Shown here: positions 1 to 64,000 of the stretch, piece after piece
Numbering within the stretch: position 1 is the stretch's first letter
Layout of the letters: each line of letters starts with the position of its first letter
Program-made: the position numbers and the translations under genes
NCBI GenBank assembly: GCA_963714085.1
Contig: OY970229.1
Coordinates: forward strand, 416,001-480,000
Reading direction: 5' to 3'
From: an uncultured Candidatus Micrarchaeota archaeon
Lineage (GTDB): Archaea; Micrarchaeota; Micrarchaeia; Anstonellales; Bilamarchaeaceae
Length of the DNA: 64,000 nucleotides
Notes under the pieces: model-generated
Database searches by the model: none
Told to the model about the DNA's origin: nothing
What the model saw: the letters and a program-made list of their open reading frames with translations, nothing else

Positions 1-2940
1 ATTGTTCGACATACAATTAACGTAGATGCCGCTATTGGGGCCGTTGCCGGCGACGTTGTTGGACACGTTAATATCGTATCCCGATATCTCGATGCCGTAG
101 TAGTCGTTGCTTAACCTATTGTTATATATGCTGGTGTTGGAGCTCGCAATGTTGAAGAGGCTGGTGCCGTATGCCCCATCGCCGAAGTAGATGCCGTGGC
201 CGTATGTCATACAGCTGTAGGGGAACGTATAAGGACTGGTGCTGTTTTCGATGATATTGTCATATATGACGTCATTATTGCCCGCCATAGTGATGCCCCC
301 TGCATTGTTGTTGTTGAAGGTATTGTTATACACGGTGGTGTTGTCGGACGCCCCAAATAAGCCCACAGACGTGTTGCTGACGCTATTGAAAGACAGGTTG
401 TTGTTGTTGCAGGTCTGCTCACCAAGGTCGATGCCGGCCCCGAATGCGTTAGTGATACTATTGTTATACAAGGCGTTGTTGCTGGAAGCGGTAAGCGTGA
501 TGGCGCCGCTGTTCACGTTGTAGATATTATTGTCATAGAATACGGACTGGTTCACCGAATTGAGGCTGATGCCGCCATAGCTTGCGTTGTAGACGCTATT
601 GTTATAAACGGCTATCTGAGTCGCTGCGTAGACGGCGAAACCCAGCACGCCCACGTCGAAACCGTCGGGGGTGAAATAAATCGGGCCGTTGTAGGCGGTA
701 TTGTTGTATGCGGTGTTCTGGGACCCGCTCAGCGCGAACGCCAGCTCGAGGGAGTGGGCGGTATTGTTGTACATGGTGTTGTTATTGCTCGATGGATCGA
801 CCCGGATGCCAGCTCCAGCGTCGTAGTAGAAGACATTGTTATACATGGTGTTCTGGCTCGAATTGACGAGCCAGATGCCATTGCAAACCGCGGCGTACGC
901 GCCGTAATCGTCGGCGTAGTCTCTAAAGGCGAGATTGCCGTACAAGGTATTGTTGTTGGATGAATCGAGCACGATGCCGGATTGAGTGTTGTAGGAAGCG
1001 GTATCGTTGCACAGGACATTGTTGTTCGAATTCTCGACCATGATGCCGTGGCCGTTGCTGAGGCTGGGGTCGTTGGTTTCGTTATTGTTGCACAGGGTAT
1101 TGTTGTTCGATGACTGAACCCAGATGCCATACAGGTAGCTGAGTCCGATGGTGTTGTTCAGGATAGAGGAATTGGTCGAGTTGTATTCGATTATGGGGTT
1201 GGTATAATTGGAGATGATGCAGTTCTTCACCGTGACGTTATCGGTCATTGCAAAGATGATGCCGGTCGCGGGCCAAGCGGTACCAATGATGCTATGCCCC
1301 GCGCAGTCGAATGTGACATTGGACGAGGTGATCCTGACGCAGGTCTGGAAGGCATATCCTACGGGCGTGTAGGTCGGCTGGCCGGTGAAGTTCATCCCCA
1401 TCACGTAGGTGCCGGGCTTGGATATGGTCGGGCAGTTGGTGTATAGGGTGCTATACACCTGGCTCGCATTGAAAATGCCGAAGATGCTATACGCAGTGGA
1501 TGGAGGGGGTAGAGTGGATATGTTCGCGAACACGTACTTGTCGGAAGTGTCGACTCCGTATGGGGACGCGAAGTCCGCGGGGTTCGTTATCCATACGGGG
1601 TTGAGTATCGACAGGTTGTATTCCAGCATGAAGAGCGTGTTCTCGTTCAGGGAGACGACGTCTGCAGGCGTGTAGCTGAGGTTGAGGAAGATGAATGAGT
1701 CAAACGAGTTGGAAGCGACTTCCACGAACCTGTTTATGTCGCTCAGGCCGGGCGGGTCCGATTGCGGGGGGTGGGGGGAGTCCTGGATGCTGACGTCCTT
1801 TGAGGTGAATGATACGGTGTTATTGCCCACCGTGAGGTTCTCGACGACGACGCCCATGGCGCTGAATTGCGAATCGAAAGCCCAGGCGCCGTTGTTGACA
1901 ACGCTATTGTTGGAGATGGTACTGTTGCTCGATGTGCCGATGCCGATGCCCGCATAGCCGTTGTTGTTGGCGATATTGTTGTATAAAGCAGTGTTGTTCG
2001 ATGTATCGAAGACGATGCCGTAGTTGGAATTGTTGCTGGCGGTATTGTTGGACAGGGTATTGTTATACATGTTGGCGCTGTGCGATGAGAAAGCGATGCC
2101 ATCGTAGTTGTTGCCGGCACTGTTGTTGGATACGACGTTGTTAGACGAATTAAAGAAGATGCCATAAAAAGTATTGTTATTGGCGATATTGTTTGACAGA
2201 GTGGCGTTGTTCGATGAGTCCAGGTAGATGCCGGTATTGTTGTCGTTATTGGCGACATTGTCCAGGATATTGGAATTGTTTGAACTGTAGTAATAGATGC
2301 CATAATTATAGTTGAAGACGTTGCAGTTCTGCACAGTGACGTTAGTGACCGGGCCTGCGACAAGGATGCCGAATGTCTGGCCGGCGCTGTTGTTAGTGAT
2401 GCTATGGCCCGCGCAGTCGAACACCACGTTGGACGAGTTTATCCTTACACAGGAAGCGCCGGTGAGCGGTGATGCGCTGTTCGGCGCGCCGGTATAGTTT
2501 ATCGTCGTCATCGTGTAGGTGCCGGGCAGGGTTATGTTCGGGCAATTGAGAGTAGGATCATTGTCCATTACGCCATAGCCCGCCCCGGACACCGCGTATC
2601 CGCTGCTCTGGACGGACTGGCCTGTTGTGCCGTTTCCGGACAGCGTACCGTTATCGCTTATGGATTGGTTATCAGGGGTTCCGTTCTGGACTGACTGGTC
2701 CTGGGTCCCGTTGTCCGTGGGTATGATACCCGGAGGCGTTTGGAGCGCGGTTCCGTTTTGGATGTTCAAAGAACCGTTTTCGGCGAGCGTGCCGTTATCG
2801 CCCATGGACTCCGCGGTCGCATTGAACGCGCCCCCGTTCTGGTCGGACTGCGCATGGCTCACGGTCATGTATGCCAGCAGCGATACGACCAGGACCAGCA
2901 ATGTCGCCGCGAACAGTGTACTTCCCCTAGGGCGCCGCAT
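1..2940 (-). CDS. Large secreted parallel beta-helix (NosD/CASH/PbH1-repeat) surface protein, partial (runs off left edge)
   Basis: ATG at 2940 (MRRPRGSTLFAATLLVL signal peptide); the same frame reads ...GIYVNCMSNN at position 1; absent from the ORF track, consistent with no stop in the window; Asn-rich GIYL..SSNN repeats; N-terminus and promoter paralogous to 3094..8448. Confidence 0.85.
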   Translation of the reverse strand, partial: MRRPRGSTLFAATLLVLVVSLLAYMTVSHAQSDQNGGAFNATAESMGDNGTLAENGSLNIQNGTALQTPPGIIPTDNGTQDQSVQNGTPDNQSISDNGTLSGNGTTGQSVQSSGYAVSGAGYGVMDNDPTLNCPNITLPGTYTMTTINYTGAPNSASPLTGASCVRINSSNVVFDCAGHSITNNSAGQTFGILVAGPVTNVTVQNCNVFNYNYGIYYYSSNNSNILDNVANNDNNTGIYLDSSNNATLSNNIANNNTFYGIFFNSSNNVVSNNSAGNNYDGIAFSSHSANMYNNTLSNNTASNNSNYGIVFDTSNNTALYNNIANNNGYAGIGIGTSSNSTISNNSVVNNGAWAFDSQFSAMGVVVENLTVGNNTVSFTSKDVSIQDSPHPPQSDPPGLSDINRFVEVASNSFDSFIFLNLSYTPADVVSLNENTLFMLEYNLSILNPVWITNPADFASPYGVDTSDKYVFANISTLPPPSTAYSIFGIFNASQVYSTLYTNCPTISKPGTYVMGMNFTGQPTYTPVGYAFQTCVRITSSNVTFDCAGHSIIGTAWPATGIIFAMTDNVTVKNCIISNYTNPIIEYNSTNSSILNNTIGLSYLYGIWVQSSNNNTLCNNNETNDPSLSNGHGIMVENSNNNVLCNDTASYNTQSGIVLDSSNNNTLYGNLAFRDYADDYGAYAAVCNGIWLVNSSQNTMYNNVFYYDAGAGIRVDPSSNNNTMYNNTAHSLELAFALSGSQNTAYNNTAYNGPIYFTPDGFDVGVLGFAVYAATQIAVYNNSVYNASYGGISLNSVNQSVFYDNNIYNVNSGAITLTASSNNALYNNSITNAFGAGIDLGEQTCNNNNLSFNSVSNTSVGLFGASDNTTVYNNTFNNNNAGGITMAGNNDVIYDNIIENSTSPYTFPYSCMTYGHGIYFGDGAYGTSLFNIASSNTSIYNNRLSNDYYGIEISGYDINVSNNVAGNGPNSGIYVNCMSNN

Positions 2941-2944
2941 ACTT

Positions 2945-2973
2945 AATTTACGCGGCTAGAATTTAAAAAGAAT
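2945..2973 (-). promoter_or_regulatory. Duplicated promoter (TTTAAA TATA box) of beta-helix gene 1
   Basis: 29 bp matching 8453..8481 with 1 mismatch; TATA-like box about 25 nt upstream of ATG. Confidence 0.7.
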
Positions 2974-2992
2974 CTTGTTTGAGGGCGCTTCG

Positions 2993-3067
2993 CTTTTTCT
3001 CGTCTTCCCATGGCTTCTTGACGAGCTGGTCCGGCTCCTCGCGCTTGAACCCGTCCTCTTCGTCCCG
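2993..3067 (-). pseudogene. Decayed remnant of the 3' end of the coiled-coil gene 8567..10279
   Basis: Translates RDEEDGFKR--EEPDQLVKKPWEDEKK versus RDEEDEFKRKREELRQLVKKLWEDEKK at 8570..8650. Confidence 0.85.
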
Positions 3068-3093
3068 GGCTCCTGTTTTCCCGGCTGGGGACG

Positions 3094-6000
3094 CTATGCC
3101 TTTTGCGCCGGCTTCCTCTTGTTCTTGCCGTTGCGCCATTTCCGGTATGCCAGGTATGCCAGGATCATGGCGATGATCAGCGGGAGCACCCAGCAGTAGT
3201 TCGGCGGCTGCTCGACCAAGGCCGGCGCCGGGGGCTGGGCGGCCGGCGGAGGCAGCGCGACCGCGATTATGTGGCTCTTCACAGAAGAGCCCGCCAGGAG
3301 GAGGTTGACCGTGTAATTGCCGTGGAACGCGAACGGAAGGACGGCATCGCCGTTCGCATCCGTGGTGGTCTGGAACGAGGGCCCGCCAGGCAGGATTATC
3401 TCGAGCGTGGCGTTCACGAACGCCTGCCCGCCCACCGTGGCATGGACCTTGCCCTGCCCTCCCACCAGGCCTTCTTTGTCGCCTGTCAGGTCGACGGGCT
3501 CGCATGCGTGCGCTATGCACACGTTGGCAGTCGGGCAGTCGGAATCCTGGCAGCAGCGGTATGAGGACCAGGCGTGGTTGGCTGCGAAGCCGCACACCCC
3601 GGTTACGGGTTGGCAGGCTCCTATGCTCAGGTTGCAGAAATCGACCAGCGGGCACTGGTCGTCCGAGGTGCAGCCCGAGCTCGTAACTGGCGGGGGCACG
3701 GGCGGGGGCGCTATCGCGCAGGTGGTGAACGTGAATGTTTCGCTTCCCGGCAGATAGCCGTTCTGCGATGCGTCTGCCTCGTAGGTCCCGCTCGCCGAGA
3801 GCTGGAATGTCGCCGTCCCGTCGCTTCCGGCGATCTGTTGGTCTACGAGCCCCTCGTACGGGCTGGTGAGCAGGAGCCGTATCTTGGTGCCCGGTCCGCT
3901 GTATGCGGTCACGGTGACCTGGTTGGCCGGGCACGGCGCCCGGGTCAAGGAAAGCGACAATGGAATCTCGACGGGCGGGGGTGACGAGGGGGTGTAGACC
4001 GGTGGCGGAGCCTGGGGCGTAGTCGGAGTCCCGCCGAGGATGCCGAATGTGCTCCCGAAATCGATTATGTTCGCGAACACGTATCCGTCGCTCGTGTCCA
4101 CCCCGTACGGTGAGGAGAAGTCCGACGAGTTCACGTCCCATCCGGCGGCGTCGTATCTCGCCATGAAGAGCGTGCTCGCGTTCAAAGATGCGACGTCTGC
4201 CGGCGTATAGCTCAGGTTTAGGAAGAGGAAGGAGTCCGGGGAGTTGGAGGTCGATTGCACGAACCTGTTGATGTCGTACAGGCCGGACGGGTCCGGCGCA
4301 TTGGTGGCGATAGAGGTCTCGCTGCCGTTCTCGAAGAGCTTTATCTCGAATGTGTCGTTCCCGGACGTGTCGACGCCGTCGTATTCCGCATTGTGGTCGT
4401 AGGAGATGACGTACACGCGGTTCGGCGCCGTGCCCGCCACGCCGTAGGTGATGTTGCTGACCACGCCGTCTGAGACAAGATCGCCCCATACCCCGGCGAC
4501 CAGGAAGTCCGAACCCTGGGTTATGGTCTGCGAGTCCATGCGGGCCTGGCCGCAGCATGAAGAATCGGATGAAGCGATGATGTCGTTGCTCAAGTAGACG
4601 AAGCCGTTGGTGCTTATCGCGATGTGGTCGTTCTGCCTCCCGAAAAGCGTGACGTTGAACGGGAGCGTTATGTCGCTGCTGAGAGCGTCGTCGCCGTACA
4701 TCGTCTGCGGGGACGATATGTCCGATACCGGCGTGATGTCCGTGGGGACGCTGGCGACTGTCGCGCCCGCGTCTGGTGTCGGTGTGTATGCTATGGAGCC
4801 GTTGTACGCGTTGGAGGTCGGGCCGAAGGAGGTTATGTCACGGGAGCCTGAGGGGCCGTCTGATATACCTGTGACTTTGTCATTGATCGCTTCGGTCGAG
4901 AGTATGTCCACCTCGACGCTAGGCGAACCGCCGATGTATCCTTGCGGCGGCCCGGACTGCTGGACGTTCACGTCCTCCGAATCGAATGAGACCATGTCAT
5001 TGCCGAGCGTGAGGTTGTCCACGATGTTGCCCGTGGAACCCGAGTACGAGGAGAACGCCCAGACGGAGTTGTCGGACGCGTTGAAGCCGCTGAAGTTATT
5101 GCCCTCTGCAGAATAGAGATAGATGCCAATCGGGTTGCCGGATGCTGAGCTGCCGTTGATGCTGTTCGGGCCCGATGATTCCATGTCGAAGCCATGATAC
5201 GCGTTGTCGTCTGCGGTGCAGTTGGAGAGGCTGGAGGCGGAGAGCGCGTCCGCATAGAAACCCTGGTAGCCATTTGCGATGGCTGAGTCGTTGGAGTACA
5301 CGCCGTTGTCGTCGTATAGCATCCCGAAGCCGAGTGCGTTGTAGGACGAGGCCGTATTGTTGATGGCGGAATTGTCCGTGTAGTACTCCAGGAAACCGTC
5401 GTTGTAGAGCGTGTCCGAGCCGTTGACCACGCTGTTCGTGACATTGGAGCCGTCCGCGCCGCAGAGCTCGATCTCGGCCGCGTCCAGGCTGTCCCAGGAG
5501 ACGGAGCCGTTGGAGTAGTATATCGGGCGGGATGCGGAGCCGACCGTATCCGCGATGTCGTTCTGGCAGTCGCTCGATGAGAGCGGGTACACATAAAGGT
5601 CGAAGTAGTTGTTTTCCATGGCGCTGTTGTTGTACAATGCGTTCTGGCTCGACGAATAGAGCATGATGCCGTTCCAGGTGCTGTTGTCGGCGACGTTGCC
5701 GGACAGGTTGTTCTGGTCCGAGTATTGGAGGTAGATGCCGCCATAGTCGTAATCTGCGCTATTGCCGGAGATGGCGTTCTGGTCCGATGAGTAGAGGGAG
5801 ATGCCGTAATTGCCGGAATAGTTGTCGGCGCTGTTGTTGGCCACGTTGTTCTGGTTCGAGGAATCGAGGATTATGCCGGAATATCCGTTGTCGGCGTCGT
5901 TGTCCACGATGCTGTTCTGGTTCGATGACTCGAGATCGACGCCGCCGCCGCTATTGTTCACGATGCTGTTGTTGGATACGCTGTTCTGGTTCGAGCTGGT

Positions 6001-8448
6001 AAGGTAGATGTCAGGGAAATAGTCCATGCTGGCGATGGTATTGTTATAAACGGAGTTCTGGTTCGATTGGTCGATATAGACGCCTTCCAGGATGCCGTCG
6101 ATGCTGTTGTCGTGCAGGGCATTGTGGTTGGACGAGTAATAGACGTAGATTGGGCTGTTCGTGTAGTAGAAGCTGCTGTTGTATAGAGCATTGTTGCTCG
6201 ATGAATAGAGATGGACGCCCGAAAAGCTGTAGTTGAAGCTGTCGTTGCATATGACATTGTTGTTCGATGAAGCGAGGGATACGCAGGTGCCGCTGCTGTT
6301 GTCGAAGCTGCTGTTCGCGAATGTGTTGCTGTTGCTCGATGAGACGAGGGCACCGTAAGTGCTGTTACCGAAGCTGATGTTCGAGAAGGTGTTGTTGTTG
6401 CTCGATGATACGAGGTAAGAGTCGTAAGTGCTGTTCTCGATGCTGATGTTTGTCATGGTATTGTTGCTCGATGAGGAGAGGTAAATGCCGTAGGTGTTGT
6501 CATCTAGGATGAGGTTCGAGAGCGTGTTGTTGGCGCTGTAGGCGGAGCCGGGGTACCAGTAAACGGAAGTGAAATAGACGCCGTAGGTGTTGTTGTCGAT
6601 GACGCTGTCGGAGACATAATTGTTGTTCGAAGGGGCGAAGTAGATGCCGTACTGGTTGTTGCTGATGTTATTGCCGGAGAGGTTATTGTAGTTGCCGAAA
6701 AGCAGGTAGTAACCTGCAAAGATGCCATAGTGGTCGCCGCTGATGTTATTGCCATAGACGGATTCGCCTGTCTGGGCGTAGAGGTAGATACCGCTGTTGG
6801 TGTCGTTATCGACGGTGTTTCGACAGACTGTGCCGCCGCTTGCTGAAACGATCGAGATGCCATAGGCGTTGTCGCTGGCATTGTTATCATGCACGTAAAC
6901 GTTATTGCCGGCATAGGCAAATACGTAGATGCCGTAACTGTTGTTGGTGGCGCTATTGTTATAGACAGCGCTGTTTGGCGTAGAAATGTATATCCCGTAG
7001 GTGTTGTTGTAGGCGATGTTATTATCGATGGTCGCATTCTCGTAGCCGTACTCCCCAATCGAGAGTATGCCGCTTAGGCTGTTGCTCACGACGTTGTTAT
7101 AGATGCTGACGTTGTCCGAGTAATAAGAGTAGATGCTGTAATTGTTGGTGTTGCTCACACTATTATTATAGACGGCAACATTGGGCGCCGGTCCATTGTA
7201 GACGCCCACTTGGATGCCCATGTCGAAGGAGTTGTTGACATTGTTGCTGTAGATGCTGGCGTTAGTCCCGCTAACGAGGATGCCGTTGGGGGCGCAGCCA
7301 TCGACAGTGTTGTTATAGATCTGAACGTAGAGTAGGCCGTCGGAATAAGACTCGCTAGAAGCGGTTATGCCGTTGTTGGTATTGTAAGGACCCTGATTTC
7401 CGTCGTTAATGACGACATTGCTGTAGATGCTGCTCTTGTTTCCTATGAAATCGATTCCGTGGTCGCTCTGGTTAACTACGATATTGTCATAGATGCTGCT
7501 ATTGGAGCCTTGAAGGACGATGCCGTCATAGGAGTTGTTATAGACGTTATTGCCATAGACGCTGTTTCCAGACCCGGGCCCGAAGAACATGCCTCCGTAG
7601 TTCCCGTATATGTTATTGTTGGCAATGGTGTTGTTATTGGTAGTCGTGCTGAACCCGCCTCCGTAAATGCCGTAGTAGGTGCCGCCAGTGATGTTATTGC
7701 CCGTGATTGTGTTGTAGTTGTTGCCGTTGGCGCTGTTCGGAATATAAAAATCAATGCCGATGTCGCATTTGCTTAATATGTTGCCGGAGATAGTAGAGTT
7801 AGTCACGTTGTCCAGTTCGATGCCCCTGGGACTGTTGGTGGTAAGGTTAGCGACAGTATTGTTTGCTATAATCAAATTGCTTGAACCGTATAGATAAATG
7901 CCTACCTGGTAGGTGGTAGGCGCGGCAGGAGGGCCGGAGATTATGCAGTTCGTCAAAGTAACGTTAGTAGAAGTCTGGATAAAAATGCCGTCTGCGGGAT
8001 ATATGCCGGTGTTCTGGATGGTGTTGTTCGCGCAGTCCAAGGCAACATTGTTTGAAATGATTTTGACGCATGCGTAAGTAAAAATTATCGGTACGGCGTT
8101 CGGCGCGCCGATGGAGCTTATGTTCAGCACGTAGGAGCCTGGCAGGGTTATCACAGGGCAGTTGGTGTTCAGCACGATGGGACCTGGTGGGCCGCCGAGA
8201 GGGCTTTCTGCGGATGTTTGCGATGCGGTCCCGTTTTGCTGGCTCGCGGACTCGCCTTGGACGGATTGGTTCGAGGAGTCATTTGCAACAAGCGTGCCGT
8301 TATCGCCCGCGGACTGGTTATCCGGGGTCGCATTGAACGCGCTCCCGTTCTGGTCGGACTGGGCATGGCTCACTGTCATGTATGTGAACAATGATATAGT
8401 CAATACCAACAATAATACCGAAAATACTACATTCCCCCTTGGCCGCAT
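3094..8448 (-). CDS. Giant membrane-anchored parallel beta-helix surface protein (NosD/CASH repeats, NIDO-like insert, PGF-pre-PGF-like, Cys-rich and Ig-like domains, C-terminal TM)
   Basis: About 1784 aa; signal peptide; many GIYL/SSNN repeats; C-terminal WVLPLIIAMILAYLAY followed by basic tail. Confidence 0.88.
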   Translation of the reverse strand: MRPRGNVVFSVLLLVLTISLFTYMTVSHAQSDQNGSAFNATPDNQSAGDNGTLVANDSSNQSVQGESASQQNGTASQTSAESPLGGPPGPIVLNTNCPVITLPGSYVLNISSIGAPNAVPIIFTYACVKIISNNVALDCANNTIQNTGIYPADGIFIQTSTNVTLTNCIISGPPAAPTTYQVGIYLYGSSNLIIANNTVANLTTNSPRGIELDNVTNSTISGNILSKCDIGIDFYIPNSANGNNYNTITGNNITGGTYYGIYGGGFSTTTNNNTIANNNIYGNYGGMFFGPGSGNSVYGNNVYNNSYDGIVLQGSNSSIYDNIVVNQSDHGIDFIGNKSSIYSNVVINDGNQGPYNTNNGITASSESYSDGLLYVQIYNNTVDGCAPNGILVSGTNASIYSNNVNNSFDMGIQVGVYNGPAPNVAVYNNSVSNTNNYSIYSYYSDNVSIYNNVVSNSLSGILSIGEYGYENATIDNNIAYNNTYGIYISTPNSAVYNNSATNNSYGIYVFAYAGNNVYVHDNNASDNAYGISIVSASGGTVCRNTVDNDTNSGIYLYAQTGESVYGNNISGDHYGIFAGYYLLFGNYNNLSGNNISNNQYGIYFAPSNNNYVSDSVIDNNTYGVYFTSVYWYPGSAYSANNTLSNLILDDNTYGIYLSSSSNNTMTNISIENSTYDSYLVSSSNNNTFSNISFGNSTYGALVSSSNSNTFANSSFDNSSGTCVSLASSNNNVICNDSFNYSFSGVHLYSSSNNALYNSSFYYTNSPIYVYYSSNHNALHDNSIDGILEGVYIDQSNQNSVYNNTIASMDYFPDIYLTSSNQNSVSNNSIVNNSGGGVDLESSNQNSIVDNDADNGYSGIILDSSNQNNVANNSADNYSGNYGISLYSSDQNAISGNSADYDYGGIYLQYSDQNNLSGNVADNSTWNGIMLYSSSQNALYNNSAMENNYFDLYVYPLSSSDCQNDIADTVGSASRPIYYSNGSVSWDSLDAAEIELCGADGSNVTNSVVNGSDTLYNDGFLEYYTDNSAINNTASSYNALGFGMLYDDNGVYSNDSAIANGYQGFYADALSASSLSNCTADDNAYHGFDMESSGPNSINGSSASGNPIGIYLYSAEGNNFSGFNASDNSVWAFSSYSGSTGNIVDNLTLGNDMVSFDSEDVNVQQSGPPQGYIGGSPSVEVDILSTEAINDKVTGISDGPSGSRDITSFGPTSNAYNGSIAYTPTPDAGATVASVPTDITPVSDISSPQTMYGDDALSSDITLPFNVTLFGRQNDHIAISTNGFVYLSNDIIASSDSSCCGQARMDSQTITQGSDFLVAGVWGDLVSDGVVSNITYGVAGTAPNRVYVISYDHNAEYDGVDTSGNDTFEIKLFENGSETSIATNAPDPSGLYDINRFVQSTSNSPDSFLFLNLSYTPADVASLNASTLFMARYDAAGWDVNSSDFSSPYGVDTSDGYVFANIIDFGSTFGILGGTPTTPQAPPPVYTPSSPPPVEIPLSLSLTRAPCPANQVTVTAYSGPGTKIRLLLTSPYEGLVDQQIAGSDGTATFQLSASGTYEADASQNGYLPGSETFTFTTCAIAPPPVPPPVTSSGCTSDDQCPLVDFCNLSIGACQPVTGVCGFAANHAWSSYRCCQDSDCPTANVCIAHACEPVDLTGDKEGLVGGQGKVHATVGGQAFVNATLEIILPGGPSFQTTTDANGDAVLPFAFHGNYTVNLLLAGSSVKSHIIAVALPPPAAQPPAPALVEQPPNYCWVLPLIIAMILAYLAYRKWRNGKNKRKPAQKA

Positions 8449-8452
8449 ACGC

Positions 8453-8481
8453 AATTTACGCGGCTAGCATTTAAAAAGAAT
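8453..8481 (-). promoter_or_regulatory. Duplicated promoter (TTTAAA TATA box) of beta-helix gene 2
   Basis: Near-identical to 2945..2973. Confidence 0.7.
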
Positions 8482-8566
8482 TCCTTTTGCGTATGCCGAT
8501 TTACCGAAGATAATGCGATTGTTTCACCGAGGTGGTGGTTTTCCTCCGCTCCGCCACGCGTCGGGC

Positions 8567-10279
8567 TCACTTCTTCTCGTCTTCCCACAGTTTCTTGACT
8601 AGCTGGCGCAGCTCCTCGCGCTTGCGCTTGAACTCGTCCTCCTCGTCCCGCGTGAGCGCTATCTCCTGGGTGAGCTCGCTTGTCTTCTCGGCAGGGGCCG
8701 CGGCTGCCCCTCCGCCGGCCCGCAGCTCCAGCACGCCGGCCTGCCTGGAGAGCAGGGCGAGCTTCTTGTTAAGGTTCTCGGAGGTCTTGGACAGCGATTC
8801 GATGCTGTTTTTCACGCTTTCGAGCATCTGCCGCTTCTTCTCGATCTCGGCGGCTATTTTCATGACTTCCTCGACCTTCTCGTTGTCCATGTGCTCGGAC
8901 GCCTTCTCGGCCTGGGCCTCTATGTCCCGGGTGACGGCGCTGACATCCGACTTCATCTTCCTGAGCTCGGCGTCGAGCCCCTCCATCTCGCGCCTGTTGC
9001 GCTCGAGGGATGGCATCACCTTCTCGCGTATGGACTGGTATGTGAGGAACGTCTCCTTCTCCTCGGACAGCGCGGTGGAGAGCTCCTGGAGCTGCGCCGA
9101 GAGCTCGTCCATCCGCTCGGCCATCCGGTTGCCCAGGTCCTCGAATTCGGCTCCAACGGTCCCGGCGCCTCCGGCCACGTCGAGCAGCTTCTTCAGCGCC
9201 TTCGTGCGCTCGTCTATGCTTTTCTCCGACTTCTGCACCTTCTCCAGCTCCTGGACCAGGCCCTTCTGCGCCGGGAAGCGGTCCAGTATCTCTTTCGCCA
9301 CGTTCATGGAATCCGAGAAATGCTCCATGGTCTCCTTGTCCCTCTCGAGCCTGTCCGCGAGCTTCGTGCTCTTGGCCTTGAGCTCCTCGGCCTGGCCTGA
9401 GAGCGTGGAGATGTCCTGTTTCATGGAGGCGATCTTCTTGTCGTAGTCCTTCATGGACTCCCCGATGACCTTGAGCACGTCCTTGCCCTCCTGCAGCCCG
9501 GTGAGGTCCTGCCTCATGCGTGCGGACCGCTCCTTCGTGTCCTTGAATTCGGACATCAGCTCGTCGAGCTTGTCGCGGATGTCATCCATCCTGGGCATCT
9601 CGATCTCCTGGGGCCCTGTTTTCGCATAGCGGTCGGCCTTCAGTTTCAGGGACGAGAGGTCCTTCCTCATGCCCGCTAGCTCGGCCGAGAGCGCGTCCAG
9701 CCGATCGACGGTCTTCTTGGTCGGCCCCTTCTCCATGGTCTTGCCGATGCCCTCAATCTCGCGGCGCGAATCGTCGAGCTCCTTTGTGACGGAATCCAGC
9801 CGGGTCACCGCGTCGTCAAGCTTCTCCAGGTACTCGTCCAGCCTCGCCGTGCCTCCTGCCTTGGCCTTGTCAACGCCCTCGAGCTTCTTCTCCAGCTCGC
9901 TGAGCCTGGGGGAGAGCTTCGCGTAGAGCTCGTTGAAGGAATTGTTCAGCTCGTCCAGCCCCTGCGCCTGGGGCTGGGCCTCTTTCTTCAGCGCGGCGAT
10001 CTCTTCCTGGACATCGGTGCGCTTCTTGTAGAACTCCTCCTTCTCCGCGGCGACCTGCTGCTCGGTCGGGGCTACCCACACCAGGTATATCTTTGTGAGC
10101 CGGTACTCTATCCTGATTATGCCTTCCTCCTCGAGCGCCGCGCCCCAGTCCTCGATCGTGGTCTCTGGTATGTTCAGGACCGCTGCGGCTTCGGTGAGCT
10201 CGATGCGCCCCTTGTCCTTGACGAGCCGGACCAGGGCGTCGACTCCGGTTGTGATAAGCAGTTCATCGAACTCGACCAT
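8567..10279 (-). CDS. N-terminal winged-helix plus long coiled-coil protein
   Basis: N-terminal VRLVKDKGRIELTEAAAVLNIPETTIEDWGAALEEEGIIRIEY wHTH pattern, then about 480 aa of heptad-like E/K/L-rich sequence with no ATPase motifs. Confidence 0.8.
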   Translation of the reverse strand: MVEFDELLITTGVDALVRLVKDKGRIELTEAAAVLNIPETTIEDWGAALEEEGIIRIEYRLTKIYLVWVAPTEQQVAAEKEEFYKKRTDVQEEIAALKKEAQPQAQGLDELNNSFNELYAKLSPRLSELEKKLEGVDKAKAGGTARLDEYLEKLDDAVTRLDSVTKELDDSRREIEGIGKTMEKGPTKKTVDRLDALSAELAGMRKDLSSLKLKADRYAKTGPQEIEMPRMDDIRDKLDELMSEFKDTKERSARMRQDLTGLQEGKDVLKVIGESMKDYDKKIASMKQDISTLSGQAEELKAKSTKLADRLERDKETMEHFSDSMNVAKEILDRFPAQKGLVQELEKVQKSEKSIDERTKALKKLLDVAGGAGTVGAEFEDLGNRMAERMDELSAQLQELSTALSEEKETFLTYQSIREKVMPSLERNRREMEGLDAELRKMKSDVSAVTRDIEAQAEKASEHMDNEKVEEVMKIAAEIEKKRQMLESVKNSIESLSKTSENLNKKLALLSRQAGVLELRAGGGAAAAPAEKTSELTQEIALTRDEEDEFKRKREELRQLVKKLWEDEKK

Positions 10280-10371
10280 GGGCACAAATAACCCGAGTAG
10301 CTTTATTAATATTATGCCGAATGGTTATTGGTATTGGTAAGTCACAATCGAATGTCCGCCACTGTGATCGC

Positions 10372-11862
10372 ATGGCAAGCTCAGATTACAAGATAGAGAA
10401 GCTGGAGAAGGGCCCGCTCCAGCGCTTCAAGAACCAGAACCTGCTCCTCAAGAAATTCGGAGAGGTCGGCCTCCAGGTATACAAGGTCATAACCGGCAAG
10501 AGGACCGCTGCCGAACTGCGCAAGGACCTGGACATGGAGGACGCGAAGTTCAATGCCATACTCAAATACATGGAAGAAGCCGGGATGGTGAAGCTCGTCC
10601 CGCTCGGGGCGGAGGCCGGAGAGGAGGCGGCCCCTGAGGAAGCTCCTGAGGAGGAGGCGCCCAGTAAGCAGAAGGAGGAGCTCGCCCCGGAAGAGGAGAT
10701 AGCGCCGGAGGAGGAAGTTGAGGAAGCTCCGGCCAGGAAGAAGAAGCCTGCTCCCGAGGAGGAAGAGATCGCTCCCGAGATACAGCCGGAAGAGGAAGCC
10801 GAAGAAGCGCCGAAAAAGAAACCTGCTGTTGAAGAGGAGGAGATAGTCCCTGAGGAGATACAGCCCGAGGAAGTCCCTGAGGAAGCTCCGGCCAGGAAGA
10901 AGAAGCCTGCTCCCGAGGAGGAAGAGATCGCTCCCGAGATACAGCCGGAAGAGGAGGAAGCTCCGAAGAGGAAGCCGGCTGCGGAGGAGGCTCCGGAAGA
11001 AGCGCCTGCAGAGGAGGAGGGCGAGAAGGAGCTCGCTCCGGAAGAGATATCGTTCGGAGGGGAGGAGGCGCCTGAGAAAGCCGAGGAGGGCGAGGAGGAG
11101 AGCCCGGTCGAGAAGATAATACGCGACAAGTACGGCGACATCGGCGTACAGGTGTACACGCTCATAGACGGCCAACGGACAGCGGAGGAGATAATGGACG
11201 AGACGGGCCTGAGCGAGGCGAAGCTCGTGGAGATCCTGGATTTCCTGGACGAGCAGGGCATAATCAAGCTCGAGTACCCGAAGGGGAAGCCCGAGGCGAC
11301 CCCGGTTGCGGAGAAGACGAAGGAGGCCACCGAGGAGTTCGCGCCCATGATAGAGGGCGAGGAGGAGACGGAGAAGACTGCGGTGAAGGACACCTCGCCC
11401 GTCCTGCTCCCTGCCAAGTCCCAGGTGGCCATAACTAAATCCGTGCAGATGCGCGCCAAGACCATGCTGCGTTACGGGGACGCGGGGGACAAGATGCTCT
11501 CGGCCATAGACGGCAAGAAGGACGTCATAGACGTCGCGCTCCAGCTCAACCTGCCCCTGCCCAAGGTCATGGAGATGCTGAACTTCGCCAGGGACGAGGG
11601 GGGCATCAGCATCGTCCCGGTGGACAGGGCCGAGGTCCGCAAGAAGTACGGCGAGGACGGCTTCAGCATCTACAAGCGGTACGGCAAGGAGGGGCTCATG
11701 CTCTACGAGCTCATCGGAAAGGAGCTAACGATAAAGGAGATGGCCGAGCGCGTGACCACGGACAAGGCCAAAGTCGTGGACATGTTCCTGTTCATATACG
11801 AGGTGCTCGGCATAGAGATGCCCATAAACAAGGAGACGCTGATGAAGCAGCTGGGGCTCTGA
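10372..11862 (+). CDS. Multi winged-helix protein with acidic Glu/Pro-rich linker
   Basis: Four related (K/R)(F/Y)G..G...Y..IDG.RT..E units; E/P/A/K low-complexity linker; ATG at 10372. Confidence 0.8.
   Translation: MASSDYKIEKLEKGPLQRFKNQNLLLKKFGEVGLQVYKVITGKRTAAELRKDLDMEDAKFNAILKYMEEAGMVKLVPLGAEAGEEAAPEEAPEEEAPSKQKEELAPEEEIAPEEEVEEAPARKKKPAPEEEEIAPEIQPEEEAEEAPKKKPAVEEEEIVPEEIQPEEVPEEAPARKKKPAPEEEEIAPEIQPEEEEAPKRKPAAEEAPEEAPAEEEGEKELAPEEISFGGEEAPEKAEEGEEESPVEKIIRDKYGDIGVQVYTLIDGQRTAEEIMDETGLSEAKLVEILDFLDEQGIIKLEYPKGKPEATPVAEKTKEATEEFAPMIEGEEETEKTAVKDTSPVLLPAKSQVAITKSVQMRAKTMLRYGDAGDKMLSAIDGKKDVIDVALQLNLPLPKVMEMLNFARDEGGISIVPVDRAEVRKKYGEDGFSIYKRYGKEGLMLYELIGKELTIKEMAERVTTDKAKVVDMFLFIYEVLGIEMPINKETLMKQLGL
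10719..10955 (+). repeat. Exact 78-bp intragenic direct repeat (10719..10796 and 10878..10955)
   Basis: Encodes EEAPARKKKPAPEEEEIAPEIQPEE twice, 159 bp apart. Confidence 0.9.
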
Positions 11863-11909
11863 GTCCTGATTTTTCTAAACCTGAAATAAGCTCCCGGGAC
11901 GCCGGGGCA

Positions 11910-12575
11910 TCATTTGTGGTGTTGCCTCTCCTCGAGGGCCGCTGTCATCAGCGTTCTTATCGCAATGTCATCGGTATGGCTCTGCACGTATTCCAGGTTC
12001 TCGGTGCGCCTTTCCTGTTTCTCGAGTATCTTGGCCGCGCGGCGCCTTGCGTCAATGCTGCAGGTTGATTTTGCGGCGATATATGTGAGCGTGTTCAGAT
12101 GCTGTTCGTTCTCCAGCCTCTCCATGTTGTGCTCCAAGGATGTGTCCACCGCAGATGCTATGCGCGGCTCGGCATTCTTGGCCAGGAATAACAGTGTTGG
12201 CAGGTCGAAATCCCATATGGCGGTCGTGAGGTTGCTTTCAAGCGCCCTTTTTGCGCCTTCGTGCCCTCTTCGCACTGCCAGCTGAACGAGCATGGCCCTT
12301 GCTTCGTCCCGCTCGCCCGGGTCACGCCTCCCGAGACCTTTTATGGACTCGCCCACAAGGATGGACATTGCATCGACTGGCGCTTGCGTGGACGGGGTTC
12401 TGGGTTGTCTGGACCTGGCATCGGGCCGGTCCTGGCCCCCGATGCTTTGCGGGAATGCGCCCACGCGACGCAGCGCTTTTCTGATCCTGGACGCTACGTC
12501 AAGTAATCTGTCCGTCCTGCGCCTCCGCTGTGTAGGTGCCGCACTCAGTACTGCGAAATGCGCTAATTGATTCAT
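11910..12575 (-). CDS. Hypothetical protein (basic N-terminus, helical C-terminus)
   Basis: 221-aa ORF filling the gap, AT-rich promoter-like region upstream. Confidence 0.6.
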   Translation of the reverse strand: MNQLAHFAVLSAAPTQRRRRTDRLLDVASRIRKALRRVGAFPQSIGGQDRPDARSRQPRTPSTQAPVDAMSILVGESIKGLGRRDPGERDEARAMLVQLAVRRGHEGAKRALESNLTTAIWDFDLPTLLFLAKNAEPRIASAVDTSLEHNMERLENEQHLNTLTYIAAKSTCSIDARRRAAKILEKQERRTENLEYVQSHTDDIAIRTLMTAALEERQHHK

Positions 12576-12661
12576 CTGTTCGCCTTTAGTACTTTAAACA
12601 ATAAAAATTTTTAAATCTGTCGGAATGTGGGCTCTCCCGGTTTGGAAGCCCCGGAGCGCGG

Positions 12662-13057
12662 CTAATTCCTTATCCTTGAGAGGGATATCGCCTCGAGCCG
12701 CAGCGGATCGCCGCGCCTTTGGAGCGGTTTCCTGACCTCTTCCGCATCGAGCGCTTCCAGGATTTTTCGTTTGCCCTCCCCGAACGACACTACGAGCAGC
12801 TCGCCGCCCTTTGGGGCGCTTTTGGCGATTGCGCTCTTTATGTCCGTCTTGCCCGTGAGCCAGAGCAGGAACTCGTACTTGAATCGGTTGGCGATGCACG
12901 CCTTCCTTCCAGAGCACCTCCGCGCCAGATGCTGCGCGAGCTCAAGCTCCTCTATGGATTGCGCGCAGGATGGCGCGAGCGCCAATGCGCCCAGCGGGCC
13001 GGAGCGGGCGATGATATCGGCGGCGGGGAGCCTGCTCCGTGCGAATAGGGCCAGCAT
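12662..13057 (-). CDS. cgi121: KEOPS complex subunit Cgi121
   Basis: IANRFKYEFLLWLTGKTDIKSAI resembles the Cgi121 IA..L..E.LL...G..QI..AI motif; typical size. Confidence 0.72.
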   Translation of the reverse strand: MLALFARSRLPAADIIARSGPLGALALAPSCAQSIEELELAQHLARRCSGRKACIANRFKYEFLLWLTGKTDIKSAIAKSAPKGGELLVVSFGEGKRKILEALDAEEVRKPLQRRGDPLRLEAISLSRIRN

Positions 13058-13116
13058 ACATGCTTTAAAAACTGTCCCATTATAAAAACATTCTGCTATT
13101 TACGAGGTGCATATTT

Positions 13117-13497
13117 ATGGAACAGTATCACAAGCCATCGAACAAGAAGGTGAGCTCCGGGACCGGAGGCAGGAGACGCGCGTTCAACGACAAGCGGCGC
13201 TGCCAAGTGGGCGGCGTGTTCACGGCGACCAAGGTCGGTAACGTGGACCTGTGCAGGACCAGAAGGACCAGGGGAGGGGACAGCTCGCTCAAGCTCAAGA
13301 AGGCGCTCACCATAAACGTCGTCACCAAGACCGGGTCGAAGAAGGGGAAGATCACGAAAGTGCTCGAGAGCCACAACCCGGAGCACGTGCGCATGAACAT
13401 AATCACGAAGGGCACGGTCGTCGAGACCGACCTCGGCAAGGTGAAGGTCACCAACCGCGTGGGCCAGGACGGCATCGTGAACGGAGTGCTAATCTGA
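13117..13497 (+). CDS. rps8e: 30S ribosomal protein S8e
   Basis: GTGGRRR, RTRGG, RMNIITKGTVVETDLGKVKVTNRVGQDGIVNGVL. Confidence 0.97.
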   Translation: MEQYHKPSNKKVSSGTGGRRRAFNDKRRCQVGGVFTATKVGNVDLCRTRRTRGGDSSLKLKKALTINVVTKTGSKKGKITKVLESHNPEHVRMNIITKGTVVETDLGKVKVTNRVGQDGIVNGVLI

Positions 13498-13522
13498 TTT
13501 TTTCACTTTTCCTGGAAAAAAA

Positions 13523-13885
13523 TTACTCGGGAGTTTGTGCGGCGGCTGAGCAGATAGACAGGACTATCGCACTCACTTCGCTTGGCTCGGGCATGCTGCC
13601 TTCCACGACCAAGTCCACTTTTTTGTCCCCGCTTTTGAGCCTGCGTCCGAACGTGAATTGACATTCAGAGCATCTGTCGCCAGGGCCCAGTTCCGGGCGT
13701 ACGAGGCCGTTTATCTTTGCGACCAGCTCCTCCGCGTTTACGGCATCGACATTGGTCTGCCTGACGCCGCTGATACCCTCGGTCTCGACGCTCGCCACGA
13801 AGCGATGACCCCTGCCTGGTTGAAGCGTTCTTGTGGCATCTCGCCCGTTCATGGGCTCCTTAAACGCGCTTATGTGGACTCTCAT
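13523..13885 (-). CDS. Hypothetical protein
   Basis: 120-aa ORF with GGTGA RBS and AT-rich upstream region. Confidence 0.55.
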   Translation of the reverse strand: MRVHISAFKEPMNGRDATRTLQPGRGHRFVASVETEGISGVRQTNVDAVNAEELVAKINGLVRPELGPGDRCSECQFTFGRRLKSGDKKVDLVVEGSMPEPSEVSAIVLSICSAAAQTPE

Positions 13886-13948
13886 CTCACCGCCTCAGCA
13901 TTGTGTTTCTTATTTTATTATAATGGAGAAGGTTTTTAGTCCTGAGCA

Positions 13949-14599
13949 TCAAATCTTTTCCCCGAAGCGCATTATCCGCCTCATTATGAGGAAGCCGTCG
14001 AACCACGCGAGCGGCAGCCACAGGGGCGGGCCGAGCATCGCGACCGCATAGTGCCAGTTGCCCGAGAGGATGTTGATAGTCTCCATGGCGGTGGCGAGCG
14101 CCCCTGCGCAGATTCCAGCCGCGAGCTCCTCTTTCTTCAGATACCCCATCAAGAAGAAGCCGACAGTGACGACCACGAATCCGAGCAGCGTGAGCAGCTC
14201 ATTCGCGAAGACGAACCTGAGCAGCAACGTGCCCGCGAGAGCCGCGGTCAGCGCCTTCCAAGAGAAGCGCAGCCCCTCGGCCCCTGGAAACGCCTCGTCG
14301 AAAAGCAGGGCTGCCATGCCCCAGCCGACCGGAGCCCAGAGCGGGGCGGGAAGGTAGTGCGCATTGGAGTACGTCCATATGCCGAACGCCACCGCGATGT
14401 TCTCGCACGCGCCGCCCACAAGCGTGGCCAGGACGAAGCGCCTGACCTTCGCCCATCTCCCGTATGCGAGGTGTATGGCGCTGAATCCCAGCATCACCGC
14501 GAAGAGCAGCAGCTCGTTCCTGTAAAGCAGCGCCAGGAGGAACGTGCCGATTGCGAAGAATGCGAGCGCCACCGCGGGGCTGACCGTGCGATCCTCCAT
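13949..14599 (-). CDS. Integral membrane protein with internal duplication (DUF2878-like)
   Basis: Two hydrophobic halves each with E...G.W.Y...PLW.P..W. Confidence 0.7.
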   Translation of the reverse strand: MEDRTVSPAVALAFFAIGTFLLALLYRNELLLFAVMLGFSAIHLAYGRWAKVRRFVLATLVGGACENIAVAFGIWTYSNAHYLPAPLWAPVGWGMAALLFDEAFPGAEGLRFSWKALTAALAGTLLLRFVFANELLTLLGFVVVTVGFFLMGYLKKEELAAGICAGALATAMETINILSGNWHYAVAMLGPPLWLPLAWFDGFLIMRRIMRFGEKI

Positions 14600-14603
14600 G
14601 CCA

Positions 14604-16787
14604 TCAGCACAGGCGGCCCTGCTTCACGTTCCGCGTCCTGAGCTCCTCGCTCTGCGTCGCGAGCGGCTTGCCCTCGCAGACCGCGGCGAAATCATTCACG
14701 TCCATTTTTATGCTCCTGAAATCCTTTATGTCGATCTCGGCTTTAGGCGCGCTTTTGGCGCCTTTTAGCGAGACCTTGTCCCCGACCTTGCTCTTCTCCA
14801 GGAAGAGGGCTTCCACCACGCCCTGCTCCATGGCCGACTTGCCCTCCTTTGGCGGGGCGGATTCGCGGCCTTCAGCGGCCAGGAGCATGCCCTGGGATTC
14901 CACGCCGCGGAGCTTGGCTGGTTTGAGGTTCTTTACTATCACGACTTTTTTGCCCACCAGCTCCTCGGGCAGATAATAGCCGACGAGCCCGGAGACTATC
15001 TGGCGCTCGCCATCTCCGAGCCTTACTTTCTCTATGAAAAGCTTCTCGGCTTCCGGATGCTTCACTACGCTGACTATCTCCCCGACCTCCAGGTCCAGGT
15101 CAGCGAACGAGGCTGTTACAGGCGCCTTGCCAGTGAACCTCTGCTTCAGCTCTTGGATCTGCTTGTCCTCCAGCTTCCTGAAGAGTATCTCCGGCTTGCC
15201 GATGTGATGGCCGGATTCCAATGTCGGCTTGCCGAGGTCTTCCCATTTCCTGGGTTCTATGGCCAATTGCCTGAAGATGCTCGCGCTCGTCACCGGCAGG
15301 TAGGGCCCGCAGAGTATCGCCAGGTCCTTCACCTGGTGCAGGAGCACGTTCATCACCGTTGCGGCTCTGGTTTTGTCGGTTTTCACCAGCTCCCAGGGCT
15401 TGCTGTCCTGGAAGTATTTGTTCGAGTTCTTCGCGAAATGCATGACCTGGTGCAGCGCGTCCTTGAGCTTCACGGATTCCAGCAGCGCCGTGGCTTCTGC
15501 GATGACCTTCTTCTGCTCGTTGAGGAACTCCTCGTCTTTTTCATCCGGCTTGGCGCCCGGGACCGCACCCTCGAAATTGTTTTGCACGAAGACCAGCGTC
15601 CGGTTCACCAGATTCCCGAGGTTCGCGAGAAGTTCCGCGTTGTTCTTGTCGCGGAAGTCCTCCCAAGTGAAATCGGAATCAGAGCCCTCCGGCCTGTTGG
15701 TGAGCAGGTAATACCTCCAAACGTCCGATGGGACTCCGGAGGACATGGCATCGTCGCCGAACACCCCGACATGCCTTGATTTGGAGAATTTTCCTCCCTC
15801 GTAGTTGAGGAACTCCGTGGTGCTAAGGTGGTGGACCAGCGTCCATGGCTTGCCGGTGCCCAGAAGCGTGGAAGGGAAGATGACCGCGTGGAAGGGCACG
15901 TTGTCCTTGCCTATGAAATTGTAGAGCTTCACGTTTGCAGGGTCCATCCACCAGTCCTTCCACTTCTCCGTGAGGTTCGCGGTTATGGACACATACCCTA
16001 TCGGGGCCTCAAACCAAACATAAAATACCTTTTTCTCCCACCCTTTAAGCGGAACAGGAACTCCCCATTTAAGGTCCCTGGTTATCGCCCGCCTCTTTAG
16101 CCCCTCGTGGAGCCACGCCTCGGCGATGCGCTTCGTGTTCTCGCTCCACTCGCCCTTCTTGTATGATTCGCGAAGCCACTCTGAAAGCTTTCCTTCTATT
16201 TTCGGCAAATCTATGAACAGGTGCTTCGTCTTCCTGACTACCGGCCGCGTCTTGCTGACCTTGCTCACCGGATTGATGAGTTCGACCGGGCGGAGGAGCT
16301 TGCCGCACTTGTCGCACTGATCCCCGCGCGCGCCCGCATACGAGCAGAACGGGCAGGTGCCTTCTATGTAACGGTCAGCGAGGAACATGCCCGCCTTCTC
16401 GTCGTAGAGCTGCTCCGTCTCTTCCTCCACGATGTACCCGTTTTGGTATAAATCTTGGAATATCGCCTGCGTTATCTCGGTGTGCTTGGGTGTGGAGGTC
16501 CTGCCGAATGTGTCGAAGGCGATGCCGAACCACTCGTATATGCCCTTGTGGATTGCATAATATTTGTCGCATATCTCTTTCGGGCTCACGCCCTCCTCCA
16601 GCGCCTTTATCTCGGTCGCGGTGCCATATTCGTCCGTGCCTCCGATGTGCATGCACTGGTAGCCCTGGGACCTGCAATAGCGCGTGAAGACGTCCGCCGA
16701 GAGCACGCATCCGATTATGTTCCCAAGATGCGGGATGTTGTTCACATAGGGAAGCGCTGAGGTTATGAGTATCTTCTTGCCTACCAT
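14604..16787 (-). CDS. metG: Methionine--tRNA ligase with C-terminal tRNA-binding domain
   Basis: TSALPYVN, HLGN, Zn-knuckle cysteines, KFSKS, C-terminal NLKPAKLRGVESQGMLLAA. Confidence 0.98.
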   Translation of the reverse strand: MVGKKILITSALPYVNNIPHLGNIIGCVLSADVFTRYCRSQGYQCMHIGGTDEYGTATEIKALEEGVSPKEICDKYYAIHKGIYEWFGIAFDTFGRTSTPKHTEITQAIFQDLYQNGYIVEEETEQLYDEKAGMFLADRYIEGTCPFCSYAGARGDQCDKCGKLLRPVELINPVSKVSKTRPVVRKTKHLFIDLPKIEGKLSEWLRESYKKGEWSENTKRIAEAWLHEGLKRRAITRDLKWGVPVPLKGWEKKVFYVWFEAPIGYVSITANLTEKWKDWWMDPANVKLYNFIGKDNVPFHAVIFPSTLLGTGKPWTLVHHLSTTEFLNYEGGKFSKSRHVGVFGDDAMSSGVPSDVWRYYLLTNRPEGSDSDFTWEDFRDKNNAELLANLGNLVNRTLVFVQNNFEGAVPGAKPDEKDEEFLNEQKKVIAEATALLESVKLKDALHQVMHFAKNSNKYFQDSKPWELVKTDKTRAATVMNVLLHQVKDLAILCGPYLPVTSASIFRQLAIEPRKWEDLGKPTLESGHHIGKPEILFRKLEDKQIQELKQRFTGKAPVTASFADLDLEVGEIVSVVKHPEAEKLFIEKVRLGDGERQIVSGLVGYYLPEELVGKKVVIVKNLKPAKLRGVESQGMLLAAEGRESAPPKEGKSAMEQGVVEALFLEKSKVGDKVSLKGAKSAPKAEIDIKDFRSIKMDVNDFAAVCEGKPLATQSEELRTRNVKQGRLC

Positions 16788-16866
16788 GATGAGTTCACCG
16801 AAAATTATTAAGCTCGGGAAAAGTTAAAAAGAGAAGTACTCGGACGAGAAAAAAATAAAGCGCGGC

Positions 16867-17133
16867 TCAGTTCCGCAAGCCTTCCCGCCCGCCGCTTTTC
16901 GCCGCTGTGGCGAATTGCAGGTATACGTCGCGTTCCTTTCTTCTCCCAGGGCCCAGCTCCTCTACGGTCCATGGCCGGTTCAACTTTGCTATCGCGACAT
17001 GGCGGGGGTTCAGGATTTCTTTGGGGGTTTCTTTGGTTCTGCGCCGGCGCTTCGTTTTTGGCTCGGGCGGTCGTCTTTCCGGATGCGCGCTGTTCAGTCT
17101 GTGCAGTGTCCTGAGGTCCCATACCATCATCAT
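16867..17133 (-). CDS. Small basic hypothetical protein
   Basis: About 88-aa R/K-rich ORF preceded by GGTGA and a TTTAAA box; start uncertain. Confidence 0.4.
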   Translation of the reverse strand: MMMVWDLRTLHRLNSAHPERRPPEPKTKRRRRTKETPKEILNPRHVAIAKLNRPWTVEELGPGRRKERDVYLQFATAAKSGGREGLRN

Positions 17134-17170
17134 CACCTGATAATGCTTTAAAATATTCCCATATTTATAT

Positions 17171-17200
17171 TATCCTGAAAAGAATATTCCTTTAGGAATA
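17171..17200 (+). promoter_or_regulatory. Putative palindromic operator(s) of the HTH-CBS regulator
   Basis: Perfect TATTCCT-tt-AGGAATA at 17185..17200 and a degenerate copy at 17171..17186, between a TTTATA box and the start codon. Confidence 0.6.
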
Positions 17201-17209
17201 GGTGATACT

Positions 17210-17779
17210 TTGGAAAACATAAACGCAGACCTGGCGCGCATCGGGAAACTGAGGAGGCAGCTCGGCCTCACGCAGAAGCAGCTGGCCACGCTGGCAGGAG
17301 TGAGCCAGTCATTGATAGCGAAGATAGAGTCGTCCAAGATAGACCCTGCTTATTCCAAGGTCGTGCAGATAACGTCCGTCCTGGAGCAGGAGCGTGGCCG
17401 TAAGGAGACCAGGAAGAGGGCGTCCGACATAATGACCGCCGGCCTGGCATCCGTGTCGCCGAAGGATGATCTGGGCAAGGCCATGGGCCTGATGAAGAGG
17501 ATGAACATATCCCAGCTGCCGGTCTTCGAAGGCCAGGCCTGCGTCGGAAGCCTCTCTGACGGCATGATCATGGAGTGGATGGAGAGGTACGGGGATAAAC
17601 TCGCGCACGTGAAGGCTGTCGATGCCATGGGCGAGGCGTTCCCTTCCATACCTGCGGATTCCGAGCTCGAGGTCGTGACAGGCCTGCTCAAGTTCTACAA
17701 GGCCGTGCTCGTCAAAAAGAAAGGCAGAGTCGCAGGGATAATCACCAAGGCCGACCTCATGAAGGCGATCGAGAGATGA
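17210..17779 (+). CDS. XRE-type HTH transcriptional regulator with C-terminal CBS pair
   Basis: LRRQLGLTQKQLATLAGVSQSLIAKIE HTH; ISQLPV and GIITKADL CBS motifs. Confidence 0.93.
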   Translation: MENINADLARIGKLRRQLGLTQKQLATLAGVSQSLIAKIESSKIDPAYSKVVQITSVLEQERGRKETRKRASDIMTAGLASVSPKDDLGKAMGLMKRMNISQLPVFEGQACVGSLSDGMIMEWMERYGDKLAHVKAVDAMGEAFPSIPADSELEVVTGLLKFYKAVLVKKKGRVAGIITKADLMKAIER

Positions 17780-18978
17780 GCGAGAATCTCGCGTTCCGCT
17801 CCAAGACTCCGGGCATCGGAGGAACCATCAAGTCCTGCCCAGAGGATTTCATAGTGGAGGAAATAGAGCAGGACGGTACGGTGTTCGGCATCGATAAAAG
17901 GATAGAACGGACAGATGAGAACGGGAGGTTCGTGCACTTCGTACTGCAGAAAAGGAACTGGACCACCATGATGGCTGCCAAGGAGGCCGCGAGAAGGCTG
18001 CATTCGAGCCCGAAGAGGATCAGCTTCGCGGGCTCCAAGGACAAGTGCGCGATAACGACCCAGCTCATGTCGGCCGAGGGAGTAGACAAAACAGCGGTCT
18101 TGAATCTCGATATCAGAGATATAAGCATAAACGGCGCCTGGAGCGCCAAGGACAGGGTCAAGCTCGGAGGTCTTACGGGGAACCGCTTCACGATAAAGGT
18201 GAACGGCGCGCAAGTGGATGCCGGGGAGAAGGTGACGAGGATACGCTCCGAACTGGAAACCGGGTTCCCGAATTATTTCGGCGAGCAGAGGTTCGGGACC
18301 ACGGCGAACAACACGCACATCATCGGAGAAGCGCTGGTGCGCGGGAACCTTGAGGACGGGGCCATGGCATTCCTCTGCGGAAAGGGCATGGAGACCAACG
18401 CTGAAGCGAGGCTGGCCAGGGAGGAGCTGCTTGCGAGCAATGATTTCGACTCCGCGCTCAAGACGTTCCCCAAGCACCTGCGGCTCGAGCGCGCGATGCT
18501 CGCGCATCTTGCGGAGAGGCCGGACGACTTCATCGGGGCGTTCCGGGCCCTTCCAAGGCAGACGCTGCTGCTGTTCGTGCACGCGTTCCAGTCGCACATC
18601 TTCAACCGCCTGCTCTCCGACCGCATACGCGAGAACGGGGTGGAGATGGAGGAGGGCGAGTATCTCTGCAATGCGGATGCCCTCGGTTTCCCGGACATTG
18701 AAAAGATGGACGTGGACGGCTGGCTCTGCGTGAAGATAATCGGCTACAATTCGAACCTCAACGAAAGGGAGAAGGAGCTGCTCGATTCGCTCAGGATGTC
18801 CAAAGAGGATTTCAGAGTGAAAAGCATTCCGGAGATAGGCTCGAAGGGAACGTTCAGGACCGCGTTCGCACCGCTCCGGGATTTCTCCTTCGATGCGGAC
18901 ACGTTCCGCTTCTCGCTGCAGTCCGGCTCGTACGCCACATCAGCTTTAAGAGAATTCATTACGGTTGATAAGACATGA
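17776..18978 (+). CDS. truD: tRNA pseudouridine(13) synthase TruD
   Basis: EDFIVEE, AGSKDKCAITTQ, GNRF, PNYFGEQRFG, GSYAT. Confidence 0.96.
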   Translation: MSENLAFRSKTPGIGGTIKSCPEDFIVEEIEQDGTVFGIDKRIERTDENGRFVHFVLQKRNWTTMMAAKEAARRLHSSPKRISFAGSKDKCAITTQLMSAEGVDKTAVLNLDIRDISINGAWSAKDRVKLGGLTGNRFTIKVNGAQVDAGEKVTRIRSELETGFPNYFGEQRFGTTANNTHIIGEALVRGNLEDGAMAFLCGKGMETNAEARLAREELLASNDFDSALKTFPKHLRLERAMLAHLAERPDDFIGAFRALPRQTLLLFVHAFQSHIFNRLLSDRIRENGVEMEEGEYLCNADALGFPDIEKMDVDGWLCVKIIGYNSNLNEREKELLDSLRMSKEDFRVKSIPEIGSKGTFRTAFAPLRDFSFDADTFRFSLQSGSYATSALREFITVDKT

Positions 18979-20066
18979 TGGAAGAGGAAGGAATATCGTT
19001 CAATGCGCCCGAGGGCGTTTTCTACAACCCCAGGATGAGGTTCTGCCGCTCGTTCGCGTCGCTCGCGGTCGGGGCGCTTCCCGAGAAGGAGCTCGTGGCC
19101 TGCGACGCGTTCTGCGCGTCCGGGATAAGGGGGATACGCTACGCGAAGGAGAACAAGAACATATCCAGGACGATATTCGTGGACATAGGAAAAAGGGAGT
19201 TCCTGGCCGCGAAGGCAAACGCGAAGAAAGCGAAAATAAAATACGAGGCGCTGCATGGGAACGTCTCGCGGCTGGTCTTCGACATCTGCGCGGACTTCCT
19301 GGAGATAGACCCGTTCGGCTCCCCGGCTCCTTATCTATACGACTCTTTCCGCGCCTTCAACCCGCTCAAGCGCGCGTACCTCTCGGTCACGGCGACGGAC
19401 GTCGCGGTCCTCTGCGGCGGGAAGACGAAAGCGTGCCTGAAGAATTACCACAGCGTCCCGCTCAACAACGAGTTCACGCACGAGACCGGCATGCGCATCA
19501 TGATAAAGAAGATCGCGGAGACCGCCGCGGAGTTCAACATGGGCATCGAGCCGCTGGTCTCGCTTTCGAAGGAACACTACCTCAAGACGATAGTCAAGGT
19601 GACGCGCGGGGCCGACCTTGCGCACGAATCGCTCATGAAGCTCGGCTACATCAATTTCTGCCCGGCCTGCGGATGGAGGGGGAGCTCGCAGTTCCCGGAG
19701 AAACGCTGCCCGTCCTGCGCCCCAAAAAGCCTCGCGTTGCGGTTCGCCGGGCCGCTCTGGCTCGGGGAGCTCCATGAGAAGAAGACGCTCTCGCGCATGG
19801 GAGTGCTGAACCGGAAAAGAGGGTACTCGGACAGGGACGAGCTGGAGAAGACGATCTCGAGGATGATCGGTGAGGTCGGCATGCCCCCGTTCTATTACGA
19901 CGTGCACCAGATGTGCAGGCTGCTCGGGAGGGGGAGCGTGCCGAAGATGGACGCCGTGCTCGAAGGGCTGCACAAGAAGGGGAACAGGGCGGTGAGGACG
20001 CATTTCTCCGAGACCGCGATAAAGACCGACGCTGCGCTCAAGGCCGTGAAATCGGTGATCTCATGA
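18975..20066 (+). CDS. trm1: tRNA (guanine-26-N2)-dimethyltransferase Trm1
   Basis: VFYNPRM, ASGIRGIRY, IDPFGSP, VTATD, GPLWLGELH, RTHF, IKTDA. Confidence 0.96.
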   Translation: MMEEEGISFNAPEGVFYNPRMRFCRSFASLAVGALPEKELVACDAFCASGIRGIRYAKENKNISRTIFVDIGKREFLAAKANAKKAKIKYEALHGNVSRLVFDICADFLEIDPFGSPAPYLYDSFRAFNPLKRAYLSVTATDVAVLCGGKTKACLKNYHSVPLNNEFTHETGMRIMIKKIAETAAEFNMGIEPLVSLSKEHYLKTIVKVTRGADLAHESLMKLGYINFCPACGWRGSSQFPEKRCPSCAPKSLALRFAGPLWLGELHEKKTLSRMGVLNRKRGYSDRDELEKTISRMIGEVGMPPFYYDVHQMCRLLGRGSVPKMDAVLEGLHKKGNRAVRTHFSETAIKTDAALKAVKSVIS

Positions 20067-20956
20067 AGACGCTCAAGTTGCTCGCCACGCAGATCGGCGG
20101 CGAGATCGGAGGGGACGTGAAGGAGGCGTTCGCGGACATATCCTATTTCGTCCGCAGGGGGCACAGTGTGTGCGGCGATTCGGCGTTCGTGCACGTGGAC
20201 GACTCGAAGGTGGTCGCGGCGGTGCTGGACGGCGTGAGCGGCGAGGAGGGCGCGGACCACGCGTCTTCGGTGGCCGCTGTGGCGATCGTGAACTATCTCA
20301 GGGGCATTGCGGCGCCGGACAAGGACGATATACAGGACGCGTTCGTGAAAGCGCACATCAACCTCTCCTTCGGGCTCACCACCGTGGTGCTTGCCGTGAT
20401 AATGAAGGATGGGAGGTTCCTGTGCGGCTCGGTGGGCGACTCGATGGCCTATTCGCTCGACACGAAGGGGACCGTGAGGCTGGAGCTGCCGGGGGCCAGG
20501 GTGGTCGGGCCGGGCACGCCGATCCTGCGCTTCCTGATGTACAGGAACGTGGTGCCTGCGGCGCTCGGCATGCAGGGCGGCATGGAGATACTCTTCAAGC
20601 AGGGGGAGCTGAGGCAGGGGGATTCCATCCTGCTAATGAGCGACGGCGTGACGGACAACCTCACCATCTACGTGGAGGATGGCGTGGTGAAGGACTGCGG
20701 CGGCGCCAAGGACCTCGCCCTGATGGTGGAGGGTGCGAAGGACACGAGGTCCGTCGTGAGGCGCATACGGGACGAGGTGGTGAAGAGGATGGAGGAGAGG
20801 TACGACATCCGGGACCCGGACCGTGTGCTGGTCGCCAAAAAGGACGACGTGGCGCTGATAGGCATCAGGTACACCGGAACCGGCATCGTCGGAGCGGGGG
20901 TTGGACGCCCGTCTAAGATTAGACGCGCGTCAAAGAAAAAAAGGAAAGGTTTATAA
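20063..20956 (+). CDS. PP2C-family Ser/Thr protein phosphatase
   Basis: CGDS, VLDGVSG, SVGDS, LMSDGVTDN, DD motifs; ATGA overlap with trm1 stop. Confidence 0.88.
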   Translation: MKTLKLLATQIGGEIGGDVKEAFADISYFVRRGHSVCGDSAFVHVDDSKVVAAVLDGVSGEEGADHASSVAAVAIVNYLRGIAAPDKDDIQDAFVKAHINLSFGLTTVVLAVIMKDGRFLCGSVGDSMAYSLDTKGTVRLELPGARVVGPGTPILRFLMYRNVVPAALGMQGGMEILFKQGELRQGDSILLMSDGVTDNLTIYVEDGVVKDCGGAKDLALMVEGAKDTRSVVRRIRDEVVKRMEERYDIRDPDRVLVAKKDDVALIGIRYTGTGIVGAGVGRPSKIRRASKKKRKGL

Positions 20957-20978
20957 ACGAAAAAATCGCAACTTCTAT

Positions 20979-21285
20979 GTCGGTGCGGGCTGAATGGCCC
21001 TACGGGGCTTAAGAAAACCGCGCCGGCCGTATGACCGTTTTTCGCGGTCACATGAAAAAACTGATGCCGGGCCGGTGGATAACCGGGCGATGCTGGCTTA
21101 GACCCTTTTATCGGGAAAACGCCAAATCGTCTGCTGGAATGGAATTATCCGTCCAAAACCGCTCCGGCTACAGGGAAAAACAAGGCCGAACCGGTGGATA
21201 GTGGGCGAGGCTGGCTTAGACCCTTTTATCGGGAAAACGCCAAGCGTCTGCTGGAATGGAATTATCCGTCCAAAACCGGTTCGGG
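20979..21285 (+). ncRNA. Candidate structured non-coding RNA (hairpin domain plus two tandem structured units)
   Basis: TTTATAAA at 20950..20957; 10-bp stem with G-U pairs enclosing a cUACGg hairpin; two repeats with differing but paired closing stems. Confidence 0.5.
21066..21285 (+). repeat. Tandem direct repeat of about 100 bp (21066..21168 and 21185..21285)
   Basis: Two identical 34-nt blocks shared: gctggcttagacccttttatcgggaaaacgccaa and cgtctgctggaatggaattatccgtccaaaaccg. Confidence 0.92.
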
Positions 21286-21452
21286 GATGATTCGAATTCT
21301 GATGGTTTGCATAGGCTTACTGAATGGCTTATCCTGCGATTTTTCCGGAGTAGCGACACACTAAAACACCGAATGCCATGGAAAATGCGCTGGAAACAAG
21401 CGGGAAGCAGCCGTATCTACGGTATTTAAACATTTCCGATGAAAGCACTCTT

Positions 21453-21884
21453 ATGGGTTCAGAATTGAAAGTAGGAGACATCATGACCAAAAAGGTCGTC
21501 GTCGTCCCTACGGGCTCCGGCCTCCTGGACACCGCCAAGCTGATGAGGAAGAACGAGATAGGTTCCATAATCGTCGTCGAGGGCGCTGAAGGGAAGCGGG
21601 CCAAGGGCATCATCACCGAGAGGGATATCGTTCACAAGGTCATAGCGAAGAACCTCGACCCCTACAGGTCGAAGGTCGATGAGGTTATGTCCAAGCCCCT
21701 CAGGGTGGTCAAGCCGGAGACGACGATCGAAGAAGCCGCGAAAGCGATGAGGGAGAACCGGATAAAGCGGCTCCCCGTCGTGAATGACGATAATGAGTTG
21801 ATAGGCATCATAAGCGAGGGGGACATCATGAAGATATTCCCCATAGTGGTCGACCTCATAGAGGAAAGGGCCACGCTGGGTTGA
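21453..21884 (+). CDS. CBS-domain pair protein
   Basis: KVGDIMTK, GIITERDI, IKRLPVV, GIISEGDI; TTTAAA box about 25 nt upstream of ATG. Confidence 0.93.
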   Translation: MGSELKVGDIMTKKVVVVPTGSGLLDTAKLMRKNEIGSIIVVEGAEGKRAKGIITERDIVHKVIAKNLDPYRSKVDEVMSKPLRVVKPETTIEEAAKAMRENRIKRLPVVNDDNELIGIISEGDIMKIFPIVVDLIEERATLG

Positions 21885-22099
21885 AAGACCCCTCTTATGT
21901 CGTTCATGCGCTGTGCATGGATGGCCGCCCGAGCTATAAGCTTTGAAGGAACCGTCCATCCCGCGAGGGATGGTGGGCCGGTGCGCAAAACGCCCCGGAT
22001 GGTCAACAGTGCACAGTGCCGTGGTCAGGCCGTGGTTCCCCTCTAATTCTGTACCCGCAAGTGATAAACGTGGCTACACGGACATGAAAGGTGAAAATT

Positions 22100-23470
22100 A
22101 TGGCAAAGACGTACATAGATACAGTGAAATATCTCGTATACACCAACGTCGACATCGGCGGCCTGGTGGAGAAGCCCGACGTGGTCGGCGCGATATTCGG
22201 CCAGACCGAGGGCCTGCTGGGCGACGAGCTCGACCTCAGGGACCTGCAGAAGAACGGCAGGATCGGCAGGATAGAGGTCGACCTCAACGGCAGGGAGGGC
22301 AGGACCGTGGGAACGATAAAGATACCCAGCTCCCTGGACATGGTGGAGACCTGCATAATCGCGGCGGCGCTCGAGACAGTCGACAGAATAGGGCCGTGCG
22401 AGGCCAGGCTCAAGGTAATGAAGGTGGAGGACACGCGGAACCTCAAGAGGAAGGCCCTCGTGGACCGCGCAAAGAGCCTGCTCAAGAACCTGCTCGTGGA
22501 CGAGATACCAGAGAGCAAGGAGATATCCGACATGGTCCGCGACGAGGTCAAGATGGCCGAGATCGTGGAGTACGGACCGGAGCGCCTCTCAGCAGGGCCG
22601 GGCGTGGCCAGGAGCGACGAGCTCATCCTGGTAGAAGGCAGGGCGGACGTGGTGAACATGCTCAAGAACGACATCACCAACGTGATCGCCATAGGAGGCG
22701 CCAAGGTGCCCCGCAGCATCCCGGAGCTCTCCAGGAAGAAGGAGGTCACCGCGTTCCTGGACGGCGACCGCGGAGGGGACATCATCCTCAACGAGCTCGT
22801 GCAGGGAGGCGTGGAGGTCGAATTCGTCGCACGCGCGCCCCAGGGCAAGGAGGTCGAGGAGCTGACACGGAAGGAGCTCATAAAGTGCATCCGCTCCAAG
22901 GTGCCCTTCGAGGACAGCGCGTCGCAGAAGCCGAAGAAATACGAGGAGAGGCCGGATTTCAGGAAGAAGTTCCAGCAGCCTAGGAGACCGGAGTTCCAGG
23001 CCAGGGACGAACAGGCCGTGCCCGACGAGCCGGACAGGCCCTCCGAACCGATAGAGTTCGAGAGGCTGGACAGCCCGACGGTCGTGGACAAGCCGATAAT
23101 CCTTGAACCGGCTCCAGTGCCGGGTCCGATGCCCCTGCCAAGGCAGGCGCCGAGGATGATCGAGCCGGCTCCGAGGCCAGGGCTCGACATGCAGTTCCTG
23201 ATGAGGGAGCTCGACGGCCTGAACAACACGCTGAGCGCGAAGTTCTACGGCGCGGGGAGCGAGAAGATGGCGGAGATGAAGGTCAGGGACGTGATAAAAT
23301 CGCTGGAGGACAGCAGGGACGTCCAGGCCATAGTCTTCGACGGCATCATAACCCAGCGCCTCGTGGACCTGGCCGCCAACAAGGGCGTGAAGGTGCTTGT
23401 CGGCGTGAAGATCGGCAACGTGAACAAGAGGCCGGCTGGCATCGAGATCGCGACCAAGAGCGGCGGATGA
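22100..23470 (+). CDS. dnaG: Archaeal DnaG-like protein (TOPRIM; exosome-associated)
   Basis: VEKPDVVGAIFGQTEGLLG, VEGRADV, DGDRGG, FDGIITQRLVD. Confidence 0.97.
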   Translation: MAKTYIDTVKYLVYTNVDIGGLVEKPDVVGAIFGQTEGLLGDELDLRDLQKNGRIGRIEVDLNGREGRTVGTIKIPSSLDMVETCIIAAALETVDRIGPCEARLKVMKVEDTRNLKRKALVDRAKSLLKNLLVDEIPESKEISDMVRDEVKMAEIVEYGPERLSAGPGVARSDELILVEGRADVVNMLKNDITNVIAIGGAKVPRSIPELSRKKEVTAFLDGDRGGDIILNELVQGGVEVEFVARAPQGKEVEELTRKELIKCIRSKVPFEDSASQKPKKYEERPDFRKKFQQPRRPEFQARDEQAVPDEPDRPSEPIEFERLDSPTVVDKPIILEPAPVPGPMPLPRQAPRMIEPAPRPGLDMQFLMRELDGLNNTLSAKFYGAGSEKMAEMKVRDVIKSLEDSRDVQAIVFDGIITQRLVDLAANKGVKVLVGVKIGNVNKRPAGIEIATKSGG

Positions 23471-23502
23471 TTTTTCTTTTTTCTTATCTTTATTTTCCTT
23501 TA
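23471..23502 (+). terminator. T-rich archaeal terminator-like tract
   Basis: Oligo-T runs immediately after the dnaG stop, between convergent genes. Confidence 0.5.
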
Positions 23503-23531
23503 TTGTAGGCAATTCCTGCCAGTACCCGCAG

Positions 23532-25316
23532 CTACCTGATTTTTTGGGGGATGACCCCGCGCTGGAACTTGTTGGATTCGACGTCATAGGTCACGTTTCT
23601 TATTTTCCCGTTTTTTTCTAAATCGTATGTTGACAGGCTGCTGGGTACGGTCGGCGCGAACAAGTCCGCTCCCCAGACCCTGGAGAGCAGCGCTCCGATG
23701 GATTTCTCGTCTTGCCCGGTCGAGCAGGATTCCAAGATGACGGTCGGCTTATCTACGAAATATTGCTTGACCGCGGCCAGCTTGGGGCCGTCCGTGAGGT
23801 CGAGCGTGTTCTCGTCCCTCAATGGGCTGAGTGGGGGTTTGCCAAGGAGTATCCGATCCGGTGATCCGTGCCCGGCTATCAGCATCGTGTCTATCTTTCC
23901 ATAATCGCCGGACATCTCCTTGATTCTCGCGTAGACCTCCTTATCGGAGTTGACCTCGACTACGACCACGTTGTAATATTTCATGAGGGATTCCAATTGC
24001 CCTCCGACACGGTAAAAGGCGCCGGGCGGATCGCTTTTACTGAAGACGGCGAGCAGCACCGGCTTGCTGTTCGCGACCTTGTTGCTCATGTCCTCGAGCT
24101 GTTTTTTGGAATACCTGCCGAAATACTCTATTCCGAACTTGCGGTTCAGAAGTTTTGTTTTCTCCTCGCCTATCGTGGCTATCCCATAGGCGAAGTTCGC
24201 GCACACCTCCACGCTGGATTTCGGTATGCCGAGCGAGGATGCGAGCTTTTGCGCCTTCGGATAATGGTCTATGTATCTCACAACCAATTCGATGAACTCG
24301 TACGGAGGAGTCGGCGCCTTGCCCGCTGATTCAAGAGGTGCGAACAAGGGGAACGCTTCTTTGGCGTATTCCCTTATCTTCCTGAACGCATCCACCACTG
24401 CCTGCGGATTCTGGAGGAACAGACGCACTATGCCTTTATCCGGCCGGGGATCCTGGAATGCCTTGAAGACATAGCCGGTCAGGCGCGCGGCGCTTTTGGA
24501 GATTTCCACGAACTCGTTCGGGTAGCGGACGAACAATCCGGCAATCTCTGCCAGTTCCTCAAAGGCGTTGGTGGCCCTGTCGCGGGTCCGGATGTCGTCG
24601 CCCCCGGAGGAATGTTTTATTGATTTGAATGAATCGAGCAGAAGCCGCTTGTTTTTGTCAAGCATGGGGCCGAACCGGGTAAGCGCGCCCAGGATGGCTG
24701 GGGTGGCTTCGCCCGCATAGCCGCACATCTCCACGACCGCATCCATGTGCTTGACGAATATTTTCGCTATTACCGGATTGGCGAGGTTCGCGAAGGCCTC
24801 CACCCTCCGCTCGGCTGCCCGGGCGGAGATGGCTTTCTCTTCAGGAAGCATGAACTCTTTCGGGATCGTGGAGATTCCGCCGATGCAATCCGAGATGCGC
24901 CTGAACGCGCCCAATACCGCCTTCGGATCCTTGACGAACGCATCGCCGAGCTCGGTCTTCTCGAGCGCGTCGAACGCCCCGCCGTCTGCACTGTTCCCCC
25001 TGCCGCCTTCCCTCACGTACTCAGCCATTTTCATAAGCGTATTGGCGGTCTGCTCCGGCTTTTCCACGAACGCCTTCGCGATCTTCTCGTTCCTGAGGAC
25101 CTTGAAAGCGAACTCCCATCCGGTGAAGTTTATCGCGTAGTCCTTGTGCTCCTGGGCGTGCTTTCTTATCTTGGCAGCTGCCGCAACGACCTCTTCGAGC
25201 TTTTTCGGGTCTTTTGATTTGACGATGAGGTTGACGACGGTATCCGGAATGCCCTTCCCGAGCCTTTGCTTGACATAAGCGGAATCGAATTCCTGTTTTG
25301 CGACTTGAGAGGCCAT
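23532..25316 (-). CDS. Helical-repeat protein with C-terminal clan CD (caspase-like, C80/DUF4347-like) cysteine protease domain
   Basis: TMLIAGHGSP and TVILESCSTG strand-His-Gly and strand-Cys motifs about 48 aa apart. Confidence 0.68.
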   Translation of the reverse strand: MASQVAKQEFDSAYVKQRLGKGIPDTVVNLIVKSKDPKKLEEVVAAAAKIRKHAQEHKDYAINFTGWEFAFKVLRNEKIAKAFVEKPEQTANTLMKMAEYVREGGRGNSADGGAFDALEKTELGDAFVKDPKAVLGAFRRISDCIGGISTIPKEFMLPEEKAISARAAERRVEAFANLANPVIAKIFVKHMDAVVEMCGYAGEATPAILGALTRFGPMLDKNKRLLLDSFKSIKHSSGGDDIRTRDRATNAFEELAEIAGLFVRYPNEFVEISKSAARLTGYVFKAFQDPRPDKGIVRLFLQNPQAVVDAFRKIREYAKEAFPLFAPLESAGKAPTPPYEFIELVVRYIDHYPKAQKLASSLGIPKSSVEVCANFAYGIATIGEEKTKLLNRKFGIEYFGRYSKKQLEDMSNKVANSKPVLLAVFSKSDPPGAFYRVGGQLESLMKYYNVVVVEVNSDKEVYARIKEMSGDYGKIDTMLIAGHGSPDRILLGKPPLSPLRDENTLDLTDGPKLAAVKQYFVDKPTVILESCSTGQDEKSIGALLSRVWGADLFAPTVPSSLSTYDLEKNGKIRNVTYDVESNKFQRGVIPQKIR

Positions 25317-25320
25317 GGCG

Positions 25321-25734
25321 TCATTCCCCGATGACTTTTATCAGCACCCTCTTCTTCCTCTGGCCGTCGAACTCGCAGTAGAATACCTGCTCCCATGGCC
25401 CGAGGTCCAGCTTTCCGTCCGTTATTGGCATCACGACCTGGTGTCCCATGAGCTGGCGCCAGATGTGCGATGCTGCGTTGTCCTCCCCGGTGTCGTTGTG
25501 GCGGTAATAAGCCTCATAGGGCACGAGCCGCTCGAGGATCGCGAGATAATCCTTCTGCAAGCCGGGTTCGTCGTCGTTCACGATGACCGCGGCGGTTATG
25601 TGCATGGGATTGACCAGCACGAGGCCGTCCTTTACCCCGGATTTCGAGACCGCGTCTTGCACCCTGTCGGTTATGCGGACGAATTCGAGCCGCGCGCGTG
25701 TCTCCATAGCGAGGTATTCGGTTCTCGTTTTCAT
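25321..25734 (-). CDS. yjbQ: YjbQ/UPF0047 family protein
   Basis: HITAAVIVND, YRHNDTGEDNAASH, LDLGPWEQVFYCEFDG. Confidence 0.93.
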   Translation of the reverse strand: MKTRTEYLAMETRARLEFVRITDRVQDAVSKSGVKDGLVLVNPMHITAAVIVNDDEPGLQKDYLAILERLVPYEAYYRHNDTGEDNAASHIWRQLMGHQVVMPITDGKLDLGPWEQVFYCEFDGQRKKRVLIKVIGE

Positions 25735-25769
25735 AAGTATTTTATTGCTGTGGGGGCTTAATAAAACTG

Positions 25770-27030
25770 ATGAAACCGACGATAGCCATAGAGACCTACG
25801 GCTGCACCATGAACCAGGCGGATTCGGACACGATAGAGGCTATACTCGAAGGCCTCGGATACCAGCCCGGCCGGACGGATGACGCGGACGTGCTCATCCT
25901 CAACACCTGCACGGTGAAAGGCCCGACTGAGAACAAGATACTGGAGCGGATAAAGAGGCTCGGCTCCCTCCATAGGAAGCTGGTCGTGGCCGGCTGCATG
26001 GCAGCCAGTGCGGCCAAGCTGCGGAGATTCACCGGCGCGCCCATAGTCTGGCCAGGAGCGATACACAGGATCGGCGACGCGGTCGAGGACGCGCTCTGCG
26101 GCCAGGCGACTGAGTACAAGGAGCCCGGCAGGAAGGACGGCCTGCCTTTCCTGGTGACAAAACCGATAATGCGGCTCGCCATAGCCGAGGGCTGCACCGG
26201 CGCCTGCACCTATTGCCAGACCAAACTGGCCAGGCCCGGGCTGCGGAGCATGAGCCCGCAGGTGGTCCTCTCGCGTATCGAGCAGGGCGTGCGGCAGGGG
26301 GCCAAGGAGGTCCAGATCAGCGCCATGGACACCGGCGCCTACGGGCTGGACATCAAGAGCGACCTTCCGGCCCTCCTGGGCTGCGTGAACCGAATGGAGG
26401 GCGGCTTCATGGTCAGGGTCGGCATGATAAACCCGGACCATTGCCTGAGGATGAAGGACGCGCTGCTCGAAGAGTTCAAGGGCCCGCGGTTGTACAAGTT
26501 CCTGCATGTCCCGGTCCAGTCAGGCAGCGAGCGGGTGGTGAGGGACATGGGGAGGAAGCACAGCGTCGCTGATTTCGAATCCGTGGTCGCGGGCTTCAGG
26601 GATGCCATCCCGGACCTGGCCATAGCGACGGACGTCATCGTCGGCTATCCGACCGAGACCGAAGAGGATTTCCAGGACACCATCAGGATGCTGGAGCGGG
26701 TGAAGCCGGATGTCACCAACCTGTCAAAGTTCAGCCCCAGGCCCGGAACCAGGGCTAAGGAGCTGAAGCAGCTGGACAGCGGCGAGGTTAAGAGGCGCAG
26801 CCTGGCGGTGGCGCCGCTGGTGCGGAGGATCTGCGCAGAGAGGAACCAGGCGCTCGTGGGAAGGGAGTTCGAACGTGCTCATCACAGAAAGGCAGCGCGA
26901 TTTCACCGGCCGGACCCCGTCTTACAAGCAGGTCGTTGTGAAGGGAGCGGATTGCACGCTCGGCCAAGTGCTGAGGATGAGGATCACGCGGGCGAACCAC
27001 GGCTCGCTTTTCGGGGAGCCCGTTGATTAG
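25770..27030 (+). CDS. mtaB: Radical SAM tRNA methylthiotransferase (archaeal MiaB-like/MtaB), frameshifted near 26873
   Basis: TYGCTMN, NTCTVK, AGC, CTGACTYC; TRAM domain continues in the +1 frame to TAG at 27030. Confidence 0.9.
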
Positions 27031-27033
27031 CAT

Positions 27034-27561
27034 TTACCTGTAGACATAGACTTCCAGCGTGACCAGGTGATCCGGATTATTCGTATCCGAAGTGACCAGC
27101 GTGGCGACCCTTGTTATCTTGGCGACTTCGTCCTTGTTGTCGGAGAATCCGGACACGGTCGGGTCATCACCGAGTTTATAGACCGTCTTGTCGATCTGGT
27201 CCGTGACCACTATGGACACGTTGTAGGGAGAGTCGAGGTACGTCTTGAGCTGGTCCGGCGAGAACTTGTCGGCTACGGCGCAGTTTAGCACCGAACCGTT
27301 TATCCTCTGGTCGCTCCATGACGAGGCGAACCCGAGCTGTTTGAATCCATTCGTACAGTCCCCGGCCGGCGGCTGGAAAAGCATGTCCGAGATGTGCGAC
27401 GCGCTCTGGCTCAGGTCATTAGTCTGGTAATCCAGGTACGTCCTCACGCTGTTCCAATAGGAGAGCAGCATGATAAGGGTAAGCACGAATATCACTGTAG
27501 CCACTATCGCATCGAAGCTGAAATACTGGCCTTTCCGGTAACCGTGCAAGCGGATCATCAT
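27034..27561 (-). CDS. Type IV pilin-like protein (class III signal peptide)
   Basis: RKG/QYFSFDAIVATVIFVL prepilin motif plus hydrophobic helix. Confidence 0.82.
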   Translation of the reverse strand: MMIRLHGYRKGQYFSFDAIVATVIFVLTLIMLLSYWNSVRTYLDYQTNDLSQSASHISDMLFQPPAGDCTNGFKQLGFASSWSDQRINGSVLNCAVADKFSPDQLKTYLDSPYNVSIVVTDQIDKTVYKLGDDPTVSGFSDNKDEVAKITRVATLVTSDTNNPDHLVTLEVYVYR

Positions 27562-28049
27562 GAAGCACCGTTGGATATTTTGAGTACACTGCCGTCGTTG
27601 CTGAGCGTGAGGATGTCGGAGCAGCCCGGCGCGGAGCTATCGAACACGTAGACGCTGCCCACCGTATCCGGGGATGTGACGGCCGTTATGCAGTTTCCGA
27701 ATGCATAATTGTAATAAGGAAGGGCGTAGGACTGGCTGAAGTTGCCGTAGGTGCCCTGCCAGTCAAGGACCATGACGTGCTCGTTCGGGGAGAACTTGAG
27801 CGTGTAGGGGCTTTGCATTATGGTCCTGGGGAAGGTGTAGTTGTACGTGAACCCGTTCCCGTTCTGGACCGCCATGGCTATGGACGAGGCGAACACCTGC
27901 CCGGTGTTCATTGCGATCGTCCCCTCGGTCTGCGGTATCTCGCTGCTCTCCACCGTGCTGATCACGAAGTACGCGGCTATGGCCATGAACAGGAACACGG
28001 AGACGTAGAGGAAGAACTCGGCCGCGACCTGGCCCTTGCGGCTAGCCAT
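27558..28049 (-). CDS. Type IV pilin-like protein (class III signal peptide)
   Basis: RKG/QVAAEFFLY with E at +5. Confidence 0.85.
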   Translation of the reverse strand: MASRKGQVAAEFFLYVSVFLFMAIAAYFVISTVESSEIPQTEGTIAMNTGQVFASSIAMAVQNGNGFTYNYTFPRTIMQSPYTLKFSPNEHVMVLDWQGTYGNFSQSYALPYYNYAFGNCITAVTSPDTVGSVYVFDSSAPGCSDILTLSNDGSVLKISNGAS

Positions 28050-28464
28050 TGATGATCACCTGGCCTCCCGAATTCGTGACGTTGAGGTCTATGAGCCCCG
28101 CCTTCCCGGTCAGCGTGGGCACGCCGGACACGTTGGCGAACACCGGCGCGGTACCGTCGTACTCCCCTGAGGACGTCTTTATGTCCACAACCACCTCGCC
28201 GTCGTTTATGGATATCTCCTGCGTGCTGGTGGGCGCGTTGAGCAGCACCACGCGCTTGGCACCGTCGCCCTGCGCGTAGACGTTGTTTATGCTGTCCGCG
28301 AGGGAGCGTGCGCTCGCATCGGCCTGGTCCTTGGCCGCCTTCTCGTAGCCGACCGAAGAGACCGAGAGCAGCAGGAAGACCACCGGGATGGTGAATGCTA
28401 TGACCACGCCTATGGTGATGAGCATCTCCATGGACGCCTGCCCGCGCATGTGTTTTGGAGCCAT
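28042..28464 (-). CDS. Type IV pilin-like protein (class III signal peptide)
   Basis: RG/QASMEMLITIGVVIAF canonical archaeal pilin N-terminus. Confidence 0.88.
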   Translation of the reverse strand: MAPKHMRGQASMEMLITIGVVIAFTIPVVFLLLSVSSVGYEKAAKDQADASARSLADSINNVYAQGDGAKRVVLLNAPTSTQEISINDGEVVVDIKTSSGEYDGTAPVFANVSGVPTLTGKAGLIDLNVTNSGGQVIING

Positions 28465-30009
28465 TCATCCGCACCCCGACATGCCGTTGTTGCAGTCTAT
28501 CGGTCCGACCTGGTATGCGGTTACCGCATCCGGGCCCAGGCTGAATATGCCCGTATCAGGGGTATCGCTGCACATGAAGTCGTCCTTGCACCCTGGGAGG
28601 CCGCGTATCTTGATGCCCGAGACCTTGTTGAACATATCGTAGTCGACCCTGCTGTAGCCGTCGCCTATGCTGTTGTTCACATAGGTGCCTATCAGGAATG
28701 TGGATATCCCGTAAGTGCTGTCATTGTAGTGGTATGAATCGTTCAGGAGCCGCTGCATGTAGGACGGACCGTACGGGTCTGCGACGTAATAGCCGCACAT
28801 GGTGTAATCGCGCAGGCTCTCTATGTCGTATATCTGGGACTTCCTGCCTTTGCTCTCCGAATTTGGGAGATTGGCGCCTTCAGGCGTCGTGGCCATGATG
28901 AGCGCGCAGTGCTCCTGGGCGCCGGTGTTCAGGTCAGGGCAGGTCGGGGCCTTGGATATGTCGAAATCCGGCGCAATCACGAATGGCTTGTTCGTCGTGC
29001 TGCCAAAGCCTATGTTGCATGCGGCACCAGTATAGGTCAGCGGGTTGATCGTTTCGGTCTCGCTCTGGTAAGTGGGGCCTACGGATCCGTTCGGGTATAT
29101 CACGGTGCAGGGCGTGGTTTTTATCGGAGTGGTCACGATGTAGCCGCCGAAGCCCTGGAGATTGCTGACTACATCCGCATAGTCGCCGACGAGTATGTAG
29201 CCTCCCTGCTCAGCGGGTTTGATTGTGCTGGCATTGCTCGCACTGATTAGGTAGCCGTAGAGCCATCCCTGGCCCGCTGATCCGGAGGCGAGCAGGTTCG
29301 GGGCCAGGCTGGACGTGCCGGTGTAACCGCTGTAGAAGTAGAACCTCCTGCCGAGTATCTGGTACGGGCCGGCGGACGCCCGTGCGATCGCTGGGTCCGG
29401 CAGGCCGCTGATGTTCACCGAGCCGTTGATGTCGTACGACCTCGAGACTGATGTGGTGCCGGAGAAGTCCGCCATGCTGAGGTTCATCTTATACGAGTAG
29501 TTGAGCGTCTGTATGTCTCTCTGGGAGATGCTGAAATCGGATATCGTGAAGCCGTCCACGTACACCCCGACCGCGGACAGGGAGTTGTTCAGGCTCTCCA
29601 TCCACGCGGTTATGGAGGATGCAGGCTCGGAAGGCGCGGTCCCGCCCATGAAATCCGCCTTGTCAGGGCTGCCGTTCAGGAGCCATTGCCCGAATGCGGC
29701 CTTCACGTAGTACTTCTGGTCCCCGGGCACGGTGTTCAGCGGGTGGTCTATTGAGTAGTTGTTGAGCACGAACAGGCCGCGGTTCATCACCATGGAGGTT
29801 GCGGACTCGATCTTGGCCTGGGTTATCTGCTCCATGGCGAGCTCCACGTTGGACTCCTTGTACATCTCGGAATAGCCGCTCTCCGCGGTCTCTATGGATT
29901 TCACCCACACCGAGATGGAGAGCAGTATGTAGGTGAGGATGAGGAATATCGTGACCACGAAGAGGAATCCCTTCCTGTTGTCCGGCTGTCCCGATTTCTG
30001 CACCCTCAA
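28465..30009 (-). CDS. Large pilin-like/adhesin protein (class III signal peptide)
   Basis: RKG/FLFVVTIFLIL; Cys/Gly/Tyr-rich extracellular region; start TTG 30009 or GTG 30003. Confidence 0.78.
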   Translation of the reverse strand: MRVQKSGQPDNRKGFLFVVTIFLILTYILLSISVWVKSIETAESGYSEMYKESNVELAMEQITQAKIESATSMVMNRGLFVLNNYSIDHPLNTVPGDQKYYVKAAFGQWLLNGSPDKADFMGGTAPSEPASSITAWMESLNNSLSAVGVYVDGFTISDFSISQRDIQTLNYSYKMNLSMADFSGTTSVSRSYDINGSVNISGLPDPAIARASAGPYQILGRRFYFYSGYTGTSSLAPNLLASGSAGQGWLYGYLISASNASTIKPAEQGGYILVGDYADVVSNLQGFGGYIVTTPIKTTPCTVIYPNGSVGPTYQSETETINPLTYTGAACNIGFGSTTNKPFVIAPDFDISKAPTCPDLNTGAQEHCALIMATTPEGANLPNSESKGRKSQIYDIESLRDYTMCGYYVADPYGPSYMQRLLNDSYHYNDSTYGISTFLIGTYVNNSIGDGYSRVDYDMFNKVSGIKIRGLPGCKDDFMCSDTPDTGIFSLGPDAVTAYQVGPIDCNNGMSGCG

Positions 30010-30013
30010 TCAC

Positions 30014-30634
30014 CTATATGAATATGGTAAGCCTCACGAGCCTGAAGCTCGGGGACGGCACGTAGACCCCGGCTCCTCCGATGCCTGCCGGCGCGTTGGA
30101 CGGGGAGCTCGAGCAGGTCAGCACAGGGCCGACCTGGCCTCCGTTGCAGGTCTCGTAAGTGAATGGATCCGGCGCGTCCTTGTTCGCCAGGTCATTGGGG
30201 TTCTGGAACACCACGACCTGGGATGACACGCTCATCTTCAGCTTCGTTCTCGCATGGCCGTCGTTCTGAGAGGACGTGTCGTAGAGTGGCGCCCAGGTCT
30301 GGCCGTTGTCCTGGCTGATTTCGAGCTTATAGCCGAATTGATCTGGCACCACGGCGCCGATGGAATTGCGGATGTTATCCTGGGAATCGGTCCCGAATAC
30401 GATGTTGTCCAGAATCGAGCTATGAGACAGGTTACAGGAGAATTGCGGCGTCACGCAGTCCGAGGTGGACAGCGAATATAGCGTGTCCTTGGTGAGGTAC
30501 TGCCCCTGGGTGAGCAGGTAGTAATACGACGACGGTATCGCCGAGAAGAATATCAGGGTGTAGATGGCGACAAGCGCCAGCGTGAAGGCTACGAAGGAGT
30601 CTAGGGAGAATATGAATGCCTTCATATCAATCAC
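30014..30634 (-). CDS. Type IV pilin-like protein (class III signal peptide)
   Basis: KA/FIFSLDSFVAFTLAL motif with D near +5/+6. Confidence 0.8.
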   Translation of the reverse strand: MIDMKAFIFSLDSFVAFTLALVAIYTLIFFSAIPSSYYYLLTQGQYLTKDTLYSLSTSDCVTPQFSCNLSHSSILDNIVFGTDSQDNIRNSIGAVVPDQFGYKLEISQDNGQTWAPLYDTSSQNDGHARTKLKMSVSSQVVVFQNPNDLANKDAPDPFTYETCNGGQVGPVLTCSSSPSNAPAGIGGAGVYVPSPSFRLVRLTIFI

Positions 30635-30699
30635 TTTTGTTCACATATCATTTAAAACCATATGTTTTTTCTCATTTTCACCCACTTTAACACGCGGAT

Positions 30700-31653
30700 T
30701 CATTTGTAGTCCAACTGCGTCTGCTGGGCGTCCATGCCCGGCAGCTTGAACAGGGACAACGAGCCGAGAATGCCCCCGCTCGCATCGCCCTCGCTGGCAG
30801 TCACCGGCACGTCGCACACGCTTATCTGGGACGGGTCGCTGTACGATATGCCCGCCATGTCCGCGGCCTTCTTTATCGCATCCTGCTCTGTGCCGGTCCG
30901 GTCCACCAGTCCGACCTGCACGGCCTGGGTCCCCGAGAGGATCCTGCCGTCCAGCACCTGGGCGAAGAGCGCGGAATTGAGCCGGGTGCCGCGGTTCTGC
31001 ACCACGATGTGCTCGAACTCCTGGAACACCTGGGACACTATGGAGTATGTGATGTTGTAATCCTCGTCGCTGAGCGGCCGGGACATACTGCCTATCTCCT
31101 TTTCCTGCCCGGAGGCCACGCTCGTGACGTTGACCCCGACCTTCTCCAGCAGGCCGGACATGTCCGTGAAGGTCGTTACCACGCCTATGCTGCCCGTGAT
31201 CGCGTCGGGATCGGATATTATATAGTCGGTTCCGCTCGCCACGTAGTAGGCGCCGGACGCCGCCATCTCCCTGATATAGGATACCTTCGGCTTGTTCAGG
31301 CCCTTGACCGCGTTGTATACCTCGTGCGTGGCCACGACGTCACCGCCAGGCGAGTCGAACACGAAGACCACCGCGCCGACATCGTCCCGGCTGTCCAGGG
31401 CGTTTATGGCGGTCGCCAGGTCCATTGAGCTTGGCACTCCGGCGCTTAGCAGCGAGGGCGCTTGGCCCTGCGTTGTCAGTTCCGTGTCGATGTGCACCAC
31501 CGCAACGCACCTGCCCATGAAGGACGGAAGCAGCGAGGTCGCCGCGATGAAGATCAATATCAGCACCACGAAAATTGCCGCGAGGAGCAGCGCGGTCTTG
31601 AGGATATGAGGCGTGTTTCGCTCCTGCTTTTCAAATTTCCGTTGCGGTTCCAT
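30700..31653 (-). CDS. sppA: Signal peptide peptidase SppA (S49)
   Basis: DSPGG, MAASGAYYVAS, ITGSIGV, DGRI, GLVD. Confidence 0.95.
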   Translation of the reverse strand: MEPQRKFEKQERNTPHILKTALLLAAIFVVLILIFIAATSLLPSFMGRCVAVVHIDTELTTQGQAPSLLSAGVPSSMDLATAINALDSRDDVGAVVFVFDSPGGDVVATHEVYNAVKGLNKPKVSYIREMAASGAYYVASGTDYIISDPDAITGSIGVVTTFTDMSGLLEKVGVNVTSVASGQEKEIGSMSRPLSDEDYNITYSIVSQVFQEFEHIVVQNRGTRLNSALFAQVLDGRILSGTQAVQVGLVDRTGTEQDAIKKAADMAGISYSDPSQISVCDVPVTASEGDASGGILGSLSLFKLPGMDAQQTQLDYK

Positions 31654-31706
31654 GGTGGAAGAATCAACGCTACTAAATAAAAAGGTTGGTGAGGGAAAAA
31701 CACCCC

Positions 31707-32222
31707 ATGGCGGATTTTCTGAGCCTCGTGCTGTTCCTGCTGCCGATCTACATCGCCAACAGCGTACCGGTGCTGCTAGGAGGCGGGCTGAGACTGGACC
31801 TCGGCCTGGGCTTCTCCGACGGCAGGCCGCTGCTCGGCGAGGGCAAGACCCTGCGCGGCTTCGTCGCGGGCGTGGCCGGAGGCACGGTGGCGGCCGGACT
31901 GCTGGCTGCGCTCTATCCGCTGCAATGGTTCCCGACCCCGGGCTCGCAGTTCCTGGGTGGCGCGCTCATGGCGCTGGGCACCATGTGCGGGGATGCGGCC
32001 GGCTCGTTCCTGAAAAGGCGCCTAGGCATGGAATCCGGCAAGCCTTTCCTCCTGGACACCATGCTCTTCCTCGCCTTCGCCCTGGTCTTCGTGTTCCCGC
32101 TCGTGGGCGCGTCGCTCTACTCAATCCCGAACCTCGTCTTCCTGTTCGCGCTGACCATAGTGCTCCATCCAGCGACGAATTTCATAGCCAACAGGGCCGG
32201 GCTGAAGAAGGTGCCATGGTAG
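31707..32222 (+). CDS. carS: CDP-archaeol synthase
   Basis: PIYIANSVPV, DGRPLLGEGKTLRG, GDAAGSFLKRRLG, LKKVPW. Confidence 0.94.
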   Translation: MADFLSLVLFLLPIYIANSVPVLLGGGLRLDLGLGFSDGRPLLGEGKTLRGFVAGVAGGTVAAGLLAALYPLQWFPTPGSQFLGGALMALGTMCGDAAGSFLKRRLGMESGKPFLLDTMLFLAFALVFVFPLVGASLYSIPNLVFLFALTIVLHPATNFIANRAGLKKVPW

Positions 32223-32224
32223 GT

Positions 32225-32881
32225 TCAGTCCTTCCTGAACCCGTACCTGCCTGAGAGGGGCACGAACATCACTGGCAGCAACGGGTCCCTCCTCCCGCTT
32301 TTCCTGTCGAAGAGGATGAGGTCCTGGTAGAGGATGGTGCCCACCGGGGCGATGAGCCTGCCCTCCGGCCCCAGCTGCCTGATCAAAGGATGGTTGAAGC
32401 CCAGCCATGGCATCGCGGCTGTGACGATTATCCGGTCGTAGGGCGCGTTCTGCTCGTAGCCGCGGCTCCCGTCCCAGGCCACGAACTCGATGTTGCGGCA
32501 GTCCGCGGACGCCTTCGCGCAGTTTGACTTCGCCGTCTCCACCAGCTCGGGCATGATGTCCACCGTGGTCACCCTGCCCCCCGGGCCGGCGAGCTTGGAG
32601 AGCAGGCAGCAGTTGTACCCGCTGCCGGTCCCGACTTCCAGGATCCGCATCCCCTTCCTCACATCCAGCTTCTCCAGCATGAACGCGACCACGCTCGGCG
32701 CCGAGATGGTCTGCCCGTAGCCCACCGGAAGGGCGGTGTCGGCGTATGCGAATACCTTTTCGGATTCAGGGACGAAGCATGCGCGGTCCACGCTCAGCAT
32801 GGCTTCCCGCACGCTCCTGCTTTTGAGGTAGCCGGTGGCGACGAGGTAATGGACCATCACGCTGAGCCCCTTTTCAAGCAT
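32225..32881 (-). CDS. pcm: Protein-L-isoaspartate O-methyltransferase
   Basis: GQTISAP, LEVGTGSGY, APYDRIIVTAA, FVPL. Confidence 0.96.
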   Translation of the reverse strand: MLEKGLSVMVHYLVATGYLKSRSVREAMLSVDRACFVPESEKVFAYADTALPVGYGQTISAPSVVAFMLEKLDVRKGMRILEVGTGSGYNCCLLSKLAGPGGRVTTVDIMPELVETAKSNCAKASADCRNIEFVAWDGSRGYEQNAPYDRIIVTAAMPWLGFNHPLIRQLGPEGRLIAPVGTILYQDLILFDRKSGRRDPLLPVMFVPLSGRYGFRKD

Positions 32882-32913
32882 GCAATTTAAAAGAAAGCAA
32901 CAGATATATAGAT

Positions 32914-33705
32914 ATGCCGAACCAGACTTTCGGGGGCGACGACGACAGCGGCGCCCCTGCGCCGGAGGAGAAGAAGCGCAAGATAGACCTCTCCCGGTTC
33001 TCGAAGGGCCAGGACATGAACATCAGCCAGCTGTTCTGGGACATCGTGGAGGCTTACGCCGAGGGCAAGCGTCCCGAGAGCTTCGGCGGCCTGGAGAACG
33101 ACCGGCTCGCGCTGGTGCGCGCGGCGGTCGGTGCGCTCACGAGGCCCTCGCCCCTGCACGCGAGGCTCGCGCCCGAGACCGTTTCCCGCTACGCGCTCAT
33201 GATGCTCTTGGACGCCGGATGGCAGGACGCGCTAGCTGAGTTCCTGGAGGAATGCAACCATAGGGAAGCGCAGAGGCGCGCGGCCGCTGCCGGGATGCGG
33301 GACCTTGCAGCCGATGCGGGATACAGCCCGCTCGTGATGGAATCCCTCAGGGCCATGCTCAGGAACCGCGAGGCGGGCGGGACCGCGCTCAGGTACATCG
33401 CGGGGATCGGCTCCCCTGCGCTGCTCAAGGGGCTGGAGAAGGAGCTGCTGATATTCGCCAGGGGGGACATCGGAGAGAACCAGCTGAACGCCATCGGAGC
33501 GCTCGCACTGCTGGAGGACGAGGAGGCGACCAAGGCCATGATCGCGCTGCTCACCCACTGGGACGATGGCGCGAGGAAGGCCGCTGCCGAGGCTCTGCTC
33601 AAAAGGGGTGGAAGCGAGGCTGCGGCCGCGGCTGCGAAAAGGCTCGCGTCCGAAACCGACCCTGATATAAGAAGTATGCTTGAGAAGATAGCGAAGAAGA
33701 AGTAA
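32914..33705 (+). CDS. HEAT-repeat protein
   Basis: ARKAAAEAL, NAIGAL, ETDPDIR helical repeats. Confidence 0.72.
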   Translation: MPNQTFGGDDDSGAPAPEEKKRKIDLSRFSKGQDMNISQLFWDIVEAYAEGKRPESFGGLENDRLALVRAAVGALTRPSPLHARLAPETVSRYALMMLLDAGWQDALAEFLEECNHREAQRRAAAAGMRDLAADAGYSPLVMESLRAMLRNREAGGTALRYIAGIGSPALLKGLEKELLIFARGDIGENQLNAIGALALLEDEEATKAMIALLTHWDDGARKAAAEALLKRGGSEAAAAAAKRLASETDPDIRSMLEKIAKKK

Positions 33706-33720
33706 GAGGCTGATGCTGAT

Positions 33721-34242
33721 ATGGAGATTGTGAGGATACCCACGGAACGACTTAAGGCCCTGCTCGGCGAGAAGGGCGAGACCAAATCCCTCATAGAGAA
33801 GAAGTGCAACGTGAAGCTGGACGTAGACGAGGAGGGCGAAGTCCGCATAAACGGGGACAGCGCGGACATCTTCTTCGCCAAGGACGTGGTGAAAGCGGTG
33901 GGGAGGGGATTCGAGCCCAGGGACGCGCTCAGGATAGCCAACGACAGCTACCAGTTCGAGCTCATAGACCTCAAGGACATCCTCAAGAACGAGAAGGCGA
34001 TAACGCGGATAAAGGGCAGGATAATCGGCGAGAAGGGCAAGATGAAGTCCGAGATAGAAGCCGCGACCGAATCCGTGATCGCGGTGTACGGCTACACCGT
34101 GGGTATAATCTCGCGGCTCGACACCATGCAGTACGCCAGGGAGGCGGTGATGCGGCTCGTGGATGGCGCGGAGCACATGAGCGTGTTCAACTACCTGGCG
34201 AAGGTGAAGAAGGACATCCTCGTGAGCAGGCTGGTCCAGTGA
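33721..34242 (+). CDS. KH-domain rRNA-processing protein (Dim2/Pno1-like)
   Basis: VRIPTERLKALLGEKG, AVGRGF, RIKGRIIGEKGK; position upstream of top6B. Confidence 0.93.
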   Translation: MEIVRIPTERLKALLGEKGETKSLIEKKCNVKLDVDEEGEVRINGDSADIFFAKDVVKAVGRGFEPRDALRIANDSYQFELIDLKDILKNEKAITRIKGRIIGEKGKMKSEIEAATESVIAVYGYTVGIISRLDTMQYAREAVMRLVDGAEHMSVFNYLAKVKKDILVSRLVQ

Positions 34243-34400
34243 TGGTGAACTTGATTTAACGATTATTTTACCAAGTTTAACGCTCTTCATCAAAAGCCGG
34301 ATGGGACTTGTTCGGATTGCGACCGGCTCCGGATGGGAGCAGCCTTTTTAATCTTTTTAAGGAAATCACAGACAGACCTCCCAAAGACAACGGTGTTTGC

Positions 34401-36011
34401 ATGGCTGATGGCGAGAACATATTTGCGCAGTTCAAGGAGCACTCGGTGGCGGAATTCTTCAAGAAGAACCAGCAGATGCTGGGTTTCTCCGGGAAGGTGC
34501 GCTCGCTCACCACGGTGGTGCACGAGCTTGTAACCAATTCTATCGACGCCTGCGAGGAGGCGGGCATACTCCCAGAAATAACCGTGAACCTGGAGGAGCT
34601 CGGCGAGGAGCATTACAGGCTCACTGTGCAGGACAACGGTCCGGGGATACCCAAGACGCACGTGGGCAAGGCGCTGGGCCAGATGCTCGCTGGGACCAAG
34701 TTCCACAGGTACATACAGCAGCGCGGCCAGCAGGGCATAGGCGCTAGTGGTTGTTGCATGTTCTCCTACCTGACCACGGGCAAGCCGACGAAGGCGGTCT
34801 CCTGCTACAAAGGCACGCGGTACGACCTCGAGGTGCTCATAGACTTCAAGACCAACAAGCCGCTGCTCAACATGATCTCCGAGAGCCCGACGGACCAGCA
34901 CGGCCTCACCGTGATATCCGAATACAAGGGAGTGAAGCACGAGCAGTCCAACAAGGGCATATTCGAGTACCTGAGGAGGACCGCGCTGGTGAACCCCCAC
35001 GCGTCTATCACGTTCATGGACCCCGTGACGGGGAAGGTCTCCCTTCCCAGGTCCACCGAGGTCATACCGCCGAAGCCGTTCGAGATAAAGCCCCATCCGC
35101 TGGGCATATCGCCACACGACCTCCTGGAGACGAGCCACCAGTATTCCACGGATTACAGGAAGCTCTCCTCCATGCTGCAGAACGCGTTCTCGCGAGTCAG
35201 CAGCGCGAAGGTGGAGGAGCTCAGGCGCCTCGTGCCGGACGTGGATTTCGACAAGAACCCGGCACTGCTCACATGGGAGGAAGCGGAGAAGGTGGTGAAG
35301 GGGTTCGGGCAGGTGAAGTGGATTGCCCCTGCGACCGACTCCCTCGTCCCAATAGGCCAGGCGCAGATAGAGAACTCGTTCAAGAACATCTTCAGCCCGG
35401 AACTCGTGATAGTCACCGAGAGGAGCCCGAAGGTCTACAAGGGGGGCATCCCGTTCATAGTGGAGGCAGGCATCGCATACGGAGGCGGGATAGCCGCCGC
35501 GGGCAAGCAGGGAGAGGTGATGCGCTTCGCCAACAAGGTGCCGCTCCTGTTCGACACGTCCGGATGCGCCATAACCGAGACCGTGAAGGCGATCGACTGG
35601 AACAGGTACAACCTGAAGAATTTCGACGAGGAGCCTATCGCGGTGCTCGTGAACCTCGCGTCCGTGCACATACCCTACACCGGGGCTGGCAAGCAGGCTG
35701 TGGCCGCTGAGGAGGAGGTCGAGAACGAGATAAGGTTCGCCGTGATGGAGGCCGCGCGCGGCATCCAGAGGTACCTCTCAGGCAAGCGGAAGGCGCATGA
35801 CATAGCGACCAGGAAGAAGCTAGTGGAGAGGTACGTGGAGCAGCTCTCCGCCGACCTGGCCGACCTCTCGGGCAGCAAGAAGGACAAGATCGTCAAGAAG
35901 CTCAATCAGATAATCGAGGACAAATACGCGGGGCCGGGCGCCGAAGGCGAGGATGAAGAAGGGCCCGCGGCGGAGACCGAAAACGAGGACTCGGACAGAG
36001 GCGATGAGTGA
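34401..36011 (+). CDS. top6B: DNA topoisomerase VI subunit B
   Basis: SVAEFF, ELVTNSIDA, DNGPGI, QRGQQGIG, RFANKVPLL. Confidence 0.97.
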   Translation: MADGENIFAQFKEHSVAEFFKKNQQMLGFSGKVRSLTTVVHELVTNSIDACEEAGILPEITVNLEELGEEHYRLTVQDNGPGIPKTHVGKALGQMLAGTKFHRYIQQRGQQGIGASGCCMFSYLTTGKPTKAVSCYKGTRYDLEVLIDFKTNKPLLNMISESPTDQHGLTVISEYKGVKHEQSNKGIFEYLRRTALVNPHASITFMDPVTGKVSLPRSTEVIPPKPFEIKPHPLGISPHDLLETSHQYSTDYRKLSSMLQNAFSRVSSAKVEELRRLVPDVDFDKNPALLTWEEAEKVVKGFGQVKWIAPATDSLVPIGQAQIENSFKNIFSPELVIVTERSPKVYKGGIPFIVEAGIAYGGGIAAAGKQGEVMRFANKVPLLFDTSGCAITETVKAIDWNRYNLKNFDEEPIAVLVNLASVHIPYTGAGKQAVAAEEEVENEIRFAVMEAARGIQRYLSGKRKAHDIATRKKLVERYVEQLSADLADLSGSKKDKIVKKLNQIIEDKYAGPGAEGEDEEGPAAETENEDSDRGDE

Positions 36012-37108
36012 TGGCAGAGAAAGCGACGCTTAAGAAACTCGAGGAGATGGGCACCGGCATGGTGAAGCAGATAGACGCCGGAGACGGGCCCACGTTCGAG
36101 ACCGTGCTGAGGACGAAATCCAACACCATCTACGATGAAGGGATCGGGTGCCTGAGGACCGGGGACAAGAAGGAACTGAGGAAGTTCCTGAGCATGGCCC
36201 AGGCCAAGACGTTCATGCAGACCGTCGCGATAGCGTCCAAGACCAGGAAATTCGTGAAGGAGGAGCTTCACACGTCGATCAGGGGCCTCTTCTACCAGCT
36301 CAAGTTCTCGCTGGGCGAGGACCTGGACGAGGATTTGTTCTCCGAGCAATCGGAGTCCAACGGGCTGATAGAGGACCTGGAGGTCGCGCTCGGCATAAAG
36401 AGGGAGGATTTGAACCTCACCACGGACAGGAAGGGGTTCGTGGCCGGCCCCATGACCATACTCGACAGGTTCGGAGGGGAGGAGACGCTCATAGACCTGG
36501 AGAAGCAGGGCAGGAGCGGCTGGTCCATACCGAGCGACGTGGACAACGGGATGGACATAAAGAAGCTGGACGCTGATTACGTGCTCGTTGTGGAGAAGGA
36601 CGCGCTGTGGCAGAGGCTCAACGAGGACAAGTTCTGGAAGAAGGAGAACTGCATACTTGTGACGCCAAAGGGCCAGAGCACGCGGGGGACAAGGCGGCTG
36701 CTGCGGAAGCTCGCGGACAGGAAGCTGCCGGTCTACTGCCTGATGGACTGCGACGCGTGGGGATGGTACATCTACTGGACCATAAAGACCGGCTCCATGA
36801 ACCTCGCCTACCTGGGCAGGGACTTCGCGGTCCCAGAGGCGCGCTTCATCGGGGTGACCATGTCGGACATTCAGGAGTTCGAGTTCCTCCAGAAGCTCAC
36901 GATCAACGCCAAGGAGGTCGACATCAAGCGCGCGGAGGAGATGCTCGGCTACCCCTGGATAAACCGGCACCCCGAGTGGGTGAAGGAGCTCAAGATGGTG
37001 CTCAAGACCAAGAAGAAGATCGAGCAGGACGCGCTGCAGGGGCAGAGGCTGACGTTCGTCGGGGAGTACATCAACAAGAAGATAAAGAAGAAGGACTGGC
37101 TGCCTTAG
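36011..37108 (+). CDS. top6A: DNA topoisomerase VI subunit A
   Basis: SIRGLFYQ (catalytic Tyr), VVEKDA, KGQ, DCDAWG, KKIEQDAL. Confidence 0.96.
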   Translation: MAEKATLKKLEEMGTGMVKQIDAGDGPTFETVLRTKSNTIYDEGIGCLRTGDKKELRKFLSMAQAKTFMQTVAIASKTRKFVKEELHTSIRGLFYQLKFSLGEDLDEDLFSEQSESNGLIEDLEVALGIKREDLNLTTDRKGFVAGPMTILDRFGGEETLIDLEKQGRSGWSIPSDVDNGMDIKKLDADYVLVVEKDALWQRLNEDKFWKKENCILVTPKGQSTRGTRRLLRKLADRKLPVYCLMDCDAWGWYIYWTIKTGSMNLAYLGRDFAVPEARFIGVTMSDIQEFEFLQKLTINAKEVDIKRAEEMLGYPWINRHPEWVKELKMVLKTKKKIEQDALQGQRLTFVGEYINKKIKKKDWLP

Positions 37109-37160
37109 TACAATTTTTGATTGAAGGCATAGCCGTGCCCGGGCCGCTCCTGAAAAAGCG

Positions 37161-39638
37161 TCAGCTCGTCTGGCACTTGTCGCCGATGGCCGCCGATGCC
37201 TGCGGGGTCCCGTCGACCGGGTAGTTCTTGCACGCGAGCGTCTGGAGCGTCTTCCATGACGGGCAGCTGGACGCGCCTCCGCAGCCCTGCTCGAGCGCCC
37301 GGTAATAGGACAGCACGCGCGAGGCGTAGTCTCCGTAGAACGGCTCGCTGCCCTGCAGCTGGTTGTTGGTCACGCTGCCTGGGCCGCCGTCCGGGTGCTC
37401 GAACATGCACGTGCGCACGAACGCCACGAAGTCCGTCATGCCATAGCATTCGGGGTGCTGAGCATCGGCCCTCAGCGCGCATTCGGGCGAATCCTTGTTC
37501 GCGTCCTGGCTGCAGAAATCCGCGGTGGCCAAGTACCTGGAGCCGAACTGGCTTATCCAGCTCTGTATATAACCGCCATAGCCCCTGTAGAGCTGCAACG
37601 CGAGATAATAGGATAACACCCGCTGGGTGTTGGAATCAGGGTTGCCCAGGTTGTTCAGGTTGGCTGTCACCAAGGTCTTCTCGGTTTGGAAGAATGACGC
37701 GAGTTTGTAGACCCCCATGCACGCGTTGTCCGTGGCATTGAACGGGTCGAAGTTGGCCGGGCACTGGGCTTGCGCCTGGACCACCATTGCTGATCTCTGG
37801 TTGAGCTCGGCTTCCAGGTAGAGCTGGTTGTTCGGGGCGCCGGAATAATACTGGCCGGGTTGCCCATTCGGGGTGAGGCTGGATGGCCAGAACGTGTACG
37901 GCGGCTCCAGGATCTGCATGAGCCCGAGACCGCAGTAACGCGCGCCCGGCGCCTGGTTGTCCGCTTCATGGCATATGCCCTCGGGATCAAGCACGAAGTC
38001 GTACCCTTTGGGATAGCATCCTGAATCCGAGCTGGTCGGAGTGACCTGAGCAGCAGAGCAGTTATCGAAGTCGGGATTCTCGGCTACCACGACTGCGCGC
38101 ACCAGCATGGGGTCGACGCTGTACTTGTTCGCGTAGTAATCGAGCGCCGGGATGCTGGTGCAATAGGTGAGATTCTTCGTCGGGTCCGAGAGCCCGATGT
38201 TCGTTGCCGGGACGTTGGCCGGGAAAGTGTAGTTCTCGTTGACGCAGGCGTCGCAGCGGATGAGCGTGATGTTCTGGGCTGTGAGGTTCGCCGTGATCTG
38301 CTCGCCCTGGTCCGTGTACTGCGCCTGGAGCATGCCCATGGCGTTGAGGTCGAAATCGCACGTGCCCCCGGACGCGTTCGGGAACACGATCATGTTGTCC
38401 CCGGCCGGGTATTTGCCGGCCTGGATCTTGTAGTTCCTGCAGGACCCGAACCAGGCCTGCATCCGGTCGGGTTGCGTCCCGAGCGCGCAGTCGGTGCATC
38501 CGAGCGGGTTGCCCAGCCCGAAGCTGGATGAGTTGAAGTCGTACGGCGCCATGCCCACTACGCCGGTCTTCTGGAACGGGAAGAGCCAGTACTTGAAGGC
38601 GTCGGCGTAGCCCTGCGCCATGCCGGCCTCGGTCCAGTTGCAGCTCCCGTTGGCGTCCGTGCCAGAGGAGTCGAAAAGTATGTACGGGATTATGGTCGGC
38701 TTGCTGTTGTTGTAGAGCGAGAACCTGGCGAAGGAGAGCGCCTGCTGGAACGCGCCGTCCGGGTCGCATGTCGCCTCGTTGGTCCAGCTCAGGTTCGCGG
38801 TATGGCCGTTGACGCCGAAGGCTATGAGGTCGACCTTGTTCCAGCCGTCGGGCCCCAGCTGCTGCCTTATCGCGTTCACGCCGTTGTAATCGCCCATCTT
38901 CACTCCGAGCGCCACGAAGCAGTGTATCTCCTCGTCCGCGCCGCCGGTGCGCTTGTTCCCGCACGCGGAATCTATCGCGAGCACCTGGTTGGAGACGTTC
39001 ACCACGGCGTCGTGCGAGGAACTGTTGAAGTCCATCTCCGTGGTTATGATCACCGGGCCGGCGTTTTTCAGCAGGCCCGCGATCTGGGCCGTGACCGGGA
39101 CGTTTATGCTCTGGCTGTTCGAATAGAGCACGTAGACCGGCATGATATCGTACTGGAGGAAGCATTGGGCGCGGCTAGCGTCTGGCAGGGTGTAGTTCGT
39201 CTCATTGCTTCCCACCAGCCATTGGACCGCCATGTCCAGCCGGTTGCCGCACCAGCCGTTGGCGTCCGCGAAATCCGTGAAGGTGTAGCCCTGGCCGATC
39301 ATGAACTGCCTGGGGAACAGGCCCGTGCTCACCGCGCTCCCGTTTATCAGGCTGTCGAACACGTCCTGGCTGCAGTTCTGTACGAACAGGCAGCTGCCGC
39401 CTGCGAATGAGTTCCTGAATCCGAACCAGGCCGTCGTGTTCCTGCATGCCAGGCAGACGCACTGCCCGAGATTGCACTTCTCGAAGGTGCTCGGGTCGTA
39501 GAGCGCGAAGGTGCCGTTGAGCCCGGTGCGGTAGTCCTGCGCATAGCCGGTGCCGGCGCCCAGGGTCTGTATGCATCCTGGCAGTAGCATGGGGGTGAGA
39601 GTCAGCAAAAAGAGCAATGCCGCGACATGGACCCGCAT
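37161..39638 (-). CDS. Secreted Cys-rich protein with C-terminal lytic transglycosylase (SLT/GH23-like) domain
   Basis: Signal peptide ending LLPGC; YANKYSVDPMLVRAVVVAEN, GLGLMQI, DPFNATDNACMGVYKL, YASRVLSYY. Confidence 0.78.
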   Translation of the reverse strand: MRVHVAALLFLLTLTPMLLPGCIQTLGAGTGYAQDYRTGLNGTFALYDPSTFEKCNLGQCVCLACRNTTAWFGFRNSFAGGSCLFVQNCSQDVFDSLINGSAVSTGLFPRQFMIGQGYTFTDFADANGWCGNRLDMAVQWLVGSNETNYTLPDASRAQCFLQYDIMPVYVLYSNSQSINVPVTAQIAGLLKNAGPVIITTEMDFNSSSHDAVVNVSNQVLAIDSACGNKRTGGADEEIHCFVALGVKMGDYNGVNAIRQQLGPDGWNKVDLIAFGVNGHTANLSWTNEATCDPDGAFQQALSFARFSLYNNSKPTIIPYILFDSSGTDANGSCNWTEAGMAQGYADAFKYWLFPFQKTGVVGMAPYDFNSSSFGLGNPLGCTDCALGTQPDRMQAWFGSCRNYKIQAGKYPAGDNMIVFPNASGGTCDFDLNAMGMLQAQYTDQGEQITANLTAQNITLIRCDACVNENYTFPANVPATNIGLSDPTKNLTYCTSIPALDYYANKYSVDPMLVRAVVVAENPDFDNCSAAQVTPTSSDSGCYPKGYDFVLDPEGICHEADNQAPGARYCGLGLMQILEPPYTFWPSSLTPNGQPGQYYSGAPNNQLYLEAELNQRSAMVVQAQAQCPANFDPFNATDNACMGVYKLASFFQTEKTLVTANLNNLGNPDSNTQRVLSYYLALQLYRGYGGYIQSWISQFGSRYLATADFCSQDANKDSPECALRADAQHPECYGMTDFVAFVRTCMFEHPDGGPGSVTNNQLQGSEPFYGDYASRVLSYYRALEQGCGGASSCPSWKTLQTLACKNYPVDGTPQASAAIGDKCQTS

Positions 39639-39690
39639 GGAGGGATTGAGGATGGAAAAGAATTAAAAGGAGGAAGAAATGCGGCGGATT

Positions 39691-42600
39691 TCAGAGCCTC
39701 AGGCCGCACGCGCACATGGTGCCCATCTGGCCGGACCTGCCGCACCTGCAGTACCTCTGCCTCGACGCCATCTGCGGCGAGACCGCACGGTTGAGGGCGG
39801 CTCCGCCCCTCTGCACGAGCGAGTTCACGCTCTGCTCGAGGCCGCCCTTCCTGGACGGGTCGGGGTTCCTCCACCTGTTCACGAAGTTGTATATCATCTC
39901 CTTCGGGCTCAGGGTGCTCGGGTAGCCGGGCACGCCCATATGGTAGGCGAAGAGGAGCGGGTTGAAGAACGTGTAAAGCGGGTTGTTCAGCATCCCGAAG
40001 CTCGCGAGCTCCTGCTCCCTTCTCATGGCCAGCACTTCCACGGCCACGGGCCGCCTGATTATGTCGGTCATCCCCATCTTCCGGACGTAGTCGTCATGCA
40101 TGTAGAAGCCGGACATGCCCCCCATGCTCATCAGGGCGTACTCAGCCATTGCGGGCTCGAGCTGCTCTATGCCCCTGGTGTCGGTATAGCTGGCCGACGG
40201 GTTGGCAAGCCTGGTCCTCGCTATGGCAGCAGGTCCCTTGTACACGGTCTGTATGGAGGCGAAGTCCTGGTATAGGCCTTTCGAGTGGTCATAGCCCGCG
40301 AGTTGGGCCTTCTCCGCCCTGCTCTCGTACACGTTCGCCTTCTGGAGCGCCCTGGAGAACATGCCGTTGCTCTGGGAGACGGATAGAGGATTGTAGCCCC
40401 TCATCGCCTCCAGCAGCCTGGGGGACGTGTGGTTTCCATACGGCCTCAGGGCGTCCTGGACGTCCCAGTCCCATGAGGATGCGTATCCCTGGATGGACCT
40501 CTGCGGCCCGGCTATCGCCTTCTGGTATGGCATTATCGCATGCCTGCCGAGCGCCGCGGCCCAGCCTCCCTGCGCCATGAAGGCGAAGTACTCGCCCTTG
40601 GACATGTAGGCGCTGAGGGTCGACTGCAGAGAGAACGTCATGTTCGGCCCGTATTGGAACGCCGAGGCCCATGCCTGCTGCGCGCCATGGGAAGTCGAAT
40701 TCCTCCACGGGCTGCGGTCTATGGTGACTGCCCAGACCTGGTGGAAGGCCCCGTGGGCCAGCGCCATGGAGCGGTAGGCGGCCGAAAGATGCCTCCTGTC
40801 CGCCTCCGAGGTGACGCCCTGGAGCAGCTCGTCCATGTCGCTAGTCAGTATGTCCGTGGAGAGCCTCCAGGAGTACATCTTCAGCAGCTGGGTCTTCGGC
40901 GTGATGTCGTAGGACCTTGTGTAGAGGTTTCCGGTGCCGCTTATGGCGGTATTTACCAGGAAGTCACCCACGAGCTGCCCGAAGTCATGGAACGGCTTGA
41001 GCGTCTTGGCCAGCTTCGGTACGTCCGATCCGAAGGCCCTCAGCGCGTCGGGCGTCAGCGGCGTGGTCTGATTCCTGGGCACGAGCTTCACCGCGCTCTT
41101 GTTCCAGTAGGTCTGGTAGTCGTAGGTGGCATTGGAGTATTTCCAGAGCACCGCGGCCAGGACCTTCTCGGCCTCGTAGTTGCCGCCCTTGCCGTTGGGC
41201 CTGGTCTGTTCAATCAGGTTGTTGATGAAAGGCTCCCAGACAGTCTTATCCGAGCTGTTCATGACCCTCTTCCATTCCAGGTCCATTTCGCCCTTGAATC
41301 TCACTGGCACGTCCTCCGGGCTGAAGCGCCTCCAGCCCTTGCCGTCGTGGATTGACACTACCCCGCCCAGCACCCTGTCGTTGTCGCTCACAGGCATGTT
41401 CTCCCGGTACGGTATGTAGGTGCCCTCGTGGGTCATCACCCACACGCCCTTCGAGAGATCGTCCACGCTGACGCCCCTCTTGAGGACTTCCTCGTACTGC
41501 TTCTTGTATAGCGTGCCTATCATGTACCTGAAGCGCTCCATGTCCTTCGGACTGGTGACGTCCATGCTGTTGAGGAACCGGAGGTCTGTGTGATTCTCCT
41601 CATAGCCCATTTCGCGCAGCGCCTTGGTCAGCATCGCCGCAGAAGCGCTCGTCAGGTAGCGGGCTGATTCGTTGGTCGTGTTCCCGTATGAGTTCTGGGC
41701 GTACCTGTCGCTGAACGTGTTGTGGAGGGTCTTCTCGAACAGGTCCCTGGCCCAGGCTTTCTTGGTCTCGAACTCCAGCTTCTCCGGGCTCCAGGTCCTG
41801 GCTCCGGCGCGGTCGAGCTCCGCCTGCAAGGAATTGTTGGTCGGGCGTACGAAGCTCCTATCGAACTTGCCCTGGGTCGCGGTGCCGGTTGTGAGCTGAA
41901 GTTCGCGTGTATCTATGCCATTGAGCCACTGCTGCTCCATTCTGGTCTTGAACCAGCCTTTCTGGGGGCCTATGGCGCTTTCGTCCTCATACCAAACCGC
42001 CTTGCCTGTCGTGGGGTCCCTGAGAACGCCTCCGCCTTCATTTATGAGGCCTCTCTTTTTTATCATGTACTCGGCGCCTGAGAGCACGTGCATGAAGTCG
42101 TCCATCGTGGCAGTGTCCTTGTTCCTTTTGCCGTCCGTGAGGTACTTGAGCGCCTCCTCTCCCTTGTCCGTTATGAGGCTGGCGAGCAGTTTCCTGTTCT
42201 CCTCGGTCTTCTTCTGCCTCATCCCTGTGTCCCGCATGAACTCCGGAAGCAGGTCAGCCCCTATGGCTGCGGGGTTGAGCGTCATCCACTTGTTCTCGAG
42301 TTCCACCCGCAGGGCGTTCATGAAGTCCTTCAGCGTGACGTCCTTGGTGGCGTGGCCGTTCGATATGTCGTCGATCTGCTTGCGGAAGAGCGCGACCTCC
42401 CACGGGTCAGAGCCGTGCAGGTAGCCGAGCCTGCCGACCAGGCAGTGGTACTCGTCGCCCAGCATCGCCTCTCCGACCCCGGCGCCCCTGCGCGCGCTGT
42501 TCTCGCGGTCGAAGAGCTCGTTTATCATGATCATCTTGACATGACCTTCTGCCGAGTCGTTCCTGATCTTGTCGACCTCGGATCTCATGTGCAGGTAGGA

Positions 42601-44511
42601 TGCGTCGAGGCGGCCTCCCAGGGACTGGAGCAGGTTCTCGAGCTTGTCGCGCTTTTCGAACGGGGATAAGGAGGCGGACGAGAGTATTGCGTATATCTCG
42701 GATTCCGTAGCCGCCATCCTGCCAGAGCGCGAGTAGCCGGTTATCCTCACCGGGTCCACCACGCTGCTGGCCATGGCGAAGATTTCGTTGTCCGTCACCG
42801 CGGCGGCGTTGGTGCCAAGCTGCTTGTATATCCTTTTCAGCAGGTGGCGGTTCTGGTCCTGGCCCAGTTCCGTGAGGTGGACCTCGGCCTGGTGGCTCAT
42901 CCTCATGTTCACGGGCATGATCTCGCCGAGGTGGATCTTGCCGGGCTGCTTGGTGAGCTGGTTGTAGAGCGCAGCATAGGCCCCGGAGGACTTGGATCTC
43001 TCCTTGAGCGCGTCCATCGCGCCCTTGCCGCCCACGGTCGTCACCGCGAACTTGCCGGTCGCGCGGGCGAGATCCATGCCTTGCACAACACCTGCCTGCG
43101 TGCCTCTTGCGAGCATCTTGAGGGAACGCATCCCGGCGTCGTAGCTGCCCGTGACTATCGGGCCTGCGACTGCGAACTTGTCGACGCCGACGGCTCTCAA
43201 TGCGGTCTGTATCTTCTTGCCGGTCCTGGTGGACGCCTTGTTATTGAGTTCGGCAAGGCTCTGCAGGACGTCGTAGTTCTGCCTGAGTTCGACTCCGGTC
43301 CTTCCGAGCAACCGGACGTTGGGGTCCTTCGACATCTCGAGCTTCTTGAGCACCTGCCTGAGCGAGGCGTTGTCCTCTTTGCTGTACAGCTCGAACGGCT
43401 TTGCCAGCGCCCTTAGCGCTTTGGGATCGCCGCCGCCCTGCACGTATGCCAGCCCGACAGACTTGAATACTGCTGCCTCTTGGGCGCTCATTCTGCCTGC
43501 GAGTTTGCCCACTTCGGCCTTGCCTGCGGCCAGATTGGTCGCGGCCTTGCCTGCGGCCATGTCTTCCAATTGTTTGATTGTCGCCTGGTTGGCCTTGCCC
43601 TTGTTGATGTTCCATAGCGTATCGGCGACTTTCGCAGCAGCCGCGGCCTTGGCCTTGACTGTCCTATTCATCTCGCCGTAGCCGAACGGTGCGATTATCT
43701 GGCCGCCGGCCGCGAGCCCCTTCGGGGACGGAAGCTTCGGCGTGGTTATATCGAGCATGGTTATCGGCGATCTGCCGGAGAAGTACATGGACGCGAGCAG
43801 AAGGCCGAGTATTATGAATACCCCGAGGCAGGGTACGGTCTGCCCCTGCCCGGTGAGCGAGAGATTGGTCGCCACCGGCGCGAGCGCCATCGAGAGCGCT
43901 GATGTGAAGTTCGACGCGGCGGATGCGTTCGCAGAGCTCAGGGTCACGGACTGCACGGGCGCGACCAGCTGGTCTCCGGTAGCGGAGAGCACCCTTATCT
44001 GTATCGTGGTGCCGGCGTACAGCCCCTTGTCCACGGTGCAGGTGCCTGTCCAGAGCGGTATCTGGCCGCCCGTTATATTAACTATAGTGCCTGGCTGGTT
44101 CGCGGTGACCCTGCCGCAGCCGGTGATTGTGGACCATCCGGCGCCACCCTGCCTGTACGGGTTCCAGTACATGAAAGTGAAGTTCGCGTCCTCCAGGGAC
44201 GAGAAGGTGACTGGATATACCGCGTTGGACGAGAGTATCGTGCTCTTGGCCTGGATGCATTGGTTGATGTCCGGGCTTCCCTGGCACCCGGTGACTATGT
44301 CGTTGTACTGGGCCTGGACCGCGGATACCGCCGAGGAAGGCTGGTTCGCGGTGAAAACGAGCATTGACACGTTGATGACGTTGTCGGCGCTCCTCACCCA
44401 CAGCTGGCTTGTGACCTGCTGTGTGGTGGGCGTTTGGGCGATCGTTTGCGCTGACACGACGCTAAGTGACAGCAGCAGGAGCATCCCGAGCATCACGATA
44501 TTGAGTTTCAT
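39691..44511 (-). CDS. Giant (1606 aa) single-pass membrane protein of unknown function
   Basis: Signal peptide, about 200-aa external domain, TM LGVFIILGLLLASMYF, large basic internal region, C-terminal CRCG..CACG. Confidence 0.85.
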   Translation of the reverse strand: MKLNIVMLGMLLLLSLSVVSAQTIAQTPTTQQVTSQLWVRSADNVINVSMLVFTANQPSSAVSAVQAQYNDIVTGCQGSPDINQCIQAKSTILSSNAVYPVTFSSLEDANFTFMYWNPYRQGGAGWSTITGCGRVTANQPGTIVNITGGQIPLWTGTCTVDKGLYAGTTIQIRVLSATGDQLVAPVQSVTLSSANASAASNFTSALSMALAPVATNLSLTGQGQTVPCLGVFIILGLLLASMYFSGRSPITMLDITTPKLPSPKGLAAGGQIIAPFGYGEMNRTVKAKAAAAAKVADTLWNINKGKANQATIKQLEDMAAGKAATNLAAGKAEVGKLAGRMSAQEAAVFKSVGLAYVQGGGDPKALRALAKPFELYSKEDNASLRQVLKKLEMSKDPNVRLLGRTGVELRQNYDVLQSLAELNNKASTRTGKKIQTALRAVGVDKFAVAGPIVTGSYDAGMRSLKMLARGTQAGVVQGMDLARATGKFAVTTVGGKGAMDALKERSKSSGAYAALYNQLTKQPGKIHLGEIMPVNMRMSHQAEVHLTELGQDQNRHLLKRIYKQLGTNAAAVTDNEIFAMASSVVDPVRITGYSRSGRMAATESEIYAILSSASLSPFEKRDKLENLLQSLGGRLDASYLHMRSEVDKIRNDSAEGHVKMIMINELFDRENSARRGAGVGEAMLGDEYHCLVGRLGYLHGSDPWEVALFRKQIDDISNGHATKDVTLKDFMNALRVELENKWMTLNPAAIGADLLPEFMRDTGMRQKKTEENRKLLASLITDKGEEALKYLTDGKRNKDTATMDDFMHVLSGAEYMIKKRGLINEGGGVLRDPTTGKAVWYEDESAIGPQKGWFKTRMEQQWLNGIDTRELQLTTGTATQGKFDRSFVRPTNNSLQAELDRAGARTWSPEKLEFETKKAWARDLFEKTLHNTFSDRYAQNSYGNTTNESARYLTSASAAMLTKALREMGYEENHTDLRFLNSMDVTSPKDMERFRYMIGTLYKKQYEEVLKRGVSVDDLSKGVWVMTHEGTYIPYRENMPVSDNDRVLGGVVSIHDGKGWRRFSPEDVPVRFKGEMDLEWKRVMNSSDKTVWEPFINNLIEQTRPNGKGGNYEAEKVLAAVLWKYSNATYDYQTYWNKSAVKLVPRNQTTPLTPDALRAFGSDVPKLAKTLKPFHDFGQLVGDFLVNTAISGTGNLYTRSYDITPKTQLLKMYSWRLSTDILTSDMDELLQGVTSEADRRHLSAAYRSMALAHGAFHQVWAVTIDRSPWRNSTSHGAQQAWASAFQYGPNMTFSLQSTLSAYMSKGEYFAFMAQGGWAAALGRHAIMPYQKAIAGPQRSIQGYASSWDWDVQDALRPYGNHTSPRLLEAMRGYNPLSVSQSNGMFSRALQKANVYESRAEKAQLAGYDHSKGLYQDFASIQTVYKGPAAIARTRLANPSASYTDTRGIEQLEPAMAEYALMSMGGMSGFYMHDDYVRKMGMTDIIRRPVAVEVLAMRREQELASFGMLNNPLYTFFNPLLFAYHMGVPGYPSTLSPKEMIYNFVNRWRNPDPSRKGGLEQSVNSLVQRGGAALNRAVSPQMASRQRYCRCGRSGQMGTMCACGLRL

Positions 44512-44626
44512 AGACTAGAACGCGTTTTGCCGCTATTTAAATACCTACGGTTGCGATAGGATTAAATACTACAAAAACTACAATAATTGTAGTATGTAGT
44601 TATAAAAACTGCATACGGGTGATTGC

Positions 44627-45673
44627 ATGAAGGGCGCGAACCCTTTTACACCGTGGGGCGCAGGGCCCCAGGATTTCATAGACAGGAAACCTGAGATGGA
44701 AATGTACGGAAGTTTTCTTAAGGCGATCGGAGGCGGCATGAGCGAGGTGCTGCTGGTGGCCGGAGCGCCGGGGAGCGGAAGGAGCGCGCTCCTGCGCAGG
44801 CTGCAGCAGGAATCCACGAAGGCCGGCGTGTTCGCTCCGCTGGTCTCAGCCGGCGACGGCGAGAGGTTCCCGTCCTTCCTCTCCAAGCTCTCCTCCGAGC
44901 TGCTCGCCTACGCCCAGGAGAAGGAGGGCGAGGGCGCGCTTTCGGACAGGATGCTTTCCGGGCTGAAATCGGCTGCCGGCGGGGAGGACATGCTGCTCTC
45001 GTTCGCCCGCATGGCGCTCAAGCACGCGGGAGGCATGGTCCTCCTGGTTGACGACGCGGACAGGCTCGGGAGGCCGGACGAACTCATCCAGTTCGTGACC
45101 AGGATGATGAAGGTCGCCATCGCCGAGCGGCTCAGGTTCGGCTTCCTGCTCTCGTTCAGCGAGGGCTTCAGGAGATTCTCTGCCATGGGCAGGGAGATGC
45201 GGCTCGGCCCGTTCGAGGAGCACGACCTCAGGGAGATGGTGGATGGCGCGCTGAAGAAAGGCCCGAAGATGGGGGAGGAGTGCTTCAGGACGCTGAACAG
45301 CGAATCCGAGGGCAACCCGCTTGTCGCAAAGACGATATGCTGGGTGATATACGATAGGCTGCCGGACAACGAGAGGATAATAACGCAGAGGCACTACCTG
45401 ACGTACTATCCGGCGGTGATGAGCACGCTGTCCAGGGAGTTCTTCGACAGGCTTTACCTCGAGCTGCCCGGTTCCGAGAGGGAGGTCCTGCGCGCCTTCG
45501 CCTCCGCCGGAAAGCCTGCTTACATCTCCGACATCGCGAGGGCGCTCGGCAAGCGCCACGCGACCACGCTCGCGCTGCGGCTGGTGGAGCGCGGGCAGCT
45601 GGTGAGGGTGGATAGGGGCTTGTACAAAGTGTTCACTAAGTTATATGGAAGATATGTACTCCAGAGGGGATGA
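44627..45673 (+). CDS. AAA+/STAND-like ATPase with C-terminal wHTH (degenerate Walker A)
   Basis: NPF, FIDRKPE, GAPGSGRS, LLVDDAD, SEGNP, RLVERGQL. Confidence 0.85.
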   Translation: MKGANPFTPWGAGPQDFIDRKPEMEMYGSFLKAIGGGMSEVLLVAGAPGSGRSALLRRLQQESTKAGVFAPLVSAGDGERFPSFLSKLSSELLAYAQEKEGEGALSDRMLSGLKSAAGGEDMLLSFARMALKHAGGMVLLVDDADRLGRPDELIQFVTRMMKVAIAERLRFGFLLSFSEGFRRFSAMGREMRLGPFEEHDLREMVDGALKKGPKMGEECFRTLNSESEGNPLVAKTICWVIYDRLPDNERIITQRHYLTYYPAVMSTLSREFFDRLYLELPGSEREVLRAFASAGKPAYISDIARALGKRHATTLALRLVERGQLVRVDRGLYKVFTKLYGRYVLQRG

Positions 45674-45677
45674 GCCG

Positions 45678-46781
45678 TTAGAACACGACGGTGTCCCCGC
45701 CCCGGGATTTCGCGGTCTCCAACAGGCGTACGCATGCGTCGAGCATCCCGTGCCAGAGGCTTCCGCCCTTGTCCGTGGGGTTCGAGCTATGTGCGACCGC
45801 GAAGCTGCAGGTCACCATCACTCCGCCGGAGTGAGGAAGCTGGAGCTCGACCGGTAGTTTTGCGATCTCCTGCCTCAGCAGGTCCGCCATCTCAGCGGCC
45901 TCCTTGAGGGTCTTCGGAAGGATGAGCACGAATTCGTCGTGCTTCAGCCCGGGGTTCGAGACGGCTTCGGCGTCTTTCCTCACACCGTCCAGGAATTTGT
46001 TCTTGCCTGGCCTGAATATCACGCTGCCTTTGTAGCCGCAGGCTGCGAGCAGGTTGCGGAGCCTGTCCGCGACAGCGGCGAGCACCATGTCACCGGCCGC
46101 GGAGCTATGGTTCTGATTTATGGTCTTGAGTCGGTCGATGTCGGCGACCAAGAGACAGAATTCCCTCCCGTCCTTACGAAGATCGTTCTCCGCAGCTGCT
46201 GCGGCGGCTTCGAGCATATCTTTGTTCGGGAGCAGCGTGAGGCGGCCGATGCGCGATCCTAGGACGGTGCCGAAGAGGACGCTCAGCTGGTGGAAGATCG
46301 CCTGTTCCTCGATGTCCGCTGCTTCCGATGGGCTTGCTAGACCGCCGCGGAGCATCGGATGAGCCTCGGAGAATAGCGTCATATTGCTGACCAGCCCCGG
46401 CTTGGGGCGTATGAGCAGGGAGGTCTCGAGCGTGTGTTTCAGGCGCGCGTCATCCTCGTCTTCCGGAACCTGGTGTATGCCGCTTATCGTCCCATCCTGC
46501 ACGAAACCGTGCACGCGCCGCGAATACCCAGCCCTCGACGACTCATTCAGCAGCTCGACCGCCTTCACTTCCCGGAATATGGCAGGGACCAGCTCCATGA
46601 GCTCGAGGATGCTCGAGCTTCGGGCGCGTTCTGCGATCATGCGCTTCGCGTTTGCATAGCCCATGGAAGGGGATGCGGGCTCCACGAGCGGCAGGTCCCC
46701 GCTCCGGAACATGTTCCTGCGCCTGGTCCGGATGCTTTGCGTTTGAGCTCGGATAAGGTCGGGCGGTTTTGTTTCGGCCAT
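45678..46781 (-). CDS. Protein with degenerate GGDEF (diguanylate cyclase-like) domain
   Basis: LTLLPNK, LLVADIDRLKTINQNHSSAAGDMVL, DEFVLILP, VTCSFAVA, AKSRGGD; ATG at 46781 avoids overlap with the tRNA. Confidence 0.8.
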   Translation of the reverse strand: MAETKPPDLIRAQTQSIRTRRRNMFRSGDLPLVEPASPSMGYANAKRMIAERARSSSILELMELVPAIFREVKAVELLNESSRAGYSRRVHGFVQDGTISGIHQVPEDEDDARLKHTLETSLLIRPKPGLVSNMTLFSEAHPMLRGGLASPSEAADIEEQAIFHQLSVLFGTVLGSRIGRLTLLPNKDMLEAAAAAAENDLRKDGREFCLLVADIDRLKTINQNHSSAAGDMVLAAVADRLRNLLAACGYKGSVIFRPGKNKFLDGVRKDAEAVSNPGLKHDEFVLILPKTLKEAAEMADLLRQEIAKLPVELQLPHSGGVMVTCSFAVAHSSNPTDKGGSLWHGMLDACVRLLETAKSRGGDTVVF

Positions 46782-46889
46782 GGGATCGTGCTCTGGTTTC
46801 AGGTCTATGGTTGAGGCTGGGCGGAATTTTGTTATGTAGTAGTATATGGATAAGAAGAGTTTAAAAAGACAGGACTCCGGGGTGGGATT

Positions 46890-46975
46890 CGCCGAGGGGG
46901 TGATTTGAACACCCAAGCCTCGTGAGAGGCACAAGGTTAGCAACCTTGCGCACTACCGGGTTATGCGACCTCGGC
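46890..46975 (-). tRNA. tRNA-Ser (GCT)
   Basis: Acceptor GCCGAGG/CCTCGGC, anticodon arm CAAGG-TTGCTAA-CCTTG, long variable arm, T arm GGGTG-TTCAAAT-CACCC; CCA not encoded. Confidence 0.96.
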
Positions 46976-47038
46976 GTCAGATGAAAGCGAACCGGTTTAG
47001 TATCAGAAAATCATTTAAAGGCGAACCCGGCCGGGAGT

Positions 47039-48226
47039 TCACACCACGGTTCCCCAGGCGGAGAGCCTCCACCGCTGGCCGACCCGCTTGCTGAGCGCGA
47101 CCTTGGTGCCCTTCTCCGCGACCACCGGCTTCTTGAGCAGCACGGTCGCCACGCCTTTGGCGAGATTGGTTATCGCGCCCACGCCGGTCGCGGTGTGCAC
47201 GTTGAGCACCACCGGCTCGCCGTCGCGGAGGGGCGCTATCTCGGTGTCCGTGCGCTTGAGCATCTCGTATTTCACTTTCACGGTGTTGGCCGCGTCCGGG
47301 AGCTCGCCCGGCCTGCCTATCATCGAGCCCACGAGCGCGTCGGATTTCGTTATGGACGGGTCTATGGACGTCCCCACCGCGATGAGGCCGCCGGGCTTGG
47401 CGACCTCGAGCGTCTCGTTCTCCTCCATTATGCTCCTGGCCTCGCAGGCCACGGTGATCGGCGGGCCGCCCGCTTTCCGGACGATGCCCGGCTTTATCTC
47501 TATCTTCTCGCCGGATTTGAGCACGCCCTGCACTATGGAGCCGCCCAGCACGCCCCCGTTCAGCGATGATATCTTCGTGCCCGGCTTGTTGACGTCGAAT
47601 GAGCGCGAAACGTACATGCGCAGCGGCGCGGCCTCGTCCCGCTTGGGGGTCGGTATGCGCTCCTCGATCCTGGCCACCAGCTCGCCGATGTTGAGCTTGT
47701 AATTCGATGATACGGGCACTATCGGGGAGCTCTCCGCGACGCTTCCTTTGAGGAACTTCTTTATCTGCGCGTAGTTCTCCAGCGCCTTCTCCTTCGACAC
47801 CAGGTCGATCTTGGTCTGCACCACTATTATGTTCTTCACGCCCATGGACTCGAGCACGATGAGGTGCTCCACGGTCTGGGGCTGGGGGCATGGCTCGTTC
47901 GCCGCTATGAGGAACAGCGCGGCGTCGAGGAGGTTCGATGCCGCGATGACCGCGGTCATGAGCGTCTCGTGGCCCGGCGCGTCTATTATGGATATCTTTC
48001 TCCTGAACTCGGCCTTACCGCCGCAGTCGCACGTGTCCTGCACGGTGTACTTGCCGCACTTGGAGCACTGGTAGACCTTGAAGTCGGCATAGCCCAGCCG
48101 GATGGATATGCCTCTCTTTATCTCTTCAGAATGCGTGTCGGTCCATTTACCGGTGAGCGCAGATGTCAGGGTGGTCTTGCCATGGTCCACATGGCCGAGC
48201 ATCCCTATGTTCAGTTCAGCCTGCAA
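47039..48226 (-). CDS. eif2g: Translation initiation factor 2 gamma subunit
   Basis: GHVDHGKTT, EEIKRGISIRLGYAD, DAPGHE, PCPQPQT, RSFDVNKPG; TTG start after GGTGA. Confidence 0.97.
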   Translation of the reverse strand: MQAELNIGMLGHVDHGKTTLTSALTGKWTDTHSEEIKRGISIRLGYADFKVYQCSKCGKYTVQDTCDCGGKAEFRRKISIIDAPGHETLMTAVIAASNLLDAALFLIAANEPCPQPQTVEHLIVLESMGVKNIIVVQTKIDLVSKEKALENYAQIKKFLKGSVAESSPIVPVSSNYKLNIGELVARIEERIPTPKRDEAAPLRMYVSRSFDVNKPGTKISSLNGGVLGGSIVQGVLKSGEKIEIKPGIVRKAGGPPITVACEARSIMEENETLEVAKPGGLIAVGTSIDPSITKSDALVGSMIGRPGELPDAANTVKVKYEMLKRTDTEIAPLRDGEPVVLNVHTATGVGAITNLAKGVATVLLKKPVVAEKGTKVALSKRVGQRWRLSAWGTVV

Positions 48227-48236
48227 AGAGGGTCAC

Positions 48237-48632
48237 CTATTTCTTCTCCTGCTTCTTCTCGGTTTTCGGGAAGAACTGCTCGAGGGGGGTCGCGCCTGCG
48301 GCCACGACCTTGGCGTTCACCTGCGCGGTGTCCGCTGAGAACGTGTTGCCGCGCATCATGCGCCTCTGCCTCTCGCCGTTGCGCTTGGTGTGGAAGCCCA
48401 CGCCTTCGCTGACGAGCACCGCGACCTTTCTCTGACCGGGTATCTCCTCCCTCATTGGGAAGCCGGAGTTGTCCGATCCGCCCGTGAATTCGAGCTGGTA
48501 TCCGGCCGCGCCGAGCACTCCGCCATCCAGCTTGTCGCCGATCTTCTTGCCGGCTATGTGCGCCTCGTGCTCCTTGGAGACTTCCGCCTGGTAGCTTTTT
48601 CCTGTCTTAGGGTCCGATATCACTATGCGCAT
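48237..48632 (-). CDS. rps6e: 30S ribosomal protein S6e
   Basis: ISDPKTGKSYQ, GKKIGD, TGGSDNSGFPMR, GERQRR..RGN. Confidence 0.96.
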   Translation of the reverse strand: MRIVISDPKTGKSYQAEVSKEHEAHIAGKKIGDKLDGGVLGAAGYQLEFTGGSDNSGFPMREEIPGQRKVAVLVSEGVGFHTKRNGERQRRMMRGNTFSADTAQVNAKVVAAGATPLEQFFPKTEKKQEKK

Positions 48633-48728
48633 AACGATCCACCTCATGAACAGAATCTGGAGTAGAATCTAGGAATGAGTTTATAGAAGTTTAATTTAAA
48701 AAGTAATAGGAAAAAAAAGGGGAAGGAT

Positions 48729-48944
48729 TTACGCGTTCTTCAGCTTCGCCTTGTAAACGTATCCGTCCTTGCCGAGGAAGTACATCCAGCCGGACTCTTT
48801 CGAGATCTTCTCGTTTCCGACTTTCTTTTTCCTGCCTTTCTTGTTGTGCTTCATCGGAGCTGCCCAAACGAAACCGTCTTTACCTACGTAGTAAAGATAG
48901 CCGTCCTCCCGCGAAATCTTTTCTGATCCGATTCTTGTTCCCAT
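48729..48944 (-). CDS. Small basic protein made of two tandem repeats (candidate nucleic-acid-binding)
   Basis: EKISREDGYLYYVGKDGFV / EKISKESGWMYFLGKDGYV; strong GGAGGGTGA RBS. Confidence 0.8.
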   Translation of the reverse strand: MGTRIGSEKISREDGYLYYVGKDGFVWAAPMKHNKKGRKKKVGNEKISKESGWMYFLGKDGYVYKAKLKNA

Positions 48945-49111
48945 CTTGTCACCCTCCAAATGCCTCTTTTTCCACGGGGCGAAGACGTCGTAAAAACCGT
49001 GGCATGGGCTATTACAGAGATATAATTTATAAAGCTTTCGACGGTGGAACGACGGTGAAAATGGGTTTTCCTGATGGGGATTTTTAAAGGCAGCCTGACA
49101 AAATAAGGAAT

Positions 49112-49375
49112 ATGTTCGAATTGTTCGCGAGGCCCAAGCCTTGCCGCATCATGGTGACGCTCAAGGACCCGACCAATACGTGGTACCTCTCGAAAATAGC
49201 GGTCAGCACCGGCACCACCTACGTCTATGTCACGAAGCTGGTGTCCAAGCTCGAGAAGAGCGGCTACCTGCAGATAGAGGCCAAGGGCAAGAAGAGGGTA
49301 GTGAAGCTCACCGAGCGCGGGCTCCTCGTCGCCAACGCGATAACGGATTTGAACAGCAGGCTGGACACCAAATAG
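49112..49375 (+). CDS. MarR-like winged-helix regulator
   Basis: YLSKIA..TYVYVTKLVSKLEKSG..GKKRVVKLTERG. Confidence 0.88.
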   Translation: MFELFARPKPCRIMVTLKDPTNTWYLSKIAVSTGTTYVYVTKLVSKLEKSGYLQIEAKGKKRVVKLTERGLLVANAITDLNSRLDTK

Positions 49376-49383
49376 GTGACCGC

Positions 49384-49830
49384 ATGGCCGATCGTCTCGT
49401 TAACGGCTTATTGATCGGCCTCGCCTTTGTCGCTATCGGAGCATGGCTCATGTACTCCGATTATGTGGCATCGACATGGAATCCGGTCGAGGGCCGAATA
49501 ATATCGTCTGCTGTGGCTACCATCAGTCCAGAAGGCGTCTATGGGAGGACCACATACCAGGCTGACATCCAATACGGATATTCGGTCGGAGGGAAAGAAT
49601 ACACGGGCAGCTGCTGCCAGGAAGTCAGCACCAACGCCGGCGATGCAGGGGAGATGGTCAATAAGCATAGTCCGAACGATACGGCGCAGATAATGGTCGA
49701 CCCGAACGATCCGAACCAGTCCAAGCTCACGGACGACATCCAGCCATCTAACTGGGTGCACATCATGATGATATTGGTAGGCGTTCTCCTCATTGCGGCC
49801 TACGTTTACTTACGACAGCGATCTAAATAG
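49384..49830 (+). CDS. DUF3592-like membrane protein
   Basis: TM, WNPVEGRIISS, YGYSVGGKEYTG, VDPNDPNQS, C-terminal TM. Confidence 0.8.
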   Translation: MADRLVNGLLIGLAFVAIGAWLMYSDYVASTWNPVEGRIISSAVATISPEGVYGRTTYQADIQYGYSVGGKEYTGSCCQEVSTNAGDAGEMVNKHSPNDTAQIMVDPNDPNQSKLTDDIQPSNWVHIMMILVGVLLIAAYVYLRQRSK

Positions 49831-49838
49831 GAAAAAAA

Positions 49839-50321
49839 TCACACTACCCTTATGCTCGTCTTCCTCTGCACAGAGGCGTAGACCTTGTTGTAGTCCTGGT
49901 AGTGCGCGTAGGCGCTGACATCCATCATGTAGTCGCCGGCCGCGGTCTGGTTGCTCGCCCACACGGGGATCGAGACCTCCTTCGTCTCCCCGGGCTGCAC
50001 CTCGCCGACCTTCTTCTCCGTCATCTTGTTGATGCAAGCCGGGTCGAAGCCGACCAGCTCCTTCCTCGGGAGCAGGACATCCACGGACACGAGCTGCGGG
50101 TCGTTGGTTATGTTCGTGAGCCTCACCACGAGATTGACCGAGTTCGCCTTCATCGCGCTCAGGCGCAGCGGGAGGAACGATGTTGATATCCTGAACGGCA
50201 CGACCGGGACTCGCTTGGAGGCGTCGCTGGTCACGGACGCCTTGGACTCCTTGCTCGCCCTACTGCCTTCCTTCCCGAACTTCCTCTCCTCCTCACCCAA
50301 AAGCGAATCCAGAAAACCCAT
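49839..50321 (-). CDS. Hypothetical protein with Ig-like/CARDB-like beta fold
   Basis: VRLTN, GEVQPGETKEVSIPV, AGDY pattern; no signal peptide. Confidence 0.65.
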   Translation of the reverse strand: MGFLDSLLGEEERKFGKEGSRASKESKASVTSDASKRVPVVPFRISTSFLPLRLSAMKANSVNLVVRLTNITNDPQLVSVDVLLPRKELVGFDPACINKMTEKKVGEVQPGETKEVSIPVWASNQTAAGDYMMDVSAYAHYQDYNKVYASVQRKTSIRVV

Positions 50322-50373
50322 TTTATCACCAAAGGCACGGAAACCGATTGTTGCCTGCTTATATCATATGTAG

Positions 50374-50922
50374 TTAGAATATTAAAACTGCCGCCGCGAG
50401 CACGGAGGTCCATTTGCCGTTCTTGTCGGATATCGCGGACTGCGTCACGTTGCTCGTGCGCACCATCTTGCCGGACATCTTGAAATATTTCTCCCTCTCG
50501 TTCCAAGCGGTCTCCGTGTCGAAGTCGATGCCGAGCGTGGACGCGAGCATGGACGCTGCCAAATCCTCGGCGTAATCCGCCGCCTTCTTCTCGGTCTGGC
50601 CGAACGCGTGGTGCTCGCTCAGGTAGCCGTACATCTTCTTGTTGGCCGGGACCGCGCTACCTACGCTGGTGACGAGCAGGCGGTTCGGCTCGTTGCAGGA
50701 CGCGCGGGACATCACGAGGAAGACGACCTGCCCGGGCTTGAGGTGCTTGAGCCCCTCCTTCTTGGATATTATCTTGGCGTTCGGCGGCAGGATGGACGAG
50801 ACGGACACGAGGTTGTATGGCGCTATGCCCGCGTCCCTGAGCGCCATCTCGAACGAATGCAGCTGGTCCTTGCTCTTCCCCGCACCTTTCGTGAAGAAAA
50901 TCTTCGTCGGCACAAAATCCAT
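50374..50922 (-). CDS. pdaD: Pyruvoyl-dependent arginine decarboxylase
   Basis: SFEMALRDAGIAPYNLVSVSSILPP (SS cleavage site), GYLSEHH. Confidence 0.95.
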   Translation of the reverse strand: MDFVPTKIFFTKGAGKSKDQLHSFEMALRDAGIAPYNLVSVSSILPPNAKIISKKEGLKHLKPGQVVFLVMSRASCNEPNRLLVTSVGSAVPANKKMYGYLSEHHAFGQTEKKAADYAEDLAASMLASTLGIDFDTETAWNEREKYFKMSGKMVRTSNVTQSAISDKNGKWTSVLAAAVLIF

Positions 50923-51057
50923 TAGATCACATCGCAGCTACTGTTTTGCCATTCCCTGTTTTTTCTAAGATTTTTTCCCGCTACCTTCTAAAAGAAAAGT
51001 GTTTTTTAATCTTTGCTGGATGATTATACGAAAATCCAACGTGTCAGGGTGGGAACC

Positions 51058-52344
51058 ATGGAAATAAAACCTTTGTACGCGGTCATCGCTCTCGTAGTCG
51101 TATTCCTGGCGCTGTTCGCGGCCAGCCAGCTCATGGCTCCGCCGCCCGTGGCGCCGGATTACTCGGCCCAGGCAGAGGCCATCTTCATGAGGGGGGCTTC
51201 GGCCGGAGAGAACGCGAGCGCCTACACCTACGCCTACACCGAATCCTCAAACGGCTTCCTCGAGAATTACACGCTCGAGTACGACGGGAGCATCTCGTCG
51301 GTCGAGGTGTCCAGCATCCTGTCCGACAGGAAGCTCTATTTCCTGAAGAACGACACCGTCCTGTGCGTGGACTTCGCGGGTGCGAGCGCCTGCTCGTCGG
51401 TGGAGAACGTGAGCGGCGCTGCTTCCTACGTCGCGGACATGCATGATCGGCTGTTCAACCCGGCCGCCATAGAGACGATGAAGGCCGATTACGCGTACAT
51501 GTACAACAAAAGCATACTGACGTTCTCGCCGGACATGCAGGAGATGGTCCTTCCGGACGGCAGGGAGTGCACCCAGATAGAGTACACCATCGATTACCAG
51601 AACATAACGCTGGAGGACATGAGCAAGCTGGGCGTCACGGCCGCGACTCCGCGGATATTCCAATTCGTGTCCTGCGTCGGGACCGACGGCGTCATCGACC
51701 AGCTGTATTTCAATTACACCTACCAGGGGAGCTTGTACACCGCCCAGCAAAAGCTCATCACCGCGGATTTCGCCACGGTGCCCGCGATAAACCCGCCGCA
51801 GAACCTGTCCGGAGACGCCTTCAGCATCGCATCCGATGAAAACACCGCGAGGGACGCTCTGTTCCAGTGCTATCTCTCCCAGCCAGAGGGAGAGGCGCGC
51901 GGCACGTGCATCCAGAACATCGCGCTGGAGCTGAGCGACAAGGACCTCTGCGACGCGGCAGGCACGGTGCGCGACAGGTGCCTGGTCTCGTTCATGCCGT
52001 ACATCAGGGACCCGAGCGTATGCACCACGATGAGCATGCCGGAGTTCAAGGACGACTGCTACATCGAGCTTGCCGGCGCGTACAAGAACAGCACCTGGTG
52101 CAACATGGTGAACGACAGCACGAAGAAGGACTATTGCTTGCAGATAGCCACGCAGTCTCCGGCGGAGAATGAAACCCCGGCGGCCAACGGGACCGGCTCC
52201 GTGGCACAGAACGCCTCGGAGAACGAGAGCGCGATCCCGGCGGCGGTGGCCGCGATCTTCAACGAGATGGAGAACTCGACCGGCACGGCGAACTCCACAA
52301 GCTCCTCAGGCCCGGAGAATTCCACCGCGAACGCCACGGGTTGA
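51058..52344 (+). CDS. Membrane-anchored extracellular protein with Cys-rich helical repeats
   Basis: N-terminal TM; repeated C....A....D...C......D.C units; S/T/N-rich tail. Confidence 0.8.
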   Translation: MEIKPLYAVIALVVVFLALFAASQLMAPPPVAPDYSAQAEAIFMRGASAGENASAYTYAYTESSNGFLENYTLEYDGSISSVEVSSILSDRKLYFLKNDTVLCVDFAGASACSSVENVSGAASYVADMHDRLFNPAAIETMKADYAYMYNKSILTFSPDMQEMVLPDGRECTQIEYTIDYQNITLEDMSKLGVTAATPRIFQFVSCVGTDGVIDQLYFNYTYQGSLYTAQQKLITADFATVPAINPPQNLSGDAFSIASDENTARDALFQCYLSQPEGEARGTCIQNIALELSDKDLCDAAGTVRDRCLVSFMPYIRDPSVCTTMSMPEFKDDCYIELAGAYKNSTWCNMVNDSTKKDYCLQIATQSPAENETPAANGTGSVAQNASENESAIPAAVAAIFNEMENSTGTANSTSSSGPENSTANATG

Positions 52345-52350
52345 GACCCG

Positions 52351-53562
52351 ATGAAAATAGCCCTGTTCACGGATACCTGGCATCCCCAGGTCAACGGGGT
52401 CGTCTCCTACCTGGACAGCATGCTCCCGTACATCGCCAAAGGCAACGAGGTCATCCTGTTCGCTCCTGGGGATTGCAAGAGGATAGAATCCGTGCGGGGC
52501 AAATACGGCGTGAAGACGTACTGGATCCCCGCATCCCCGTTCCCGTACTACGAGGGCTACCGTATGAGCGGGATGTACGCCCATGAGATATCCCAGATAC
52601 TCAAACAAGAGAAGCCGGACGTCGTCCATGCCCATGCGCCGGTGCTGCTGGGGCTCCAGGGCCTCGTGGCAGCCAAGAGGCGCGGCATCCCGGTGGTCGC
52701 CACATACCACACGCACTTCCCGGATTACCTCCCCTACCTGCTGGACGGCAAATTCCCAGGATTCGTGGGTACGCTGGGAAGGACCACGGTGAAGGGGCTC
52801 ATCAGGTTCGTGTTCTCCATGACCGAGAGCACGATCGCCCCCACGGACGAGCTGGCCAGGGAGCTGAGGGCGTACGGCGTGAGGAACGTCATCGTCATCC
52901 CCAACGGCATAGACCTGGGGCGGCTTAAGGCCACCGAAGCGCAGAAAGCCAGGTTCAGGAAGAGATACCGCATACCTGCGGGCAGGAAGCTGATACTCTA
53001 CGTGGGCCGGCTCGGCTTCGAGAAACGGCTCGACGTGCTCCTCGCTGCGCTCCCCAGGCTCAAGGCCAGGGACTGGTTCCTCTTGGTCGTCGGCTCAGGG
53101 CCGCAGCAGGAGGGCTACCTGCGCGAGGCCGAGGCGCTCGGCCTGAGGAATGCGAGGTTCACCGGCCTTGTCAGCGGCGACGAGCTGTGCGCGGCGTATG
53201 CGTGCGCAGACGTGTTCGCATCGGCGTCCGACTCAGAGACGTTCGGGCTCACGTTCATAGAGGCCATGTCCTTCGGAGTCCCGACCGTGGGCGTGGACAA
53301 GCTCGGCCCCAGGGAGATAATCAGGAACGGGATTAACGGCTTCCTGGTGAAGCCCGGCGACAGCGCAGCCATGGCGAAGAGGATAGATATGCTGCTGTCC
53401 GACGCGAAGCTGCGGAAGCGGCTGGGGGCGCAGGCGAAGGCCACGGCGGCGAGGTTCACCATAGAGAGCAGCGCTGAGGCCACCCTGCGGGCCTATCGGG
53501 AAGTCGTTGAGGCGAAGGGGAGGAAACGCGGGTGGGGACGGTTCATCCCGGCCATCAAATGA
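52351..53562 (+). CDS. GT4 family glycosyltransferase
   Basis: FTDTWHPQVNGVV, TYHT, YVGRLGFEK, SETFGLTFIEAM. Confidence 0.95.
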   Translation: MKIALFTDTWHPQVNGVVSYLDSMLPYIAKGNEVILFAPGDCKRIESVRGKYGVKTYWIPASPFPYYEGYRMSGMYAHEISQILKQEKPDVVHAHAPVLLGLQGLVAAKRRGIPVVATYHTHFPDYLPYLLDGKFPGFVGTLGRTTVKGLIRFVFSMTESTIAPTDELARELRAYGVRNVIVIPNGIDLGRLKATEAQKARFRKRYRIPAGRKLILYVGRLGFEKRLDVLLAALPRLKARDWFLLVVGSGPQQEGYLREAEALGLRNARFTGLVSGDELCAAYACADVFASASDSETFGLTFIEAMSFGVPTVGVDKLGPREIIRNGINGFLVKPGDSAAMAKRIDMLLSDAKLRKRLGAQAKATAARFTIESSAEATLRAYREVVEAKGRKRGWGRFIPAIK

Positions 53563-53631
53563 ACGCCTGTGTGATGCAAACCGCCAGTACCTCAACAGAA
53601 AAGCTTATATACTCGGAATGACAGAATATGT

Positions 53632-54408
53632 ATGTTATCACAACATGCGGGTGGTTCATTGGCTAAGAACAGGAAAGTATCAAGAAAGAAGACGGCAAGA
53701 CCTGTCGCCTCGAAGATGAAAGTGAAGGGCAAGACCAGGGTCGCCGCCAGGCCGCTAGCCAGCAGGAAAAGGGCCAAAATCACCCTTGCCAAGGCGAAGA
53801 AGACCACGAAAAAGGCCGCCCCATCGAAGAACACGGTCAGGGCGCCGATACTGTTCTCAGCCAAGAAGCAATCCATAAAGATCGTCAGCCCCACGAAGGC
53901 CGCCACCCCGGAGCAGAAGGCCGAGGTGGAGCACATCCACAGGATCCTTTCCGACGCCTATGTCAGGCAGATGCTGATAGAGATAGGCGGCGAGAACGCG
54001 CTCGAGATAGTGAGGCACTTCTACGGGAGCCACAGCGACGAGGAGCTCGCCAAGTCGCTCCAGCTCAGGATCTCGGACGTGCGCGCCACGCTCAACAAGC
54101 TGCACAGCAAGGGCCTAGTGCAGTACGCCCGCGAGAAGGACTCCGAGACCGGATGGTACTCGTATTCCTGGTCGTTGAACAAGGCCCGCATAGTGAAATG
54201 GGTGAGCGAGACCGCGCTCAAGGTCGCTGCCAACGCCGCGGGCGGGGACGGCAACCAATACTATTTCTGTCCGGCCTGCGGCCTGGGGTCCATCATGGAC
54301 TTCGGCGCGGCCACGGACAAGGAGTTCCGCTGCAACAAGTGCAACAAGTCCCTGGAATTCATCGAGGAGGAGAGGTTCTCGGTGATAAACCAGGTCCTCA
54401 GGAAGTAA
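53632..54408 (+). CDS. tfe: Transcription factor E (alpha) with long Lys-rich N-terminal extension
   Basis: [37 protein letters not shown] Zn ribbon; start may be TTG 53659. Confidence 0.9.
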
Positions 54409-54412
54409 TCCG

Positions 54413-54805
54413 ATGAGGGTACAGGAGCTGAACGCGTACCTCGTCGCGAACAACAATGGCAGGATCCTTTTTCTGAAACGGCCCGGCGGCTGGTGGGAAT
54501 TCCCGGGCGGAAAGATTGAATGGGGCGAGACCCCGGAGCAGGCGGCAATACGCGAGCTCAAGGAGGAGACCGCGCTCGTCCCTGCCGGCGTTCTGAAGAT
54601 GCTCGGCATGACCTCCGCGACCTACGAGAAGGATGGGAACGAGAAGCATTCTATTTACATCGTTTATTCTTGTGAAACTACGAGCGACCGCCAGATCATC
54701 TCCGGCGAGCACATGGAGGCCCGCTGGCTCATGCCGCAGGAGGCGAAGTTCCTCAAGCTGGGGCTGAACGCCGAACCTGTGCTGGATATGCTGGATGCCA
54801 AATAG
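54413..54805 (+). CDS. NUDIX hydrolase
   Basis: [24 protein letters not shown]udix box. Confidence 0.95.
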
Positions 54806-54820
54806 CGCCAAGGATAAGAT

Positions 54821-57355
54821 TCAGACCCCTTTGAACTCCTGCACCATCTTCTCGAGCTCCGGATAGGTTAGCAACATCACCGAATTGGCCTCGACCTCCA
54901 GCTTCATCACGAGCGGCGCCTTGGTGATGGAGTTGAGCTGGCCCGCGAACTCGCCCTTCTCCACGTCGTCCTTGAAAAGCACGATGGTGATGCCCTTGCT
55001 GAGCGTAGAGAGCGCCCTCGTGAGGACGTCCGCGGCGTTGGTCTTGTCGTAGAAGTGCAGGAACATCTGCTGTCCTACCACGGTTATCTCGCTGTCGCAC
55101 ACCTCTGATTCGCCGAGCTGGGTGAAGGGTATCGCGTTGTTGACGCAGATGTCCCTCAGCTTGCGGAGCATCGCCAGGTAGCGCACGCTGTGGCCGGCCT
55201 TCGGCTCCCACTCCTCGAGCCCGTAGTAGTCGAGGAACTCCTTCACCTTTTTCATCCTGACGAGCTGGTTGAGCAGGAACTCGGTGTTGTAGTCGGTTAT
55301 GAATATCGGGTTGCCCCGGAAGTACATGTTCTTGAACCCGTTCTTCACCTCGCTCGCCACCAGCGGGGTGTACTCCCACCTGTAGGTCGTGTTGACACGG
55401 TCGAACACGGACAGCACGGCGTCTGTGGTGAGCGGTATCTTGGTGCGCGAGACCGGCGGGAAATCAGGCACGTCGATGGAGAAGAAGACCTGCTCCTGCC
55501 TGGCGAAGTACAAACCCACTCCCATTATGGCCCCTGCGAGCAGCACGACCAGCAGGAGGCCGGGCGGGAACGGAGGCGGCGGTATGGGCCTGTAGTAGGA
55601 CGCGGTCTTCTGGAAGTTCCCGGCGGTGAATGCGAACGTGTGGTTGCCGTAGGAGAGCGCGTCTCCGCCGCTGTACTGCGAGATGTCCACGCTCAGAGGG
55701 CCTGCGGAGACGCCGCTGAAGTCCTTCTTGAACTTACCGCTGTCCAAGTCGACGCTGAGCGTATCGAGCGTGATCGGAGTATCCACCTGGAATATGTAAA
55801 TGGAGGGCTTCGCGCCCTGGGTCGGCCCGGTTATGGATATGGACTGCACGTCCAGGTAGGTGGAGGCGTAGACCTTGCCCGTGTCGTCCTCCAGGCTGAC
55901 CATGTACTCTCCCTGGTCGAGGGGGATCTGCACGTCCAGATTGGCGTTCTGGGTCTGGGTGTTCACGGTGCCCACTGGGGTGCGCAACACCTCGGTGCCG
56001 TTCAGATCCATGAATGCGAGGGACATGGATGGCGATGCGGGGGTGGGCTCTGCGAGATTGGCGTTCAGCCTTATCACCCCGCCCGTGATGTTGGTGTTCG
56101 TGATGGTGAGCTGGGGCGTGTAGAGCTCGCCGAGGGAAGACTTGCCCACGTTGAGCACCTTCATGTCCTGGAAGGATGAGCCCCTGGGCGTGAGGCCGGT
56201 GAACGACACCTTGACGCTGCGTTTCACTCCGTCGTAGGGCAGGCTGAAGAACTGCTGCGTGCCTGAGAGGCCGGTGGACAGGTTGTCTGCCCTCAGCGTG
56301 TAGGTCGAGCCGGCGTTGTCCGGCACCGCCCATGGCGTCTCCACGACTATTCGTGCGATGTCATGGGCTGCCGCCACCGGGTCCGAGCGCCAGCCGCCGT
56401 CGATGGTCTGAGGGACCATGAGCAGCGTGCCGTTGCCGAAAGGGAGCACGGAGACGCATCCGTAGGCCATCGCGGCGCCGTCCACCTGGTAGAGCGGCTG
56501 GAAGAGCGTGAAATTGTCCGTGCACGTGGGCGAGGCCGTCTCATCGAAGGATATCTGCAGGGACGCGTACACGTCCTGGGGCGTGGTTTGCACGAGCGTG
56601 CCGTTGAGCATGGACTTGAAGGACTGGCCGATGTACACCACGACCACGCCCTCGTTCATCAGGCGCATGATGCTGCCATTGCCGGCCAGCAGCTGCTCGG
56701 GGACCACGCCTGACGGGATTATCACCTCGGCGCCCCTGGGCACGGTCTCCAGCTGCTGGAAAGATATCTCGTCGAGCACCACGCCCGTGCTGCCCAGATC
56801 GCCGCGGAGCGCGGTGAGGAAGTCCGAGTAGCGGGTCGCCTCGATCCGATTCGAGTTCAGCACGAACACCTGCGTCGGCAGCTGCTCGGGGTAGGTCTTG
56901 AGCGAGATCGTGTAGTTCATGATCCCGCTGGTGTTGTAGTTTATGAAGAGCATCGCGACGTGGTCGTTGCTGCCGCGGGACGCGGCGCTGATCACGCTGC
57001 CGGAGATTATCTTGTTGGACAGCGACGCCTTCTCCACGGGCTGGACCTGCGTGTACCCGGGGGATATGTTCGGCATGAGTAGCATCAGTCCGGCAACCAC
57101 GAGGATGATGGCGATCACGAACGCAGCCGCGATGGGCAGCAGGTTGAATCCGCCGGGCGCAGGCGCTTCCTTGGCCGGGCCGGAGGCTGTGGGCGTAGCC
57201 GCCTTCTTCGGGGCCAGGAACGCCTTGAGGGAGTCCCTGAGCTTGTCGAGCCCGCTGCGCGCTATCACCTTGTAGCGCAGCACGTACTGGTATCGCTTGT
57301 GGGCTTCGAACTTGTATATGCCCCTGCGGATCTTCAGTGCGCCTATCTCGACCAT
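54821..57355 (-). CDS. Two-TM membrane protein with large extracellular domain (ATPase operon gene 5)
   Basis: TMs near aa 72-93 and 598-617; N-glycosylation sequons between them. Confidence 0.82.
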   Translation of the reverse strand: MVEIGALKIRRGIYKFEAHKRYQYVLRYKVIARSGLDKLRDSLKAFLAPKKAATPTASGPAKEAPAPGGFNLLPIAAAFVIAIILVVAGLMLLMPNISPGYTQVQPVEKASLSNKIISGSVISAASRGSNDHVAMLFINYNTSGIMNYTISLKTYPEQLPTQVFVLNSNRIEATRYSDFLTALRGDLGSTGVVLDEISFQQLETVPRGAEVIIPSGVVPEQLLAGNGSIMRLMNEGVVVVYIGQSFKSMLNGTLVQTTPQDVYASLQISFDETASPTCTDNFTLFQPLYQVDGAAMAYGCVSVLPFGNGTLLMVPQTIDGGWRSDPVAAAHDIARIVVETPWAVPDNAGSTYTLRADNLSTGLSGTQQFFSLPYDGVKRSVKVSFTGLTPRGSSFQDMKVLNVGKSSLGELYTPQLTITNTNITGGVIRLNANLAEPTPASPSMSLAFMDLNGTEVLRTPVGTVNTQTQNANLDVQIPLDQGEYMVSLEDDTGKVYASTYLDVQSISITGPTQGAKPSIYIFQVDTPITLDTLSVDLDSGKFKKDFSGVSAGPLSVDISQYSGGDALSYGNHTFAFTAGNFQKTASYYRPIPPPPFPPGLLLVVLLAGAIMGVGLYFARQEQVFFSIDVPDFPPVSRTKIPLTTDAVLSVFDRVNTTYRWEYTPLVASEVKNGFKNMYFRGNPIFITDYNTEFLLNQLVRMKKVKEFLDYYGLEEWEPKAGHSVRYLAMLRKLRDICVNNAIPFTQLGESEVCDSEITVVGQQMFLHFYDKTNAADVLTRALSTLSKGITIVLFKDDVEKGEFAGQLNSITKAPLVMKLEVEANSVMLLTYPELEKMVQEFKGV

Positions 57356-57367
57356 CGCAAATCACGC

Positions 57368-58168
57368 CTATTTGAGGACTTCCAGGTAGCCCTCGCCGAC
57401 CAGCCTGTTGAGCATCTGCTCGACCCTGGCCTCCGGGATCTTGTACACCTTGGTGAACTCGATCACGTTTATCTCGCCGTTGTGCTCCATGACCCACTCT
57501 TGGAGCTTGGCCTTGAGCGCGTCGTCCGACAGGACCTCGAGCGCCTGGACCCGCAGCTGCATCTCGTCGTTCGAGGCCTTGAGCTCGTAGTTCTTCGTGG
57601 TCAGCGCCTCGGACTGGTCCTGGAGACGCTCGACCTTCTTGCGCAGGTCGTCGGCGTCCTTCTTCATGGAATCGTAGGCGGTGTAGAGCTTGGAGTAGTC
57701 CATGGTCACGGACTCGAGCAGGTCCTTAACCGCGGCCTCGATGAGCTGGTAGAGCACCTTGTTTTCTATCGGGTATGACGACTCGACCAGGGTGAGGATG
57801 TTGAGCAGGTAGCGAATGACGTCGAGCTTCCTCTTCCTGGGCGCGATCTCGGATGGTATGGAATACAAGACCTCCAGCTCGTCCTTCTTCAGCTTGAGTA
57901 TGGAGAACAGGTAGGGGTTCTTGTTTATGTCCCTGGACTCCACGTAGACCACGTTGACCGCGTCCTTCTCAGGAGCGACCTCCAGGAACGAGATGGTGCG
58001 CAGCGTGTCCGATATGTCCTTCGCCGTGCCGATCATCTTCGCCTTTATCTTGAATCCGTCGACCTTCGGCGTGAGCGATGCCGCGCCGGCGGCCGGCTGC
58101 GCTGCGGCTGGTGCGGGTTTCGCGGCGCTACTGGCCGCTGCCGCCGGTTTCTGCTGTGGTGGCGCCAT
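57368..58168 (-). CDS. Coiled-coil protein with C-terminal (broken) winged helix (operon gene 4)
   Basis: Heptads MKKDADDLRKKVERLQDQ; C-terminal LQEWVMEHNGEINVIEFTKVYKIPEARVEQMLNRLVGEGYLEVLK. Confidence 0.82.
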   Translation of the reverse strand: MAPPQQKPAAAASSAAKPAPAAAQPAAGAASLTPKVDGFKIKAKMIGTAKDISDTLRTISFLEVAPEKDAVNVVYVESRDINKNPYLFSILKLKKDELEVLYSIPSEIAPRKRKLDVIRYLLNILTLVESSYPIENKVLYQLIEAAVKDLLESVTMDYSKLYTAYDSMKKDADDLRKKVERLQDQSEALTTKNYELKASNDEMQLRVQALEVLSDDALKAKLQEWVMEHNGEINVIEFTKVYKIPEARVEQMLNRLVGEGYLEVLK

Positions 58169-58175
58169 GTATCAT

Positions 58176-58646
58176 CTACCCCTTCTTCCCGGACGGCTTC
58201 CTCGCCCCGGGTGCTGGCTTCCCCTTGCTCTCGATCTCCTCTAGCGCCTCGGGGAGCTTGGGCTTCCCTGCCTTGGGCCCCTCGCCGGGCCCCTTGTCCA
58301 GGGCGGGCGCGTACTTGAACACTATCGCGAAAAGCAGTATGAAGAGGCCTATGAGTATGGCCGAGATGAACGCGAATATGTCGAAGCGGCCGGACATGAT
58401 GATGGTGAGCACCAGGAGTATGACGACCACGGCCGCCAGGACTCCGAAGAGCACGAGCGAGCGCTCGAACTCCTTCCTCCGCTTGTCGTGGACCGGTATG
58501 TCGTCCTCGCACACGTAGAGCTCGTTGTTCTGCGCGATGTTGAAGGCGGACTTGACCTTCCTGATGGAGCGGATGATGGCGTCATCCTTGACCGGTACCG
58601 CGCTCTTGCCCTCCACGTCCTTCTGGCACACTATGCAGATCCGCAT
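58176..58646 (-). CDS. Small membrane protein with N-terminal Cys motif and two TMs (operon gene 3)
   Basis: CIVC...LYVC, two hydrophobic helices, basic tail. Confidence 0.8.
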   Translation of the reverse strand: MRICIVCQKDVEGKSAVPVKDDAIIRSIRKVKSAFNIAQNNELYVCEDDIPVHDKRRKEFERSLVLFGVLAAVVVILLVLTIIMSGRFDIFAFISAILIGLFILLFAIVFKYAPALDKGPGEGPKAGKPKLPEALEEIESKGKPAPGARKPSGKKG

Positions 58647-58650
58647 GGCA

Positions 58651-60243
58651 TCAACCCTCGAGGACGACCTGGGTTATCTCCTTGGCGCCGCCTTCCGTCT
58701 TCCTCATGTCCACCTTGCCGAACACGTTGATGATCGTGATGTCGTCCAGGCCCGTGTCTTTGAGGAAGTCGCCGATGTTCCTCCTCGCCACGCCGAACCG
58801 CTCGAGCGTTATCACCAGCGACACGACGTCCAGGTGCCGGTTCTTCTTCTCGAACATCTTGGTGAGCTCCTCCACCTTGTCGTCCCCGAGCCCGAACTGC
58901 CTCATCTTGCGCCTGAAATCCTCCTTGATGAATGAAACGCTTTTGGCCATGTTGACATCCCTCTTCTGCTTGACGCTCATCACTTCGTCCAGGTCGAGGA
59001 AGAATTCCTTCGCCGGCTCCTCTCCGATTATCTTCTCCAGCAGGAACGTGGATGGGTATGGGGTCGGGGTGGTCAGGGCCATGTTCACGGCCGCCTCGCC
59101 GACACCCAGCCTTGATATCTCCTCGCGCATGTAGTTGGAGAAGTTCAGCGAGCCCTGGAGGTAGTCCAGGAACTTCTCGAACTTCACCTTGAGCATGAAC
59201 GTGGTGCCGACGTTGGAGAATATGGCCTCGGATATGTCCGTCGGGTTCTGGGAGGCGACGATCATGCCGAAGTTGTACTTGCGTCCCTCACGCACTATCA
59301 TGACCAGGTCCGAGTTCTCGTCCTTCGCGATCTTCCACGCCTCGTCCACCACCAGTATGAGCCGCAGCCCCTTCTCGCTGGACCAGCCGGAGAGCCGCAT
59401 CTTCTCCTTGGCGAACTGCATGAGCGTGAGCGCGGCCATGGCCCTGAAGGTCTCGTCCGGCAGGCCAGAGAGGTCCAGGTCCACCAGCCCGGACGTGATA
59501 AGGTCCTCCAGCTTCACAGTGGACTGCTGGGCGAAGAAATCCTCGCCCGACTTCGTGTACTGCTTGAGCCTGTAGATGGCGTTCTCCAGCTCGGCCGGGA
59601 ATTCGTAGGTGCCCAGCGATGCCTGCTCCTCGAGCAGACGCACGACGTCCTTGAGCGTCGGGGCGGTGAGCGACTTGCCCAGCTCGTCCTTCTGCTCCCT
59701 CGCGTCCATGCGGTACTTGGCCTCCACGTAGGCCTTCTCCATGGCCTGCTCCGTGAGCCGCTTCTGCTCCGGGTAGTTCGCGATGTCCGTGAGCATCTCC
59801 AGTGTGCGCATTATCTGCTTGAGCCTGTCGTAAGGCTTCATGCCGCCCAGGTCCAGTATGTTGAGGTAGGAGCCCTTGCCGAGGGATATCACCTTGCCCC
59901 CGGTGTCCTTGACCCAGGGCTTGTATTCCCCGGCCCAGTCGAATATGAGCGCGTTCGCGTTCCACACGAACGCCGCGCGCAGCAGGAAGGTCTTGATGAA
60001 GTAGGACTTCCCAGAACCGGATATGCCCACAACGGCTATGTGCGGGTTGGGCACGTTCTGGTAGTTCCAGTAGAACGGCGCGTGGAATATCTTGGTCTTG
60101 CCGATGAAGATGGAGTTCGCCGGGTCGTCGCACAGGACGGAGAGCGGCGGCTCTGGGGGGTAGACCAGCAGGTTCCTCCTGCTGAGCTCCCGGTTCGAGA
60201 CCTTGAGAACCTCCAGCTTTCCGCTCAGGACCATTGTAAGCAC
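58651..60243 (-). CDS. VirB4/HerA/CedB-like P-loop ATPase (operon gene 2)
   Basis: NPHIAVVGISGSGKS, IFDWAGEY, LVVDEAWK, REGRKYNFGMIVASQNPTD; start GTG 60243 or ATG 60234. Confidence 0.9.
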   Translation of the reverse strand: MLTMVLSGKLEVLKVSNRELSRRNLLVYPPEPPLSVLCDDPANSIFIGKTKIFHAPFYWNYQNVPNPHIAVVGISGSGKSYFIKTFLLRAAFVWNANALIFDWAGEYKPWVKDTGGKVISLGKGSYLNILDLGGMKPYDRLKQIMRTLEMLTDIANYPEQKRLTEQAMEKAYVEAKYRMDAREQKDELGKSLTAPTLKDVVRLLEEQASLGTYEFPAELENAIYRLKQYTKSGEDFFAQQSTVKLEDLITSGLVDLDLSGLPDETFRAMAALTLMQFAKEKMRLSGWSSEKGLRLILVVDEAWKIAKDENSDLVMIVREGRKYNFGMIVASQNPTDISEAIFSNVGTTFMLKVKFEKFLDYLQGSLNFSNYMREEISRLGVGEAAVNMALTTPTPYPSTFLLEKIIGEEPAKEFFLDLDEVMSVKQKRDVNMAKSVSFIKEDFRRKMRQFGLGDDKVEELTKMFEKKNRHLDVVSLVITLERFGVARRNIGDFLKDTGLDDITIINVFGKVDMRKTEGGAKEITQVVLEG

Positions 60244-60251
60244 CTATGCGA

Positions 60252-61067
60252 CTAGATGGTCGCCTCCTCGAGATCCTGCGGAGTGACCGGGAAGAACCTC
60301 TCCCATTCGAAGCATTTGAGCATCTCCTCGCCTTTTAGCCACTTGACCTCCACGTTCAGGGCGTTGGAGAGCACGGTCATGAGCTCGTTCGCCTGCGCCT
60401 TGGCGGATGCGGTGGCGCCCTCCTTGCTCAGGGCGGCCGCCGTGGTCATGGCATAGGCGATCACACCCATGGGCTTCACGCCCTTGATGAGCTTGTTCAG
60501 CTGGAGGTCCCAGTGGGCGACCTCGCGCTCGTACTTGTCTATCTTGAGCACATCGGCGTCGGACTTGTCCCTCTCGCGGGCAAGGCGCAGCTGGGCCTCC
60601 GCCCGCTTGGTCTCTATCTGCTTCCTCTTCTCGCCGATGTCCTCCACGTAGAGCATGTACGCGATCTTGGTGACGTATTTCAGGTTGGACACCGCGCGCT
60701 CGAAGAACTCGTTGTAGGCGATGTTCTCCTCGGTCGCCTTCTCGGTGGCGGACTCGAATATCTTGATGCCGAGGAAGACGCTCGCGTAGTACACGCCGTT
60801 CTCCATCTGCTTCACTATGACGTCCTCGCCTGCGGGGATCTCGTAGCCCCCGTCCATCTTCATGATTATCCTGGTGCGCTCCGTGATGATCGGGATGAGC
60901 AGGTAGCCGTATTTCCAGAAGATGAATGTGCCGAAGGCGCCCAGTGCGCAGAGTAGGGCACCTATTATCGTCGCGCCGCTCGAGCCCTGGCCGAACATGA
61001 AAACGAAGACCAGGCCTATCACCGCGGCGCCTAGCGAGCCGTATATGAACATCTTTCCTTCTGCCAT
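60252..61067 (-). CDS. Two-TM protein with coiled coil, resembling a detached VirB4 N-terminal/TraC-like domain (operon gene 1)
   Basis: Two N-terminal TMs, alpha/beta region with helical hairpin, directly upstream of the ATPase. Confidence 0.72.
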   Translation of the reverse strand: MAEGKMFIYGSLGAAVIGLVFVFMFGQGSSGATIIGALLCALGAFGTFIFWKYGYLLIPIITERTRIIMKMDGGYEIPAGEDVIVKQMENGVYYASVFLGIKIFESATEKATEENIAYNEFFERAVSNLKYVTKIAYMLYVEDIGEKRKQIETKRAEAQLRLARERDKSDADVLKIDKYEREVAHWDLQLNKLIKGVKPMGVIAYAMTTAAALSKEGATASAKAQANELMTVLSNALNVEVKWLKGEEMLKCFEWERFFPVTPQDLEEATI

Positions 61068-61168
61068 ATGGATACCTCGCGTGGTACGTGCTGATTCTGA
61101 TGGACTTAATGGGACTATATTTAAAAAGAGTATCGGCAGCGGCGTACCCTACGTGCCATGCCAGCACG

Positions 61169-61202
61169 TTTATAAACTCTTTGCCACTAATTATAACATA
61201 TG
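61169..61202 (+). promoter_or_regulatory. Duplicated promoter (TTTATAAA box) of paralog A
   Basis: 34 bp matching 62321..62354 with 1 mismatch, ending at the ATG. Confidence 0.75.
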
Positions 61203-62276
61203 CTCGTCAAGTATGCGCCCCCAGCCCAGGGCAGCCGCAGCAGCATGCGCACGTGCGAAACCTTTGAGGCACGCATAAGGATGGTTCAGGACCCTTCCTC
61301 GCCTTACAACGGCATGGTGGAGCGGCTGCAGCCGGTCGCCAAGGGCTCCGGAGACCTGGACTTCGAGATAAGGGTTGCACGATTGTACCATCTGGCCGGC
61401 CCGTCCAGCTCCTTTTGCCACGTCGCCAGGTTCCTGGCGCTGAGGGCCGCGAATGCCCTGTTCCCGGGCAACATCGTGGACGCCCGCGAGCTGCGCATGT
61501 TCAGGGAAAGCGGCGTGCTCCATGCCGCCACATACTCGCCTTTCGTGAGCGATGACAACGGCGTGATTGAGAGGCGCGGGGCTGCGATGCGCGAATTTTA
61601 TGCCACGGAGTTCAGCGACTCTATGGCAAAGCTGAGATTCGTCGAAGCAAAGGACACGATCGAACGCGAACTGAATCCTGAGCTGAGATTCCTTCCGCGC
61701 AGAATGAAGGATGCCGGGATAGAACCCAGCCATCCGGAAATGAATTATCATCTCTCCAAAGGGGCGACGGTGTTCTTCGAGATAGACGGCATTGACCTGG
61801 GAAAGGCCGCCACTGCGGCGCTGGATGCTGATGCGGATGACCAGAATGGCAAGCCTGCGATGGAGGCCGTTGCGGCGATATACGCATTGCTCGTGCACCT
61901 GGAGGCGAGGCAACGGATAAGGACGCAAGCATGGTACGGCCAGACGGAGACTGAACGCGATGCAATGAGAGAACGGTACGAGACTACGGCGGATACTCCA
62001 CCGTCGAGGATATATGAGCTCGTTTTCAATCTGGTGTCCGACACTGGCAACAGCTCGGCAATCAAACTACCTGAGACGTTCATCAGGCTGGGGCTTCTCC
62101 AGCTCGCCGCGGGCACTGAGGGCGCCTTGTTACAGATAAACCAGGGCGAGAGAATGGCGGATTGGGGAACCCCGGCGCCATTCCCCGTCGACCCGGCCGT
62201 CATCGCGGCCATGGATGACGAAAAATACGAAATCAGGAAAGAAAAGCGCGAGCCGCTTTATCCTAGCGGGCTCTAG
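61200..62276 (+). CDS. Hypothetical protein, tandem paralog A (possible divergent kinase-like fold)
   Basis: Shares RFLALRAA.ALFP.NIVD.RELRM, FVSDDNGVI and AGI..SHPE.NYHLS.G.TVFFEID with 62352..63341. Confidence 0.78.
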   Translation: MLVKYAPPAQGSRSSMRTCETFEARIRMVQDPSSPYNGMVERLQPVAKGSGDLDFEIRVARLYHLAGPSSSFCHVARFLALRAANALFPGNIVDARELRMFRESGVLHAATYSPFVSDDNGVIERRGAAMREFYATEFSDSMAKLRFVEAKDTIERELNPELRFLPRRMKDAGIEPSHPEMNYHLSKGATVFFEIDGIDLGKAATAALDADADDQNGKPAMEAVAAIYALLVHLEARQRIRTQAWYGQTETERDAMRERYETTADTPPSRIYELVFNLVSDTGNSSAIKLPETFIRLGLLQLAAGTEGALLQINQGERMADWGTPAPFPVDPAVIAAMDDEKYEIRKEKREPLYPSGL

Positions 62277-62320
62277 CCCCTCGCCGTTTTCTCAACGCTG
62301 TTCTACGGCATCCCGGCTTA

Positions 62321-62354
62321 TTTATAAACTCTTTGCCATTAATTATAACATATG
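62321..62354 (+). promoter_or_regulatory. Duplicated promoter of paralog B
   Basis: Near-identical to 61169..61202. Confidence 0.75.
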
Positions 62355-63341
62355 ATTATAAAGTATGCCGGCCCGGTCAGGGGCGGGCGCGAGCTCATGT
62401 GCAAAACCGATGAGGCGCAGGTGAGCAGGATACGCGGCTCGTCCGCGCGCTACGAAGGCATGGTGGAGCGCCTGCAGACAAACGCAACCGTGGGCAGAGA
62501 CCATTCTTTCGCGATAAAAGGCACTAACGGCGATTACCACGGCAACCCCAGGAGCTACGAATACCGGGTCAGCGCTGAGAGTTGCATCTACCACTTCGGC
62601 AGGTTCCTTGCGCTAAGAGCCGCCAGGGCCCTGTTCCCGGACAACATCGTGGATGTCAGGGAGCTGCGCATGCGCAGGGAAAACGGCGTGCTCTATTCCG
62701 CCACGTACTCGGATTTCGTGAGCGACGACAATGGCGTGATTAAAAGGCGCGCCGATACGATGCGCGAATTCTATGCCAGGACGTTCGCGAGCGAGGATGC
62801 CCGGAGGCGGTTCGTTGCGGCAGCGGACAGGGCGGAACGCAGATTGAATCCGGACCTGGAGCCGCTTTCAAGCAGGATCAAGGAGGCTGGGATAGGGCTC
62901 AGCCATCCGGAACAGAATTACCATCTGTCCGATGGAACAACGGTGTTTTTCGAGATAGATGATATCGACCCCAAAAAGGTCGCCACTGCGGCGCTGGAAG
63001 CGGGCGCCAAGCAGGCGATAAAGGCCGTTGCGAATATGTACGCACTGACTGTGAAGCATATTGCGGTATTGGAGATGTTCAAGGATAATAGCAATAGATT
63101 GTTCCGGAATGTGGCGGATACGGCCTTGCCTTATACGTACGGCTACGTTCTGGAGATTCTGTCCAATCCCGAACTCGATAAATACGATTGGATAGCCCAT
63201 CCGATGGAATTCATAACCGGGGACGTAGTCGCGATTATGAGGAATCTGGGGGTGCCTCCGGCTCGGCCCCTGGTCGGGCTGGGCATTGACCGCATCTTGT
63301 ATGACGAATGTTACGAAATTGCGAAAAAGGACAAGCCCTAG
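62352..63341 (+). CDS. Hypothetical protein, tandem paralog B
   Basis: Paralog of 61200..62276 with divergent C-terminus. Confidence 0.78.
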   Translation: MIIKYAGPVRGGRELMCKTDEAQVSRIRGSSARYEGMVERLQTNATVGRDHSFAIKGTNGDYHGNPRSYEYRVSAESCIYHFGRFLALRAARALFPDNIVDVRELRMRRENGVLYSATYSDFVSDDNGVIKRRADTMREFYARTFASEDARRRFVAAADRAERRLNPDLEPLSSRIKEAGIGLSHPEQNYHLSDGTTVFFEIDDIDPKKVATAALEAGAKQAIKAVANMYALTVKHIAVLEMFKDNSNRLFRNVADTALPYTYGYVLEILSNPELDKYDWIAHPMEFITGDVVAIMRNLGVPPARPLVGLGIDRILYDECYEIAKKDKP

Positions 63342-64000
63342 TCCTTCACCGCTTCCTCCACGATCTTCTCCGCGCATCCTATGTATGTGTACGGGTCGAA
63401 GATGACGTCCAGCTCCTTCTGCGGCAATAGCTTCTTCTCGGCAGCGAGCGCTTTGAGCTCCTTGTTCTCGGAAAAAGCTTTCTGCGCGAGCGTGCGCACC
63501 AGCTCGTGCGCCTCCTGCCTGCCCATGCCTTTCTCCGTGAGCGCTATCATCAGCCGCTCGGCCATCACGAGGCCGTGCGTCAGGTTCAGGTTCTTCTCGA
63601 TGTTTTCAGGGAAGATCTCCAATCCCTGGAGTATCTTCGTCATCTCGAGCGTCATGTAATCCACGGCGATGAACGACTCCGCGAAGATGGCGCGTTCGTT
63701 CGCGCTGTTCGTTAGGTCGCGCTCGTGCTCGAGGGGGATGTTCTCCAGCGCGGTGAGCACGTTCGCGCGCACCAGCCTGGCGAGCGAGCATACGCGCTCG
63801 GACTTGTGCGGGTTGCGCTTGTGCGGCATGGTGGAGGAGCCCACCTGCTTCTTGGCGAACGGCTCGCTTAGCTCCGATATCTCGGTCCTCTGGAGGTTCC
63901 GCACCTCTTTGGCTATCTTCTCGAGGAGCGCGGCGGTGAGCGCGAGGCAGCAGAGCACCTCCGCGTGGCGGTCCCTCTGTATCACCTGGTTGGAGGCCCT
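63338..64000 (-). CDS. purB: Adenylosuccinate lyase, partial (5' end beyond window)
   Basis: QVGSSTMPHKRNP signature, HERDLTNS, RQEAHE. Confidence 0.95.
   Translation of the reverse strand, partial: RASNQVIQRDRHAEVLCCLALTAALLEKIAKEVRNLQRTEISELSEPFAKKQVGSSTMPHKRNPHKSERVCSLARLVRANVLTALENIPLEHERDLTNSANERAIFAESFIAVDYMTLEMTKILQGLEIFPENIEKNLNLTHGLVMAERLMIALTEKGMGRQEAHELVRTLAQKAFSENKELKALAAEKKLLPQKELDVIFDPYTYIGCAEKIVEEAVKD

Follow-up and report, generated by a model that had tools for sequence, protein, structure and literature searches.

What is encoded by the segment flanked by genes for a PP2C-like and a CBS-domain protein in a 1.57-Mb single-contig archaeal genome (here called G000), and what does its product do? 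The locus belongs to a window of 64,000 nucleotides, the whole stretch of DNA that was analyzed, and the original prediction placed here two tandem units under selection for RNA structure, such as a novel ncRNA, a tandem aptamer or a guide RNA. We are highly confident that the locus is a real, uncatalogued structured ncRNA gene. As for its product, the best explanation, put forward tentatively, is that a stand-alone RNA gene gives a transcript which EndA cuts at two bulge-helix-bulge (BHB) motifs, and that two circles of about 75 nt, closed by RtcB, then serve as protein decoys. Four steps would make up this path. A dimeric factor, presumed here together with its binding and its activating effect, would bind a tandem palindrome beside the BRE and switch the gene on; the RNA folds into two cassettes, as covariation shows; EndA would cut each BHB, the motif and the enzymes being present, and the inner piece would be circularized; finally, the circle may bind an RNA-binding protein through its internal-loop arm, with a dose that matters, as repeated duplication suggests.

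All parts of the gene lie on the + strand, and every coordinate in the original prediction matches the sequence. At the upstream end are two copies of a 16-bp palindrome with the consensus TTAGAC-N4-GTCTAA, a putative transcription-factor box, the distal one (20901..20916) overlapping the 3′ end of the PP2C-like ORF, which ends at 20956, and the proximal one (20919..20934) ending 15 nt before the TATA box in what appears to be an activator-like position. This tandem palindrome (20901-20934) had been overlooked, and so had the BHB nature of the AAA-bulged closing stems. A purine-rich, BRE-like stretch and the TATA box follow (20935..20957; purine run 20935-20949, TATA box TTTATAAA at 20950-20957), their sequence being conserved in the relative G001, the metagenome contig L021 and the single-unit homologues, and transcription is predicted to start near 20977-20979. 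In genus g1, the final codons of the PP2C-like ORF double as operator, BRE and TATA box, with the stop codon falling within the TATA box. The transcript would begin with hairpin 1 (20979..21027), capped by a cUACGg tetraloop and compensated in G001 and L021; its stem of 10 bp (20979-20988/21018-21027) contains two U-G pairs and closes around GGCCC-UACG-GGGCU, just as first described. Hairpin 2 (21028..21054) carries a U-rich loop and shows paired changes in G001. AAAACCG indeed ends all three large hairpins, and hairpin 1 has this AAA-ACCG 3′ strand in common with the cassettes but forms no clean BHB. A T-tract at 21340..21345, found at the same place in L021, may serve as a terminator. Farther on, the CBS gene has a separate TATA at about 21424 and is probably outside the system.

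The two cassettes make up the rest. Their closing stems, 21066-21076/21158-21168 (one wobble, one mismatch) and 21186-21195/21275-21284 (perfect), and their two identical 34-nt blocks (21092-21125 = 21210-21243; 21128-21161 = 21245-21278) are present as originally reported. Each closing stem is a BHB within the hBHBh′ arrangement, the motif recognized by archaeal splicing endonucleases as described in the available part of PMC7714728. Cassette 1 (21066..21168) has an outer stem and a relaxed BHB, closing a junction that bears a long arm and a short hairpin; the central helix is 21076-21079/21152-21155, the 5′ bulge has 4 nt, the 3′ bulge has 3 nt (21156-21158), and the predicted excised piece is about 21083-21157 (75 nt). 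Cassette 2 (21186..21284) forms a strict hBHBh′ with an outer helix of 9 bp and an inner helix of 4 bp, a central UGGA/UCCA (21195-21198/21269-21272) and bulges at 21199-21201 and 21273-21275, each 3′ of the central helix, and its predicted excised piece is 21201-21274 (74 nt), or 72 nt in a register shifted by one. The conserved distal arm of cassette 1 (21095..21123; GGC / UUAGA / CCC-loop-GGG / AAAAC / GCC), which may be a protein-binding site, recurs identically in cassette 2 (21213..21241).

Selection on RNA structure is supported by covariation, by a conserved promoter and by conservation independent of synteny. The + strand folds with z = -3.66, a value equalled by 0 of 100 shuffles, and the - strand with z = -3.12. 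In an alignment of ten units, pairing holds for 93.4% of cells, and two-sided changes are seen at 17 of 29 pairs, a count that overstates independence as six of the ten rows are close kin; shuffles pair 82.2% and slid alignments 27-49%, and none of 500 shuffles reaches the observed value. That no known family could be assigned holds for Rfam 15, where no covariance model matched the G000 window at gathering score or E < 2.7, and a search of the window together with 20 related loci returned tRNAs and chance matches alone.

Homologues were found by several routes. BLAST against 60 relatives gave one syntenic two-unit locus (G001), and a pattern scan gave a further one in L021. A covariance model built from four units (R1) matched six of the 99 family genomes including G000, and a refined model (R2) nine, of which G027 was accepted, being syntenic with the same promoter, while two weak matches, one within an ORF of G100 and one in G071, were discarded. 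Unit-type RNA is accordingly counted in 7/99 family genomes plus L021; in G002 the promoter is present at a contig end. No unit was matched outside the family among 151 genomes of the order, and the first GTDB pattern scan gave 0 matches. Five genomes (G003, G036, G025, G006, G027) carry a single unit that begins about 22-30 nt past the TATA box, G027 having two additional 5′ hairpins, and in all five the neighboring gene is convergent. The arm pattern GGY-YUWKR-CC is present in all 11 units, and the RNA keeps its own promoter in unrelated contexts, namely PP2C/CBS (g1), presenilin-like/Trm5-like (g2, g4) and VIT1 or Na/Ca exchanger (g19). In G001, a perfect direct duplication of about 110 nt lies just downstream of the RNA (L004:1274-1496), possibly an assembly artefact.

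The palindromic box is nearly private to such genes. In G000, the two copies before the TATA box are the sole sites in the genome with at most one mismatch. Of 401 genomes of the class, 20 contain the tandem form, each a single time and all within one family, against 0 for the reversed control; each of the 17 additional tandem-box loci inspected has structured non-coding sequence beyond its TATA box. The single-site pattern is found in 50/99 family genomes, with scattered matches in the control; by genus, it is in 35/40 of g19 (Bilamarchaeum) and in 0/8, 0/8 and 0/7 of three others. Spacing from the proximal box to the TATA box is 15 nt in 40 of 43 sites, counted over 42 chosen loci with L144, L145, L147, L150 and L155 (of 14 regions in one set) left out. 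The activator TFB-RF1 binds directly upstream of the BRE according to the part of PMC5937170 available, and as the box takes the same position, we infer activation by a box-binding factor. The TFB-RF1 motif given there, TCTG-N5-CAGA, differs from the G000 box, and the small wHTH of G000 that looks most similar does not co-occur with the box in the 99 genomes. About 35 HTH candidates were collected in G000 and three were compared with the box across the 99 genomes, all of which were rejected: a membrane-anchored ArsR is present in 71/99, including operator-free genera, while an HFX_2341/CARF-like wHTH (15/99) and an 89-aa wHTH (23/99) do not track the operator. G000 also encodes about 14 paralogous proteins of ~320-340 aa with an N-terminal Lrp/AsnC-like HTH, an expansion unusual for a 1.6-Mb genome. 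Regarding a wider regulon, no common gene emerged among 20 single sites fetched from relatives. The third-best operator match in G000 (G000:C1:64032-64047) abuts the TATA box of a gene named by eye, from its N-terminus, as phosphoenolpyruvate-synthase-like; an operator at such a gene is absent among the 20 single sites.

Behind the same box, genus g19 carries a second type of RNA; the operator also offers a handle to find highly diverged ncRNAs that covariance models miss. Its conserved arm reads GGRC / 5-nt loop / CCC-loop-GGG / 3-nt loop / GYCC. A model of this RNA (R3) matches 33/99 genomes at E < 1e-4, namely 32 in g19 plus G024, many of these matches being training sequences, and a GTDB-wide scan for the core pattern gave 27 matches, of which 23 are archaeal records; the other four, GC-rich bacteria without the operator, were rejected. 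The g19 RNA and the unit have a common topology of closing helix, three-way junction, long arm and short arm. Neither model detects the other type, R3 missing the units and R2 the g19 RNAs, so BHB statistics from g19 transfer to the units solely through the shared promoter and topology. Homology of the two is no more than plausible.

How constant is the BHB motif? Of the 11 units, three have a strict form with 3/3 bulges and an inner helix (unit 2 of G000, G003, G027), five have a 4-nt 5′ bulge as in unit 1 of G000, and G025 has 3/3 bulges without inner pairs; the motif is weak in G036 and missing in G006. The central helix varies in sequence (UGGA/UCCA, UGAA/UUCA, GGAC/GUCC, AGAC/GUCU) while its length is constant. 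Among 26 RNAs from g19 and G024, a strict 3-4-3 BHB occurs in 13 at equal stringency (13 pairs), a test that was substituted after a first geometry test with loose thresholds had been seen to give no discrimination. Other bulge pairs at central length 4 reach at most 4/26 and the mirror 3-4-3 gives 0/26; central lengths 3 and 5 give 12/26 and 10/26, probably through slippage of G-runs, and for one mirror geometry the count is 8. With an outer helix of at least 3, the BHB is found in 14/26 against 0-3 in 40 shuffle sets. A held-out set of 12 regions yielded 10 promoters, one a duplicate, of which 4/10 show a strict BHB, a count tied by a mirror 4-4-4 reading (4/10); in addition, G088 has a BHB with one mismatch and G098 a short inner helix. 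Three of nine new g19 cases (G061, G082, G094) have no BHB, which argues that circularization is not obligatory. In G000, the motif is not part of the minimum-energy fold, the energy penalty for imposing the central helix being +2.8 kcal/mol in unit 1 and +1.1 kcal/mol in unit 2, and that for a complete hBHBh′ about +10 and +6 kcal/mol; in several g19 RNAs it lies within the minimum-energy fold. The predicted circles of G000, when folded as circles, retain the long arm. One larger product could instead arise if unit 1, through its 5′ strand, paired with the 3′ strand of unit 2, a possibility recognized by eye. For the g19-type RNAs of G085 and G024, pieces of 156 and 178 nt are predicted.

The enzymes for such a reaction are encoded in G000. 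Its EndA of 396 aa, encoded at about G000:C1:1052119-1053306 on the minus strand, has as best PDB match 4FZ2 (E 1e-134), which we take to be the ARMAN-2 epsilon2 enzyme. RtcB is also encoded; its match (G000:C1:1304382-1306085) falls into two parts in a single open frame, which points to an intein or an insertion. Several tRNA introns of G000 show 3/3 BHBs with merely 1-3 inner pairs, as judged from automated picks of which some are unreliable, and micrarchaeal epsilon2 endonucleases are described as accommodating non-canonical bulges in the available part of PMC12397907. On balance, we consider excision by EndA followed by circularization in G000 to be somewhat probable. A test of the prediction would be cheap, since micrarchaeal EndA has been characterized as a recombinant protein and the cut sites are specified at nucleotide level. 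Elsewhere in the genome, the 23S rRNA gene (G000:C1:227300-228200, minus strand) has apparent short insertions, probably introns, and a tandem repeat of ~33 nt lies downstream of it near 226750-226900.

Sequence identity within the tandem loci roughly follows the predicted cut. Inner pieces of the same locus are identical at 68/71, 69/70 and 65/70 positions in the three tandem loci, compared with 59-62 of 70-71 between loci, whereas the 5′ outer strands follow orthology (7/7 for G000 against L021, 5/7 within). The tract that is kept identical therefore roughly matches the predicted circle, and ordinary gene conversion could be an alternative cause of this identity. Copy number has also risen independently in several lineages, by duplication of the whole cassette in g1, of the arm alone in G093/L100 and G076, and of the whole gene in G073, G076 and G080; the G073 loci (L098/L099) retain little but the long arm. 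A regulated RNA with a conserved internal-loop arm and a repeated increase in valency is best read as a decoy that titrates a protein, a function that we propose tentatively and by analogy. A bolder version, in our view rather doubtful, is that one family of Micrarchaeota has a class of genes under transcription-factor control that yield nothing but a small circular RNA, with the tRNA splicing machinery borrowed to make it; the two cassettes, whose copies stay identical between the splice sites, would then be a circle factory for an inducible, nuclease-resistant protein decoy.

Other identities for the product were also screened. A permuted tRNA was rejected, as ARAGORN in circular mode with a relaxed score found none in either G000 circle, two of nine sequences giving inconsistent low-score calls. 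A fragment of rRNA or another stable RNA was likewise rejected, since no rotation resembled SRP, RNase P, 5S, 16S or 23S RNA, and so was rolling-circle coding, as circle lengths are not consistently multiples of 3.

Among the rival explanations, the least unlikely is a linear trans-acting RNA with two protein-binding domains, in which the BHB-like geometry stays uncut as a relic or a flexible hinge. Such an RNA would suit a motif that is not the predicted ground state in G000 and that is absent from G006, G061, G082 and G094, as well as the survival of the long arm alone in G073, but we hold it to be unlikely, given that bulges of 3 nt in the EndA orientation, variable as they are in sequence, show specific enrichment, that G098 retains a BHB (read by eye) around a different interior, and that homogenization stops near the BHB. 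Still less likely is that the circle is excised as tentatively proposed and then works as a structural or allosteric RNP subunit, in the manner of a circular SRP RNA or a Y RNA. Vertical, mostly single-copy conservation across several genera speaks for it, and so does the precedent of the Thermoproteus SRP RNA as reported in the available part of PMC4731332; against it, a dedicated operator and variable copy number suit a regulated RNA better. The RNA is no stand-in for a missing RNase P, SRP or 5S RNA, all three of whose genes are present elsewhere in G000, and a Y RNA was rejected since no TROVE/Ro60 domain was found in this genome, 88% complete, and Rfam gave no match. Were the BHB itself the function, the RNA could be an inducible competitor substrate that ties up EndA and RtcB and slows tRNA and rRNA maturation, as would befit a genome relying on EndA for many tRNA introns and a motif common to both RNA types and to the divergent interior of G098. 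We consider this improbable, however: sequence conservation centers on the distal arm, which G093 and G076 have duplicated, and G073 has kept, without a BHB.

Base pairing with a target, as a guide or antisense RNA, seems to us a shade more improbable again. Internal and U-rich loops offer possible pairing sites for a target, but the loop sequences vary freely among homologues, and the guide RNA of the original prediction is not supported: the longest perfect complements to the 16S, 23S and 5S rRNAs of G000 are 7-9 nt, within the range of shuffles, no C/D or ACA boxes are conserved among the units, and the variable loop is identical in both G000 units. The least probable reading, and one largely refuted, is a cis-acting tandem riboswitch or CBS leader, or else a DNA repeat of MITE/REP type. 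Although the RNA lies upstream of the same-strand CBS gene in the three tandem loci, that gene has a TATA box of its own, and the five single-unit homologues (G003, G036, G025, G006, G027) end, with a T-rich tract or the closing stem, against a convergent gene, so the tandem aptamer first envisaged falls away as a cis-acting riboswitch. A dispersed repeat, named in advance as a finding that would overturn an RNA reading, is contradicted by the single copy of the locus in the 1.57-Mb genome; three pattern scans of viral contigs and a phage BLAST gave no match, and a plasmid BLAST one 35-nt match at chance level (E 0.08).

The circular decoy that we tentatively prefer has parallels among known systems. 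Bacteria possess protein-titrating sRNAs that are linear, carry GGA or CA repeats and have a dedicated activator, such as CsrB/RsmY/RsmZ with UvrY/GacA and CrcZ with CbrB. The G000 RNA resembles them in an operator nearly exclusive to ncRNA genes and in a candidate binding module multiplied by duplication, but it is archaeal, predicted to be circular and without Rfam match. Bacterial Y RNAs, which act with Rsr, are about 100 nt long with paired ends, standalone and regulated; the G000 RNA shares these traits, but no TROVE protein was found in its genome. The position of the palindrome immediately upstream of the BRE and TATA box is as in activation by TFB-RF1 (PMC5937170, available part).

In the portions available of the cited work, EndA-made circles stem from introns of tRNA, from pre-rRNA, from a single permuted SRP RNA and from a single mRNA leader (PMC4731332; PMC7714728; PMC12558985). 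A functional circular SRP RNA arises in Thermoproteus tenax through cleavage by the tRNA splicing endonuclease and subsequent ligation, and it resembles the present case as a stand-alone gene that is neither tRNA nor rRNA, although here cutting and ligation are predicted; that circle is a permuted universal RNA, whereas the G000 RNA has no SRP similarity, coexists with an SRP RNA elsewhere and, unlike its counterpart, is a single transcript with two cassettes behind an operator (PMC4731332, as far as its available part shows). Archaeal BHB introns include a tRNA-Trp intron doubling as C/D guide, a 47-nt intron in the 5′ UTR of HVO_1309 and pre-rRNA circles (PMC7714728; PMC12558985, both in their available parts). 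The likeness lies in the hBHBh′ boundary and, by prediction here, in EndA cleavage and circularization of the inner piece; according to the same portions these introns sit in a functional host (tRNA, rRNA or mRNA), whereas the flanks in G000 are a mere stem, with conservation inside and no C/D boxes. Circular omega-RNAs are described without a BHB in the available part of PMC12558985. Our literature search, whose coverage lay outside subscription journals and supplements, found no account of the RNA or its operator. If our reading is true, the role of EndA would extend to making regulatory circular RNAs from a regulated stand-alone gene of BHB cassettes, and the locus would represent a rare transcription-factor-to-ncRNA circuit in a DPANN lineage.

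Several further observations concern the g19 loci. In G070, G071 and G090, all of g19, a single operator and TATA box stand before a second conserved hairpin of ~60 nt (L060, about 200-265, + strand; L062 and L067, minus strand from the box), which in G071 lies beyond the 3′ end of a tfb gene; this hairpin holds GUCCUCAG, complementary to CUGAGGRC of the g19 RNA arm. At L040, L050, L053 and L086, the g19 RNAs run on, 3′ of the BHB domain, into a conserved domain of ~200 nt with its own closing stem. L154 (G098:C12) has a tandem operator, a TATA box and a BHB around an interior that matches neither model, possibly a third RNA type. Lastly, a tRNA-Lys(UUU) gene lies near the g19 locus (L043, L044, L047, L055), intronless in one genome and interrupted elsewhere by introns of roughly 52, 57 and 125 nt.

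Follow-up and report, generated by a model that had tools for sequence, protein, structure and literature searches.

The F0 gene of an uncultured Micrarchaeota archaeon encodes a predicted surface lipoprotein with a lytic transglycosylase-like C-terminal domain, and we tentatively propose, giving it somewhat less than an even chance, that it opens walls in the manner of VirB1, serving a contact machine of Micrarchaeota that resembles type IV secretion systems. F0 lies in the window (the whole 64,000-nucleotide stretch of DNA that was analyzed), and the features listed here and below are given in window positions:

37161..39638, minus strand: F0, whole gene (825 aa; barrel and SLT domain, predicted lipoprotein)
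39573..39638, minus strand: F0 signal peptide, ending in a lipobox-like L-P-G-C (Cys22), a predicted lipid anchor

F0 is a native Micrarchaeota gene. Its open reading frame is intact (GC3 0.86), its GC content is in line with the remainder of the window, and topoisomerase VI genes flank the locus, which is part of a single 1.57-Mb contig. A homologue search returned 305 clusters at E<=0.001, and the taxon-named matches are all labelled Micrarchaeota or archaeon. Scanning the locus for promoters and terminators gave nothing above shuffled sequence. The protein is Cys-rich (34 Cys) and contains 20 N-glycosylation sequons. Its hydrophobic N-terminus is followed by Gly21-Cys22, called as an anchor site by the lipobox consensus; Gly21 is found in 135/138 and Cys22 in 138/138 rows, and 127 of the 138 full-length rows have a Gly-Cys no further along than residue 60. 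F0 is predicted from these residues to be a surface protein lipid-anchored at Cys22, and the "secreted" enzyme proposed from sequence alone is better described as a predicted lipoprotein.

The C-terminal half of F0 was compared with known folds and motifs through a predicted structure and alignments of its homologues:

37269..38171, minus strand: residues ~490-790, SLT/GH23 domain of predicted lysozyme fold, interrupted by Cys-rich insertions (model pLDDT 92.2)
38079..38081, minus strand: Glu520, predicted catalytic acid, motif I; lines up with the catalytic helices of EtgA and MltC
37914..37925, minus strand: GLMQ, motif II (G572 157/159, Q575 146/159)
37587..37589, minus strand: Tyr684, motif III (Y 150/159; usual Asn not kept)
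37302..37331, minus strand: DYASRVLSYY, motif IV (Y779 146/159)

Structural alignment of the model with VIA-align matched MltF (Z 13.4, rmsd 3.0, 177 aligned) and MltC (Z 12.0, rmsd 3.0, 149 aligned), along with Slt (5o2n; Z 12.3), MltE (10.9), Slt70 (10.6) and g-type lysozyme (10.5). Rows 1-9 (Z 13.4-8.9) contain nothing but lytic transglycosylases and g-type lysozyme, and the same classes fill Foldseek ranks 1-10, all with E > 0.001. These matches bear out the SLT/lysozyme fold claimed by the sequence-only reading, and the domain is predicted to have the family-1 lytic transglycosylase/GH23 fold. Because of the Cys-rich insertions it spans ~300 aa, compared with the usual ~160. Lower in the same search, Z is 8.7 for a GH23 chitinase and 8.3 for a GH124 cellulase, and GH134 mannanase shares the fold; since the chitinase and cellulase also match, the fold alone does not fix the substrate of F0.

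At the level of sequence profiles, the outcome for Pfam SLT was divided. The F0 protein as a single query had no match in Pfam, NCBIfam or PDB sequences, but part of its homologues did: Pfam SLT is matched at E<=0.1 by 15 of 40 close homologues (best 3.4e-4) and, among 17 diverse SLT segments, by nine (best 3.8e-14), and several homologues, such as L041, L139, L116 and L033, pass the Pfam cut-off. Searching with a profile of the domain gives a match to EtgA (E 7e-4) that falls on the catalytic helix. The motifs first named from the letters of F0 are indeed all present and in the order given, and the candidate catalytic Glu codon corresponds to residue 520, which is invariant in 40/40 close homologues and is E in 149 of the 162 rows that align in a broader collection (n=173). 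In the SLT alignment, motif I has E in 146/159 rows, followed by Ser in 133/159 and Asn in 3/159; the "EN" in place of the usual ES is thus a local deviation of F0. In a taxonomically wide set, E is found in only 33 of 45 SLT-positive rows; one further row shows a gap here although its protein possesses the Glu, and six proteins of family f9 have another residue at this position. The residue after Tyr684 is variable (Asn in 14/159 SLT rows), and the F0 family departs here from the motif III consensus, A/G-Y-N. Across the window's family, where overall identity is 25-50%, Glu520 and motifs II-IV persist.

The N-terminal half was also compared with known folds:

38409..39326, minus strand: residues ~105-410, (beta/alpha)8 barrel resembling clan GH-A (GH26, GH5, GH2) (predicted model)
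39036..39038, minus strand: Glu201, end of barrel strand 4, the clan GH-A acid/base position (125/132 rows)
38682..38684, minus strand: Tyr319, barrel strand 7, the clan GH-A nucleophile Glu position (Tyr 127/132)

The model contains eight strand/helix repeats and matches a GH26 lichenase in Foldseek (E 1e-6) and a GH5 mannosidase in structural alignment (Z 18.3, rmsd 3.6, 271 aligned), with sequence identities of 7-13% to its structural matches. The barrel profile found three chance-level matches only among PDB sequences. An atlas feature search with F0 gave clusters of SLT proteins (0.94) and others that are either GH26-type or without a name (0.91-0.93); all share few features with it and serve as leads only. 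In the taxonomically wider set Glu201 is kept in 57/69 rows, and the nucleophile position, which we presume to be that of Tyr319 from strand order and the GH-A motif rather than from residue-level superposition, is Tyr in 40/69 and Glu in 0/69. Because Glu never occurs at this position, the barrel probably does not act as a conventional retaining hydrolase. The glycoside hydrolase TIM barrel suspected by the sequence-only reading is supported as a fold. A second barrel paralogue is part of a 1533-aa lipoprotein that adjoins the F10 array described below. A quick barrel tree groups mostly by family; as 25/63 of its inner branches are open and its root is a midpoint root, no order of gain and loss is claimed.

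Evidence on the substrate comes from domains fused to F0 homologues. When the post-barrel segments of 53 homologues were scanned, six contained M23 and one NlpC/P60 above the Pfam cut-off. The seven tails fall in six families, and one of them has a weak SLT signal. M23 HxxxD and HxH are complete in four of the six, with one degenerate and one cut by the contig end, and the NlpC/P60 fusion has its Cys/His. These fusions (7/53 tails) point to peptidoglycan as the likely substrate. F0 itself has neither a peptidase domain nor a recognized peptidoglycan-binding domain, and searches of the window's genome (87.65% complete) found no M23, PG_binding_1, LysM, AnmK or Mur ligase. Judged from the conserved residues and the fusions, the SLT domain of F0 likely cuts bacterial peptidoglycan locally.

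A VirB1-type role implies a neighboring machine, and two further features of the window bear on this:

39691..44511, minus strand: F1, partner gene (1606 aa), 52 bp upstream of F0
54821..61067, minus strand: five-gene operon with a VirB4/CedB-like ATPase (58651-60243), which we infer to belong to the same machine as F0

From hydropathy and conservation, F1 is predicted to consist of a signal peptide, a ~200-aa ectodomain, a single membrane-spanning helix around residue 226 and a large cytoplasmic part with a C-terminal Cys cluster; it has no match in Pfam or NCBIfam. F1 is directly upstream of F0 in 63 of 68 loci, and in 44 of 46 when the loci that built the profile are left out. The ATPase has its best NCBIfam matches in CedB (2e-22) and VirB4-like CD1110 (9e-21), all below the cut-off. 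A third candidate component, F10, is an array of six paralogous multi-pass membrane genes. Comparison of F10 with Pfam, NCBIfam, PDB and plasmid proteins gave no assignment, with weak matches to a toxin family and others at chance level, and its homologues are unnamed or hypothetical proteins except for one unrelated-looking label. The array runs into F1-F0 in L031, L033, L036, L105, L106 and L113, and it adjoins the ATPase operon in 5/5 genomes sampled from families without F0. The distance between F0 and the ATPase is ~2 kb in genome G107 and 14 kb in the window; in the window's genome, F0-F1 is found in one place, the ATPase operon in a second and the F10 array in a third. Gene order links the F0-F1 pair to F10 and the VirB4/CedB-like ATPase and lends indirect support to a tie with the ATPase operon. 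With F10 unmatched and the ATPase below the cut-offs, the machine is called "type IV secretion-like" on the strength of gene order and a weak similarity.

Among 301 genomes, the F10 profile is present in 266, the ATPase in 261, the barrel in 127, F1 in 127 and the SLT domain in 104, and these profiles are nested at the family level. Co-occurrence with the ATPase operon, proposed as a check in the sequence-only reading, is seen in this nested form; together with the M23 and NlpC fusions and the gene order, it supports the VirB1 idea and the tie to the operon indirectly. The SLT domain is found in 63 of 65 same-family genomes, and F0 in 18/18 high-quality relatives. It was not found in the class's two largest families (0/74 and 0/54), both of which keep F10 and the ATPase, and many class members have the barrel and F1 with no detectable SLT domain. 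Elsewhere in the window's genome, away from F1, the SLT domain occurs once more as a protein of its own (C1:112103-113146). F0 is a core gene, kept almost universally in its order, not patchy and largely vertical. The suggestion that it serves antagonism fits less well, because the weaponized hydrolases of PMC12352652 are patchy, unlike F0.

If F0 is indeed a wall opener, it would be exported and then anchored at Cys22. The barrel, with its acid/base Glu kept and no nucleophile Glu, may bind glycan or dock F0 onto the machine beside the F1 ectodomain. Glu520 would protonate the beta-1,4 MurNAc-GlcNAc bond, with either a lytic or a hydrolytic outcome, and through the resulting gap in the wall an ATPase-driven membrane complex could reach the partner's membrane; the machine would be conjugation-like (type IV secretion/Ced-like). 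Bacteria would then be contact partners of these archaea, as hosts, prey or DNA donors. A wider claim, which we consider doubtful, is that Anstonellales and neighboring lineages are epibionts or predators of bacteria by means of a phylum-wide, undescribed type IV secretion-like machine, with a lipoprotein tip and exchangeable wall-cutting cargo, from which one could predict, lineage by lineage, if the partner is walled with peptidoglycan. Under this equally doubtful scheme the cargo would be SLT, SLT plus M23, SLT plus NlpC/P60, or none, and F0 would represent an archaeal counterpart of VirB1 that acts on the wall of another cell.

All cultivated DPANN have archaeal hosts according to the abstract of a 2023 preprint, which counts against the wall-opener proposal. 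The same observation favors an alternative that we regard as unlikely but the strongest of the rivals, in which the SLT domain still serves a contact machine and acts on a non-peptidoglycan glycan, found either in the coat of the cell itself or on the surface of an archaeal host, where it would be chitin-like or rich in GlcNAc. Loss of the motif III Asn, the fold shared with GH23 chitinase, GH124 cellulase and GH134 mannanase, and the failure to find peptidoglycan accessory genes in the window's genome are consistent with it, as are host guesses for Micrarchaeota based on horizontal gene transfer, which are archaea in the Discussion of PMC12892359. It is opposed by the fusions, in which peptidoglycan peptidases of two unrelated types follow this one domain, by the rank of lytic transglycosylases above chitinase and cellulase in the fold search, and by the two largest families that keep F10 and the ATPase and in which SLT was not found. 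No link between a missing SLT domain and archaeal hosts is claimed. Rather unlikely, too, is that F0 cuts peptidoglycan with no secretion machine, as a surface lysozyme for killing, predation or necromass scavenging. Bacteria-killing archaeal peptidoglycan hydrolases do exist (PMC12352652), GH23 enzymes have been proposed for predatory Woesearchaeota (PMC9723730), and the second SLT copy stands alone; but weaponized hydrolases are plasmid-enriched as well as patchy, whereas F0 is core and tied to F1, and AnmK, for product recycling, was not found in the window's genome.

F0 might instead be mainly an adhesin or structural subunit, with both glycoside-hydrolase folds serving as glycan-binding modules and catalysis vestigial. 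The absent barrel nucleophile, the loss of the SLT Glu in the six f9 proteins, the several families with no detected SLT domain and the barrel paralogue beside the F10 array would all suit such a role, which we nevertheless consider improbable given the conservation of Glu520 and motifs II-IV in the window's family and the intact peptidase domains fused in relatives. Finally, an artefact of bacterial contamination or chance motif matches, to which the lack of a library match for F0 alone and the Foldseek E-values could be ascribed, is extremely improbable and is refuted by the 18/18 high-quality relatives, the archaeal labels of the taxon-named matches and the fold alignment; the single contig with topoisomerase VI flanks, the window-like GC and the 305 clusters also speak against it.

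Bacteria as DPANN hosts have so far been argued mostly from annotation matches in Woesearchaeota and Pacearchaeota. The F0 family provides a testable handle in Micrarchaeota, being a core gene missed here by standard annotation, and it offers one mutable catalytic residue, natural variants (added peptidases, lost Glu) and a candidate delivery machine. If F0 cuts peptidoglycan, bacterial partners and cultivation hosts would be suggested for a lineage called metabolically capable and possibly less host-dependent; if it does not, a lysozyme fold would have been repurposed for an archaeal glycan. No description of the F0 family was found in the openly available literature searched or by term search in PMC12892359, and the word "Micrarchaeota" does not occur in the 12 of 13 supplementary files of PMC12352652 that were covered, whose tables may omit phylum names.

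F0 resembles family-1 lytic transglycosylases/GH23 (MltF, MltC, MltE, Slt70, EtgA; PF01464) and g-type lysozymes in predicted fold (Z 10-13), the catalytic Glu that ends the first long helix, GLMQ, and the Tyr in motifs III and IV. It differs from them in the length of its SLT domain, motif III, the lack of a Pfam match, fusion behind a GH-A-like barrel, and a producer genome in which no peptidoglycan synthesis gene was found. The barrel shares with clan GH-A (GH26, GH5, GH2) the (beta/alpha)8 fold and the Glu ending strand 4, and departs from it in lacking the strand-7 nucleophile Glu in 69/69 rows and in its low identity. With VirB1, F0 has in common the SLT domain and, more tentatively, the combination of SLT and peptidase in relatives (the layout of monoderm VirB1 in PMC12102498) and a link through gene order to multi-pass membrane genes and to an ATPase that is VirB4-like. 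However, VirB1 opens the producer's own wall, whereas the target of F0 would be another cell's; moreover, F0 includes a barrel and is predicted to be a lipoprotein, no counterpart of F1 is known, and F10 was matched to VirB6 by no library used.

Among archaeal proteins, the premise that such enzymes are unexpected was too strong, as GH23 transglycosylases are reported in other DPANN. Woesearchaeota and Pacearchaeota have large proteins with a murein transglycosylase domain, fam00969 (PMC8204110; also PMC9723730, PMC10634959), with a length of 1947 and a value of 0.0 in Micrarchaeota (N=13) (PMC8204110). These resemble F0 as exported GH23-type domains of DPANN that are lineage-wide and taken as a sign of bacterial hosts; unlike fam00969 as described, the F0 family is 700-1000 aa long and has a barrel and a fixed partner gene. 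The modular bacteria-killing archaeal hydrolases of PMC12352652 likewise have an archaeal producer and a peptidoglycan-type catalytic domain, and M23 in relatives is a further parallel. Those enzymes need a recognized wall-binding domain and are patchy and horizontally moved, whereas the F0 family belongs to the core, is inherited in a largely vertical way and has a predicted membrane anchor.

In the sequence-only reading, the following gene was described as a secreted lytic transglycosylase-like (SLT) enzyme with an N-terminal half suggestive of a TIM barrel.

37161–39638, minus strand: F0, an 825-aa open reading frame

Every SLT motif quoted in that reading was found in F0, the candidate catalytic codon (38079–38081) encodes Glu520, and the observation is real. 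Since the F0 protein alone gave no match in Pfam, NCBIfam or PDB sequences, the claim was tested through homologues.

The model of residues 480–825 is confident (pLDDT 92.2). In a wide structural search it best matched lytic transglycosylases: MltF (Z 13.4, rmsd 3.0, 177 aligned), followed by a soluble lytic transglycosylase (12.3), MltC (12.0), MltE (10.9), Slt70 (10.6) and g-type lysozyme (10.5), and, below them, by a chitinase of GH23 (8.7) and a cellulase of GH124 (8.3). Foldseek ranked the same classes 1–10, every E being at least 0.18. A 17-segment SLT profile matched EtgA (E 7e-4), the alignment taking in the catalytic helix, and the Pfam SLT check, negative for F0 itself, was positive for 9 of the 17 homologue segments at E ≤ 0.1. 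In the 159 rows that span the domain, the conserved positions are E520 (146), S521 (133), G572 (157), Q575 (146), Y684 (150) and Y779 (146); the motif III Asn is not kept. In a taxonomically spread set, 33 of 45 SLT-positive rows have Glu at position 520, and six proteins of family f9 have a different residue there. Together, the fold matches, conserved motifs and f9 losses indicate that F0 ends in a GH23-like enzyme domain that has diverged; it is probably active within the window's family and probably decayed in some lineages.

The source genome carries another SLT copy, outside any F1 operon (F1 being the partner gene of F0).

L114:4104–5147 (G000:C1:112103–113146), plus strand: stand-alone SLT copy, 347 aa

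It has an N-terminal hydrophobic anchor and an intact Glu-Ser; relatives have similar stand-alone forms, three with Gln replacing Glu. A 267-aa exported protein 6 kb away (L114:11394–12197; G000:C1:119393–120196, minus strand) has a helix that looks lysozyme-like by eye and no Pfam match.

The full F0 model (pLDDT 85.9, pTM 0.86) bears out the N-terminal barrel of glycoside-hydrolase type, with eight strand/helix repeats (residues 113 to 405) and structural matches to clan GH-A enzymes (GH26 lichenase, E 1e-6; GH5 and GH2 enzymes, Z 17–18). Glu201, at the end of strand 4, is kept in 125/132. The strand-7 position, which we take to be the GH-A nucleophile site, is Glu in 0 and Tyr in 40 of 69 rows, and conserved aromatics cap strands 2, 3, 7 and 8. 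We read the barrel as a putative module for glycan binding or docking, or else as an enzyme of non-standard mechanism. Because a nearly invariant Gly21-Cys22 follows a hydrophobic stretch, the prediction for F0 is a lipoprotein and not a freely secreted protein. Barrel paralogues also occur within giant open frames (1700–2800 aa; G245:C2, G081:C17, G187:C4, G285:C1, G119:C1) in other families of the class.

A sequence search with F0 returned 40 proteins, query included, and a profile search 305 clusters at E ≤ 0.001 (150 listed). Among the matches listed, those that carry a name are Micrarchaeota, including Bilamarchaeum, Bilamarchaeaceae and the isolates LFW-35 and LFW-283_2, which PMC8561730 assigns to Anstonellales. 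The gene is present in 36/41 relatives and 18/18 high-quality relatives. Across 301 genomes of the phylum, the barrel was detected in 127 and the SLT domain in 104 (63/65 in its own family, 20/23 and 13/14 in two other families of the order, 0/74 and 0/54 in the two largest outside families). In a quick tree built from 66 barrel domains, sequences of one family mostly fall together; f6 is split, and many branches are open. This is a core-gene pattern; the genomes counted are kin and not independent samples, and the counts carry no claim of statistical significance.

Three further features bear on a possible machine.

39691–44511: F1, 1606 aa, single-pass membrane protein, 52 bp upstream of F0
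L093:2303–17903 (G000:C1:665302–680902): F10 array locus, with a 1533-aa predicted lipoprotein, six F10 genes and an F1 paralogue
58651–60243: ATPase, best matches CedB and VirB4-like ATPases, below cut-off

Of 68 barrel-bearing loci (two being duplicates), 63 have F1 immediately upstream, and three of the five misses are near contig ends; without profile-training loci the count is 44/46. It occurs in 127/301 genomes, with a family profile nearly identical to that of the barrel. One locus (L044:7983–13161) has one F1 then two tandem full-length F0 copies, and G258 has two adjacent F0 copies. At the array locus, elsewhere in the source genome, six tandem paralogous multi-pass membrane genes (F10, zero library matches) are flanked on one side by the predicted lipoprotein, which is Cys-rich and has a paralogous barrel, and on the other by an F1 paralogue of 1133 aa, divergent in orientation. 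F10 genes adjoin F1–F0 in families f9, f6 and f21, and the ATPase operon in 5/5 genomes examined from f13, f14 and f15. F10 (266/301) and the ATPase (261/301) are absent from the same families. The suggested co-occurrence with the ATPase operon is weak evidence by itself, the ATPase being near-universal, but gene order provides the link through F10; from this we infer a single machine whose core is phylum-wide, with F1–F0 as an accessory in some lineages.

The topoisomerase VI genes (34308–37108, plus strand) are convergent with F0 in 11/21 loci and, in families without F0, with the ATPase operon, hinting at one ancestral locus. Divergent from F1 is an AAA ATPase with a C-terminal helix-turn-helix (44627–45673, plus strand; kept in 7/21 loci). 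Five genes at 27034–30634 (minus strand) have no library matches and pilin-like N-termini, judged by the class III signal peptide pattern; similar genes at L096 adjoin topoisomerase VI-B and the ATPase operon. The window also encodes a GGDEF-domain (diguanylate cyclase-like) protein (45678–46943, minus strand; Pfam E 7e-16), which is an unusual domain in archaea and is found too in the same-genus genome, and two large paralogous exported proteins (1–8454, minus strand), the first with many right-handed beta-helix repeats.

Our tentative reading, held at a little under even confidence, is that the predicted lipoprotein F0 would be displayed at the cell surface together with F1, where Glu520 would nick glycan strands in the wall of a contacted bacterium and so let the machine reach the partner's membrane. 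The strongest clue to substrate comes from peptidase domains predicted in relatives. M23 and NlpC/P60 are known peptidoglycan peptidase families; among 53 of 62 post-barrel segments (the other nine being seven members of F0's own family and two fragments that are short), 6 carry M23 and 1 NlpC/P60 above cut-off, spanning six families. Four of the M23 domains have a full set of metal ligands; of the remaining two, one has a degenerate set and the other is truncated at a contig end. The NlpC/P60 domain retains Cys and His. PMC12102498 describes an SLT domain combined with a peptidase as the layout of monoderm VirB1. Counting against peptidoglycan, searches of the source genome (87.65% complete) for M23, PG_binding_1, LysM, AnmK and Mur ligase found none. 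Another glycan as substrate is unlikely, a lysozyme acting independently of the machine slightly more so, and a non-catalytic adhesin improbable. An artefact is scarcely credible for a gene carried on a single 1.57-Mb contig, with GC close to its surroundings and topoisomerase VI B and A convergent with it.

No description of the F0 family was found in the literature searched. In their accessible portions, a T4SS review (PMC12857230) does not mention DPANN, a treatment of Anstonellales (PMC12892359) does not mention peptidoglycan or secretion, and the transglycosylase-domain protein row of the PMC8204110 supplement gives 0.0 for Micrarchaeota. Proteins with a transglycosylase domain have been described from Woesearchaeota and Pacearchaeota (bioRxiv 2021.01.12.426361; PMC8204110), Lake A Woesearchaeota (PMC9723730) and three ODZ DPANN genomes (PMC10634959), and one extracellular GH23 plus one M23 in Norongarragalinales genomes (PMC8561730). 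The parts consulted of two further sources show bacteria-killing archaeal hydrolases, described as patchy (PMC12352652), and a DPANN envelope with a barrel-like docking structure whose genes are not named there (PMC11329633).

Follow-up and report, generated by a model that had tools for sequence, protein, structure and literature searches.

The five-gene operon at 54821..61067 of the window (the whole 64-kb stretch analyzed, G000 416001-480000 of this genome) probably encodes the cytoplasmic motor and its accessory components, one half of a T4SS-like machine that has been domesticated and fixed in the chromosome and would build a pilus or channel for contact-dependent transfer. Our analyses show that the first gene product, G1, is the membrane-anchored N-terminal half of VirB4, that the second, G2, is a VirB4/CedB-type ATPase and forms the ATPase half of this split VirB4, and that a VirB2-like pilin family and a membrane array of six paralogues accompany both. 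A T4SS-derived architecture is very likely. A split VirB4 as such is already known from Firmicutes plasmids and Patescibacteria; literature searches found no paper describing the present system, which is apparently a relative of the bacterial conjugation machine not described before.

The five ORFs are all encoded on the minus strand and, as the first-pass annotation had it, are co-oriented behind one TTTAAA box. This hexamer (61125-61120) is part of a TATA-like box, TTTTTAAATATA (61116..61127, minus strand), which lies ~50 nt before the G1 start and whose sequence suggests a promoter role, and a ribosome-binding-like GAGGT is found at 61078-61074 before G1. In all 11 relatives printed, a T/A box like this one precedes G1, as judged by eye with no shuffle control; a sigma-70 and terminator scan showed no signal above chance. 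The first intergenic gap is 8 bp if G2 starts at GTG and 17 bp if it starts at ATG, followed by gaps of 4, 7, and 12 bp, so the spacing of 4-12 bp given initially holds with the GTG start and fails at the first gap with the ATG start. The operon is flanked by housekeeping genes (NUDIX, TFE-alpha, GT4, and PvlArgDC), and the window, as annotated, holds no match to NurA (G000 804723), AAA_23/Rad50-like (G000 952814, 1554355, and 635549), or tyrosine integrase (G000 285118, 1288185, and 1308830), all of which lie elsewhere in the genome. Replic_Relax had no match over cut-off anywhere in the genome, and none at G5. A TM-anchored ATPase at G000 223639 is unlinked to the operon. The chromosomal, non-mobile setting is borne out, and the linked integrase and patchy spread that would mark a conjugative element (plasmid or ICE) were not seen in the flanks, the integrase search, and the ATPase distribution.

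In G1 (271 aa; 60252-61067, minus strand), two hydrophobic segments begin at residues 7 and 32. In the AF2 model (pLDDT 88.8) these are predicted to form two N-terminal TM helices; an alpha/beta domain of the VirB4 N-terminal (TrsD-like) type follows, into which a coiled-coil hairpin is inserted. The best VIA match of the model was TrwK/VirB4 (7o42_A; Z 9.4, rmsd 3.5, 164 aligned), and among the Foldseek matches listed above rank 15, all 11 were R388 TrwK/inner-membrane-complex entries (best E 1.4e-3). Together with the hhalign comparison to six plasmid/island VirB4 N-halves (91.7%, E 7.9e-7), these matches uphold the earlier proposal of a split VirB4, whose N-terminal part is a membrane protein separate from the ATPase. 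Two G1 paralogues are present in 22/79 loci. The G1 N-terminal region showed no VirB3 or PrgI match (E 0.14 against a shallow, 4-sequence PrgI profile), which counts against the T4SS-like reading.

G2 (58651-60243, minus strand) is 530 aa long from GTG and 527 aa from ATG 60234, the probable start because its homologues are 527 aa. The motifs named in the first-pass annotation are all present (GISGSGKS at residue 73, DEAW at 300, REGRK at 318, and ASQ at 330), with Walker A/B and REGRK invariant in 55 aligned rows. The C-terminal helical domain (~432-530) also occurs as a separate gene, encoding a stand-alone paralogue, in distant relatives. Over Pfam cut-off, G2 matches DUF87, P-loop_TraG (41.3 bits, cut-off 25.8), AAA_10 (40.8 bits, cut-off 27.5), and FtsK_SpoIIIE, with DUF87 (HerA central) scoring best, and its best PDB sequence matches are HerA proteins. 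In NCBIfam, scores with CedB (79.3 bits), CD1110 VirB4 (73.8 bits), and CedD (72.6 bits) are all far under cut-off and higher than those with archaeal repair HerA (38-50 bits). Identity as a CedB or CedD orthologue was rejected, the scores being about ninefold short of the equivalog cut-offs of 700 and 600 bits.

In the careful tree, which contained no CedB/TedB rows, the operon ATPase forms its own clade (100/100), outside the 100/100 clade of the HerA rows, and is not placed inside VirB4 (68/42 between VirB4 and HerA). Only a FastTree run placed it on the VirB4 side (SH 95), and an AU test did not reject its sisterhood with HerA (p=0.31). Distinctness from the genome's repair HerA is supported; a position within the VirB4/CedB clade, as first suggested, may hold. 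The genome's own HerA gene, at G000 657894, falls in a separate Micrarchaeota HerA clade, and Walker A lies at ~residue 73 in G2 versus 166-202 in HerA, which leaves no space for HerA's N-terminal domain. Although G2 and the HerA of archaeal repair (HerA-NurA-Mre11-Rad50) share the ATPase superfamily and motifs, G2 has no N-terminal extension before the ATPase core, belongs to another clade, and is not linked to NurA or Rad50. The operon was accordingly rejected as a repair HerA system, the NurA (804723) and Rad50-like (952814) genes being far from it.

The remaining three proteins have the layouts first described for them. G3 (156 aa; 58176-58646, minus strand) contains an N-terminal Cys cluster, two TM helices (segments at 65 and 90), and a low-complexity tail. 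Across aligned rows C4 is conserved in 62/62, C7 in 58/62, and C46 in 56/62, with a variable fourth ligand; the cluster is a possible Zn site. G3 had no Pfam or NCBIfam match at cut-off and no PrgI match (E 0.19 with the same shallow profile). G4 (266 aa; 57368-58168, minus strand) is soluble, with no hydrophobic segment, and consists of an N-terminal domain of unassigned fold, a coiled coil, and a C-terminal winged helix. Its profile matches the winged helix of 2xvc_A ("ESCRT-III") over 45 residues only (E 0.0027), and Pfam EAP30 under cut-off (E 0.0064); the Snf7/ESCRT-III core family was absent among its Pfam matches, and in the Atlas it falls in unnamed archaeal clusters only. G5 (844 aa; 54821-57355, minus strand; segments at 72 and 600) is predicted by its AF2 model (pLDDT 87.1) to comprise a TM helix, external Ig-like sandwiches into which a class-I-GATase-like domain of the GH42 trimerisation type is inserted, a second TM, and a cytoplasmic winged helix plus alpha/beta domain. 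The best fold match was 7vkw_A (Z 12.4, rmsd 3.3, 166 aligned, model 161-395), with Ig-like matches at ~404-505 and YceH at 641-717 (Z 8.0), and 11/12 N-glycosylation sequons fall between the two TMs. Comparison with VirB3, VirB6, and VirB8, which the first-pass annotation had proposed, gave no match of G3-G5 to any T4SS family, and VirB8 was absent among the fold matches listed for the whole G5 model.

In distant relatives, the genes directly upstream of the operon encode VirB2-like pilins and a tandem set of six membrane paralogues that are VirB6/CedA-like. Six intact tandem paralogues were found there in 10/79 loci (broken or cut in 2 more), and pilins in 9/79. In the genome studied here the pilin and six-paralogue genes are unlinked and away from the operon; the operon as a channel machine therefore holds for the motor half, while the pilin and candidate channel genes sit elsewhere. 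Pilins occur at 1-9 matches per genome; 4/10 members match Pfam T4SS_pilin and TrbC (best E 1.3e-6), and the sole PDB match is TrwL (E 0.12). The pilin is homologous to the N terminus of the six-paralogue family (92.8%, E 3.9e-7), whose topology, position, and pilin-like N terminus appear to fit a VirB6/CedA channel. This family, the members of which carry large external domains, had no match in PDB sequences, NCBIfam, or Pfam, and its likeness to an island VirB6-like protein is a weak one, confined to a motif of 24 columns (P 0.0055); its members are candidate VirB6/CedA-like channel subunits.

The five-gene order is kept in 67/79 related Micrarchaeota loci, with exceptions mostly at contig ends, so the arrangement is not due to chance and the synteny predicted within Micrarchaeota was found. 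The operon ATPase is detected at E<1e-130 in 132/151 genomes of the phylum. Of the broader idea of a DPANN-wide machine, occurrence in most of Micrarchaeota is what is shown, and six sampled families yielded no sign of the system. Among 61 chosen genomes, G4 and G5 are present in 42/42 that are ATPase positive versus 0/19 others, and the array plus pilin in 42/42 versus 3/19; as these genomes are kin and were picked by ATPase score, the co-occurrence is no set of independent events. In 16 of the 61, which are 89-97% complete, searches did not detect the system.

Comparison with known systems reveals several partial likenesses. The DNA-import systems Ced of Sulfolobales (CedA, CedA1, CedA2, CedB, CedD, and CedE) and Ted of Thermoproteales are chromosomal, relaxase-free archaeal T4SS derivatives (PMC9905601, PMC11868833). 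They combine a VirB4-like ATPase and a VirB2-like pilin with multi-TM paralogues that have a pilin-like N terminus, the pilin CedA1 being reported as homologous to the N terminus of CedA (PMC9905601). The Micrarchaeota system appears to resemble them in these features, and does so in the two ATPase paralogues of many genomes. In contrast to Ced/Ted, its VirB4 N-half is a separate 2-TM protein, its channel candidates number a fixed six instead of one or two, its operon adds the three partners G3-G5, and it misses the CedB and CedD cut-offs. The MPF-FATA T4SS of Geobacillus and Vallitalea plasmids, which encode PrgI, a VirB4 N-half, and the ATPase, likewise has a split VirB4 (TrsD plus ATPase). 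Patescibacteria have a chromosomal, mostly relaxase-free TrsD/VirB4/PrgI/VirB6/pilin set, without which one strain reportedly cannot grow as an epibiont (PMC12102498). Unlike both, the Micrarchaeota system is archaeal, has its N-half fused to its own TM hairpin, shows no detected PrgI, and possesses the six-paralogue array and its own ATPase clade. Nanohaloarchaeota are a DPANN lineage for which a T4SS-like host-contact role was likewise proposed, and carry VirB4/TraG-like ATPases fused to giant surface proteins with Ig repeats (PMC10266531), whereas G2 is soluble and the N-half and Ig-domain protein are separate. Tandem paralogues are also common to the array and the Rickettsiales T4SS, an analogy only and not one by sequence. 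The latter belongs to diderm bacteria and has both an outer-membrane core and a coupling protein. Its bearers are host dependent, and its VirB6 is reported in several paralogues that carry large extensions (PMC7648143).

Collectively, the T4SS-like reading is supported by the G1 matches, the ATPase profile ranking, the separate HerA clade, the upstream array and pilins, the pilin matches to T4SS families and to the array N terminus, the co-occurrence, and the ARM-1 proteome fit described below, and is weakened by the careful tree, the lack of a library match for the array, the missing VirB3/PrgI, and the missed Ced cut-offs. In the proposed mechanism, G1 and G2 would come together again as a hexameric VirB4 motor, located beneath a membrane platform made of the six VirB6/CedA-like subunits and driving assembly of a VirB2-type pilus or channel; G5 may form a glycosylated collar outside the membrane, and the winged-helix domains of G4 and G5 could be cytoplasmic adaptors for cargo or motor. 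We favor a role in which macromolecules pass, on contact, between the cell and a partner cell. Since neither a relaxase nor a coupling protein was detected next to the operon, inward transfer is likelier than outward, and import specifically from a host is a tentative suggestion.

Exchange of chromosomal DNA between cells of the same species, Ced-like and serving repair or recombination rather than directed at a host, is unlikely. Both ATPase paralogues score highest in NCBIfam with CedB (79.3 and 98.5 bits), the core of VirB4, VirB2, and multi-TM paralogues, with no relaxase detected, is that of Ced/Ted (PMC9905601, PMC11868833), and the predicted winged helices of G4 and G5 could bind DNA; however, for G2 the lead of CedB over CD1110 VirB4 is only ~5 bits, the operon is not linked to HerA, NurA, or Rad50, and, indirectly, a proteome of a co-culture contains putative ARM-1 orthologues, whereas damage induction is reported for the Ced genes. 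VirB4 drives pilus biogenesis in conjugative T4SS. The VirB4 motor, six-subunit platform, and pilins might thus build an attachment filament that moves no cargo, in keeping with the multi-copy pilins, the absence of a linked coupling protein, the large external domains of G5 and the array, and the thin filaments mentioned for ARM-1 cells in PMC11329633; we regard this as improbable, as the winged-helix modules and second motor paralogue would seem to exceed known pilus-assembly needs. Injection of effector proteins into a host, for which the extended tandem VirB6 paralogues of Rickettsiales (PMC7648143) and the VirB4-like secretion role proposed for nanohaloarchaea (PMC10266531) offer precedents, is very improbable, no VirD4-type coupling ATPase being linked to the operon in the loci printed and no effector candidates having been identified. 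Finally, the DUF87 and HerA matches, the G4 winged helix, and the AU test might point to a non-secretory HerA/FtsK-type DNA pump that acts in repair, segregation, or division together with an ESCRT-like winged-helix partner; such a pump is hardly credible given the VirB4 N-domain of G1, the pilins and array in the operon's gene run in relatives, the Walker A position and separate HerA, and the 16/61 genomes in which the system was not found.

The preferred reading, a T4SS-like transfer machine, can be related to the cultured Microcaldus ARM-1. Cryo-tomography of ARM-1 revealed a 21-nm barrel under the S-layer, its component proteins unidentified, at which host nanotubes dock (PMC11329633). Consecutive proteins of the published ARM-1 proteome fit the operon by mass and order only, not by sequence; the operon and its linked genes, which on this fit appear present there, name specific candidates for the barrel. 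In the boldest version, which we consider doubtful, most Micrarchaeota would possess a third kind of domesticated archaeal T4SS, of ~13-15 genes, in which six VirB6/CedA-like subunits, none interchangeable with another, form a hetero-hexameric membrane channel that matches the split, hexameric VirB4 motor, and this would be the ARM-1 barrel, pumping host macromolecules into the symbiont. The subject bears on the ways in which DPANN archaea link up with their hosts and take resources from them, and the operon, found in a tiny symbiotic-type archaeon, is a candidate means of connecting to other cells. If true, the finding would add a T4SS architecture with six distinct channel subunits. It would also form a counterpart to the T4SS domesticated in Patescibacteria, and both great groups of ultra-small symbionts would then have convergently put conjugation machinery to new use.

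The five minus-strand ORFs at 54821–61067 of the window, together with the ATPase motifs listed in the first-pass annotation, are present as described there and encode, in order, G1, which resembles the N-terminal part of VirB4; G2, the ATPase; G3, a cysteine-motif protein with two TM helices; G4, a coiled-coil/winged-helix protein; and G5, an 844-aa protein with an ectodomain. The tight spacing reported for these genes is also borne out, except that the first gap would be 17 bp instead of 8, because the ATPase, whose close homologs are 527 aa long, probably has the ATG at 60234 as its start codon. The source genome is one 1.57-Mb contig (G000:C1). In agreement with the chromosomal flanks and the lack of NurA, Rad50-like, and integrase genes noted earlier, housekeeping genes lie on both sides of the operon and every genome match to these three families falls outside the window. 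Reading away from the operon on the plus strand are two similar-looking ORFs of 358 and 329 aa (window 61200–62276 and 62352–63341), which have near-identical upstream sequences and no match in Pfam or NCBIfam. In a related locus, L101, a gene that by eye resembles the purB-like ORF located at the end of the window sits immediately ahead of G1, so this ORF pair may be a lineage-specific insertion. On the opposite flank, a plus-strand TFE-α gene carries a long Lys/Arg-rich N-terminal extension (window 53632–54408), and L101 harbors a similar basic ORF near the operon.

VirB4 had been proposed to be split here into a membrane N-terminal part and an ATPase, and both the modeled fold of G1 and its profile matches to the VirB4 N-half uphold this. 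Of 48,161 chains compared with the AF2 model of G1 (pLDDT 88.8), TrwK/VirB4 ranks first (Z 9.4, rmsd 3.5), with 164 aligned residues that span the entire soluble part; the rows that follow match the coiled-coil hairpin only. Foldseek agrees, at an E value (1.4e-3) slightly above its significance line. The G1 profile matches six VirB4 N-halves, drawn from plasmids and from an island of the source genome, at 91.7% (E 7.9e-7), and the comparisons with two plasmid N-halves alone give P values of 0.0026 and 0.0057. A single-sequence comparison with the PrgI-TrsD protein of the island was not significant (P 0.15), and the G1 alignment gave no informative match to Pfam or PDB sequences. Collectively, the model and the profiles identify G1 as a predicted half of VirB4. 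A split VirB4 is itself already known: plasmids of Geobacillus and Vallitalea have the order PrgI, N-half, ATPase, and in Patescibacteria TrsD is described as adjoining VirB4 (PMC12102498).

The ATPase exceeds the Pfam cut-offs for DUF87, P-loop_TraG, and AAA_10. It scores higher against the NCBIfam profiles CedB (79.3 bits), CD1110 VirB4 (73.8), and CedD (72.6) than against archaeal repair HerA (50.4 and 37.9), with all of these scores far below cut-off. Among PDB sequences, HerA-type proteins match best and a VirB4-like chain ranks seventh. A separate HerA is encoded at 657894 in the source genome and clusters with HerA genes of other Micrarchaeota. The operon ATPases and a second paralog form their own clade (100/100), which FastTree, run on 36 rows with one source-genome ATPase left out for want of a motif match, places on the VirB4 side (SH 95). 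A careful tree of 20 rows picked from these 36 leaves the clade between VirB4 and HerA (68/42), and the AU test does not reject a clade with HerA (p 0.31); both trees were built without CedB or TedB sequences. By sequence, then, the ATPase is no ortholog of repair HerA, and its VirB4 placement is tentative; for its VirB4 identity, G1 and the gene context carry more weight than the tree. Distant loci encode an additional, stand-alone 100-aa copy of the C-terminal domain, and there the ATPase lacks the last strand. The source-genome ATPase carries the full domain, from Met432, and we infer that the full-length C terminus arose by fusion. Complex prediction for the ATPase with G4 scored 0.00 in two runs and was weighed neither for nor against. 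Individual loci show further variants: an insertion of intein size (~650 aa) close to Walker A in L096 (799–4323), likewise intein-sized insertions in G006 and G116, where the open frames measure 1050 and 1067 aa, and an ATPase in two pieces, from assembly error or decay, in L057 (9956–11587).

Within the phylum, 132 of 151 genomes match the ATPase at E<1e-130, with the source genome and the unpublished G029 included in the tally; the others comprise 2 with matches of ~1e-100, 9 with weak matches, and 8 with none. The gene order is syntenic across Micrarchaeota, with G1-G2-G3-G4-G5 found in 67 of the 79 loci fetched around the ATPase. In 10 of the 12 exceptions the contig stops short of the missing gene; the other two, L109 and L114, are without G4 and G5 although their sequence extends 3.3 and 10.3 kb farther downstream. 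Two tandem G1 paralogs occur in 22 loci. Relatives bearing names are nearly all Micrarchaeota, and the best 120 of 1258 matches to the ATPase alignment are close relatives only. The G1 profile matched 277 clusters among 1.84 billion proteins; of 10 distant clusters looked up, one bore taxon names, all Micrarchaeota.

In 10 of the 79 loci, the G1 pair is immediately preceded by six intact multi-TM paralogs; in L103 and L104 this array is broken or cut, with genes fragmented by assembly error or decay. The source genome contains two such six-gene arrays (G000 669904–677450 and 1240826–1248396), paralogous to a multi-TM protein at 778903. The latter belongs to a second, reduced cluster (L115, G000:C1 778903–783762), in which the array-family gene and an oppositely oriented membrane gene accompany second copies of G1, the ATPase, and G4 (780822–783762). 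Small pilin-like genes are located ahead of the array in L097 and L100, ahead of G1 itself in L085, L086, L088–L091, and L093, and, in the source genome, at 889987, with three more grouped at 1144782–1148202. Pfam T4SS_pilin and TrbC matched in 4 of 10 pilin members, and the sole PDB match was TrwL (E 0.12). The pilin is homologous to the N terminus of the six-paralog family (92.8%), and CedA1 is reported to be related to CedA in like manner (PMC9905601). Because the six-paralog family has no match in Pfam, NCBIfam, or PDB sequences, we infer its VirB6/CedA-like character from topology, position, and pilin homology. By profile, five of the six genes in the 1240826 array match their own position in the operon-linked arrays, which suggests six fixed, non-equivalent subunits; only two of six do so in the 669904 array. 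Flanking the latter array are genes for a 1533-aa Cys-rich exported protein and a 1133-aa exported protein (L119, G000:C1 665302–669903 and 677501–680902).

Four profiles (G4, the G5 tail, array, and pilin) were searched in 61 of the 150 other genomes: 42 picked as ATPase-positive across families and the full set of 19 in which the ATPase match is intermediate, weak, or missing. All 42 ATPase-positive genomes matched the four profiles; among the 19 others, G4 and the G5 tail matched in none, and array and pilin in 3. The three exceptions are G145, with eight array matches in an assembly 89% complete, and G146 and G148, each with a single array gene, a single pilin, and an ATPase match of intermediate strength. 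Sixteen genomes from six families, 89–97% complete, matched none of the four profiles; in families f12, f13, f16, f18, f19, and f20 the system is absent from the searches of 16 of 18 genomes, the other two being G146 and G148. A second G4 copy is present in 17 of the 42 ATPase-positive genomes, and in G103 a stretch of ~16 kb on a single contig holds pilins, array, ATPase, G4, and G5. As kin genomes are not independent, this co-occurrence shows a coherent module passed on by descent, rather than repeated co-evolution.

No T4SS family was detected for G3–G5. In G3, three cysteines are well conserved and two TM helices are present. G4 combines a domain without known fold, a coiled coil, and a winged helix, the last with a weak match to the archaeal ESCRT-III winged helix (E 0.0027); since winged helices are common and this is a single match, its reading as a Cdv/ESCRT marker was demoted to a lead. 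In the AF2 model of G5 (pLDDT 87.1), the external region, which holds 11 of 12 sequons, consists of Ig-like sandwiches and a GH42-trimerization/class-I-GATase-like domain (Z 12.4, rmsd 3.3, 166 aligned), and the cytoplasmic part of a well-conserved winged helix and an alpha/beta domain. The G5 alignment had no match under E 0.05 among PDB sequences. Assignment of the G5 tail as Replic_Relax or a PD-(D/E)XK nuclease, which was prompted by a by-eye reading and by a weak lead from the Atlas (score 0.79, 11% of members), gained no support in follow-up comparisons. An unlinked 631-aa G5 paralog (L116, G000:C1 740993–742888; E 4.8e-21) adjoins a 376-aa 2-TM protein and a pheS-like gene.

Other T4SS-like genes are found elsewhere in the source genome. 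A separate, mobile-looking island (L117, G000:C1 ~285000–300000), with an integrase at 285118, contains a PrgI-TrsD fusion, a VirB6-like gene, VirB2 pilins, and a VirB4 whose tail by eye looks nuclease-like. An ATPase of 859 aa that is predicted to begin with five TM helices (L118, G000:C1 223639–226218), and for which CedB is the top NCBIfam profile (69 bits), is a possible unlinked coupling-protein-like factor.

In the published co-culture proteome of ARM-1, a cultured Microcaldus, BCS90994, named HerA (56.5 kDa, 33 peptides), is listed with BCS90995 (12.6 kDa, 5), BCS90996 (15.1 kDa, 6), BCS90997 (28.3 kDa, 21), and BCS90999 (90.9 kDa, 21); BCS90998 is absent from the table, and the entries after BCS90999 are topoisomerase VI B and a KH protein (PMC11329633). 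The masses in L105 are 56.3 (ATPase), 11.1 (small domain), 11.7 (G3), 27.6 (G4), and 85.5 kDa (G5), and a topoisomerase VI B motif is found downstream of the operon in eight loci. The rows upstream of BCS90994 are glycosyltransferases, not G1 (PMC11329633). BCS90994–BCS90999 fit the operon by mass and order only and are candidate orthologs, which makes expression a lead; a look-up of RNA runs yielded none for the operon. Beneath the ARM-1 S-layer, a 21-nm barrel docks a host nanotube; the paper does not identify the barrel proteins and considers both host and symbiont origin, and VirB4 goes unmentioned in its main text (PMC11329633).

The VirB4-type motor in its split form is thus inherited together with the pilin family and the six-gene array of membrane proteins, with no integrase nearby, and the system, which has both VirB4 and VirB2 components, would work like the domesticated T4SS originally proposed. 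For VirB6, the six-paralog family is a candidate; for VirB3, the N terminus of G1 and G3 reach E 0.14 and 0.19 against a four-sequence PrgI profile; and for VirB8, the matches listed for the G5 model include none. The system does not reach the curated cut-offs for membership in Ced; nor is it a mobile conjugative element or a repair HerA. It departs from known systems in its VirB4 N-half, which is anchored by TM helices and often duplicated, in its six fixed candidates for the channel, and in the three unplaced partners G3–G5. Our literature searches, with subscription journals outside their scope, combined Micrarchaeota or DPANN with VirB4, T4SS, and conjugation/pilin and found no paper on the operon; the text of PMC8204110 does not mention VirB4, HerA, or secretion, and its supplementary family tables could list these families unnamed.

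In the model we propose, G1 would anchor the ATPase ring below a platform made up of the six array proteins, and the motor would build a pilus or channel; G5 would form a collar on the outer side, and G4, like the tail of G5, would be a cytoplasmic adaptor. Such a machine could instead serve DNA exchange within the same species, act in adhesion only, or export effectors; lastly, the motor could be a non-secretory DNA pump. Contact-dependent transfer is the function that we consider fairly likely. For its direction, import would be favored by analogy, because neither a relaxase nor a coupling protein was detected in linkage with the system and the nearest archaeal analogs are described as bringing DNA in (PMC11868833).
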